64,000 nucleotides of DNA, taken from Paramecium tetraurelia (lineage: Eukaryota). The DNA lies in contig CT868012.1 of the NCBI GenBank assembly GCA_000165425.1, positions 62,001-126,000 on the forward strand, in the 5' to 3' direction. Every line of letters starts with the position of its first letter. Within the stretch, counting starts at the first letter, position 1. The translations under genes and the position numbers were made by a program. Positions 1 through 64,000 of this stretch are shown one piece after another. The notes beneath the pieces are model-generated. The model saw only the letters and a program-made list of their open reading frames with translations. It was not told where the DNA came from and did not search any database.

Positions 1-506
1 AGATTTATCGTAGATTTTAGAGGAGAAAGATGATGAAAATGCACTAAAACGTTAACTTAAGCATTTATTAGAACCGATTAAATACATTGATTGGCTATTG
101 GAAAAAATGCTAACAATCCATTAAGTATTTGATCATAAGCTTAATGAATCCCGTAAATTGACCATGGCTGTCAGGTTTTTAGGTTTTCTACTAATGGTAT
201 GAATAATTCAATTATATTTAGTTCTTTGGGTTAATGTTATTCTTTTCGCCTGTTGTCTATGTAATTTCATGGTTCCCTTTTTTGGGTCGATTCATGGCTG
301 AATTGTCTACCTTATTGTTTGCTCTTGCTAGTTTCTTAATATCCTTACCTTTGACTTTAATAACAATTGCCTTGGCTTGGCTCAGGTTTCATCCAAAACG
401 AGCCCTCCTGATATTTGTAATAGGGTTCCTAATTGGTTTTTGTGTGTGGGTTGTCATTTCCAAAAAAGGTAACCATTAATATTAAGAAGAATATGATAAT
501 TATTGA
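1..506 (+). CDS. 3' end of TMEM43/DUF1625-like multipass membrane protein (5' truncated by window)
   Basis: Reads MAVRFLGFLLM, then a 25-nt GT..AG intron at 197-221, then FFGLMLFFSPVVYVISWFPFLG...LTLITIALAWLRFHP, which resembles the TMEM43 C-terminal TM bundle. Reading TAA as Gln gives TGA at 504-506. Confidence 0.7.
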
Positions 507-1891
507 ATTATTTTTATCACTTTATAATCATATATATATAATTCTGTAAATATCATAAAAAATAATTTATAATCAAGAAATTATGTTAATAATTTAATTT
601 AATTTTTTGCCTCTATCTGGCTCTATTAATGTTATTTGCCAATTAGAATAATATTCCATCGTGAATGTTACTATTTAAATTACATCTAAATTCTCTCAGC
701 TTAATTGTATTAGAATTATGTGTTTCCACTTTATAATTAGATACCTCTCTTTGATCCACTCTATATAAATAAATTCTATTATATATGAGATTAAATATTT
801 GTATAATAATTCATAATAGTGTCAGTATCCTTTAGACTTCACGCTTATAAGGCCCTCTAAGTAAAGTATGTCTTATTCAACCCCTTCTTCCTGTAAGTCT
901 TCGGTGTTAAGGAAGGCTTTCTAAAAACTAAGAGCTCTGTAATAGAAATAAAAGAGTTCCCTCAGTAATTCAGATTGAAACTCATGTTTGAGGGAGGCAA
1001 CTAAGGTTTTCGTGTCTTTTGTTTGAATAGCCTTCACATGTGTTATTACTTCTTGAACCTATTCTAAAGTATATATGCGCTTGACAAAGTAGTAGGCTGC
1101 ATAAAGCATTTGAACTAATCCTGGTGTTTATAAGATGAACTCTTGCATTATTATATTTAAATTAATAAAATAAAGATGAAATGATTTAGAGATGTAAATA
1201 TCTAATTTTTACATTTTTTATAAATGTATTAATACTATATTCTAACTTTCTAAATCAAAATAAATTCATTGTATTTATTCTCCATTTACAAAAATTAGGA
1301 AAGAACGATCAGTATATTTTAATATTTTATTTTTAAATATCAAACATTAACATTAAATTCCAAATAGAAACTCAAATTTGACTCAAGCAACTTCTATCCT
1401 TATGATATCAAATAGAATAATTATTTAATTCATTAAACTATTAAATAGCTTTACTAAACAGAAATTTTCGAGAGGAAATATACTGGATTTAATAATCACT
1501 TCACATATTATATTATATAATAAAATTTGATACTACAACTAATTGTTAGTGTAAATGGCTTAAAGTTAAAGTCAAATAGTAATAGCTTTTTGGATTGATA
1601 TGGTAGCAAGGACTAGGATATAGTAATTTTCATATCTAATATATTTGAAATGTTATTAAAATATTGTGATATAATAATTTGTCTTCTTGGTTTTATGAAT
1701 TTTCAAAGTCATTTTCGAGGTTTTTAAAAATCAGTTTAAAATATTAAACAATTATATTTACAGAAATAAATATATATAGCAATTAAGATACAATTAAAAC
1801 AATTATACTTTTAAAATATTGTGTAAAAATAATTAACTCGAAAGTTTTATGATTATTATTTAATTCCAAAATTTACAGAATTTAAACAGAA

Positions 1892-3058
1892 ATGATTTCA
1901 ATTTTGTTACTGTCAACATTTATTGTCTTTGGAAGAGCATTTGGTGATGTCAGATGCAATCATCAAACATAATTTCCACTACAGAAGGAAGGATTCTCAG
2001 AGGGAGTTCGAGGATAAGATTAAACTTATTATTTACAAACAACTAAGAGAATCCTGAAGACAAACTCTGAATTAGAAACTTTAGCAGTAATCGAAGAAGA
2101 AGATTCCTCGAACTATTAATGCTAAAGAGTCATCAATCACCCAGATGGACAACATGTTTTTTCAGTATGTCTTTAATATGGAGTATACCCATATATTAGT
2201 GCATATAGATGTTAAAACAACGTTTGCCAACAAATAGGTTAGACTCAGGAAATTTGGAATTGTGGAGAGTAGTTCTCAAAGCTGGAAGTGGTAGGAAATA
2301 CACTTGTAGTACTAAATGCTAAAAGAGATTATCCATACAATTCTAATGATATGGGTAGAGTAATGTTTATGAATTATGTCTTAACAGATGATAACTTTTA
2401 CTTGAAATTTCCATCTTACTATTTAGATTATTATTATTTTGGATTGACCTACATTATTGACATTATTGATTTCAGCATTCACTAATATGAGGAGGATGGA
2501 ATTTTGAAAGCAAAAATGTTCTTAGCTGATAGAGACAATGGTTTATTTTGGGTCGATTGTTAATTGAAATAAAACTAACTCATTCCAATTAATAAGGGTA
2601 GGATAGAATTGAGACCTTAAGTGTTTATGAAAAAGAATTAAATATTTATGACTAGTAGAATCATTTCTAAAATTGGCAATTAATTTGATATCTTAGTTGC
2701 ATCTAACAATAACGATCATTACATTGTAACAGTAACTTTTGAGAATGAATAAACTACTAGATTTTATATAAAGACTTCTCTCAATTAATACCTGGATTGG
2801 CCTGCTAATAATAGATTAGATGTATACAAAAATTACTTTGCAATAACCTATTGGTCACCAAATAACATCTCAGCAATAAATATTTATCAGTTGTCAGGAA
2901 ATTCTGAAACTTCATCCTTCTCTGTTGGACCCATACATACAATATTATTAACATAATAGAACTATTCCGTTGTATTCTTTGGAGAGGACGCCAATAAGTA
3001 GATAGTGTTGAATTATAGATCATAAAGTAATGAGATTACATAATGTCAAATAAACTGA
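1892..3058 (+). CDS. Secreted hypothetical protein (~388 aa), beta-strand rich
   Basis: N-terminal signal-like MISILLLSTFIVFGRAFG. Frame is open in code 6 and includes track ORF 2288-2485, ending at TGA 3056-3058. No TM anchor seen. Confidence 0.65.
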
Positions 3059-3425
3059 GCATGAATTATAAAATTATAAAATATAACAAAATGTAAATTA
3101 TTTTGAAATTCTCCCTTATATTTTCTCAGGAATTGAGACATTCTTTTCATTTAATGTAATAATTAAAAACTATTTAATTAACTATTTAATTTATATGTGA
3201 AATTAGATTTATTATAATATTTCCAATTACTAGAGAAACTTCAAAATAAATGAAAATTAATAATCATATAATTATAATCAAAGCTATAACAAGGTAGAGC
3301 TTTATTATAGTAGCCTGATTATTATATTAATAAAAAGTTTTTATGAAGAATGATAATCATTATTCATTCTACACTCAATTAATGTAAACTACAAATCATT
3401 TTTCCCACTTTTAAATTTTTACAAT

Positions 3426-6400
3426 ATGATCACAAATCAACTCCTTTTTTCATGTCTTATGATGATTGTAAACTCGTGCTCTCAACTTTACAACAATACC
3501 ATGTTTCTGACGGGTACCTACAAAGAAGTTATCAATGTTCCACTTTCCTAAATATTTCTAAATTCGGATTATAGAAACCTTACTTTTAAGGAATCAACCA
3601 AAGACTTTATAATTGCGGCTCCAATTTAACTATATTCAGAATTAAGATTTGGTGAGAAAGCCAATTCGTAAACAATTTCTTCAAAGCTCTTTAAATCTAC
3701 CAAAAGCAGAGATCCGATATAACATATGACTGCTTTGGTTCATTAAGGAAACTATTTCCTATATTAAAATGTGGGTATCTACTAAACTCTCCCGTAAATT
3801 CAGCATGTATCTGCATGCAAAGAAAAACAAGCTTCAATTTGTTATGACATTGTTGAATTAAAAACTTTGGTCATCGTAGAATGCTAAGATACTCTCAACA
3901 ATAGTTATTTTAGCATTATGTAGAATGAGAATGTAAAATAACTAGAAGTAGAAAAACCCAATTCTGAATTTCGAAAACTTGATTAAGTTGACTCCTATTT
4001 GATAAGGGGGACTGTTAATAAAATTGATTTATATATTGAAGAACAAGAGACACTAAAATTTTTAAAATCATTAGATGAATTGTAATTGATCGATTTGCTA
4101 TAAAAAGACAATTTCAAATTGTCAATAAGAGATTTCTAAGCACACACCAATGGCTAGATTAGCATAATGAATGCTTTCGGTGAAATAGTTGTAGTTGAAT
4201 ACAAGAACGACAATTGGCAATTAATTAAGACCATTGACACAGAGATGGATGATATTCAAGGGTATGACTATGATATCTATACCGACTCATATGTGATTAT
4301 GAACAAGTCAGAGATAAGATACAAATAGATAGATGAAGAGTGTTAGAAAAAGGAGTATCTGAATTTTAATGAATCCAACAGAATTTACCTTACCAATGGA
4401 AGTGTATTACTTCACTAGAAGCAAGATATTACCTTATTTACTTTAGGATTGGCAAAATTGTAGACCTTAAATTTAGGGAACTAAAGTTATTAAATAATTA
4501 CCAATCCTTACTCCAATGGATTTATTGCTGTTAGTGATAATATGACATATGCTTATTCAAACAATAAGGAGTATTTCTTATAAGTTACATTTAATCAGAT
4601 ATTGGAGTAGAAATATTTGAAAGTTGTGTTAAATTAAGAAGATATCCCGTGGGATTGTGAAATAACAATTTTCTATAAGACTGAGAATATCAATAATGAT
4701 CAAATCATAACATAACAATATTCGCAAGGTTTGATTGCTTCAGGAGTATATTAGGACAAGGCTAAAGTGAAGTTAAGGCCTGTGTTTTAGGGATCCAATT
4801 TGCAATACAATTTCCAACCTAATTCAATCATTTCCATAACAGTTAATCAATTTAAGTATGCATTCTTGAAGAATGTAACAGAATCCAGGTATATTATTTA
4901 CAGAGAGATATTATAAAGAAGATATTAACCGAAATTATATTTAGTGGAATAAGATTCAAATCTTTAACTAATTGGTTATTCATGCACTAACTTTGCACCA
5001 ATTCACCTTAATTGTCACATTCTTTTTACAAAGCCAGAATTTATCAAATTGTCTGCAACCCAGAATTAGCTTTGGTGGTACAATGAAGATTCTCTGTTCT
5101 TTGCTGTTTTTGGAGACTCAACTATAATAATATACACTTACATATACAAAGACAAAAAGCTTGCTGTTCTAACTGCAATTGTCTTGGAGAGTGATATAAA
5201 ATAGATTGCCACAGATGGCTATCACTTATTTGCGTCAACTGCATAGGATGTTAAGATCTACTCCATAACTGTTGCTGGAAAAGAGAAACTCTTGTAAACC
5301 ATAGAAGTTCAAGTTGACAAACTATATGCATCAGAGGCTTAAAAAAACTACATGTTTTTGGAAGTAGCTAGAACGTTGTACATTTATAACATAGCATACA
5401 ACAAGGAAACACTAATTTAGTTTATAGAAATTGAAAATGATTACGAAGATACTAATTTAGCTATTTTTGACGATTACTTTGTTAGGTTTGGTAAGATCAA
5501 GGACAAAGAGGAATATGATGTAAAGATGTACAATTATAAAAATCAGAAGAACATTTATCTATAGAAATAGATAGGAATTAATGGCTATTCGAAAATTAAT
5601 CTCAATAATATGAAGTATTCATTCATCAATAATTTGTTTTACCTTATTGGTTGGAACACAAAGCGATAAAAACATGTAGTCTTAATCTATTCAACCAAAT
5701 CAAGTAGTTTAGATTCTCTCTTCAGCGTAATTGATGTAACATTTATGGCCTAGATTTCAGCAACTGGAGAATATATCTTTATCACAGATAAAGGAAACAA
5801 TTAGTAGAATTTATAAATATTGTACATTAAAGGATAGTTATTCGTAAGCGCTAAAATAAATGAAAATTATCAATAGGTTGAGTATTCAAAATAGATAAAC
5901 TTAAGTCTCATAATAAATAATGATTCATCTAATAAATTAATCACAACAATTCCAGTAAATATAGTAAACAGAGGAGTCAAATTATTTTAAATTAATGACT
6001 CATTTAATCTAACTTATAAGTCAAGTAGTGATGAAAAACATTGCGTGGACTTAGGACAATCTTGGTACAGTGGTCAAGCCTTGGATTTAGAATTAGCAGA
6101 ACCATCGAAGAATGTTTAATTCAATCCAGTGTTGACTAAATAGAAGGAAACCTTGGAGTTTAGCGTATATATAAGAGAGTTCGATGATGATACATTAGTT
6201 TAAATGATGGGTAACAAGCTTAAGTTTCTAAGGAAGGCAGATCTCTCTGTCACAGAAGAATTTTAATTGGATTAAATGTACACATTTCATAAAATGTTCT
6301 TAATTGATGGACATAATATCTATATTTAAGTTATTACAGATGATACTATCGAATTGAGAATAGTTTAATGTCAAAAATACAAGTGTGCTTTGTTGGAGAA

Positions 6401-7448
6401 TAGGCTTGAATTTAAATCAATGATAAAGAATGTATATCTGCATATGAACTATTTCTTTGTTTATATTGAAAGTTTAGTGGAGGTTTATGACACCAAAGGA
6501 GCTGCAGTTATGTTAGAATCTTTTGAATAGATCCAGAAATTCTAATAGAACCCTGATTTGATTTAAATGGAATTTAGACATTTATAGAAGGATATATATT
6601 AATTTATTTCCGTGGATTATCAGGGTAATCCGGAATTACAAACAAGGCAAATATCTAGAACATCTACAATATCTAATTATAATACTACAAATATATAGAT
6701 TAAGCCAATAATCGCTGAATATAATATCAATGTGTAATAGCAACAATTCTCTGATGGGTTTGTGTTATGGAAAGATGAAATAATCATAATATTTAAGAAC
6801 AGCGCATCGTATTCTTTTAAATTCCAAAATGATTGCTAAAACAAAGAATTATGTGAGATTAGTAAATTTTAATTAAACGGAGTATATCAATAATATGGAG
6901 ATTGGTATTTGCTTGGGATATTCCAAATCTTTTTTGTAAGCCAGAATTTCTTGCATTTGATCTATTTTTAGGCTGATCAAAGTTTGCTTTTAATTTACGA
7001 CCTTTCAACGCCAAGCAGCAATTCCAAACCTAACAATGCGATAGTTGGAATAACATCTCCATAAAAAATAGGTGCTCCGATCTATTAGATTACGTCGTTC
7101 GTGTATAGTAGTGATGAGAAGTTGCATTTGCTGACATCAATTGAAGATAAAGATTAACTCTAACATTACACAATCTAAAGATCCCCTTAATTATGCATCG
7201 ATGAGGACTTCTTTTAAGATAATGTGAAATTTAAATTGTCAAATCTAGATTACTAAATGTATTTAGATGAGAAGGTGAAGATATAGGAATACATGTTACC
7301 AATTCCAAAAGAAGACAGTTTTCCAGCCTGGGCAATAGTGTTGATTGTTCTAGGGACTGTGAGTGTTCTTGGATTTGGGTTATTCATGTATCGCCAAGGT
7401 AAGAGAAATAGAATAAAGGATCAAAGGGTTTTGTTGAATTAAGTTTGA
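3426..7448 (+). CDS. Large type-I membrane protein (~1340 aa), unknown function
   Basis: Signal-like MITNQLLFSCLMMIVNSC. The 4023-nt span is divisible by 3. C-terminal TM FPAWAIVLIVLGTVSVLGFGLFMY, short basic tail, then TGA. Confidence 0.8.
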
Positions 7449-7500
7449 TTTAAATTAATTGTTATATTTATTTATAATTAATTTTGAGATGTAATAATTA

Positions 7501-9693
7501 ATGCTATAAAAATAAAAGTAAGAAGAATTTAATAACAAGTTTTTTGGGAGAGCCAAAAAAGGAATGCTAAAGAGATTCTTTTTTTATGATCGGACTCTAA
7601 ATTATGTAGAAACTCCAATCTTCACAGAATTCAGTGGAAGAAAGTAAATAGTTCCCATGAGGAATACGTAATGTTTAAAACCGACCTGCATTTACGATCT
7701 TCAAGAACTCTATGAACGATATGAGAAATAGAATTATTCAAGTTATGCAAACTTTATGTGTCACACTTGTAGAAAGATGATCGACTTATAGGGTTTTTAT
7801 ATGGATGAAGATATGAGGAAGATTAATGAAGTTATCTGGAACACTTACAACAAATTCAGTATACAATGTTCGAAGGCAGCCATCTTCAAAGATGGTTCAT
7901 GGGAAGCTGTCCTACCAGAGTATTTGAAAAGGATGTATCGTAAAAATGTGGAGGATTACGATGCGAAATAGAATGATGATGATTTGATAGATTAACCTGA
8001 CGAGATACTCAAGTTTGAATTGCCATTGTTGCACGAATTCGATGTTCAGGAATATGCCGAGTTATTGGAACAAGAAGACGAAGGAGATGAGAGACATCAT
8101 GACAGTGACATCTTATTGAGACGCTACAACTTACAAGTAAAGTGGGGAGAATTTACATAATTCAAGAACCAAGTAGCAGTTTCAATTAATGTTATGGGAA
8201 TCTTTATGCGTTATTTACATGATTATCTTGAGGACAGGAAAAACACGTTTAAAATGCAAGCCAAACTCAAATTAGGTGTCTTATGCATTAAAGTTGTAAA
8301 TTATGATCGTTTCTCTAAAAGAGCTGAATTCTTCTTTCTCTCTGACAACTTGGAGGGTCCAAAAGCAAATTACACTGAATATGAGTAGGTTATTATGGCA
8401 ATATACTATGATGAGAGATGGATTGCCTTGATTTGTGACATTGAAGCAAGGAGATTGAAAATGATTGATTTTCTTGAAGAAACCATAGCTCGCACCACCC
8501 TAGATGAAGTCTATGAATTAGGGCAATACTTGATTTCTCAGATCTTTCAGCCTTACAAATTTGCCAAGAACCCCTCAAGAGAGTTGCTTATTGGTTAGAT
8601 TCAAGAGGATATGAGGAATGAAATTCCTAGAAAAATATAATTGTATTGTGATTGTGGTCATCATATTGCATAATATTTCTATTATTACATTTTGGAAGAG
8701 ATAGAATTAATGAAGATTCAACAGAAATGGCCTCAAGATGTAGGACTTAAATAGAAGATCCATAATGTTAAATATAAATTGGGGGAATAGGATTATTTCA
8801 CTGCTAAAATATGTTGGGTTCTACTCAAAATGGCATAAAATACTGGTTTTAAAATACTTGTATATGATATGAAACCGAAGGAGAAAATAGAAAAGGACAC
8901 TCTTGATGATTTTGTAATTGAATAAGCCAGGTTGAAAGCTGAGAAACTTTGGGAGGATAATAAATAACAAAAGCAAACTACATTTTAAGTTGTTCATGGT
9001 TTTAACCAAGTTGAAGAAGTTGTGATATCGAAGAGTAATGATAAGTAAAATGATCAGAAGTAAAATAAACAAAAAAGTAGAGTTGAAAAATATTGGGGAG
9101 TGGAAAGTGGAATTTAATTCAATAATTAAAGAAATTTATAACCTAATAATGCATAATAATAATAAAAGGATAATTCTTTGTTGAGTAATTTGAGCTTTTA
9201 GTTTGGTAATTAAGATAAACCAATAGTGAGACATTAATCATAGCTGAAAGATGACTCTAAATCAATATATGATGTTCTAGGAGAAATGAATGGAAACAAT
9301 AATAATAATAATAATTAAAAGAAAGAAGTGTAGAACTAAAAAAAAGAAAAACCTTTTTTAGTTATGCCTAAAGCATAATTACAATAATATTTATCTGATT
9401 ATAAGCAATAAATCATTACAGAATATAAGTAATAAGCCTTATTGAAAGGATATAAATAACAAATGATTGGAGAATTCAATGTAAGCGGTAAGAAAAAGCA
9501 GGCAGAATACGATTCCAAGCAATTGACTGAGAGCCAATACCATCGATTGTTATTGAATTTGGACAAGAGCTTGAATCAAAGTGAATAGAGGGAATTGAAG
9601 CAGCTACAATCTGAGTTGGGTTTGAACGAACAAGATTTGGCCAATTTGGATGCTTATCAATATGATCAAATACTTGACATGATGAATTAATGA
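7501..9693 (+). CDS. ~730-aa protein: degenerate SP-RING/MIZ-like finger + degenerate Ulp1/SENP (C48)-like domain + Q/N/E-rich tail
   Basis: Single frame containing track ORFs 8194 and 8395. N-terminus has IVPMRNTQCLKPTCIYDL...FMCHTCRK..FYMD; the middle has IMAIYYDERWIALICD..LKMIDFL...QLYCDCGHHIAQF. TGA at 9691-9693. Confidence 0.7.
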
Positions 9694-9720
9694 TTATAAA
9701 TAATTAACAAGCAAGAGCTA

Positions 9721-11718
9721 TCATAATAATAAATCAATTTGTTAAGCTAATTACGATGCGTACAGTTCTGGGTGGGCAGTGGTTTCGTTATTGGAAATCC
9801 AGAACTAATCTAAAATACCTCCTAGACTCGCAACCACATATCCATTGCGAGTCTTGTACATATTTGGAGGCATCTTAATTCCCTCTTCGGCCTCCAAATA
9901 GATCACGGAGAAGGAGTATCCCCACAAAAACTGATCTCTAAGGATCATCAGGTCCTGATTGAGGGTGTTGAGAAATTCTTGTTTCACCTTGGGATTCATC
10001 TTCATCTTGGCATAGGTGTCACTTCCCCCCTTGATTTCCTCGTCGACTTGGCCCACCTAATAGGTGAAGAACCCTTAGATTTTGAAGCCTTACTGCTCCA
10101 AGACGATGGAATTGAGGAGATTCCTCTAGATTAGAGTTGAGAACTGATTATCCTCATTCACGATTGAGTAGAGTCCAATCATGGGGGGGATGAATGATCT
10201 CTAGGCAGAAATGCTTAAGTTGTAAATAGCTGACAGTAAATGCCTTGTCAAATATCTCTTGGCTTAATTATTAATAATGGAGATAAGTACTTCTCCGTCG
10301 TATGTGGTTAGGGTATTAGTTTATGATTTCAGTTTAGAGTTTTGCAGTTATTCTACAAAATGTTTATTAAATTGTTCATCAAATGATGTAATAAATTATT
10401 CGATTGAGTGTATTTAAATGAAAACGGATTCTGCATAACTGGTGCATACAATTTCTGGGACATTTAAGTCGGAATCGCAATCGAAATAGATGATCTTCTA
10501 TCTCATGTGTTTCATGTGATAATGTGATAAATTCGTAATCGTAATGGGTATTATTTAACTGGTGTTCATTTCTCTGATTATTTTGAATATAAAGAGGAAT
10601 TCATTGAATTTCAACTTAATCTGATTATTTTCCATCTGAGATGTCAGTTTTGCAACCCTTATTATAAATGTAATTTATTACAATTCTTCATTGTCCAAAC
10701 AGGTCTTCCGATAGGCTACACTGTTGTCTCTCGTCGTTCCTTGCAGGTAAGAGAGATAATGTGTTTTAATAATCAAGGAATCTGAACTCAAATTCGAAAT
10801 GGAGTTGCTCAAGGCTCTCGCTTCCATTTTGGGTAAGGAAAGTTCGACAATTCCAGATTTTTATTTTTGCAGTTTCCGAGTCAAATAATCCTGAATTGTT
10901 GGTTCTTGAGATCTGATCGAACTCAAACACACTCCTCCTAATGACATAGGGATTGCTAACACATAGAAAGCAACATTGTAGGTTTCTGTATCGCTATCTG
11001 CAAGAGAAATGATTGTCAAGATCAATACCTATAATAATCAACAGGAGATTGATACCGGTAGTATTCTAATGATGAGGAAAGTTATGATGTAAATCAAATT
11101 CACTTTGTACTTTTTGTCTTAGATCCGTGAAGTCAAGTCTTTGCCTAGTACTTTTCTTAGTCCATGAATTTATGTACAAGTCCAAACTAATATAATGAAG
11201 GTGATGGATGTGAGTATTAACAAAAATGCTGCGAACAGATTTTCAGGAAGTAAGGAACACATGCCTATTTTGTTGAATCCTATGGCATCGAATAAGAATG
11301 CCAATAGAGCAAAAAATGTGGAACCTGACACAACAGCCAAATGTCGCAATTTGTAATTCTTGCTGAATTTCGAACTCAATATGCCCAAGGATTCGAAGGA
11401 GTAAAGGTTGATATTTGTAAAATATGCGAATGATGTGAATACATTAAGTATGCCAATTGCTATGCAACCTTTGCCTTAATTGTCCACATAAAATGTTGTC
11501 TCATAAGTATCATGTGCGTCGAAATAAAATTGTGAAAGTATTAAGAAAAAGGAGAACATGCATTCTAAAATGAGAACAATTTGAATCGTGTGACCTTGTC
11601 TTTCATGAAGCTGTTTTATTCTGCATATAAACAGCAGAATTAGGATGGTGAGTATAAAGGACAAGGAGTTGAGTAGTATTACAAATATTCTAAAGGTGGA
11701 ATCCTCGTCTTTTATCAT
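9721..11718 (-). CDS. 7TM GPCR fused to C-terminal PIP5K-like domain (GPCR-PIPK), ~656 aa
   Basis: Track ORFs 11476-11718, 11170-11388 and 9805-10056 join in one frame in code 6, with a 27-nt intron at 11029-11055. Multiple TM helices with conserved Cys positions are followed by PIPK-like TYDGEVLIS, SFIPPMIGLYSI, LNQDLMIL..WGYSF, LGGILD and HPELY. Confidence 0.8.
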
Positions 11719-11740
11719 TAAATTAAAATATATGAATATC

Positions 11741-15769
<4,029 letters not shown>

Positions 15770-16393
15770 AATATTATATGCGTTTAATTTTCACTTTTTG
15801 ACCTTTCTAAGTATCATCTCTATTAGCTTCACTCAAGGTAGGAAAGGTTGGCATCAACGCTCGATTCTGAGTTATGATTACTAAGTAAACAGGTGTGTTT
15901 CAAGGAATCTGGAGCGTCTATTTCTTTTTAGACATTATAGATTAAAATTTTATCCAGAAGATACTAAGCTAATTCTTAGAGTTAAAATTATTTTGAATTA
16001 TCCTAAAAATTGATATATCATTATATATTGATATATTTTCTAAGGATGAATTAATGAAATAGTTTTGTTTTAATTTGAATCTGGACAAAAGTGGTACCAA
16101 GAGTCTAAAATTATATTCCAATTAATTGTTTAATTTCTTTTGGATGGATAAATAGCTACTTTTCTCATCTACAAGCAGCTGACTAAAGTCTATTTTATAA
16201 CTGTCTTTTGAAGTGGAGAGCAAAAATATGTAATATGATAACACTTTTTATTTGTGAGTATATTGCTAACCTCTAGATCCATTCTGTAAATATGATATCT
16301 CTAAATATCCTTTACTATAATATTTTTAGATCGTGAAAATATCAAATATATAAGTGTGTTATTAATATAATAATTATTTTATCAATAAATATT

Positions 16394-17945
<1,552 letters not shown>

Positions 17946-17968
17946 ATAATATATTAGTATGTATAATC

Positions 17969-18385
17969 TCATTTTTAGTAGTCATAAGCGATTGTGATGT
18001 AAAGCCACCCATCCTTCTCGGCCTTCTTTTAATATATTTCATTCAAAGGCACATCGACTTTGAATAAAGCATAACACATACATTTGATGATTATGAAATC
18101 ACTAACCACCAGAGCGATGTTGTCCTTGTATTGAGCAATGTTGGCGAATCTATTCTGAAGCATCTTCCTTAAAAAGTCTCTTAAATGTCCTACCAAGATC
18201 TCCTGATGCAAGTACATCTTGAACCACATCTAACATCCCCCTGTGATCAAAGCCTCTATCTGTATTATCAAGGGCAAGAACCCAGGATGATTACATCGTA
18301 ACACCTGGTACTCAGCGAACTTCTCGCCGAATGTTATTTTCTGCAGAGTGCTTATTGGCTCCACTATCGTATTCAAGTCATCCAT
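17969..18385 (-). CDS. Divergent Atg8/LC3/GABARAP-family ubiquitin-like protein lacking C-terminal Gly
   Basis: FGEKFAEYQVLRCNHPGFLPLII...ILVGHLRDFLRKML...LNEIYQKKAEKDGWLYITIAYDYQK* aligns by eye with the Atg8 consensus. Possible 24-nt intron at 18058-18081. Confidence 0.75.
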
Positions 18386-18401
18386 TTTATTATTTATATA
18401 A

Positions 18402-19892
18402 ATGGAAAAAGAACTCAAGGACATCCGAACCCATCATCTCAAGGTCATCGAAGACAAACTCATCGAACTCATCACTCACAAAAATAGAATACTTGCAGTC
18501 CAAAGCGAGGAAATAGGAGAATTCAAAAAAAACTTCGATGAATTCAAGCCTCTCACTCAAATAATTCAAAAAACTACCCGCGAATGTCTATCAGATTTTC
18601 AATCCAAATTGGACGAAGCCGACAGATAAGCCATCTAATAGTTCCATCAACAGTAGGATCAATTGGAATACCATGCCAGTCGTTTGAATCAACAACAGAA
18701 CCAAATCCAATCGATCCAAGAATTATTTGAATAACAAACTCGATCAAGGTTATAAATTGCCGAAATGCAAAAGGCCAAAGACAGAATGCTTATTGAGTTA
18801 CAGCAGACCAAAGAAGAACTCGAACAGAAGAAGTTCCTGAAGCAACAACTTATGAACAATTTTAAATTGAGTCAACAACAATAAATTCAACTGCAACAAG
18901 AACTCAAGGACACTGAAAATTAGAAAAGATACTGGAACAATCTCCTCCAAGAAGCCAAAGGCAGCATACGAGTCTATTGTCGTGTTAGACCAAATTCGTA
19001 AGAGGATATGTTATTACTAAATGGAGAATGCACCTTAGTACTTAGAGTTCCTGAGAGATTCCTCAAGTCAACCAACTGTTAGAAGGAAAGCAGTTTCAAT
19101 TTCGAGCACATTTTTAGCTAAGAAGCAGATCAATAGGAGATTTACAATGAACTCTCAGATTTGGTCCAAAATGTAGTGGATGGTCACAATGTGTGCATCT
19201 TTGCTTATGGATAAACTGGCTCTGGCAAAACCTACACCATGTAGGGGGATGATTTTCATAAAGGTGTAATACCGAGAGCTGTTGAGTAGATCTTCAAAGA
19301 GAGACAAGGGATGTTAGAACTTGGGTGGTAAATGAACATCAGAGTTGGCTTTCAAGAGATTTACAATGAGTAGAGCAGAGATCTAATCACAAATTAGAAG
19401 TGTGACGAGGTTAAATTATTGGATATCAAAGACATAGTGGAGGTGGCAGATCATTTTAATACTGCGAAGAAGAATAGACAAGTTGCAGATACACTTAGTA
19501 ATGAGGCGTCATCTCGAAGTCATTTTATATTTTAGTTAAACTTGTAAGGACATTTGGGGGATAAGTAAATAAATTCTACTTTAAATTTGATTGATTTGGC
19601 CGGTTCCGAGAGGGCCAATGTGGCCAAAACTGAAGGGGATAGATTTACTGAGACCAAGGCCATCAATAAGTCATTGAGTGCTTTAGGCGATGTGTTTAAT
19701 GCTCTTTATACGAAACAGCAGCATGTCCCATTCAGAAATAGCAAGTTGACCTTCTCGTTGTATAAGTATATGGAAGGCAGTTCGAAGACGTTGATGATGG
19801 TGAACATTTCGTCGAGATCAGAGGATTTTTAGCAAACACTTGCTAGTCTCAGATTTGCGGAGAAAGTAAAATCTTGCTCAATTAAGAAATGA
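18402..19892 (+). CDS. Kinesin-14 (C-terminal motor), ~496 aa
   Basis: N-terminal coiled coil, neck [15 protein letters not shown]-loop GQTGSGKT, SSRSH, DLAGSER and [10 protein letters not shown]. Intronless; TGA at 19890-19892. Confidence 0.95.
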
Positions 19893-19910
19893 ATTATATA
19901 TATTATATAA

Positions 19911-22900
19911 ATGCTATTATTTTTATTGTTCATTCCATCATTTACTTTGTATTGCTGTATGAATATGTATTAATCAAGGAGAAAACGATTTAACGATATA
20001 TGCATCGACCTACGAGCGGAAGGAATGGGATTTGAACAAATACTTTTATGGAGTAGATCTGACCTTTTCATTAAATGGCAATGAGGGGAATTTCGAACTA
20101 CTTCAAATCCTCCAGCTTTTAGAAGTCACCCAGGTTGACTTAAGTAGATAAACATATATGTCTTATAGGCGATGTTACATTGCTAGACATCCACTCAATG
20201 AAGACAGTGGGATTTGATACAAATCAGAAGGCCATTTTAATAAAGAATGAGTCCCTTTATTAAATAAGATACCCATCAGTTGAGATAGTGTATTACTAGA
20301 CCGATCAGCCATGTTCTTTCGTGAGAGTGATCTAAAAAGATGCAGTGCTGCTAGCGAATGGCAAACGATTCTGGATTGCCAAGCAATAGAATTACTACTA
20401 GGTTGACAGTTAAATCTTAGATATTGATATATACGAACAAAAGATATTGATCCTCACAAAGAACAATGTCCATATCTATTATTACGATGGATTTGTATGT
20501 GACTTTAATACAGTCATAAATCAAACAGTATTAACATCTCTGTTGCCTCAAACAGACAAATCATTCGAAATCATTAATGCCAAATTGGCACTAAAAGACC
20601 AAGTGGTTCTTTTGGATAAGTAATTAGGAGTCATCATATTAGAGAGTATTGATTTAGATCATTTTTCATTGGTACATCATCATAATTACACCTACTTCTC
20701 CACTTACTATTCGATGAGCTTGATGTTTGAAGATTTGTCCTATTAAATTATAGTTTCAACAATTCAGAATTCTATCTACGTACTTTCATTGGAAGAAATC
20801 GATTATTACTTTTGGCTTAATGGAGCATTGAACCTATCCTAATTCAATATGTCTGGACTCAGAGTAAATAGAGAACAGAAATACATTTGTCTATACAACT
20901 CCACTTTTATCAGCATCTACTAAATTTCAAACATGCAAAGAATGTATTCAAAATTATTTGAAACCCCAATATTGTTTGACTTCAGCTACTAGCAATCAAT
21001 AATCTATCTGGTCACTCAAACTACTCAACAAGTGTATTACGCCTCCACTGCAATGCTCATCATGAAACCCTTTACTCAACCTTCGAATGATTTCCAAAGA
21101 TTGCAAGTGATTGGCACAGAGGAATCACAATGTGCCATCACATTCAACTACATCATTTACGATTATTTAGATAACAATCTGTATCAGAAAACCAATGTGA
21201 TCAATCAGATCAAGCCATTTGTCAATTATCCAACCTATCCCTAGGCATCTATTTTCAAGGAATTAGGAGTGACAGGATCCAACATCAATGCTAAAATATA
21301 ATTGAATGATCAAAGCATTTCATTGAAGTTGGGATACTTAGAGGACATGAAAATTACTGGCATCATCTGGCCTGAAAACATGTTGTTTATTAGTATGTTT
21401 TCCAGTTGGAATTATGCTTATTACGTGATTTAAGTGCAAAGCTTTAAAGCCACTCTATACCAATGCTAAATATTCATACTCTTATATGAATTAAGATGTT
21501 AAAAAGTTCATGATTTCAGTCCGAACAGAGAATTAGATAATGATTCTTTTTAATGGATTGAAAAAGACGTAGTCATCTTTGGGTATATATCTAAATTCAG
21601 ACACACGATTGAGATCTTTTAATTAAAATAATCTATAGTCACAAAGTTATTTGTAATTTCTACAAGTTTGAAGGATGAAAATTCATTGATCAATTCCTTT
21701 TGTCTCACGGAATTTTACATATATGTGGTCCTAGAAAAAAAGGGAGAAATCCAAATATATTCCTTATAAAATTAAGAATTTGTCTACTCAATCACATCAT
21801 AGGATGTTCAACCGTACGAATTGAAGCCTAAATTTGTGAGAGTGGACAAGAAGCAGAATATGATAATCATCGCTAATTAAGATTCTCTGATCGCTGGATT
21901 TATGTATGATATCTTTAATATGGTGAATTACTTTTCCTTTCCAGAATGTCGATAGATAGAGGTGAGTTTGACAAGTTACTCATTTTTTGTAGCATTACAT
22001 TACGGTCATCAATAGGAGCTGAGAGAGTACAGTATGAGGAGAAGATAGGTGTCCTTCTTGAAGAAGATTCCACTATTCCATTACATATTGTAAACACCAT
22101 TGTAGATGATGTCATCCTTCGATTAAATCATAGTAAGAGCGTACACCCCAGTTCTCTAATAGACAGTCTTATTAGTATATTAACCGGATGTTAATCTAAG
22201 AGAATCCCTTTTAACTCACATTCCTTTAGGATGGTATTTGAAGGACACTCTAAGATTGGGAATTGCAAAGATGTACACTTATGGTTTATCGATACATGCA
22301 AGTTCAAAGTTTGGAATAAAGAACCTATTAATTTATAGGAATTTTCAAGCGGTGATATCATCATAATGGAATGATGAATACATTCACAAGAAGGAAATAG
22401 TAATTCAATATGATTCTATTGATTCACCGGAGCAAATAGAATTTAAATAGAATGTAACATTTTTGAATTTGATGACAAATATAGTTGCAGTGGTGAGCAA
22501 TGAAAGTCTGGTGGTCAATCAGGCTACGATGAAAATATAGAATGGGTGGTTTAAAGGACAGATAATTAAATATTAAGTAGAATGTTAACAATGCTAAGAT
22601 TAAATCTTGCTTACTCAAAAGATTGATATAATTCAGAGTCTAGAGTATTATTCTAATTTGTTGGGTGAATGTAAATTGGATGACGATTACTTTGTATTTT
22701 TGACCCCAAATCAATTGATATTTTTGGATTCGATGCATTATGTCAAGCATCCCTCCTTCTACTTCAATTTAGACCTATAATATTAAATTGGTAAGATTTG
22801 GTGTAAGAAAGATACAATACTAATAACTGGTTAGACCAACACATTGTAAGGATTTGTCTAGTTGATAAAATTCTAAGACAAACAATATCAAATGATCGGA

Positions 22901-24029
22901 GAACCCTTCTAATTTAAGTTGAGTTATCAGCTTATCTAATTGGAGTTGCTGGATGATGGTAACTTTCTGATTTTGGATGGGTATCAAATAATTGGAGGGT
23001 ATATGTATTACACTTCTAGACTTTGTGCTTACCATTATGAATTTACTCCACCAAAATCAGTCTCATATACTTACACACCTTGTGTGGACTAACGGAAATT
23101 CGGTGAATTTTTTGCATCCAGTTTCATAGCATACAAGGTTAATAACAAATATAGAGTATTCTTGAGTGATTTATCATAAGGGTTATTCATCTAAGATTTC
23201 CATTACATCGACAGTTCAATCAAATGCATAACAGCAGATGAGGCTCTCTACAGAGTGTCTCTGAGGCAACCAATAGAATAGATGATGGGACTGAATATTG
23301 ACGATGAAGTTCGATATCTTCAGGTGATTAAGAATGGAGACCCCTAAAACAACTTCCAGATATTCAAAATAATTCTCTTGACAAACTCAATAGCTCATTT
23401 ATCTCTGGTCTTGTACTTCGAAGACAATGTCTATCAGAAACTCTACATCGATGAAATGATCCAAAGATACTCCGATTTCGATGTGTTCTACTAGGCTTCC
23501 ATGGAAAAAGACTACCTGGCCTTGGCTTATCAGGCCAATTCCTACACCATCTGCATCTATAAACTAGGTTAGAAACAGTAGCCTATATTGATGATAGGAG
23601 GAGTTGAAACCTAATAGTCTTATCCAAACCAATTTTTCTCTCTTCACACCGACGAGAATGGGTAGACTCTGTTACATATGAACAAAGAGAGCAGGAAACT
23701 GAATCTTTACATCGTGGATGAATTTGCTACTCTCTCCTTTCTTGGCAATGCTACAGAACAACCAATCACTCTGACTGCCATCAATCAACTTACTTCAGCC
23801 TCTATCATTCTGAATGTTCAAATGAGCACAGTCAACCCTACTAATTTGTAAGTGTTTAATTATCTACACTAGATATTGGGTGTTGTTGACCATCTTGTTC
23901 TGTGTTCTGTTTTTGTTGTCCCTCCTAGCACTCATAGTTTATTAGAAGAATAAGAGATCGAGAAACAAACTTTAATCATAAACCAAAAGGAACAAAGGTG
24001 ATGCATACTGTTTATATAATTAATAATGA
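19911..24029 (+). CDS. Large type-I membrane protein (~1350 aa), architecture similar to 3426-7448
   Basis: Signal-like MLLFLLFIPSFTL. Introns at about 20144-20168 and 23848-23872. Long open frame, then C-terminal TM YWVLLTILFCVLFLLSLLALIVY and a basic tail. The junction near 19957-19981 is unresolved. Confidence 0.75.
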
Positions 24030-24068
24030 AACATAGTAATGTTAAATAAATAATATCAATTTATATAA

Positions 24069-24734
24069 ATGTTAGATTAATGTTAGTATTTTACATTTGA
24101 TTACTCATATCAATTCCTATGTCATAGAATAGAGAAGCGAATTTATCCTGCACATTATAAAGTCAAGAACAGAGCGATCAATTCATTCTTGGAAAAGATT
24201 CAGATAAATCCCATACCTTTTGAAATTGTCTCTATTGCAAACATGACCAATGTTAGCAAACACATTGCTGAAAGCGAGATAATCTATGAGAATGCTAAAA
24301 CCGTTGATGATTAGGAAAGGACTCAGGTTCCTCCAAATGAATTATGGGAAAAGGCTAAGCAATGTTGCACTCTTTTGGAATCCTCGAAAGTAGACACTCA
24401 GGATCTTATTCGCGTTTCTCACCTATATGATTAAATTTTAGATATTTTACAACCTCCAAAACCTCGACATGTGTATTTCATCTCACCTCACAACTCTGAT
24501 ACCGAGACCAAACAAAAGAAATTGGTCTACAATCCAGAGGCACTTAGCAATCTTATCAAAAGACTCAGGTCTGGGAGAGTGCAATCCCAAACCAGATCTT
24601 TGTTTCGATCTACACAGAGAATGCAAACATCATCCATTGGCAAATAGATCCAAAAAACTGAATTGAATGAACAATTGAGTACTCAAGCACTCAACTTTCT
24701 AAAGTAGTTAAAGAAGAAGCAATTGAATAAGTGA
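24069..24734 (+). CDS. Hypothetical protein (~221 aa)
   Basis: 666-nt ATG-to-TGA frame open in code 6, flanked by AT-rich spacers. No motif recognised. Confidence 0.6.
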
Positions 24735-24819
24735 ATTATTAGTGTTTATGATATTATTTCTATTTCTCTTTTATTTAATTTAATGATAATCCAAATATAT
24801 ATATATATAAATTTATTAC

Positions 24820-26500
24820 TCACTCTTGTTGTTCTTATTCATAAGGATCCTCTGCCTCCTCTCCTGGGATTATTGGCACATCACCTACAATGCTGATATT
24901 GTTATATGAGCACTAAACATACTTTGATACTGTACACTGAACATGGATCCCTTCTGATACTACACACTCATTTTCGATTATGTTCCTCTATACACAGATG
25001 GCCCCTTTCCTTTCACGACAGATTGACTCTTCTCTAAAGGATAAACTAGAGAAGCCTTGTCCTATTCCACATCCAATTCATGATATGAATCATCGATCTT
25101 TAGAAACAGACTACAAACAAATCCAATGATTAGCATGACAGTTGAGAAAATGTTCGTGTACAACACTCTATTGTCCTACTTGTCCTTTCCAGTTATGAAT
25201 GTCAAGATGTAAGTGAAAACCACGAAGAATAGCATGCTCCCCATATAAAAGGCACCCACTGCGAATGATGGTTCTATTGGTGCTATCAAATCGCATCCCA
25301 TGTCCATGATCACAGGTAGTATAGGCATCACACACATGGCCAAGAGAGTAATTACTATATAAATGTAGACCACATTGTTCGATGACAATGCAAAGTATAA
25401 TGACGCCATTGATAGTGTTGAACATAACAAAAAAATACGAACAAACTGTTTCTGTACCTTATACTTGTTTACAATATATGGCAGTGCTCCTTAAGCTATC
25501 AATCCGCCAATCAAAGGAAATGAAACTTAATTATGATAATTATTGTTATACCAACACCAGCCACTTAATCAGTCTCGTATTTGTATGGAGCCATCAGCAA
25601 TTCCATTATTACCAGGTAGGCTTTTAAGATCCCAAAGTACAGACTAAATGGAATGAATAGTAAAACAAAGTTTCTATTCTTAAATAGTCGCAGCATTATT
25701 CTCAACATGCCGCTTTTTCTTTCAATTTTGTTTATCTTCACAGGGACCTCACTAGGTCTACTCCTCAACATAAATAAACTAGGCACTATGGCCAAACTTA
25801 TGTAAAATTCAAGTAAGCATAAACTTTACATTTTGTCTTTTCCATCCTCGCATTCTGGGTCGTTGTCCAATTTATAACCCTTAAACATTATTCCAGGCAA
25901 TTAAGCTGAAACAACCAAGGATAATGTATTAACTACGTTTAGCAGAGTGATTATGATTATTCTCGACTTAGGATGGAACCAACTCATAGCCATTGATGCT
26001 TGAGAATTTAAAATGAAAGGTCTTCCTATTCCACATAGAACCTACCCGACTATCAAAACTGAAAATCTATATATAAAATATATATTGTTTACCCTGCTTG
26101 GTTTATCAATAACTTAATAGCACAGCCGACAATTGTTAGTATTACTCCTAAATTAGTAGCAGATGCCCATCCATAACTTGAAATTGCTAAGTAGATTACT
26201 CTTTATACTTTAAGCAGCAACAAATGACAATATTGGATGCATAACCATAAACACCGTCGAGGCTGTTGCAACTACCGCCAAGGATACATTATAGATCTCA
26301 GCCATAAACGAACTTATAGGCACGCATATTTCGTATGGCACTCCATTCACCAATACAACTAAAAAGTACAAAAGCAAAATAGCCCATCTATAAACTGATA
26401 ACTCTATATCTTTGATTGATTACGAATGAGATTTCACTAAGGAATTATCGGAAATCGATTTCACCTTTTGTTAATCAGCTTCAGATTTTTGATTACTCAT
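24820..26500 (-). CDS. MFS transporter, FLVCR/SLC49-like
   Basis: YRWAILLLYFLVVLVNG..ISSFMAEIYNVS, GIGRPFILNSQASMAMSWFHPKSR and FKNRNFVLLFIPF. Many TM segments and tiny introns. Confidence 0.85.
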
Positions 26501-26641
26501 ATTTAATGATCCGATAATTTTTCACAAATTACCTTATTTATTAATCTAAAAATAATCACCACAAATTGCGTAATCAACCACACTACACTTTGAATATTTA
26601 ATATATAAATTGAATAAAATATATCTATTGAATATCCGAAT

Positions 26642-29600
26642 TCAGAAAATTCCAAATCCTATCAATCCATAACTTATAGCAGTATCCAATTTCTATTTCA
26701 TTTCTTGATAACTTTTGTAGAGCGGCAATTCTATTAAATTAAAGCAAGTCCTGGTCGTTGGTATTAGGGTGTCCTTGAGATCCTGTTTGAACTCAACTTG
26801 TATCTTAAACTTCTCATTCGATGGCAACGTTGGACTTCCCGTGATGTATTGTAGTAGTTCTTTGAGTCTCTTGCTGCTCGATGTGTTGACATAATTGGTA
26901 AAGAATGAGATGTGATAGTCCTAGCCTCCCTTGAAACTCAAAATATTCAAAATCTATTCAGGTTTGATATCTTGAACTCCCAAAGTTATGAGACCCATAT
27001 CATTCGGTTTAAAGAACTTCTTTAAATCCTATAATTTCTATATAAATACATAGTACCTTAATTTCTAAAACTGATTGGAATCCTGAAATGAATGGCGTGT
27101 AAATATCCTAATACTGTGTCTGGATCACGTATTCTGCTACTTTGTCCAAATATACCGAACAGTTCTCTTTATTCACCGTTACATTCTAACCATCTGGAAT
27201 CAATTGAATCAATTCTTTTTTCTTCTAGTAAGTGAAATTAATTCCTAATGACTCCAATGTTTTTTCATCATATGAAAGCATCATTTCATAGTTTTAAAAT
27301 GTTATCGGATCTAAGAATCCATTGAGATCTTTAAATTGGATTTTCTCGGAAAATATCACTTTCCAAAACTATGGTTAGAATTGAATTCCTATTTGATGAT
27401 TATTAAATATTGAATTAGCCACGAACTATAAATAATATCTATAATTTTAAATACCTTCCCAAAAACATATGCGTAATCATTTTTCTTAGGTATATTTAAA
27501 AATTTTGGATCTATATAGTAATATCCTGGTGCCAACATACTAAAATATCCATATTATTCTGATTTTAGATTTTCTCCTTTCAACTCATTTCCTATTAATG
27601 AATAGAACTCTTTCCTTGGACCTCCTTAATCATAACCAGGTTCATTTATAAATTTAATCATTAATGGCCCAATAAGCTTCTCGTCTTTTAACTTCAGCAA
27701 ACTATCTAAGAAGTTTGCACGTACTATTAAAAGTTACTTCTCAACTTTATATATCTTTTTGCCTTCATTGTCGTATAAAATCAATCTCTAGAAATCCTGC
27801 ATATTCTTCTCGAATGACACACCTTGTAACTCCAATTTCTTTTCTAAAAATATTAAAGAATATATTACTCATTTTTTCTATGTCATTGATTTTTAGAACT
27901 AATTCTATCTCATCTACTTCTGTTATATCGTCCTCATCTATTGGCAGCACTCTCAGTGACACCTCTATTTTGCCTTCCAGAGATAATTTACTGTAATTTT
28001 ACTCTATATTAGACTTTTTGTGAGAACTTTCCACTTCTATTTTAACTGCATTCAACGCATTCTCTATTGATCCATAAATATTTTGTAACTTATCCTTCAA
28101 GAAAACATTAAATGTAATTTCCTAATAATAAGGAATGGTTTTGAGTTTTTCAGGAAAATCTAATTTAGATTTTTCTACATCCACTGAATTAGCCAAAACT
28201 ACAAAGTAGCTATCCACTTTATAGTTATTAATATATAGGTAATAGATCCCTTTAATTTGAGGTTCCCAATAAATTTTCAATCCAAAGTCTTCCTTTGTAT
28301 AATTAGGAACTATTTAGATCTTTTGATAAATTGAGTGCACAAAAACTATGGTTTAAAGAGTAAAATTGGGTGCCATATTCTCAAAATTGTCTTTAATTTC
28401 AATCACGTCTAACCGTTCTGATCCTACTTTTGTGGATTGATTTATTAATTATCTACTTTAAATATTCAGTACATTATTACTGAGGATCTGATTCAAATTA
28501 ATATTTTATTGGTTTTACTACATTTTCATATCTTCATTAACTGACAAAGACTTCATAATGAGTTTAAGGAATTTAGTTGTGCTAGAGACAATTTCTTTAA
28601 TTTTGTTTTATTACTCATTTTTAACAATGTTTTTGAATTCATTTTCAAACCATACACCAGTATGATAATACTTATACATCTATGAATCCTAAGTAGGAAG
28701 AAACTTTAGTTTGATTTCAGAACTGTAATCCTGTTTTATGCATGCTACTTAATACTAAGTAGTCTATATTGTAAATTCAAGTGGTTTAGAACAATTGAAC
28801 TCTATGAATATTATATTTGATGTAATGAATTTTACTTTGGCCTTTAAAGTGGTTGAATAATTTTTAAAATAAGAAAGAGGTCTTTCAACATTATTTTTGG
28901 TTATTATTTTTATTTTTGATAATTGCTCATCCAAAGATAAGTATTCCTATAAGCCGTTGATCAATATATATATTGGAAATCCGCATTTCTATTCCAAAGA
29001 GTTCTACTTTAAGTATTAAACCAATGGAGAGTATTTTTGACAACTCTTAATGCATACAACCTTTTGATATACTTACCCTTTCACTATTATAAATGCTGTT
29101 TCAAAATCTCTTGGGTCTAATCTACCTTCCAATTTTTTTATTTTTTATAATCCATAATGTATGTTCAATTCATATGATTATTAAACTTGTTGTTTCTCCT
29201 TTCTGATAAAATCATCAGCACTTAAAATCATTGATTACATCATCAATTAGTTCTTACTTAGTATCTTTTTATCCAATTCATTGTAACTACTTTAATACTA
29301 GTTTGTGTAGTTATTTAAATAATCTAATAAGAAGTCTTCCAACCTGAAATCTTAGAATCTTTCATAAAATAATTGCACTTCATTTCTGTCCTTAGAAAAC
29401 TAATATAGCTATATAGATTTTTAAGTTTATTGGGTTATCAGAAATAGAATCTTTTTATCGTTTTTTATTGCAATCAATTTATGGAGATATTTTGTCATTA
29501 GAAGCAAAATCAAGATTTCTTATTCAAACTGTTTCTCATAATTCTAATCGATGATTATTTCAAATTTTGCTTTTTCCATTAATAGATCACTAAAATTGTA

Positions 29601-32600
29601 TTTAGTAAAATTGATTATTAGTTGATTAAGAAACTATCCGATTTTATTTCCAGAGGGGACCTCAATGCTTAAAGTTTTGATAGGAACCTAACTTTTTTTA
29701 GTTATTTCTTCCTTTTATATTAAAAACGTTTTTAATTTCAGGACTCCGTTTTCAAAGAAAATTAATTAATTGTTACTTTCAGTTGTAAGATCAAAAGTAA
29801 ATTCAATTACCTTAAATATACTCATCAATAAGTTTTTCTTGATCTATTATTGATTGATGTCAAACATAAAACCAAGAGCATTTTCAACTTAAGGTATGTA
29901 TTTATCAGTAAAGAATGTCTCATACCCTTATTGAAATTCCACAAAAGCAATCTGGGATTACATGATATTATCCAAATAATAAGATGGATTTGAATTAAAA
30001 TCATCACTAAACTTTATTATCATCTAGATTTTTGACAGTTCATTGTGAGACTCCTTAAATTGAGTTAACTATTTGACATGATACTAGGCAATGTCATTTG
30101 AATCAAAATAACTTGCTATATTCAACAAATCCAATTTCAATTTATCTATTTAGAAATCTATATCATTTATTTTAATAATCATCTTCTAGCAGTTCGTGAC
30201 CTCAGTTTTAGATTACTTAGTTTTTCCAGATTCAAATTCATAAAGGATTTAGTTTGGAAATATTGGGATAATTTCAGCTACGGTGAATTAACTGTAGGTT
30301 TGAACTTAATTCTTACCAAAAGCAATATCCAATAGTTATCGCTTAATAGATTCACTATCTGTTTCTTAGATTTGAATCAGCTTTTTGGCCAAACGTTATT
30401 CGTGAATAAAGTACAGATTTCCATTTTGATCAGTGACGTATAAGTTGATCATATTATTAATGAAATCTGGATCATCTGGCCATCCTTTTTCAAACAATAT
30501 CACTGCAATTATGTCTTCATTGTCAACGATTTCTATTCTATCATCTTCGCTATCTTTCTTCCTCATCTTATTCGACATAGCACAATATTATTCTAGTTAT
30601 TCTTACGATAAGGTAGAAACTGAAGATTCATCAAATTAATAAAATACTAGCTTTCCTTATCTACTATTATCTACCAATTAACATAGAGTTGTCTAAAGAT
30701 ATTGGTATTCATTCTTGTGAACCACTATTAATAGATCCCCAATTTGATTCTTAGACATGTAAAAGTTGGGCTTTAACTAAAATCCAAAGTATAAACTAAT
30801 AATCTTATCACAATTTCGATTGGGATATCTAATCTTCGTTATGACTTTTGCTTTTTAGACAGCCACAATTTTACGATGATTCGGTAATTCATCCTATGAA
30901 CGATTGAAGCCTTACCTTAATGAATGAAGAAGCGACGACAGTTTGGTTTAAAATTGATATTCGAAATTGTGACTTTACAACTATTCGATCAACAACTATT
31001 CAGATTTATCCAAAAAGAACTCAGATAATTTAATTAGGAGTTCTTTGATTTAAGTTTGCATTCTTAGCTATTACTTTCTATCTTTCAGAGTTCTTATTTA
31101 CTGAATTTCAGATTACAATATGTCTAATAATGATTGATGATTCACTGTTATGATAACATCTTTATTAAGCATTTTACTGAGATTTTATGAAACTTATTGT
31201 AGTTTACGATCAACATCCAATTTAGCAAATATATATTAAATTATCTATTTAGAATTAAAGATTTAAAACAGTAAATCTTCTTCGTTTATAATATTGCAGT
31301 AATAATAGTCAATTTCTTATTATTTCAAAAAATTGTGGCTTTGATTTTGTCTATTAGTGGAAACCTATTGTTTTAATTGAGGTTACTTCTTGATATTCAT
31401 AATGTTCAATCTAACTACCAGAGTTTGTTATTGCAGAAAATAATGAGTTTAACCAAATCTAAAATACTAGTCCAGCCCTCCTTCTTAATACGTATTTTCA
31501 AATGGTAAATCCTAGATCTCATTGAATTCTACATAAATTCTTCTTAAAACTGATAAAATGTTTTGGTATTTAAGCATATTGCAATATAGAACTTACAGCA
31601 GAATCATTATTAAGGTATTCCAATTTAAAATAGAGTCCAAAAGTGATAGGATATCAACTGGTTTATTATCATAAGTGTTGAAATCAATCATGTTGCTTAT
31701 CAAAACTTCTAGAGTGGAAATTGCACTAATTCTCCACTAAATCTTTTCAACATCCCCTAGATTTTTAGCATATTACTTAACATTTTCATGAAACTAGTGG
31801 AGTTTTTAGAACACCACTTAGATTGTGTATGTGGAGAAAAGGGATTTTTCACTATAGAATTTTTCATCCTTTACATAGTAAGGGTAATTAATTTGCCATT
31901 ATTTCAAGTCTTCATTTGCAATAGCTGATTTCAGATTTTCATGGTATTAATAAAACTGGGATATAACAAAGGAGATGGACTCCCTACCATTATATTTCCT
32001 TAAAAATTCGGCCTCTGTGCATTGTTCTAATGTTACTATTGATTCTAAAGGGTTGAAAAAATGGTAATACTCCATAAAGATTATTTATGACTTGTTCACC
32101 TTTGAATCTCTCACTTTATAATTGTTATTATTGACTAATTCGAGCATGAAATCATAATTCTATTTAATAAATTAAATATCTTCTTATTTAACTTGCTTTG
32201 AGTTTGGATTCTCTGTTTATTTTTTTTCAAAGATCGTCGACTATTTATCGAATTAAGTCACCTACTTCTAGAAGGTATTTTGTTAACCTAAGTGTGGAGC
32301 CTCCATGTCATCAATTGAATAGTTTCCTTCAAGTAGTCCAAGTATATCGTTTTATTAATACTCCGATAAATTAAGAATTTCGTTGATATTTTCTTTGATA
32401 TTCTTTTCTAATCTGATTTTTTTCAATTATTCAATTAGTTTATCATATTTTTCTTAGCTGAAATAAAGTTCGTCTTTATTGTATTCTAAAGGAAGGATAA
32501 TCTAATCATCCGATTGATACATTTGTTCATTTTCAAACTTAACAATAAACTCTGGTTAATAATCTCTCTATATAAATCCTAAATAAATTAAATAGTTTTT

Positions 32601-35600
32601 TAATTATTCACATAATTTCTCAATTTTTTTGAGATACAAGATTTCAGAAAAAGCTGGTAGATAATTATTACAATTAGAAACAATACTCCATAATTGTGGT
32701 CTTTTTGTGATAATTATACGCTTGGATATTAAACAAACTAAGAAATCAAGAGTGTTTTATGTAATCTCTTTCTTTTCATAAGATTTGTTTTGAATCAAAA
32801 ATTATATAGTTGATAACAATATTTGTTCAGGCAAATTTATGATTAAATACCTGAAAGTCTCTTATTCATCCAGTGTAAACTATGGTTTATTTATTAATTT
32901 CATCACTAACAAAATATTAGCATCCATGTACTCCTCAAATGCATCATCCTAACACTCATACAACTCTTTTAATTACTTAGTTATAAATTCAGCTAGAGAT
33001 TACTAATTAGATTAATTTTAACCCAATGCAAGTGCCAAAGAATTTTCTAGAATTAAATTCTAAGGCTTCAGTGAATTCTATAATTCTGTTGGGAAAAGTT
33101 GAATTATTTCTTGAAAAACTGGGTGATCCAAGATATATTACCCTTACACCTATTCTATAACCAAATTAATTATATCTTTATTAATAGCCTTGTTTTAAGA
33201 AAGATTATCCTTTATATATTCTTTGATAATTTAAGGATTACCCTTACAATGGCTCAATTAACTCATCACCAATTCAAAAACTAAAAAACTAAATCCATGA
33301 TGAATTTCAACAAATTTTAGAATTTCTTAATTAAATCCAAATATCTTCATTAAAGTAGCTTATTCCTTCTATATTAACAACTCAATTTAATATTTTCTTG
33401 CATTATTTTAATCATCAAGCACTTTGTTCCCCTATTCAGGAAGTTTAATTTCTTATTTATGAAAGAATTTGTGGAATTTTTCCGTTTGTTAATATGACTT
33501 GATGAATTCTTATATTATTTAAGATTAAATGGGGTAACTCTTGATTCTATCGACTACATTAAAATCGTATATATAAACGTATTGTTCGATATCTTATGCT
33601 TTTATGAATGATTTCATATAATCTAATAAAAAGTAAGATTTCTATTACAAAGCTATTTAATAAATTTTTGCATCTGACTCAAAACATACCTATTATAATT
33701 ACTCTGATATAAATTAATTAATGTCATTTTCCTTCAGATTTAGTTGTAGTTATTTAAGATAAACTTCATAAAACACTCTTGAGTATCTTTTGTATGCTAT
33801 ATAGTAAAGCAGTGGAACATTATTCAATTAAAATAACCTTTTATTATCGGATATTTTCTTGTAAACAAATTTATTATAATAAGTAATTATATCCTTCTCA
33901 TTTGAATATATTGTTAAAATCTAAAAAACATTTTATTCAAACCCCAATTTGACTGGATCCTTATGTAATTCCATTGCATAAATAATGGTTTCAAGATTAT
34001 TACTTAATAACGATGCTACCAAATATTTTTGATTGAAAACTAATTTGTTATCAAAGAATTCATGAGCCTTCAAAATAAATGCAATTTCTGTAATTTGTAA
34101 TTTATCAAATGAGAAATCTTCTACTGTCATACAACTTTTTAAGAATTAGAACTTTGCTTGGTAACAATTGTGCTCATAATTTAATGTTATGGATTTAATT
34201 AAATTAGATTTCTTAAAATAGTATTTACATACTGAATTGACATTAGTGATGTTCATTGCTCCATTTTAAATTATCTTATTAAATTACTCATTTTTAAAAT
34301 TATTTTTAAGAATCAAATTTGCAATTTCATTTACATTATATTTCACTTTATTTTTATCCTACGACAATAAGATTAGCAATTATTCAAAAAAGGCACTCTA
34401 AAATGGGGTAAAATAGTAAATTTTTGTAAATTTAACCTCACAATTTTAAATATTTGTCCCTAATAATTTAATATATAGATCAGCTCTCTCAGCTAAGAAC
34501 TCACTGAATCTTCTGTTTTATACTTATTTAAATTAGAATTTAGAATTTGATTTTCTGGTTTAGTAAAGCTATATTAAAATATTAATCAGTTGCTAATTCA
34601 TTTTTATTTAATCTGTGTTTGGAAATATTAAACTATCAAGCAGGGCATTAATTTAGATTGTTTCAACAGATAATGATTATTCGAGTTTTTACTTCTTTAA
34701 TTCTTCATTTAGATATTTAAATGTTCCTAAATAATCTACAGATTATTTAAAATTCACAAAATCACATTCTAACTTTTAAAATGAAAAATAGTAAGGGAAT
34801 TTCAACTATATTTCCATTTCAAATTCAAATTCAAAATCAAATTTAAATCCAAATTCATGTTCCAAGCATTTCTTTTTTGTAAAGATTTATACATTGTAAA
34901 TCTTTTAGAAACTTTCACTTGATTTTAGTTTGTTAAAGATGACTTGCAGTTTATCTTTAACTCCAGCGTGAATAAAGAATGAAATCTATTCCAAATATTC
35001 ATTTTCATCTAAATTTATTGTGTCGATAAATTATGAATATTCCTATTTACTTAATATCATATATTCTTAAAAATCCATAACATCCATATATTTTAGTTCT
35101 TCACTTCTATATTTAAATTAGCTTCTCTAAAATAATATATTTTCTTAAAGTTTAGATATTCCTTATGCCCCATTCGGATGATATTAAAATATTCTAGTGT
35201 CATCAAAGAAGGAATCGTAATTTTTAATGTTTGAAATGAATGGTTTATCTTAGATTGAGCCATATCTTCTTAATAGGTTAATCATTTAGTAAACCAATTT
35301 CTTTTTATTTGGGTAGGCCTTTTAATCTAAATTGATAAAATATCCAAATAAAAATCTTATCATCCAAAAATTTAATTTTATCTTCTCTAAATATTCAAAA
35401 CATTCATTTGGAAAAAATATTGAGTAAAAATAAAAATACAAAGGATTGGTCGCAAATGCCAATTTTGATTTATCAACTAAAATCTACCTTTCACACATCC
35501 ATTTAGCAACTGCTGGAGACCTCTATTGTGCTAATCCTAAATCATAGTATGATCTGTCGTGGAGTTCTTCATAATTTTCTTTCCAAATATCCAAGATAAT

Positions 35601-38600
35601 TTCTATCATTTAATCCTACCACTCTGGGGAAAAATAATACTCCTTTGATCTCACTTATTAGTACATTAGACATTTGTTAATTAAATTATCAAGATTTGTA
35701 TGTTTGATTAAATCAAATAGAAGTTGCTTATTAAATCGAGAGAAAGTGTCTACTTCTAAGTAATTTATAAATTTAGTTAAGATACAAATATCGGATTTTT
35801 AAATTTCAAAAGTATTTGTTGATATTTATTCTATTAACAATTTCATTTGAGCATTAAATAAAGAAATCTTTTCCTTTAAAGGTTAGTAAATTACAACAGA
35901 AGTCTGCCTTATAAAAAATTATTGAGCCAACATTTATACTAGTTCATATTAACTAATCTTTTTTAATTATATCAGAAATTGTAAGTTTTTATAAGAATTG
36001 TTTGAAATAATTTCAGAAAGAGGGAAATAATCATAATTAATGAGTTAAGGCTTATCTTCATCTCTATTAAAATACTCTGTGACTTCAGAATTGAGCTCAT
36101 CATAAATAATCAGATTTATCCAAAATTATTAGTTACTTTTTATTTGGTTATAAATGACCTATTCTTTTAATGATAATTTAACTGATAATTTGGCTAATGT
36201 TTTTTTAATATTTAAATTCAACTTAACTCTCATTCCGTACAATTACCAATCAAATAGTTACTCTAATTAATTTTATTCTAATGTATTTATTTAAACAATT
36301 AAATTTTATTAATCTAAAATATAAGGAATTATTTATTATTTATCATATTTAATGAACTTTGATGTTCTCCATAAGGCATCTAATCTAAAAAATGAGCCTC
36401 TATATAATTCATGTAATTTAGAATTCTTATCCAAAAGTAGTTAACATATAGAATTTGATCTTAGAATAACAGTTTTACCTTTAATAAAACAGTAGAATTA
36501 TTTGTCTTTATCTATTATTTCTTATAAGATATTCTTAAAAGCATAATAATTTTAAAAGTTTTCATCACTAACAGAATCCTAAATAATATTCTAACTTTAG
36601 ATTTCTAATGGAATAATCAGTTAATCTTGTTAAGGTAACAATTTTTCAAGAAGATTTAGTTTATAACTTTAGAAATTATTGTAATTTTGAAATAATATTT
36701 TTATTTTGATTTCTTTTCCTTTAAATAAATTTTTATCCAATCTCTCTATCAACATATTAATAAACTTATTATATTCTTCTTTCTAAGCTTTGATACTCAT
36801 TATATACTGTAAATATAGATTATCTGCCATTGATTCATTCTTTTAAAAACCATAAATCTTATTTTATATGATTTGAGGATTCTTTTAAATTTAGTTGTAT
36901 ATAGTATCCGATATCAATTATTGTAACTCCTAGCATTCTGGATAGTTAAACAATTCTTAATAAATGAATAGTACTCTTGAAATCTATTGCACCAATTTTT
37001 AACATTCCTATAGATTGTTTTTTTGCTAATATTACTGTGAATCGATTGATTTACAAATACTCTCTATCTAAATTTTAAGTTATTAAAATCTTTTACTCAC
37101 CAAAAGAGTATATAATAGTGATGTACTTATATTGCCAATATCATAAGGGATATGACTTGAATAAATTGAATAATTCTAAATCCATGGAAACTACTCAAAT
37201 AAACCATATTTTATAATTTACTTCGCCAATTATATATAATGTTAATAAAATGTAGTAAAATTTTGATATTCTTTGGTTTATTTATTTTTTTCATCTTTGT
37301 TAAACAGCAATTGTTTTTTTTTTGTTATTAATTATATTAATTATACTTTTGATAAGTTTGAAAAATGGGGAAGTGATGATCTTAATGATGTTTTGCCATT
37401 GAGAATTGAATCAGCTATTTTATAGGATTCCATCTCTAAATTGTCGATAGAAAATTATTTAACTAAGGTAGAACTTAGGAAGTTAACCATATCTGATGAA
37501 ATAACCCTTTAAGTATCCAAATAATACACGAGAGGAATCTAATCTTAATAAGCAACATTCAATAGAGTCTTGACAATTGAGTTCTTTTCTAAAATATCAA
37601 TTAATTTCTTGATTGTTTCTTAATCACTTTATTTTAAATTCTTATTCTTGCATAAACAGTGAATTAATGTTAAACCTTAAGTGGTTATATAATTTATGTT
37701 TTATTCAAGTTATTTTGGATACTATTGAATATACTCTACAATTATTGAAATCGGAGCTTTTTGAAAGAATATCCAGAAAGGAGTTCTTTGATCCAAGCTT
37801 TTCTGATGATAATATGGATTTGAATATTGAACAAACAATTCCCAATTTTCTTTATTGGCTATTTCGTGAAATAAACTATAATTTAATATTTGAAGTTCGA
37901 TTTTTGTTAAATTTGTAACTGTGCTAGTAGTTTTTGGAATTGCTTTTGGTATTTTCAAATGATTAAAAGCAAAACTTTATTTCCAGCTTCTATATTGCTT
38001 TTAAAATAATTCTCCTAATGATTATTTAAATAACTTGGCTATTTTTCTAAAAAGGAGTAAATGTATCTATTTTTTATGATTGAAATATGAAATGCAATTT
38101 TAAGCATACATAATTGCATTTTTAACTCTATATATCTTTGGATCTTCAAATGAATTAAACACTTTTTATAATTATTCATTTGATTTAACCTCATCCAAAA
38201 ACTCTATAGTCATTTATATTTTATCGATTTAACTTTGGGGTCTAAATTTTCTTAATAGAGAAACAGCTAAATCAAGCAATTCATAATTTTTTTCTGGCAA
38301 TTTATGATTGATGAGTAATTCTGTTATTATCTCATAGTTATCAATATAAGTTAAAATTAATGTCAATATTGTTTCATCACTATCATTTCTTAAAAACATA
38401 GCATCCATCACTTTAAGGTCTTGCTTTTAGCATATGCTCTAAATTACAGATAATATTTACTTAGAAATTTGAAAATGTTAAGGATTTCAATTGTATTTGT
38501 CTAATTATTTCCTCGACTGTGTCGATGTATTTATTCCTAGCTTATAAATGAATTAATTTCTTTTTCGTTCCTAATTTGATGAAAATCTCCAAATTATCAG

Positions 38601-38817
38601 TCGTTTATGGGTACAGAATCAATTCTCCACTTAGGGATTTATTTGAAACTTATGTTGCTTGATGCTATGTTTGGGATTATTTTACAGGGGTTTCATTTTG
38701 AACCTTTGTTCCATGGTTTTGAATTTCAGTATCCTTTTTTGGAATAACAACAATATCGTCAACAGGCTTTATTTTTTAGGGCTCATTTACAGATGGTTTA
38801 CTGAACTAGCAACCCAT
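26642..38817 (-). CDS. Giant HECT E3 ubiquitin ligase (~4,020 aa) with N-terminal MGC acylation motif
   Basis: HECT motifs FINEPGYDQGGPRKEFY, LLQYITGSPTLP and IPTTRTCFNLIELPLY..GFGIF*. Track ORFs from 38411 to 27962 share one frame. Four introns (38439-38460, 27844-27868, 27426-27454, ~27030-27057) leave a length divisible by 3. Confidence 0.85.
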
Positions 38818-39702
38818 TAATTACTAAAATAAATATTAATATTTCTTATATATTTTGCCTAATTTTATATTAATATTAATTCTAGTTCAAGTATCGGAAG
38901 AAATTTTTTTCTTTATTATTATAAATGACTTTAATTAAATTATGAAGAAAAATTCTATTTGTATATATAGATATATTTTCTGTCTAATTCAAAAATTAAC
39001 AATTGGATTAAACAATAAGGTATTTAATAATCTCAACATATGTTGAGGACAAACAAGAGCAACCTCACCTTAAATCATCAAATTATGGTGATCAAAATAT
39101 TCTATAAAAAATGTATTTAATTTAAAAAGAATACTATTTATTTAATTCAAGATTTGGTATAATTTATACTATTTATTTTGAGGGTAAGTTTGCAGAAGAA
39201 AAAGGGTTAAATCGACTTCCTTATTAAAAATTATCTATGTAATATTATTATATACTATTTTACCTGATATATAAGTATTTTTCTCAATTTTTTATTGATG
39301 ATGAAACAATTAGCTAATAAATTTGAGTAATCATGAAATCTTAATAGTTGTTTGAAACCTAATACTCATAATTTTGGGTATAAGAAGTGGAAATTTATTT
39401 ACTCATAAGTCGAACTATTAATTGCACAAATTCTAAGAGATTATAAATTGATCCTCTTTATTATTTATAATCTCTTCAATTTCGGAATAATAATCTGAAT
39501 ATTTTAAAAGAATCTCTTATAAATGATCAAAGAATATTTAAATGAAATTCATATTTCAATTCGACAATTTAATAGTTATATGACAATATTACAAGTTGTT
39601 TGACAAAACTGATACGAAGAAGATGTAAATATATCAATAAGAGAAGTTTTTGAATGTTTAATTAAATGACAGTCTTAATAATGAGATTATTAATAAAATA
39701 AT

Positions 39703-40330
39703 ATGATATTAATCTTTGCCATCATCATCGTCATTTCAAATGCTGTTATTGATCCAATCACAGTTGAGAATTGCAAATGGGCTCCAACATAATACAAATT
39801 AGCTCATCAAAATGAAGCCACAACAGAGAATGTGGAATTCACATATTTCACAATTTGCAAGTCTTTGAATCAGAAACTAGTCATTGACTTTTTCAATGTT
39901 GATTCGTATTATGTCCTTTTATTTTAGAAACATTGATGCTCCTCTGACGAATTGCAATGATCCATTATTTCAACATGACGTCGATGAAATTTTCATTGGA
40001 ACTAAGACAGAATATTTAGAAATTGAAGTCTCTCCAAATGGAGCTTTGTTCTATGCAACTATAGGCAATCCAAATGGAAGTTGTACCAATTTGATAACCA
40101 CTTATAAATAATGTGATGAGATATCCTATTTTGCTGAATTTGTCACACCAACTGCTTGGAATGCTCACATCGAATTACCCATTTCTATGTTCACCTAACC
40201 CCTTTATGCCAACTTCTTTAGAGTAAATAAGATGAAAGATCGTTCCACTCATTATATGAGTTACAATCCTATCAATGCAACACCTGCTTGTTTCCATAGA
40301 CCCGATAAATTCGTTTAATTGATAGTGTGA
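39703..40330 (+). CDS. Secreted CBM9-like/DOMON-like domain protein (~201 aa)
   Basis: Signal peptide MILIFAIIIVISNA and a 22-nt intron near 39908-39929. Motifs DVDEIFI..YLEIEVSPNG, WNAHIELP, ANFFR and ACFHRPDKF. Confidence 0.7.
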
Positions 40331-40363
40331 AGTATATATCATCACATTTATATAATTTATATT

Positions 40364-41056
40364 ATGCAAGATTAATTTGTAAACCCGATCTATTTGTCAG
40401 CTCATCAATTAGCAGATCTCTTTAATAATTCTTAAGCTGAGATTAAATTCGGAAATGAATCCAAAATTGTCTCCTCAATCAATCTTGATTCTCCACCTGA
40501 ACAAACCCATGAATTTAGCTTCTCTGAATTTCAATAAATCAATTCCAACCCCTCTATTCCTGATATTGAAACCGCGAATTGCATAGTCACCAAAGAGCAG
40601 TATATGCAAATCCTCTCCCAAATTGAATTGAATGAAAAACTCAAATCATAATATCATCAATTGTTTAAGGAGAATCAGGAACAATTGCAAATACGAAAAT
40701 AATTCGAAAATAAAAATGCAGATATTCTAGATTCCAATTTTCAAATCAAAAGGGAAATCTAAGAAATTAAATAAAAATTATTTATTACCCAAAGTGCCAT
40801 AAAATTGCGTAAAGATAAATAGATAATTGAACTCAAAAATCAACTGAAAGAATTGCAACATAAACAATCTGAAAAGAGAGACACTCTTCAATCGATAACA
40901 TTTACTGAAAACAGCACTGTCGAATCCGAAAAATCTAATTCATAGTATTGTAATACAAGTAGATTGGTTAGAGTGGATTAAAGTTCCTCGCATCATTAAT
41001 CAATCAAGCATAATCAATGTAGAAACAATTCATTAATTAAATTATTCAAGAACTGA
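40364..41056 (+). CDS. Hypothetical coiled-coil protein (~230 aa)
   Basis: 693-nt frame open in code 6 with a Q/E/K-rich heptad region. Confidence 0.65.
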
Positions 41057-41600
41057 CTTTTTAACATAGTTTTTGATTAAAAATATTATATTGTATTTAA
41101 TGAAATTTAATTTTATTCTATATCTATTAATTTAATATTGAATAAATTTATTATTTTATCATGTTCTAAATTAAATTAATTTAATTTATAGTGCTTATAG
41201 GTTAAAATTTATAAAATTAAATATAATACAAAACAGAAATCAAAAAAAGATGATATATTCACAATTTATATTAGATTAACTGAGATACTAAGAATAATAG
41301 GATATTATTGTATATATAAAGGGTATATTTGACCTCGCATAACTTGAGAAAAGAATTGCATTTATAAATAATTTTAAGCTTAGTTTTTTTTAAATATTAT
41401 ACGCATTTATTTGTTAATACATTCTCCAATTTAATTATTTTGTAGCAGTCGGACTAATTAAGGGATTAAGACCTTTAATTAATGAATACAAATAATCAGT
41501 TTCTATGATTTTGTTAAAAAGATTCTTAAATAGAATAACTTTTTTGAATACCTTTATTGAATATTTTTATTGAGTACTTATTTCTAAATAATATAATTAT

Positions 41601-43285
41601 ATGATAGAATTCGATCCTCCCTTAATTTGTGCTAAACACGGAGAAAAGATTGATGTTTACTGTAAGAACCCTGAGTGCAAACTAGAGACAAGAATATGCT
41701 GTAACACTTGTGCATAAATTTATCATAATCATCAAACTACAAGAATTTGGGAATTGAAAAATGTTTTTAATAGTGCTATCTCAACTCTTAAAGAAAAAGA
41801 GTAAAAGACTTAGGATATACTTGAATAAATTAAAAACAAAACCTAAGAACTAAGTAAATAAATTAACAAATAAACCTCCTTCTTGTAAGAATTAATTGAT
41901 GCTCCTTAATGTCAGACATTTACAAATTTAATAGAAGGCATAAAGATCTCTAACCCACAAAATTTGACTTTGATTTCGGAAACTGTCTAAAAGTGTGGAA
42001 GTCATCCTATTTTAGATTTCTGTATCAAATCTAAAACAACTAATTGTATCATTTAGATATTACTTAAGATGTAAAACTACTTGAACAGAATAAAGAGTAA
42101 GAGGCAAAATAGGTTCTAAAGGATATAATTGATAGATACTAACATAATGAAATATATAAACTAGAAATGAGTAAAATTATATATACTATTATAAAGAACG
42201 ATTAAATGGTGAAATAATCCAATTAATTCCTCATTTAATAATTCAATGTAATTAATTATGAATTATAAATATTAGACTAAAGTTTCCTGGAACATGATTA
42301 AAACGCAAAAGAAGCTCTTAAAATTCTGGATTAACTACTCGAAAGAGATAAAGGCAATTTTATTTATTAAAGAGAAAGAGGTAAATTTATAATGAATCTA
42401 AGCACGCCTTGTTCGTTAGACTATAGAATACTCAGTAGCAGATGATAATTTTTTCAATGGAAACTATAAAGCATCAGTTCAAGATTGTGACAAATTGTTA
42501 TAAATAAGAAAAGACTCCAGAATATGTTATCAAAAAGGTTGGAAATCTTAATAATTTAGGACTCTCCTTATTTTACTTAAAATAATATGATAATTCTATA
42601 AATTCTATCAATTAGGCGATTGAGATCGATATTGAAAACATTCAGTATCATATATCGAAAAGTATTTTCTACCTTTTTTAATTAGTCCAATTGTTATTTG
42701 CAAAAAAGGATATAGAGAATCTTAAGGTGGAGGCACTAGATTTGAAAAATTACTGTGATTCTATTTAACAAGTAATTAATGTAACCATCCATATTTATTA
42801 ATGATAGGGATAAATTCTATTTTTATAAGAAGAATATGAAAAAGCATAGAGGTGCTTTGAAGAAGCAATATCGAGTAATTATTTTTCATATGAAGCTCAT
42901 TTTTTAAGAGCTTTGGTATTTTTATTTATGATTTAGTGTTTATCTAAAGTTCTCAATACAAATGAAATGATTATTACTCCTGAGTAGATATTATAAAATA
43001 ATAAGAATGATTTGCCTAGTGACATGAATAAGTTCAGGAAATATTATTGTATGTATTTAGAAGGCTATAATTATTAAAACAATCAATTTCAATTAAGTCC
43101 TGGAAGATTAAACTAATTTTATCAACCCCTAATGCAATAACAATCAAATGGCAATCAAACAAATAATATAACACTTGGGAAATAATGACAAATTTAATTA
43201 TATTCCAATTAGGTGTTAGAACTTATGTAATTTTTAAAGTCAATTTTCTTGTCATATAAACAAATTTAATCATATTCAATCATGA
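41601..43285 (+). CDS. B-box-like Zn finger + TPR protein (3' end uncertain)
   Basis: N-terminal CAKHGEKIDVYCKNPEC..ICCNTC..HNH. TPR-like exons (GNYKASVQDCDKLL, GLSLFYLKQYDNSINSINQAIEID) are separated by tiny introns. Confidence 0.6.
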
Positions 43286-44103
43286 GATCTAATTTCTAAA
43301 CTTCGCATAACTTTCATAAAATCTAATTGATTTGTGCTTAAATAGATCACTATTTTGTAGAAATGATCTTAATTATTTTTAAATGGGTATGTTTTTCTCA
43401 TAAATTTAGGTATATTGAATTTATTAAATTACAGATTTGCTGATATTACTATGTTTTCGAGCTGACTAAGATCCTTTTACATCAATTGAATACCCCCGAA
43501 TTTTCGGTAGAGTGTTTCCTTTTCTCATTGATAAATTCATTACGTAATTAAAAATTAAATCATTCATAAATGAAAGATAGAAATAGACTCAAATGATTAG
43601 AAAATAGAGATAAAACTTCTAATCTTGTATCACTTCCTTTTTTGATATATTCCATTGAAAATTGTAAACATATTTTTGTAATATCAATTTGATTTTCAAT
43701 AAATCTCTCTTTTAATAAAAATGAAAGAAACTAATCTTCTATAGAAATAGTATTTATTTATAAATATATTAATTTCAAGCAAAAGTAGCAAAGGAGTGAG
43801 AAATTTAGCAGATAGAAGATAGTATGATGGATGTTCATCATTAAAAATTAAAATTAAAGAAAAATGTGTACATACAAATTCATTTAGATTAGTTTTAAAT
43901 ATAATAATAAAAAATAAAATGAATAGTAATAAGTATTTATAATCATGATACTTTCAAGATATGGGAAATTCAGATTTAAATATCAAAAATTATTTGATTG
44001 CTTACTTATAGAAATGAGAAATGTTCTATAATTGTGTAAGACTATCATTGAAATGGGTGTATATTGAGTTTTTAAATGAATAGTCTAATTATTATTATAA
44101 ATA

Positions 44104-45576
44104 ATGGATGAAATAAAACTAGTGGAATCAGATGATGAATTAGAATATCAGCCTTAGACATTGAAGACTTAGAAGCAACACCAGCCAAAGAGTGTTTAAG
44201 AGATGAGAGAACAATTTAGGTTATAAATTAGAAAGGAAAGAATTGAGGAATAATTGGAGAAGAAGAGGATGTGGTATATACCGAAACAGCGATTATAGAG
44301 TTCTTAATTGAATTTCTCAATTAATAACTTATTCAATGAATTGAAAAACGTGTATGCTCAGAAAGATATGAATGAGATTTCATAGAAATTGCATTTGATT
44401 GCAAATATCATTGATGATCGGAATCGCATTCACAGTTTGTTTTTGACTTAGAGGAACTTTCTGCAATTCAAAGATCTATTGAATGATGAATCCTACTATA
44501 TTGATACGTTTACCATATATCTGCAATTGACATAAGATGATGAATATTTTCAATTGCCTGTCGAAGACATCCAATGGTCAATTGAGAGATCATTGGATTT
44601 GCTGATAGAGAATAAACAAATAGATGACTTGGCTAATTTGATTTTGGGATATTTGGGGAATGTCTCAAGTAAACTATAATAAATCCAGCATTATTTGCTG
44701 AGTAAGAATACTATCGAGATTCTATGTTAATTAATGAAGGATAGTTTATTGCATAATGTTTGTTATCTTATTTAAACTCTATGCAGAAACATTCCCGAAC
44801 AGTTCAAACCTTAAGTAGTAGTAATTTTGAAGCATTTGAAGATTAACAAAAGTTAAGAAATACTGTAAACTTTATTTATCATCAACAAGCAGTGTGATTA
44901 GTATGATAAAGACATTAATTATTTTGAAATATTTCAATTACTCTTTAATTATTTGAATGAATATCTTACTAATGAAAACGACTTTGAATCATTCTACTCT
45001 GCTCTACTCCAAATGAAATACTTATCAGATTTCCAGTAATTGTATGCAATCTTCCAGCAATTTTCCATCTTGGAGATTATTAATAAACTCATCAATTACA
45101 AATATCAAAAGATACGCACAGCAGTCTTATACATTTTACAGAATCTATGCAAATAGGGACATCATGTGATCCAATAGATATTTTAACAATAGGAATTAAT
45201 TAAAAAACTAATTAATATTCTCACAACCGATAAACCAATTAATTAATCTCTTGTAATCAAATCAGTTCAACATATACTAAAGTATGGAAACCAACAAGAT
45301 ATCACAGTTCTCATTAGTCTGGGTCTTGCTGTCTATCTAAAATCGACTGTCGAATCAGCAGAACCCTACATAGTTCTACAAGGATTGGAATGTGTGACCT
45401 CACTTATGAATTATGGTTTGTCTTTGTAAACACAATTGAATGTCCCGAATCCTATACTAGCTATACTGCAACAAAATCACCTAATTTAAGCAATTGAAGA
45501 CTTGTAATATCATCCTAACAAAGAGATCTTCACTCAATCATAAAAGCTAATCACCGAATTTTTTAGAACTGAATGA
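44104..45576 (+). CDS. Divergent importin-alpha-like ARM-repeat protein (~490 aa)
   Basis: IBB-like EMREQFRLQIRKERIEEQLEKKR and importin-alpha C-terminal signature IEDLQYHPNKEIFTQSQKLITEFF. Intronless frame. Confidence 0.78.
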
Positions 45577-46092
45577 ATAAGTATCTATATCAAAACATAT
45601 GATATCTTAAATTAATATGGCTTGTCGCTTATCAAATTTAAGTTTTAAAACTTTGTGTATATAAATTCATGACATTATAATAATTCTAAAAATTACTGTT
45701 TAAGCCGATTATCATAAATTATGAGCATTAATACATTTATATTGTATATTGAATTTCTACTTCCTCCTCATAAGTGTGTTAATCTATGACTCTGCATTGC
45801 CATAGAAAGGACTCCGTAAACTATATTAGGATTTACTCTCAATTCTATAATTTATATGAAATAACATTATAATTGAAGTAAAAAAATGAACGACCTTTTC
45901 CAACCTGAAAAGTTACCTTAATTGTAAACTAAGATTTGAACCAACTTGGTATTAAGTGCAACAATGATAATTAATCGAATTTGATCACTCTTTATACTAA
46001 ATTGGAAGGTGTGTTTTGAACATGAAAACGTTTATGAAAATAAAATGAATTGAAATTCAAACCTAAAGAAAATGTTTAATTCATTATTTTTG

Positions 46093-46529
46093 TCAATCAA
46101 GTATGTTAAACTTAGCCTTTCCTAAGTATTATTTACAATTAGGACAGGAATGTTAAACATCTTTACAATCATCCACCAAACATGGTATACAAGTAACACA
46201 GATGAATCCAAAAGAACAAAAGATTAGAAGGACTCCAGCTAGAAAGGTTTACGATCCAATTCTTCTTGAAATGACTGAATTCACCTGAATAATATCTAAA
46301 AAATTACTTTCATCTTACATCCTGGGCATATAATTCTTACAGACTAATAATGCCCGTCTCCAGAAACCTAGACAGAAGATACTAGTTTAATATCTTCAAA
46401 TGTAATTGGTTTTTGAACAGGTTTGTCATTGGGTGAGTTATCCAAGGTAATGTTGGGCTCGTATTGCTAAGCATTTTTGGTAATGTGAAAAACTATCTCG
46501 TCTCCATCACTGCGATTTAAGTCTTACAT
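46093..46529 (-). CDS. LITAF-domain protein (~137 aa)
   Basis: ICPGC, a hydrophobic helix, then CIPCLVDDCKDVQHSCPNCKQYLG. One 23-nt intron. Confidence 0.88.
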
Positions 46530-46886
46530 TAATTTAATATATACTAATCAACTTGGAAGAAGTTAATCTTTTCTTAATTGAGAATTTAAAGATATTTCAA
46601 AGAGTTTTTAATAAATTATATCCCGTATCTCCCATTCCATTCTCTCGATAGAAATATCTTTTATTATCAGATGGACTATTTAAATAGTGCAATTCTATAT
46701 AGTAGTATAGATAATAAATACTAAAAAAGTACTTGTAGATATTATTAATTATTTTAATGAAATAACATAAACATCAGAATTAAAAACTTCAATTCAAAAA
46801 GAGGATTGATAAATGAACATAATATAAATATAATTATAAATATTAATTATTCAAACTTAAGTTGAGGGGAGTAGCATTAATAGATC

Positions 46887-49800
46887 TCATTTAAGACCTG
46901 ATCTTTACAACTTTTTCTCAAAATAATGAAGAACTATAAACGATAATTTGAATGATTACTTTCCTCATCATTATATAAGCACCAAAAATTCCCGTTGTCG
47001 CACCCTACTGTCTAGAATCTTAATTGAGCAAACTCACTTTATTAAAATATTATTTAGGTGCTCGTGATATAATTCCCACTCCTGTCACTTAGCAACAACT
47101 TTTAACCCTGAATGGCCTTAATCAATGCAAAATTTTAATCGTAAATCTTTTTATCCTGGTTTTTTTCAATAACCAATCCATCCTATTTCATTTTCATTAT
47201 AAAAATGTCATCAAAATAAAACCCACTATCAGTCATATATATGAATTCCGATGAAAAAGGAGTCAGAGGTATGATATTATTAATTTTCTAAGGGATTTCT
47301 ATTGGGTGGATGAATATTTTTCCATCTCGATTATAAGCCATGAGTTTGTTGAAACTATTTAAAAATATGTACAAATTCATTGTGTAACTAATCTAACAAT
47401 AAGTAATGCTCCCATAACAAGTTAATTGTATCTTTTTAATTAGTGAGCCATTGTAATAGTGTATATGCACTTCATTAATCAAATCTACGCTCAAAATTTA
47501 AGAAGTTGAACAATCAATGTTAGTTATACTATAAACATGAGTTGATATGACAAGAAAAGGTGTAGATGAAATCTCATACTCTTTGGTCAACTCCCACAAA
47601 GAAATACCACCATCTTCTTGTCCAATTATAAGTGCACATCTTGCATGGCAAATTCTTATGCATTGGATGTTTGAATTATTTTAAGTGCTATGTTATTTAT
47701 ATTTCAAACTGTTCCCTTTGTATGATCTAAATTCTCCATTACGATATCCACCAAGAATGAAAAATATAGTACAACTTTAAAATAAACTCAATTTCTCAGT
47801 CTCTATAACATGAGCCTGAGATTCCTGTTTGTCTGGGAAATTCTAATTATCAAAATCTACGAAGCATATTAATTAATGAGTTAATGGCGATTTGGTTTCT
47901 AATTATTTCTTTTATTTGATCATCAAACAATCAGATTCAACAATCATTTTTGAATACAATTATTCATTCACATCCAGAATGATTGCTGTTCCTTTCTCTG
48001 TAATTAGTACAAATTGGTGACACGAATAATAGTAACTCGAAATTATTTTCTCATCCCCTTAGTAAAGCAATCTTCTTGTAGTCATTTTTATCTAGGCTTA
48101 ATCTCCAAAATAATTATGAACTAGCATAAAGTTAACTAATACATATTTTTCGAGGCAAATGCTTTTCTGTGAAAAATTGCTTAATCGATTACCCATTATC
48201 TTAAGCATTCATAATAGCTCTATTTAGATTTCTATCTAGGCTGATTTAACTCTAAAATTAAATAAATATTCTACTTGAGAAACAAATTCATTAGGTTTCA
48301 GTTACTATTAGAATTGCTGTCCTTTTAATGTTGGTTGGATTCCAAATACCAAATCTAGCCAAAATGGTAATATTTCTTGGACAATTCTTGATTCTAATTG
48401 AGCTCTCATGATATAAATGAATTCTTCAGGTGTTTAGGTTATTACCCAATTTGGCAATATGCAATCTGAAAAAAACTATGGATTAGAATAAAATTCAGGC
48501 ATTGCTTCCCCTAATTTTTATAATTCATCCATAAATTTAATTAAATTTGTTTTCCCATCTATTTTCATTTCAGCTATGGAATTTTCAATGGACTTTGTTA
48601 CTTGAGTTTGGTTTACTGAATCTCTCTCCTATCCTTAAGATAAAAAATAATATAATTATGCTCCACTTGAGTAGAAATATCCTTGGTTTTTTGCCTATTT
48701 TTGACTAAAAATACTTTAAGAAAATTAACGACTGACCTTTATAAAGCTATTGTTTAAATGCACAGTTGTCCAAGGGAAAATAAAATAATTGTTTATGTCC
48801 ATTAAGTTTCTACCTGAATGCTAATTTACTAAATAGATATATTGATAATTTGACAATTATCCTTATTGCCATTTTTGGATTAAATTCTTCTTGATCTCAG
48901 AAATTGATTTGGTTTTTAACAAATCCAGGTTTTAAAAATGTTTCTTCAATTATTTGAATTGATTTTCTTCATTTATTATTAGAAAGTAAAAACTTTGATA
49001 AGATTATTCAAATTATTTTATCAAAAAGCTTTTCTCTTAATTTTGATATTTCATTATAGTCACCTTACATTTCTAATTCGTTATTACAATCTCCTCATTT
49101 CTAAATGGATCAAAAAACTTAATACCAGATTACATAATTTTTATTCTTACTTCCTCACATTTATCCAAAATATTCTTTAAAGTCCCAATAATTACCTTAC
49201 ATTCTTACTTATCTTCACTCACACTAATTCTTTTAGACTCAAATATAGGATTGAACGAATTCAACTTATTTTAATCATTCGCTTAATTTTTCATAAAGAT
49301 ATATTTTTTGAAAATTATTTTATTTTCATAATCAACTAGATTTGAGTGTTTCCACTTAATTTTATAATTTTTTTTTTGGCTTTTCTAGTTCCATAAAATC
49401 TCTTCATTAAGTCCTTTAATAAATTATCTTAAAGAGGTTAAATTCATGAAATTATTCCAAAGATTAAAATCAATATATAAATTAAGTTGTGAAGTTTACT
49501 AAACTGATGATTCTTTTTAATCTTCTTCATCCTTAATCTTTATAACATTTAACGACATATTAAAAGTAGTATTCGTACTTATACTTTTTGATGAATCCTC
49601 TTCAATGAATTTTAGTGTGTTCCTCTTATATTCTTCATATTTTTATTCTAATTAAAGGTGATAGCCTTCGATCATTTTAATTTAATTATTAAATTCAGCC
49701 AGCATTGAATTAACAATATCATGATTCCCTTTAAATTAAGTTTCCTATTGCTATTCAATTTAACTAATAACCTCTTATATCTTTTTGAGTTGACCTTCTG

Positions 49801-52800
49801 ATGCATTTTGATTAATATCTTTAAAAACTTTCACAATACTGGGAAATTTAATTCCATTTTTGTCTGAACTGTAATTGAATAACCCATATAATTCCTGAAC
49901 AAAGGAATCATCCGTTTTCTTATTCATCTCTTCTTTATAGACATGTAAAAGCTTTAAAATATTATCAATAACAAATTCTTATGACTAATTTTTTAATGCT
50001 TAGCAGAAGATCTCAGCGAAGAGTCCAAATAGCCCTCCACAACTTAATTAATTTTCTATTTGCTAATTCTCCTTCTACTTTTTTTTTAAATTGAATTTGA
50101 AGAAATTCTTCTATTAAAAATATTCTATGTAGAAACTTAACAAGATCGAACATTATTATTTAGATTCAAAGGTTTGATCTTTGGCAAAGCAATCCTTTTT
50201 TATGATATTCAACATTTTAATAAGGTTTGCCAATATGACCACCTAATTTAGCAACTTTTGAATTTATATGGAATTCTTAATAAAATGTAATAACCGATAA
50301 AATATTTCAGGTGTTTGAGAATATATTTTTATTAACCTCCCTAAATCAATTGAATTGAGATGTTAACAGCTTATTTTTTATTTTAGGAGTTGTACATAAA
50401 CTTCTTGAGAAGTATTTGGAAGATCCTTATAACGCAAGGAATCAAAAAGTAATTCTAGCATAGTATTATTTGAGATTTCAAGAAGATCCTATTGCTACTA
50501 TGTTAACTTTAGGCATATTTAATCGATTATTGAAGGTTTATACTTGTTGTTAAGTATCTAGATATTATCATGTAAAACATAAGCAAGTAGATTTATAATC
50601 GCGCAGAGGGAGTTCACACTTTTAATTTCTTCGATTATAGTTTGAATAATGTTCAGATTTCTTCTTAGAGAATCTCTAAAGTAAAATATTTCGCTGATAA
50701 GTGAGTTTACAATATTTGGATTATATTGGAGGTTTTCTTTATGATAATCTTCAATATGAATTAGTAAGTAAATAAAATTCCCATTTTCAAAATTAATATT
50801 TTAATATGTTTTCATTTTACACGCATTCAATAAAGCAGAAAGATACAAAATATCATTCTTTGAGTTGATTATTAACGTATTTTAAGAGTATTTATTCAAG
50901 TTTGATCTCATGGCTTACTAAAACTTTGAACTAATTATCTTAAAATATAGCTCAATAATTTCAAGATAATCAGAACTTAAATCTTGATATTCAAAGAGCT
51001 TAGCAAACAATTGCATGTCATTGACAAATTTATAAAATAGGTTTTCGTGTTTGATTTTGATATTTGATTAAAAAGGCCAAATTATGTAAGATTTCAAAAA
51101 TTAAAAAAATTATTTTGTTGTAACAATCTAGAAGTTTGAATTTTAAATTATTTGGTCTATTACTTTTTCGAATGGGATTTAATATTATTACAGTGTTTTC
51201 ATAAAATAATTATTTAATATGACTTCATCTTCTATGAATTTTTCAAAAAATTAAAAATTATATATAACTTCATTGGTGAATTTTGAGTAATATTGTTGAT
51301 AGGATTCACTTAGTTTGTCATTAAAATTTTCTAAAATTTAAAGTAACTTTTAAATTTTTACTTTTGAAGTCAATTGTTTAAGTATTTAGATAAATAAATT
51401 GAACTCCTCCTTAAAGAAAACTTTCAGTATTTCCTCATCCCTTAAAATTATCTTATTTAGTAAAATACTTAATAGATCTGATATTTAATTTTCATATTCT
51501 TTCATTTATTTCTAATTCAAAATTTCTTGAAATACATGTAATATTAAAGATTGAATATTACTATGTTTTAAAATATCTCTCACATTAGATATTTGTTTAC
51601 ACGAGATAGAATTAATTTGATTATTATGCGTCTCAATCTCTTTATATTAAATAGTATCATTGACTTCAAATAGATCTTGTACAACCATATCCGACAATAC
51701 GAAAGGGTTAACCACTTTAGTAAATTTAGAAAATTTAATTAATTACTTAGTTTTAACTTGTGATTCCAAAATGGATTCGTTTTGTACTTGATCAGTCAGA
51801 ATGAAATTGAACATTTTCCCTCTAAAGATATTAGTCTCGTAATCAAACTATTGAGTTGCAAAGATATAACTAAGGGTACATGTTGATTCCATACTCTTCC
51901 CCAAATCAATTTAAACAATCTGGTTAATTTCCATTAGTTTTTTTTACTCACTTTTGCATAATTTACCATTAACAATAACAGTAAAAGATCCATTTTTGTA
52001 ATTTATTTAGTAATTATATTTGAGTGATTCTGGTACATTGATTTCGTAATTTTAGAATACTGGCACTAAAGCTTCCTATTTATTTACAAATTTAAATTAT
52101 CTTATCTAAACACATTTCTGGGAAATTAAAATTTTAACTCCACTTATTTTGTTGAAAATCTTTTCTGAATACAAAGTCACAATCTCATAGTATTGTTACC
52201 TAATTTCCTAAGGAATTATTATTTCCTGTGACTCCTAGAATCCATTAACTTCTTAAAATCCTTGATTATTAAGTTGGATTTCAAAATAGATTGTAAATCC
52301 TTTGGTAATAGGGAATTGGATTGGCAAATTAATATAGGAATTAAAATCTTTAAAAAGTATATATGAATCTTTTTCTTCCAAAAGGCTGTTGAAAATAGAT
52401 AGAAAATCTGATAACCCTTATTTAAAACTATAATTATCTACAAGTTTCAGTTATGGCTCAAAATATATATTAATGAGATCACTGTCATTTTCAAAGACTG
52501 AATCTGCTAATTGTTAGCTTTATTAATAATCAGGTATTTAATTGCGGAATATTAGCAATTTGTTTGAACCTCCAAAACATAATCTTAGGAGGGATTTTAA
52601 TTATATATTAGACAAGCTTGTTCCACAAATAAGCTGAATAATTTCAATCATTTTTTGTCTTATTTGATCTTATCCTTGATTCTTTTCTATGGCTAAGAGT
52701 AATATGATTTTGTTCACAATTGAAGAAAATTAAAGGATATTATAATTGACAAGTTCATAGATTCTATCCACAATTTATTTCTTATATTCAGCTGGTAATT

Positions 52801-55069
52801 CACATTCAAACATGATGCTTAAGAATATTTTCATTAAACGATAATTGAAGTATTTGTGGATACTTTCATTTATGCTACTCAAATTTTTAGTTACTCGATC
52901 TTCAAATATTAAGATGATGATATTTTCAAAAATAAATTTCATCTGAGTTGCTGAAAGTTCTTATATTAAGACCTTAACCATAAATTTATACAGAGACTAA
53001 TCAATATTGTCAAAGAATTGATTTAGTGCTATTATATCGTTATCAAGTAGCAAAAACTTTTGTATTGCTTTGATTATCTTGAGCTGGCATGTTAAAATGT
53101 CATATAAATCTTCCAATTCGCAATTTTGCGTTGAATTTGCAAAATCTAAGACTTTCTTCAAATATTATGAGATATGCAAAGCACAAGAGAGATCAAAAGT
53201 ATTTCTTGAGGGAACATCAAAATGTACTTCAATTTCTTAAAACGATTTTTCTAAAAATAAAAGTGGATGTTAATTAAGTAAAGAATTTGTATTGTCTTAT
53301 TAAATCGATTCATCACTAATTACAAAAATCGTCAGAATTGATCTTAAAGCGAATCTTATCTATTATGATAAAAATTTGACATCTTGATTGACAGTCTTCT
53401 CCTATTCAAAGAAAGCAATCATTTAATGCAGCTATTGAATTACTTGACATAAATTTATTTTTGGATCCATGGTACTCATTTTTTTATATTTTACAATTGA
53501 ATAATAAATATGGTTTATTATTTTCTACCTGCAGGCATTTTAATTGCAAATCAAAATATATTTTGCTGTATTGATGGGATCAAAAGTGAAAGACGATGGA
53601 GATACAAAATTGAAGATATAATTTTCAATGTTATCACCATAACATGCTAAATCACTAAGGATGAGAATGTCTAATAATTTTTTCTAAAATCTATATTCTT
53701 TAGCCAAGGGATGGTGAATGGAATCTTCCAATAATTACAATATTTTATTTGATCTTTTATTCTTCTTTTGGTTATATTTTAAAATATGTTATAAGGAATT
53801 CAAAATAAATTTAAAGAGTTGTTCAATGAACTCTTCTTCAAATTATTAATTTGGTTCAATCTTAAAACAAGATTTAATTATGTCTATTATTATCTCCTAC
53901 CATTTTGTTATAATCGCATTAGAATTTGAGAACTTTTCTATGTTGATAAAGAAAAATAAGAGTCTTTTTGAACCCAATCGAATTAGTTATAGAAATTAAT
54001 CTTTCCATTACATTGAATTTGTTATATAATCTTCGATTAGTGATCTTTTCGTTTCTTCCAAAATATCTGATGAAAGATACCTAGAAAACAACAACCATTT
54101 CAATTCTAGGATGTAACAATTGTTGATAAACCTCTGATCCAAAGTTAATATTTCTTAAAACATTTGTTGGAACATATTTTGATTTGAAACACTTAAGCAA
54201 TATTCAAAAATTGTACTTTTAAGGGTTTATTCAAATTTAAAGAGTGATTCCATATTTTCCAAAGTCGAGTAGTGATAGTTTAAGAAATCTTGTATGACTT
54301 TTTATAAGTATTATAATTTATTTGAGAGAATGATGGCTAAAATTGTTACTATTCTAAAATTGTAAAGTAGATTTAATAGGTTTTGAGTTTGATATTAATT
54401 AAAATGAAGACATGCTAATCTGAATAGAGTTTATCCTCTTTCGTAATATTCTAAGAAAAATTTATGTGAGTTCGCTTCAATATTAATTCTATAAAGACGT
54501 AAATAATAAACTAAATAAATCTAAGTAATATCGTAGAGCAGGGGTTTTGCTAAGGCGATATTTTGCATGAAATCAGTATCCACAGACAGTCTCTCCTGAA
54601 TAATTGAGACAAAAAAGTGAATTGCTTCAAATAATTAAGTATGATATTCACATTTAGCTTGAAAAGACATATTTTAAGCAACAAATTCTTAAGAGTTTTA
54701 AAGGCGATCTTTTTCTATTTGAGATTCACCAATACCGTCATTGGATTCCTTTAAAGTAGTTTCATCTAAGTCAAGTAATTTTTTATCATAGCTAGGATTG
54801 TTGGGAATTTCAATTATTTTCTTTAGACTCAAAAAACAATAGAATATGGTGCTTGTAGTAGGAGCTAATTCAAGGTTCTGATCAATCTAATGGAAATAGC
54901 TTTTTGAAAAGTCAAGGATAATATCTTTAGGAGGTATAATTTGTTCCATTTCTGCTATTTAAGCTTGTGTAACTTATAATTCATCAATCTGAATTGTGTC
55001 GTCTTGGTAAAAGAATTGTTGGACTCTTTTGTGTAATTTTGTATTAAACTTTTTAACCAATTATTACAT
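46887..55069 (-). CDS. Large BEACH + WD40 domain protein (~2,700 aa)
   Basis: BEACH motifs WQQGQLSNYQYIYLVNQHSGRNLMDINNYFIFPW, MPEFYSNP, LPNW and LESRIVQEILPFWLDLVFG, followed by a WD40-like C-terminus. Same frame at several spot checks from 55069. The 3' end assumes a 26-nt intron near 46934-46959. Confidence 0.8.
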
Positions 55070-55243
55070 AAATAATGTTTTTATATATTTTTAATAACAG
55101 AGAAATCTCGATTTTATTACTAAGTTTACTAATTTGAATACATCAATTTAAGGATACTTTTCGATTAGATGTGAGTGAGTGATTTGATTATTGGTTTGGA
55201 TAATGTTATATTAAATTATGATAATTGTATGAACATTGAAACA

Positions 55244-55986
55244 TCATTTGAATTCGTCATCTTCCTCATCAGGTAATGGTTGATTTTCAGCATTTTATCT
55301 TTCCTTTTCAATTTGAGCTGCATATTCTGGGTCAATGGGGATTTCAGGAGGCAAGAGAGCCATGGCTTAGACTAAGGCTAAGTTGGTATCACTAGAATAG
55401 AGATAGTTAAATACTTGGCCAATCTTCTCAATAAATATAAGAAGGGCTTTTCGTATTGATAATTAGATTTGGCTGAGACATCATAGTATTGGATATTGAC
55501 TTTTCTGTGGAAAGTGATTTATCTTGCCTTGACTTTTCTGTCTTTGGAATCAACCTAAAGGAGAATGAATAGGAATTAGATACCTTGTTGCCAACTAAGA
55601 CAATGGGGATGTTTTCACAGATTCTGGTGAGATCTTTATGCCATTTGGGTACATTTTTGTAGGAGATTCTTGATGTGACATCGAACATAATGATTGCACA
55701 ATTAGCTCCGATGTAATAGCCTTCTCTGAGTCCTCCTAATTTCTCTTGTCCTGCTGTGTCCCAGATGACTAATCTGATAGGACCGTGAGTTGTGTAGAAT
55801 ATAACTTGGCTCACTTCGACTCCTTATGTGGCTAAAAACACACTCAAATAAAATAGTACCTAGATATTTCTTTTCGAACTCTCCAGTCAAATGTCTCTTC
55901 ACAAAAGTTGTTTTACCAACTGCTCCATCACCTACGACAACTAATTTAAACTCTGCGGCAACTTAAACCTATTGTTGTTATGCCAT
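55244..55986 (-). CDS. RAN: Ran GTPase
   Basis: [57 protein letters not shown] and acidic tail [10 protein letters not shown]. Three introns. Confidence 0.97.
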
Positions 55987-56191
55987 TTTTTGCGCTTAAT
56001 TTTTGCTTTATATTTAAAATATTTAAAATGTTATCGAACATATTTAAGTAACAAAAATCCAATCAAATTGCAAATTTTGATAATTTAAATTTTTAAATTC
56101 CCCCCAAAACTATTAACATATTTAATCAAAATATCAGTATTAGTTTATATTTATTCAAATTCGTATTTCCATATCAATTTGCAAGACTTTA

Positions 56192-57153
56192 ATGTAACAA
56201 TTAGGAGCAGCACATCAAAATGTACCTCCAGAAACCACCATCCCAGATACTGCTGAATTAAGATACAATCAAGTGCTCTAGCCTTAATTAAAATGCTCAA
56301 AGTAAATGCATCAAAACAATTGATAGCATGTTAAAGCAGGCATCCTCATCGAAGTCATTGGTCTCCTATTGTGAGATATAGTAGATGATTATCACATCGG
56401 AGTCTATGATGTTATTTGATGCCCTAAATTGGCAGCTGTGTTTCTGTTGAATCTGTCAATCCTATTTTTCAATAAAAAATGGTTCAACACCTCAATTTAA
56501 CTGGGAGAATGAAAATTGCATAGGATGGCATCATTCCCATTAATCATATGGATGATGGTTATAAAGTGGTAATGCCAATTATTCTCCAATCGACATCAAT
56601 ACACATTAATCATATGAATAGTTAAATAAGAAATCTATTGCAGTTGTTATCGATCCCATTTAGACTGATTCCCTAATAAATTATGATCACGCAATAGGAA
56701 CCACGCAGACCACTTCCAATACTGCCATCTTCAAAAACCTGGACTAGCAGCAGTGTTGAGATGAATTCAATAGTTACTATTATTTGATCGATATCAAATT
56801 TAATTGCAATGATTTGGAGTAGAAGATTATTCCAGAACTTATATAAGAACAGGGATTGAAGTAATTGACTTAAGTAAACTTAGATGCAATTCAGCAATTG
56901 AAAATAGCAATAGAAATGAATAATGCGTTGAGGAGATGTCAAAATTGGGATGTGAGTATTACAAATTAATTGGTATTTAATTCAGTTAGCATTTAGAGTT
57001 GAGGATGAATCGAAAAAGGGAGAGTAGGTAACCAAATAAAGAATACAGGAAGGAAGGATCCTAAAAGACATCTGGAATTGAATGGTTGACGAATTGTTAG
57101 ATGAAAATCTTTATGCCATTTTGGGAAGAATGATGGCTACTAAAGCATTCTGA
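56192..57153 (+). pseudogene. RPN11: Decayed 26S proteasome deubiquitinase Rpn11/PSMD14 pseudogene
   Basis: Fragments IPDTAE, LALIKMLK, IVDDY, MPQIGSCVSVESVNPIFQQKM, GWHHSH, DINTHQSYEQLNKKSIAVVIDPIQ, QTTSN and RMMATKAF* lie in several frames, with in-frame TGAs. Confidence 0.88.
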
Positions 57154-57177
57154 ATGGAATTTGTGATATTAATAAAA

Positions 57178-58086
57178 ATGATTAATAATCTGATGTTTAC
57201 TCCAGAGCAATTTGCGGCAAATTACTAAATCAATTTTTCCAAATTATTAGGCAAAGGCCATGATAGTACTGTATTTTTGACTATGGACAAACAAACTAAA
57301 TAACAATATGCATTAAAATGTCTGGCTCAGACAACTGAGTAGAATGCCATCAACCTATTCGTAATTATAAAGTGATATTTTGAAGAGAACGAGATCCAAA
57401 TCCTTCGCCACATTCAACATCCGCATGTAATCCAAATGATTGGATATTGTTCAGATTGTTCTTGTATGTTACTTGAATTAATGCCGTTCGGCTCCCTCTA
57501 CAAGATACTACTCCAAGGTCCTTTGCCCCTTGCTATTGCAAATGGAATCATTCTATAAATTGCAGAAGCTCTCTCTTATCTTCACTCCAAAGGAATTACC
57601 CATGGTGATATTAAGTTAGATAACTTACTGATCTCTCAAGACTTCAAAGTTAAACTCTGTGACTTGGGGTTCTCTAAAATCCATGGATCCACTCCCATTC
57701 CCAAAGCTACAATCTCAGGAAGTGAAGGATACACAGCACCTGAAATTTGGCATATTCCATAAGATCTCAAAAAATGTGATATGTTCTCCTTGGGTGTGGT
57801 TTACTTTATCATGGTTACAGGACACCCTCCCTTTGAATCAAATAATCCATCAACTGAGGATGCTTGGTGGAAGTTAATAAAAAATGAGGATTGGAGCAAA
57901 TTTTGGAAAGAATTAAAATTAACTATTTTACCGGAATATGTAAGACATATGATTGAAAAATTACTTTGTGTCAATATATAACTTAGATATTCAGCTGATG
58001 AAATACTTTAAATACTAATTGACAAATCTGCTACCTCGGAATAAATTACTGATGAAATTAAGAAAAGACTTAATCAACCAAAATGA
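57178..58086 (+). CDS. Ser/Thr protein kinase (non-RD, HGD/DLG)
   Basis: [33 protein letters not shown] and DMFSLG. A 27-nt intron at 57361-57387 is required to keep the frame. Confidence 0.9.
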
Positions 58087-58350
58087 TTTATTTGTATATT
58101 TATAATATTAAAATTTATTGCAAAAAGAACTAAATTACCACCATTATTCACATTAATCCCAGTGCAATTTATGTGAATAATGGAGTATAATTAAGATTGT
58201 TGATTCTCAAAATACATTTAATAAATTGTGTGTTATTGAGTGAAATCAGAAAGCCAAAAAGAATTGTATAGAGTATTTCGATGATTGCAATAAACTCTTT
58301 TATATTAAATATGCTCCAAATAATGTACTGTATATGTAATAAATCAGTGC

Positions 58351-58686
58351 TCATTTCTTTTACTTCTTTTTGGTTTATTATTTCTTTCCTCCATTACCGA
58401 TAACAATTTTATTAACATCTAAGAATTTGAATGAATATCATACTCTATGGGAGTGTTTATTGAATTTTTTGGGCCTTATTCTTATCGGCTGTTTTGAAGG
58501 TGAAGAGATATTTCTTGCCTCTCAACTTGAATTTGGTGATCTTCTTTGACTCTTTGATATAGAGGTCTGAATGGATAAATTGAAATTCATACTCTTTTTT
58601 GGTTCTTTGCTAGCATCTTTTCCTTATGCTTCGCTACCTTTCATGAGTGAGAGGAACACCTTGACATCTTGAACTTCCTTAGGCAT
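58351..58686 (-). CDS. RPL38: 60S ribosomal protein L38 (eL38)
   Basis: [12 protein letters not shown]...[30 protein letters not shown]. Two tiny introns. Confidence 0.92.
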
Positions 58687-58737
58687 TTATTTTAAAAAAG
58701 ATTTAAAAATTTTAATAACAAAAACAAAAACACTAAT

Positions 58738-59538
58738 TCACTTTTGAACATAATCCTCTTTTGCTTGTTGATCATTCTTCCCTCTCAACTTCTTCAATTA
58801 TTCCTCAGAATAATGAGTGATTTCAGCCACCTTTTATTGAGTATCCTAATAACGAGACCCCTTTTTCTTGTAAATCCTGAATCCAAACACTCTAGGCACA
58901 TAAGTCTGATTGTTTGCAGGAATTTGAATCTCCTAAATGAAGTTCTAAAAAACCTTCAATATTGAATACTTACCATTAGAAATATCGACGGAAACGAACA
59001 GCCAAAGTAGGCGCCATCAACATCAGGACATTTCTTCTTTGGAATATAAACCTCTTCACACCTAGGACAGAACACCTTCACTCTTGAAGTACGTAATTCC
59101 TCACTCATCCCCACCGGTAAAACATTCTATCTTTCGCATAACACTCTTGGACAAGCTCCAAATTTACCTCCCAAGTACTTCTCCTTCATCATACTCAAAC
59201 CTTCATCCATATTTCTAAATACCTTTGGCTGTTATGATGAATCTTGCATGAATCAAACCATATAAGTCTGTGGCCTCCTAATATACTTCCAAGAATCTTT
59301 CATCTTCCAAATCCTCATCATCAGGTGTTTCAGAACTCAGAATCAAGTCCAAAGCTTCACTTAAAATGTTTACATTTCAAAAATACTTATAAAAATTGAA
59401 TTTGCTCTTCAAACCGTACAAGTTGAAGTTGTCTCTTATGAACTCATCATCCACTTCACACAAAAATTGATGATCTTCCATTGCACAAAACCATTAAACC
59501 CATCCTCCACCTTCCGAAATCGATGATTCTCTAGACAT
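58738..59538 (-). CDS. CSNK2B: Casein kinase II regulatory beta subunit
   Basis: WVQWFC..FLCEVDDEFIRDNFNLYGL, LYGLIHARFI, FGACPRVLC..VLPVG, FCPRCEEVY and DGAYFGCSFP. Confidence 0.96.
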
Positions 59539-60744
59539 ATTTAATAAAATAATTAATTTTATTAATCATTTCAAAAAACAATATTAATACTATTGTCATT
59601 CCAAAATTAGGTATATACAAATCGTTATTATTTTATGTATTCTCTCACTTCCTAAATCTGAAATAAATCAATAATTGGCACTCTTATTCTTATTTCATCG
59701 TATGCTCGTTTATAATTATAAATTGCAATGAGATTCTAGTACTCTAGAATTATTGATTTTGTTAATTCCTGAATATCTTCTATATTGTATATTTCAAGGT
59801 TTACAAATTTTTGAGAATAATCAAAAGAATTTTCTGATTGTGTTCATTTATCTATCATCCAATGATTAAACTTCAAATGAATATTATTATTTGCTCAACT
59901 ATAATTATATAAATCTGAAAAGCAAAATGAATGCAAATTTATCATATTCATTAATTCCTCAATTTGATATTAAGATTTTCTTAATAAGCATCTAATTTAG
60001 AAAGTTAAGAACTTATTAGTTTGTTATACATGCAAATTTAAGTGCCAATTATTGCTTCATTAAGATAACTAAAATTTATCCTATTATAATGGCGTTTATT
60101 CTATATCTTTCTATCATATTCTAATAATATCTCATAATAAATTTAATTAAGAATAAATGAGCCACACTGCTTATTAAATTTTTGATGAATTTTTAAAAGT
60201 AGTAATTTTCGTTGCATGATTTATCATTTATTGCTTAATTAAATAAAACCGTTATTATATTTGCTTCAACTTTTGAGAACCTACATTAAGATACAATAGG
60301 TATCAGTTAGATAATTTAGATATTCTTTAATCTTGGTTTATGTTTAATCTAAAATTATAAGCAATTTTACATATCTAATAACAAAGAAATTCAATCAATA
60401 TAATGATTTTATATAAATGCTTATGTTCTGTTACTATCCAAGATAAGAATGTTGAAATATCTTTACAATAAGGTGAGTAATAAAACAAATAAGACTATGT
60501 AGCTAAAAGAGTTTTAAGTGATGTAAACTTTTCTGCTGATTTATTTGATTGATCTTTTCTTATCCCTCTAAAGTCTTTAATTTAACTTTAGGATTTCTTG
60601 TTATTATGGATAATATTTCAAGTAGAGTGACTAGATTCACAGGATCAATACATAATCTTAGGGCAATGGTTAGGGTTTGTTTTGGTTCTGTGTCCAATGT
60701 CCATTAGATCTGCTGAGATGTGCTGATTTCATAATAATTAAATT

Positions 60745-61886
60745 ATGCTTTTAAAAAGTCTCTTTAGATTTTGCTCATTAAAGAGGTACAATTTCTAGGA
60801 TATTCTGATGTTGTAGAGATTTTCATAAGAGGAAAGTAAAAACCTTAATCTCAAGTAAGAGGGTATCATTGTTTAATAGCAACCTTTTTAGTTTTATTTT
60901 TCTACTTCCACAGCAAGAAGGTGTTCATCAAAGCTGAAGGGACTGTTCTTGAACTCCAATAGGCCATCAGGAAATAGATCGATGATGTGAAGAGTGTTGG
61001 AGTATATTAATAAACAACGAATGATGAATAAGTTGAATATGCATCCTCCACGCCCATGCAATTGGTTTTGGCAGAAGACATGGTTTTAAGATTGAACTAG
61101 ACAGAAAACTACATAATACTTAATAAAGTAGATAATCCTCCGGTAATTGATTTGATTGATAACTATCCAATCACATAACATGCATTGCATGAATATTTCT
61201 AAGAAATTGATGTGCCTTAAAGAACAAAGGTTGTGTTGAGCAATTTTATCTAAAAACTATTGTCTGAAATCGAGAAACATAAGGAGTTGACTTATGATAA
61301 GGATTTGATAATGTTGATAATAAAGAAGGTGATAATGAAATTGGGTATATACTCTCAGGCACAGAAGCAGGTAATTGATGAGTAGATTTCATTCCTGGAA
61401 GGCAAATAGAATCGGTTAGCTCATTTGAAGGATTCCATCATAAAGGAGTTGGAAATGAAGGAATAGACTACTTTGTATTAGATTTACTTTTACATTCTCA
61501 TGCAAATAGCATTTACTCAATATGGAACATATGTGGTTTGGGGTTGGGATGTGATGGAGCCTGTGACTTTTATGCTCGGAGTCACTGACATGATTATCGC
61601 CTATTAGTTTTGGATGAAAACGACTAAGGCCTATACATTTGGAAATGTATTATAGAATGCTGTGAATAAACATTTGAGTAAACGACTGGCTGAATAATTT
61701 AATTATGCAGATGAATTGAATGATGTTAATAGAATGATAGAATATTTGAAATTTAAGTAGATGGTTTATAGCAGTGATATTTACGAGGTGATAAGTGTAA
61801 TAGAGGGAGCCATTGAGGAGAAATAAGCAAAGTTATAGGCATAAGAGGAGGAAGAGGAATAATTGAGATCAATATTCTATCATTGA
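60745..61886 (+). CDS. MCU: Mitochondrial calcium uniporter (MCU) family protein (~370 aa)
   Basis: Presequence-like MLLKSLFRFCSLKRY, coiled coil, then two TMs flanking the pore motif WGWDVMEPVTF. 29-nt intron near 60863-60891. Confidence 0.9.
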
Positions 61887-61918
61887 ATGTATAAATAAAT
61901 ATAATAATAATATAATTA

Positions 61919-63110
61919 ATGGTTGAACCCCCTACACTGTTTTCTAATCCAATAAAGACTTTGTATCTGTTTACGATAGTCTTATTTAATTATGCCAAAG
62001 ATGCAGTAAAATATTTAAGTAAATTTTGGCACATCATTGGATTTTTGACTTTGGTTGTGATTGCTCCTAGATTTGTGGAAGGAGAACACTAAGGAGTATA
62101 ATCTAAATATGAATATTGTTTAGTTGGTAAGACAGGCTGATGAAATTGCATATTTTATGTTATATTGGCTAGTATTGGGAATCATGTCATCTGTGGGTTT
62201 GGGAACTGGTTTGCACACATTTGTGTTGTACTTGGGTCCTCATATAGCTAAGACAACAATTCAGGCTTATGAGTGCAATGCGTTACCTTTATTTGTGCCA
62301 TCTAAATATGCTACTCAATATGTGGAATGTCCAAAAGAAGCAACTGGCATTACTATGTTTGACATTATAAGGCAGGTGTATTTTGAGACAGTTCTTTTTG
62401 GAATTGGTACCGCAATTAGGTGAATTGCCACCATATTTTGTTGCCAGAGCTGCTGCATTGGGCTAACAAGAAATTGGAAGAGTTGGATGAAGTTTTTGGA
62501 GAAAAAAGATGAAAGTAAGATTGTCTATCTATCTAATATTTAGATTCCTTTATGCATAGAATGAAATTGCTTATTTACAATAAATTATAGAAAAATGCAT
62601 TCCTTACTGTGATGTTATGTGCATCAATTCCAAATCCCTTATTTGTTTGGCAGGTATCACGTGCGGTCACTTTCTGATTTCCTTCTGGACTTTCTTCGGA
62701 GCAACTGTTTTGGGAAAGGCATTCATAAAAATGCACATTCAGGTATTTAGATAATTTGATGTATTCTCTTTTAGTTGCCAATGACTGTGTTTGTTTTCTC
62801 TTAGGAACCAGTCAAAGCGTTACTCAACTTGATCCAAAAATATATTCCCTTTATATATTAATTTTTAAGTGATTTACTTGATAAGCAGAGATAACAATTA
62901 AGAGATCCTTCTCTTTTCAAAGAAGGGACCAAACCTTTGTTGGCTTAATTGTGGGATTATTTCATCATTCTTATGATAGGCTTCTTTATGATTTCCATAG
63001 TGAATAGTTTGGTAGCTCAATATGTGACTGAGCAAGAGTAGGAGAAGAAGAAGAACAAGAAAGATCCTGCTGAAGATCGCAAGAACAATAAAAAAGTAAA
63101 AAGCTCTTGA
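61919..63110 (+). CDS. VMP1: VMP1/TMEM49 homolog with apparent frameshifts (sequence error or young pseudogene)
   Basis: [41 protein letters not shown] and [28 protein letters not shown]. These motifs are split across frames by single-base indels. Confidence 0.88.
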
Positions 63111-63165
63111 AAATGACTATTAAAAGGAAAAGTAAAATTTAGATTTATCAATTATTATTTTTTTA

Positions 63166-64000
63166 ATGAACAAGAATTCCCCATCACCTAGTTCACCAAC
63201 CCCCGTGATTTTGGTGTTGGTCACCAATAAATAGGGGAAAGTGCTTGAACATAGTCAGTTTTTCAGAACCTTCTCTGTCTTCGGATAAGTTAAAAAGGTA
63301 TTTATAGTCTCTCATTGATTTAAGATTCTAATATTCGAAAGAAAAATCATCTGGAAAGTATTCATCGAATACGAAACAGCCCAACAGGCTCAATAAGCAC
63401 TTATCTTAGATGGTACTCTCTTCGATTACTAACTGAAAATGAGAGTCCACCTTAGCTAACGAGATTCCCTTGTGTTTTAGAATAACAACAATTGCGGCGT
63501 AGGTATAACTTTATTTAAACATCGAAGATTACACTACTCTTCAATCCAAATAGTAATTTTTCCAACAACTGAAGGAAGATTCAAATTCCCTCAATTAATA
63601 ATTACAACAGAACCTTGATATTTTGAATCAATGTATTACTCAGCTCAATCAGACTACTGATTTAAAAGAACAAATTTCCCTCATCCAGTAGATCCAAGAG
63701 TATCGCAATCAAACCCAACAGCTCACCGTCCTGTATTAGCAACAACTACGCAATTACGCTTCCGTGCTCCAACGAGAAGGCAAGAAACAAAAATAGATCA
63801 TATCTTCAACCACAACACCCTCTCCCTCCCCTTTTCAGCACTCCACCGTTGACTCCATAAGACAACAAATCCTTGAGGAATCGTCTGAAGACGACAAAGA
63901 GGAGTTCTCAGATGGAGAAAGCATCTCCTCCGAATAGTCGCCCAAGTCTTAAAAATCTGTCCATTCCGATGACAACTACAACGAAGTCTTTTGTAATGAG
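63166..64000 (+). CDS. RRM protein of PTB/hnRNP L type (3' truncated by window)
   Basis: PVILVLV..FFRTFSVFGQVKK, then an intron at 63298-63324, then ILIFERKIIWKVFIEYETAQQAQQALILDG..LKMRVHLS..LVFQNNN. Confidence 0.8.

What the first reader, a model, noticed from the sequence alone, without database searches (positions are those of the whole stretch)
7501..9693. SUMO-ligase-type SP-RING-like finger fused to an apparently dead SUMO-protease (Ulp1/SENP) domain
Seen: one frame encodes an N-terminal motif (about 7600-7830, PMRNTQCLKPTCIYDL...CHTC...YMD) resembling the Siz/PIAS SP-RING. A C48-like domain follows (about 8110-8720), where the catalytic xHW reads ERW (8413-8421), DS reads DF, and Q-x-N-x-x-DCG reads IQLYCDCG (Cys kept, 8653). 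The His of the SP-RING CxH ligand also appears replaced. Established: SP-RINGs recruit Ubc9 to add SUMO, and Ulp1 domains remove it using a His-Asp-Cys triad. Inference: a writer-like and eraser-like module in one protein, possibly a pseudo-enzyme SUMO reader or scaffold. SUMO acts in ciliate sexual development, so a developmental role is conceivable. I do not know of a characterised protein with this architecture.
Basis: partly seen in the sequence, partly recalled or inferred. Interest (0 to 1): 0.75.

Follow-up and report, generated by a model that had tools for sequence, protein, structure and literature searches.

The report
SUMO-ligase finger fused to inactive protease
One expressed ciliate gene joins a module shaped like the part of SUMO ligases that adds the SUMO tag to a domain shaped like the enzymes that remove it. 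The remover domain has lost a key catalytic residue in almost all of its relatives, and the combination has apparently not been described before.

Summary
Window 7489/7501-9693 (+) is one intron-less ORF under the ciliate code, and stranded RNA reads cover it.

- **N-terminal module (residues ~4-138).** The model is confident (pLDDT 96.5). It matches only Siz1, Siz2, PIAS2 and PIAS3 strongly (Z 11.3-12.2); the next match, Nse2, scores 6.0. The SP-RING His ligand is absent (K60). Four Cys (C58, C63, C87, C90) are almost invariant in the family.
- **Second domain (residues ~177-448).** It has the Ulp1/SENP fold (Z 15-16, 211 of 226 SENP2 residues). The catalytic His is Arg in 27 of 29 relatives. 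Asp is kept in 29 of 30 and Cys in 18 of 23.
- **Sequence searches.** Pfam finds nothing in the protein itself. A family profile reaches Ulp1 at 9.8e-9.
- **Family.** Fifteen homologues carry both domains. None has an informative name.

Most likely it is an atypical SUMO E3 ligase or scaffold that uses an inactive protease domain as a binding module. That mechanism is inferred. The Ulp1 Asp needed for SUMO binding is not conserved, which counts against canonical SUMO binding. I found no paper describing this fusion. A developmental role remains untested.

The parts
7489..9693 (+). Whole gene: a single intron-less ORF. The TGA stop is at 9691-9693.
   Evidence: Stranded oligo-dT RNA reads cover 7470-9635 on one strand with no joints. 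A 2244-nt contig of run X4 equals 7503-9746 exactly.
7510..7914 (+). Siz/PIAS-like module (residues ~4-138): leading helices, SP-RING and the start of an SP-CTD-like region.
   Evidence: AF2 pLDDT 96.5. VIA: Siz2 6u75_B Z 12.2, rmsd 2.7, 119 aligned, model 4-137 to chain 291-420; Siz1 3i2d Z 11.9 (chain 315-444); PIAS2 Z 11.7; PIAS3 Z 11.3; next best Nse2 Z 6.0.
7597..7806 (+). SP-RING core (residues ~33-102), containing P52-x-R54-N55-x2-C58-x-K60-x2-C63-x-Y65-D66 ... F85-x-C87-x2-C90 ... F99-x2-D102.
   Evidence: Column counts in the 50-sequence alignment A1: R54 47/47, C58 47/48, C63 48/49, C87 50/50, C90 50/50, F85 40/50, F99 48/49, D102 47/49.
7672..7770 (+). Putative Cys4 zinc site: C58 (7672-7674), C63 (7687-7689), C87 (7759-7761), C90 (7768-7770). 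K60 (7678-7680) sits where the SP-RING has its His ligand.
   Evidence: 47 of 50 sequences have all four Cys. The spacing is 4/23/2 in 37 of those 47. His stands at position 60 in 1 of 49. Zinc binding itself was not tested.
7807..7974 (+). Helix, beta-hairpin, helix after the finger (residues 103-158), SP-CTD-like.
   Evidence: Secondary structure. The Siz/PIAS alignments run on to model residues 136-138. W113 31/41 and N117 35/40.
8029..8844 (+). C48 (Ulp1/SENP) fold domain (residues ~177-448).
   Evidence: AF2 pLDDT 83.7. VIA: SENP2 2io0_A Z 15.9, rmsd 3.2, 211 aligned of 226; Ulp1 2hl8 Z 15.2, 210 of 219. Foldseek E 1.1e-6. Family profile against Ulp1 1euv E 9.8e-9.
8413..8421 (+). E305-R306-W307, where Ulp1/SENP have x-His-Trp. 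R306 (8416-8418) replaces the catalytic His.
   Evidence: HMM alignment puts 'derW' opposite Ulp1 'sHW' and SENP1 'vHW'. Column: R 27, H 1, K 1 of 29.
8467..8469 (+). D323 in I-D-F-L, the position of the catalytic Asp (Ulp1 D-S-L).
   Evidence: alignment. Column: D 29, N 1 of 30.
8653..8655 (+). C385 in D-C-G, the position of the catalytic Cys.
   Evidence: alignment. Column: C 18, F 4, K 1 of 23.
8926..9522 (+). Low-complexity Q/K/N-rich tail (residues 476-674) with no recognised domain.
   Evidence: Composition of the whole tail, residues 476-730: Q 43, K 30, N 28 of 255. No Pfam hit. No homologue covers this stretch.
9523..9657 (+). Short conserved C-terminal segment (residues 675-719) of unknown role.
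   Evidence: P0067 matches 675-719 at 56% identity, E 2.4e-5.

Best explanation
The gene encodes a member of a conserved, unannotated protein family. A Siz/PIAS-type SUMO-ligase module (SP-RING plus SP-CTD-like region) is fused to a Ulp1/SENP-fold domain that cannot work as a His-Asp-Cys protease, because the histidine is arginine.

The ligase module has no PINIT domain, and its zinc site is probably built from four cysteines instead of Cys3His.

Most likely the protein is an atypical SUMO E3 ligase or scaffold. The finger would recruit the SUMO E2 (Ubc9). The inactive protease domain would act as a non-cleaving binding module that holds SUMO, a SUMO-modified protein or another substrate next to the charged E2. 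In that role it would take over from the substrate-binding PINIT domain and/or the SUMO-interacting motif of classical Siz/PIAS ligases.

Shown: one ORF on one expressed strand; both folds (by prediction); the residue replacements and their conservation across the family. Inferred: zinc binding, Ubc9 binding, loss of protease activity, and what the second domain binds. My confidence is about 0.9 for the architecture and about 0.45 for the ligase-with-binding-module mechanism; the confidence value given for this explanation is that of the mechanism.
For: - **One unit.** There is no stop between the domains. RNA reads of three stranded runs lie on one strand across 7470-9635 with no joints, and the contig of X4 equals 7503-9746. 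Twelve homologues match across both domains in a single stretch. Three more carry both motif sets.
- **Ligase module.** The 10 best Foldseek hits are all Siz1, Siz2, PIAS2 or PIAS3. VIA Z is 11.3-12.2, against 6.0 for Nse2 and at most 5.1 for RING and U-box domains. The nearest ESM clusters are zf-MIZ, at 0.90, 0.89 and 0.89. The aromatic residue before C87 is kept (F 40 of 50). From recall, PIAS has the Trp it needs for E2 binding at that place.
- **Precedent for an atypical finger.** Tetrahymena Ema2 has an atypical SP-RING with a changed zinc ligand and still binds Ubc9 in vitro (PMC10830130, passages read).
- **Protease fold with conserved Arg.**
- **The old active-site region is still under constraint.** R306, D323, F324 and L325 are at least 90% conserved in the 16 two-domain proteins.
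- **Precedent for a binding role.** An inactive Ulp1 catalytic domain, Ulp1(3)C580S, binds SUMO and SUMO conjugates (PMC3216068, abstract and section 9 read).
- **No SIM to do the job.** No canonical SUMO-interacting motif was found outside the folded domains, which leaves room for the second domain to supply SUMO contact.
Against: - No sequence-profile method links the finger to SP-RING. Pfam gives 0 hits for the protein. zf-MIZ is found in 0 of 28 homologues. The family profile finds no Siz, PIAS or Nse2 chain among its 16 PDB hits at E<=10.
- The SP-RING His ligand is missing (His in 1 of 49). I could not see model coordinates, so the geometry of the four Cys is untested.
- Ulp1's SUMO-binding Asp (D451) corresponds to I229 here. 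That column is Asp in 1 and Glu in 2 of 27 relatives. The tunnel Trp (Ulp1 W448) is Trp in 0 of 27 (read off; register).
- NEDD8 protease NEDP1 matches almost as well (Z 15.0), so the fold does not by itself name SUMO as the ligand.
- The Cys is Phe in 4 of 23 relatives, so it is not essential family-wide.
- No binding or activity was tested.
Confidence: 0.45

Rival explanations
1. Scaffold with no SUMO chemistry. Both modules are relics that keep only their folds. The protein acts as an adaptor in a process unrelated to SUMO, and the second domain binds some other partner.
For: No zf-MIZ or C48 hit in the protein itself. The His ligand of the finger and the His of the triad are both replaced. 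The Ulp1 SUMO-binding Asp and the tunnel Trp are not conserved (read off).
Against: The motifs that matter for E2-binding fingers are the most conserved columns: P-x-R-N, four Cys, F85, F99, D102. The former active-site motifs of the second domain are conserved too. That is not expected if only the fold mattered.
Confidence: 0.2
2. The second domain reads or handles another ubiquitin-like protein (NEDD8, ubiquitin or a ciliate-specific one) rather than SUMO.
For: NEDP1/Den1 matches nearly as well as SENP and Ulp1 (Z 14.3-15.0 against 15-16). CE-clan enzymes acting on ubiquitin also match (XopD Z 11.1). The SUMO-contact Asp is not kept (read off).
Against: The sequence profile hits only Ulp1, SENP1 and SENP2 among proteases (12 of 16 PDB hits). 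The partner module is of the SUMO-specific Siz/PIAS type.
Confidence: 0.1
3. It is still a working SUMO protease with an unusual Arg-Asp-Cys site, and the SP-RING module merely targets it to Ubc9 or to sites of sumoylation.
For: Asp (29 of 30) and Cys (18 of 23) are kept and the site is conserved. One relative (P0043) has His at that position.
Against: By established knowledge of clan CE cysteine proteases, the His is the general base, and Arg cannot take that role at physiological pH. The tunnel Trp is absent in 27 of 27 relatives. Four relatives have Phe for the Cys.
Confidence: 0.05
4. Cys-relay SUMO ligase. C385, made reactive by the neighbouring R306, takes SUMO from Ubc9 as a thioester and passes it to substrates, as RBR and HECT ligases do for ubiquitin.
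For: An E2-binding finger and a SUMO-tail-binding fold with a kept nucleophile but no hydrolysis-promoting His sit in one chain. The Arg is strictly conserved, 27 of 29.
Against: There is no direct evidence. The Cys is lost in 5 of 23 relatives. Canonical SUMO contacts are not conserved. No such SUMO ligase is known (from recall).
Confidence: 0.05
5. The resemblance is chance, or the two halves are separate genes.
For: Pfam and a PDB sequence search of the single protein find nothing. RNA depth is low (about 0.4-10x), with empty bins at 8610-8723 in two of three runs.
Against: Structure matches have large margins. The profile hit to Ulp1 is 9.8e-9. The frame is continuous. Fifteen relatives carry both domains. 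No joints or clustered read ends lie inside the gene.
Confidence: 0.02

Closest known systems
Siz/PIAS SUMO E3 ligases (yeast Siz1 and Siz2, human PIAS2 and PIAS3)
   Same: The predicted fold of residues ~4-138 superposes on the SP-RING and the start of the SP-CTD (Z 11.3-12.2, 114-120 residues, rmsd 2.5-2.7). The motif register is the same: P-x-R-x3-C-x-[H]-x2-C ... aromatic-x-C-x2-C ... D. The Siz/PIAS side of that comparison is from recall.
   Different: No PINIT or SAP domain. The His zinc ligand is replaced (K60) and four Cys are conserved instead. No canonical SIM was found. No Pfam zf-MIZ hit. A C48-fold domain follows.
Ulp1/SENP SUMO proteases (MEROPS C48, clan CE)
   Same: The fold covers 210-215 of ~220-226 residues (Z 15-16). 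The family profile hits Ulp1 at 9.8e-9. Asp, Cys and the Trp after the His position are kept.
   Different: The catalytic His is Arg (27 of 29). The tunnel Trp and the SUMO-binding Asp of the W-L-N-D motif are not conserved (read off). The protein itself falls below Pfam detection.
Tetrahymena Ema2 (SUMO E3 ligase in DNA elimination; PMC10830130)
   Same: A ciliate protein with an atypical SP-RING whose zinc ligands depart from the consensus, yet it binds Ubc9 (passages read).
   Different: In Ema2 the first Cys is replaced by His. Here it is the His ligand that is replaced. The passages I read report no protease-like domain for Ema2. Sequence relatedness was not tested.
Engineered SUMO trap Ulp1(3)C580S (PMC3216068)
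   Same: An inactive Ulp1 catalytic domain used purely as a SUMO and SUMO-conjugate binder. This is the working model for the second domain here.
   Different: It is man-made and inactivated at the Cys, not the His. It depends on D451, which has no conserved counterpart here.
Nse2/Mms21 SP-RING of the Smc5/6 complex
   Same: General SP-RING fold.
   Different: A clearly weaker match (Z 6.0 or less). There is no Smc5-binding helical arm here.

Membership tests
Siz/PIAS SP-RING (Pfam zf-MIZ, PF02891) | Sequence-profile match to zf-MIZ | tested here: not met
   0 families at E<=10 for the protein. zf-MIZ in 0 of 28 homologues at E<=1. No Siz, PIAS or Nse2 chain among the 16 PDB hits of the family profile.
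Siz/PIAS SP-RING (Pfam zf-MIZ, PF02891) | SP-RING fold with flanking SP-CTD, as in solved Siz/PIAS structures | tested here: met
   Predicted model (pLDDT 96.5). Foldseek top 10 hits are all Siz/PIAS, E 5e-6 to 8e-4. VIA Z 11.3-12.2, against 6.0 for the next family. This is a prediction, not a solved structure.
Siz/PIAS SP-RING (Pfam zf-MIZ, PF02891) | Single zinc site C-x-H ... C-x2-C (the definition is from recall and from PMC10830130) | tested here: not met
   The His position is K60, and His stands there in 1 of 49 relatives. C58, C87 and C90 are kept, and C63 is an added conserved Cys, which suggests a Cys4 variant. Metal binding is not testable with these tools.
Siz/PIAS SP-RING (Pfam zf-MIZ, PF02891) | Binds the SUMO E2 Ubc9 and stimulates SUMO transfer | not testable with these tools
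The aromatic before C87 is conserved (F 40 of 50), which is only suggestive.
Siz/PIAS ligases (whole-protein architecture) | PINIT domain before the SP-RING and a SIM after the SP-CTD (from recall) | tested here: not met
   Only ~30 residues precede the finger. No PINIT hit. No canonical SIM outside the folded domains (a simple pattern scan).
Peptidase C48 (Ulp1/SENP; Pfam PF02902) | C48 fold and sequence-profile relatedness | tested here: met
   VIA Z 15.9 to SENP2 (211 of 226) and Z 15.2 to Ulp1. Family profile against 1euv E 9.8e-9. PF02902 at the homologous position in P0014 (5e-12) and P0010 (3.9e-4). The protein alone gets no Pfam hit.
Peptidase C48 (Ulp1/SENP; Pfam PF02902) | Catalytic triad His-Asp-Cys | tested here: not met
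   R306 stands at the His position (R 27, H 1, K 1 of 29). D323 is kept (29 of 30). C385 is kept (18 of 23).
Peptidase C48 (Ulp1/SENP; Pfam PF02902) | Oxyanion-hole Gln before the Cys | tested here: inconclusive
   Q380 lies one residue closer to the Cys than in Ulp1. The family column is mostly Asn (N 11, Q 2 of 23). The alignment in this loop is uncertain.
Peptidase C48 (Ulp1/SENP; Pfam PF02902) | SUMO contacts: tunnel Trp and Asp of the W-L-N-D motif (Ulp1 W448 and D451; D451N abolishes SUMO binding, PMC3216068) | tested here: not met
   The aligned residues are A226 and I229. The columns hold Trp in 0 of 27 and Asp in 1 of 27 (read off; register).
Peptidase C48 (Ulp1/SENP; Pfam PF02902) | Cleaves SUMO precursors or conjugates | not testable with these tools
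   Needs an enzyme assay.

The most novel reading that the evidence does not exclude
The family is a new mechanistic class of SUMO ligase that works through a covalent intermediate. The SP-RING docks Ubc9~SUMO. The Ulp-fold domain threads the SUMO tail into its old active site. C385, with its pKa lowered by the conserved R306 and with no His to promote hydrolysis, takes SUMO as a thioester and hands it to a substrate lysine. This would be an RBR/HECT-like relay built from a protease turned backwards.
Probability: 0.05. Interest if true: 0.9.

Novelty: new variant of a known kind. Interest (0 to 1): 0.6.

Why it matters
Adding and removing SUMO are normally done by separate proteins. This family puts a Siz/PIAS-type ligase module and a protease-fold domain in one chain, and its relatives almost always have arginine where the catalytic histidine should be. 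That points to a natural pseudo-protease recruited into a ligase.

If the second domain binds SUMO or SUMO conjugates, it would be a naturally evolved counterpart of the laboratory SUMO trap made from inactive Ulp1. It would also be a new way for a SUMO ligase to find its targets without a PINIT domain or a SIM.

The family is invisible to Pfam. The sources named no function for any of the 30 relatives I looked up, so annotation pipelines miss it. SUMO is required for programmed DNA elimination in Paramecium and Tetrahymena (as cited in PMC10830130). Unrecognised SUMO ligases in ciliates are therefore directly relevant, although nothing here links this gene to that process.

Tried and rejected
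- **Single-sequence searches found nothing.** Pfam gave 0 families at E<=10 and PDB phmmer gave 0.
- **The word-indexed protein search found little.** It returned only the protein itself. With a 16-sequence profile it added one 196-aa relative.
- **No whole genome is held for the window.** Paralogues, and the organism's SUMO and Ubc9, could not be fetched. I therefore did not use complex prediction. A SUMO or Ubc9 docking test was impossible, and docking the two halves on each other would not have changed my odds.
- **The search for related loci could not run with alignments A1 and A3** because no conserved stretch was usable. A single protein (P0014) then gave 5 loci.
- **Earlier findings of the scan:** none by sequence or by place.
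- **Run index:** no RNA holder listed. The raw-read RNA runs were laid instead.
- **SIM scan:** 6 pattern matches. Five lie in residues 174-311, inside or at the edge of the modelled C48-fold domain. The sixth (LLNL, residue 684) lies in the conserved C-terminal segment. None lies in the linker or the low-complexity tail.
- **Transposon-derived PHD+Ulp1 protein, rejected.** This was suggested by ESM clusters at 0.76-0.78, a weak lead. The N-terminal domain is SP-RING-like, not PHD. The neighbouring genes are ordinary cellular ones: PIP5K, ABC transporter, kinesin, MFS, BEACH, kinase, MCU.
- **Two separate genes, rejected**.
- **Literature:**
  - 'SP-RING'+'Ulp1'+'ciliate' gave 2 papers (listing only), neither on such a protein.
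  - 'zf-MIZ'+'Peptidase_C48' gave 2 papers. In PMC2408969 I read the passages and they report no fusion. PMC5976635 was seen as a listing only.
  - The searches listed no paper on this architecture.
  - Only open-access papers and bioRxiv are covered.
Full report
**1. What is there**

Under the ciliate nuclear code (TAA/TAG = Gln), the + strand has one open frame from 7459 to the TGA at 9691-9693. The identical public protein is 734 aa, so its model starts at the ATG at 7489 and has no intron.

- residues 52-102, PMRNTQCLKPTCIYDL...CHTC...YMD
- E305-R306-W307 at 8413-8421
- I-D323-F-L
- D-C385-G, with the Cys at 8653-8655

**2. It is one expressed unit**

Three stranded oligo-dT RNA runs of the same species label (X21-X23) put reads on 7470-9635. 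All have the first mate on the minus strand. The upstream + strand gene shows the same orientation, and the downstream minus-strand gene shows the opposite one.

- Depth is low, about 0.4-10x, against 10-56x for the neighbouring gene.
- It dips at 7470-7583, the gap between the genes.
- No joints and no clusters of read ends lie inside the gene.
- The bin 8610-8723 is empty in two of the three runs. At this depth I treat that as sampling.
- In run X4 (kind only guessed to be RNA), a contig of 2244 nt equals 7503-9746 exactly. Separate contigs end at 7491 and start at 9717.

The index itself lists no RNA holder.

**3. The protein has relatives, nearly all unnamed**

| Search | Result |
|---|---|
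| Pfam, protein alone | 0 families at E<=10 |
| PDB sequences, protein alone | 0 hits |
| Exhaustive phmmer, 1.84 billion representatives | 73 proteins at E<=1e-3, 36 at <=1e-10, 6 at <=1e-30 |

Twelve of the phmmer hits match across both halves in one stretch (P0004, 5, 6, 7, 10, 14, 15, 16, 19, 28, 33, 34; 24-30% identity). Three more (P0017, P0027, P0043) carry both motif sets.

Thirty hits were looked up. None has an informative name; two members of one cluster are labelled 'hypothetical protein'.

A profile search of the word-indexed collection added one named relative, P0089. It is a 196-aa 'unnamed protein product (macronuclear) [Paramecium tetraurelia]' at 70% identity. The window therefore probably comes from Paramecium or a close relative; this is an inference.

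Several fragment hits start and stop where the window has in-frame TAA/TAG. P0003 covers residues 53-218, between Q49 and Q220. That is what standard-code gene calling on ciliate DNA would produce.

One relative was read from its own DNA (L001). It has no in-frame TAA/TAG and ends at TAA, so the family also occurs in an organism that uses TAA as a stop.

**4. The N-terminal module is Siz/PIAS-like**

With a 50-sequence alignment, AlphaFold2 gives residues 1-158 a mean pLDDT of 96.5.

- The ten best Foldseek matches in the PDB are all Siz1, Siz2, PIAS2 or PIAS3 (E 5.1e-6 to 7.6e-4). Nse2 follows at E 0.2 or weaker.
- VIA-align results:

| Match | Z | Notes |
|---|---|---|
| Siz2 6u75_B | 12.2 | rmsd 2.7, 119 aligned, model 4-137 on chain 291-420 |
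| Siz1 3i2d | 11.9 | chain 315-444 |
| PIAS2 | 11.7 | |
| PIAS3 | 11.3 | |
| Nse2 | 6.0 | next family |
| RING and U-box domains | at most 5.1 | |

- The match therefore covers the SP-RING, the helix before it and the start of the SP-CTD.
- Language-model features point the same way. The nearest named clusters are zf-MIZ at 0.90, 0.89 and 0.89 (a lead, not proof).

Against membership by sequence: zf-MIZ is found in 0 of 28 homologues at E<=1. The family profile finds no Siz, PIAS or Nse2 chain at E<=10.

The conserved columns are those of an E2-binding finger: P52 44/46, R54 47/47, N55 45/48, C58 47/48, C63 48/49, Y65 44/49, F85 40/50, C87 50/50, C90 50/50, F99 48/49, D102 47/49.

The SP-RING His ligand position is K60, and His stands there in 1 of 49 sequences. 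All four Cys are present in 47 of 50 sequences, with spacing 4/23/2 in 37 of those 47. I read this as a Cys4 variant of the single SP-RING zinc site. That is an inference, because AlphaFold2 models no metal and I could not see coordinates.

Tetrahymena Ema2 is a precedent. It has an atypical SP-RING with a changed zinc ligand and still binds Ubc9 (PMC10830130, passages read).

**5. The second domain has the Ulp1/SENP fold, with Arg for the catalytic His**

The family profile hits Ulp1 (1euv) at 9.8e-9, and SENP1 and SENP2 down to 1.4e-2. Twelve of its 16 PDB hits are these proteases. The alignments put:
- the family's 'derW' opposite Ulp1 'sHW' and SENP1 'vHW' (Ulp1 and SENP1 rows)
- 'iiDFL' opposite Ulp1 'yvDSL'
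- 'sDCGlyv' opposite Ulp1 'yDCGiyv'

Pfam finds Peptidase_C48 at the homologous place in P0014 (5e-12), P0010 (3.9e-4), P0039 (0.012) and P0066 (0.014). Overall, 7 of 28 homologues have a C48 hit somewhere.

The model of residues 162-475 has pLDDT 83.7. It matches SENP2 at Foldseek E 1.1e-6. VIA gives Z 15.9 to SENP2 (rmsd 3.2, 211 of 226 residues), Z 15.2 to Ulp1 (210 of 219) and Z 15.0 to NEDP1.

Column counts in a 34-sequence alignment:

| Position | Residues found |
|---|---|
| Catalytic His | R 27, H 1 (P0043), K 1 (P0068), of 29 |
| Following Trp | W 26, Y 3 |
| Catalytic Asp | D 29, N 1, of 30 |
| Catalytic Cys | C 18, F 4 (P0005, P0015, P0028, P0033), K 1, of 23 |

In the 16 two-domain proteins, R306, D323, F324 and L325 are at least 90% conserved. 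So the replacement is an old, selected feature of the family, and the former active-site region is still under constraint.

By established knowledge of clan CE cysteine proteases, the His is the general base. I therefore infer that the domain is not a conventional protease. No assay was possible.

**6. What speaks against a simple 'SUMO reader'**

Using the register, Ulp1's W-L-N-D motif falls on A226-V-S-I229.
- The Trp column holds Trp in 0 of 27 relatives.
- The Asp column holds Asp in 1 and Glu in 2 of 27 (read off the block printed).
- Ulp1 D451N abolishes SUMO binding, even in the inactive trap Ulp1(3)C580S (PMC3216068, section 9 read).

If the domain binds SUMO, it does so with altered contacts. 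NEDP1's nearly equal structural score means the fold alone does not name the ligand.

**7. Most likely mechanism**

I favour an atypical SUMO E3 ligase or scaffold (about 0.45).
- The finger recruits Ubc9.
- The protease-fold domain is a non-cleaving binding module.
- It stands in for the PINIT domain (absent, since only ~30 residues precede the finger) and for the SIM (none found outside folded parts) of classical Siz/PIAS ligases.

The natural analogy is the laboratory SUMO trap made from inactive Ulp1 (PMC3216068, abstract).

The rivals are listed with their evidence in the rival explanations: a scaffold without SUMO chemistry (0.2), a reader of another ubiquitin-like protein (0.1), an unusual but active protease (0.05), and a Cys-relay ligase using C385 and R306 (0.05). 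The last is the boldest reading the data allow.

**8. Known or new**

I found no paper describing an SP-RING fused to a C48 domain.
- 'SP-RING'+'Ulp1'+'ciliate' gave 2 papers (listing only), neither about such a protein.
- 'zf-MIZ'+'Peptidase_C48' gave 2 papers. One was read in passages and one was seen as a listing; no fusion is reported.
- Further searches listed none.
- These searches cover only open-access papers and bioRxiv.

I rate it a new variant of known kinds: a new domain architecture, a conserved pseudo-protease and a Cys4 SP-RING variant. It is not a new kind of system.

**9. Limits**

- No whole genome was available, so the organism's SUMO and Ubc9 could not be fetched and no complex prediction was made.
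- Both fold assignments rest on predicted structures.
- RNA depth is low, and the growth conditions of the runs are unknown to me. Nothing can be said about developmental expression.

Noticed in passing
P0089 (relative found; not in the window): The only named relative is a 196-aa Paramecium tetraurelia protein at 70% identity. It looks like a decaying duplicate. At the two invariant Cys positions it reads R and Y (NFMRHTYRK against NFMCHTCRK here), and it breaks off early in the second domain.
   Followed up: partly
P0017 residues 833-1054; also P0014/L001, P0019 and P0072: Some family members carry a second, C-terminal C48 domain. P0017's keeps His and Asp but has Ser where the catalytic Cys should be ('pqDSa', aligned to the Cys position of SENP2). 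P0014 and P0019 have a similar D-S-G there. In these proteins one domain is Arg-Asp-Cys and the other His-Asp-Ser, so each lacks a different triad member.
   Followed up: partly
L001:2001-4910: The gene for relative P0014 has no in-frame TAA/TAG and ends at TAA. The family is therefore not confined to organisms with the TAA/TAG=Gln code.
   Followed up: partly
window 7449-7488 and 9694-9746: Gene spacing is very tight. About 40 nt separate the upstream gene's stop (7448) from the ATG at 7489. The convergent downstream ORF ends at 9721, 27 nt after this gene's stop. The contigs of run X4 for the two genes overlap at 9717-9746, which suggests overlapping 3' ends.
   Followed up: no
window 10015: All RNA reads show A where the window has G (8 of 8, 36 of 36 and 50 of 50 first-mate-on-+ reads in three runs). 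This is in the neighbouring PIP5K-like gene on the minus strand. It is probably a strain difference rather than editing.
   Followed up: no
window 27765-38411 (-), 3426-7448 (+), 20075-24001 (+): Three very long uninterrupted ORFs (3548, 1340 and 1308 aa) have no Pfam match at E<=0.001. In the printed translation, the 1340-aa one ends in a hydrophobic stretch followed by basic residues. I read that as a possible membrane anchor; no transmembrane prediction was run.
   Followed up: no
window 9523-9657: The last ~45 residues before the C-terminus (675-719) are conserved in a fragment from another organism (P0067, 56% identity), while the ~200 residues before them are low-complexity. This is an unassigned short C-terminal motif.
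   Followed up: no
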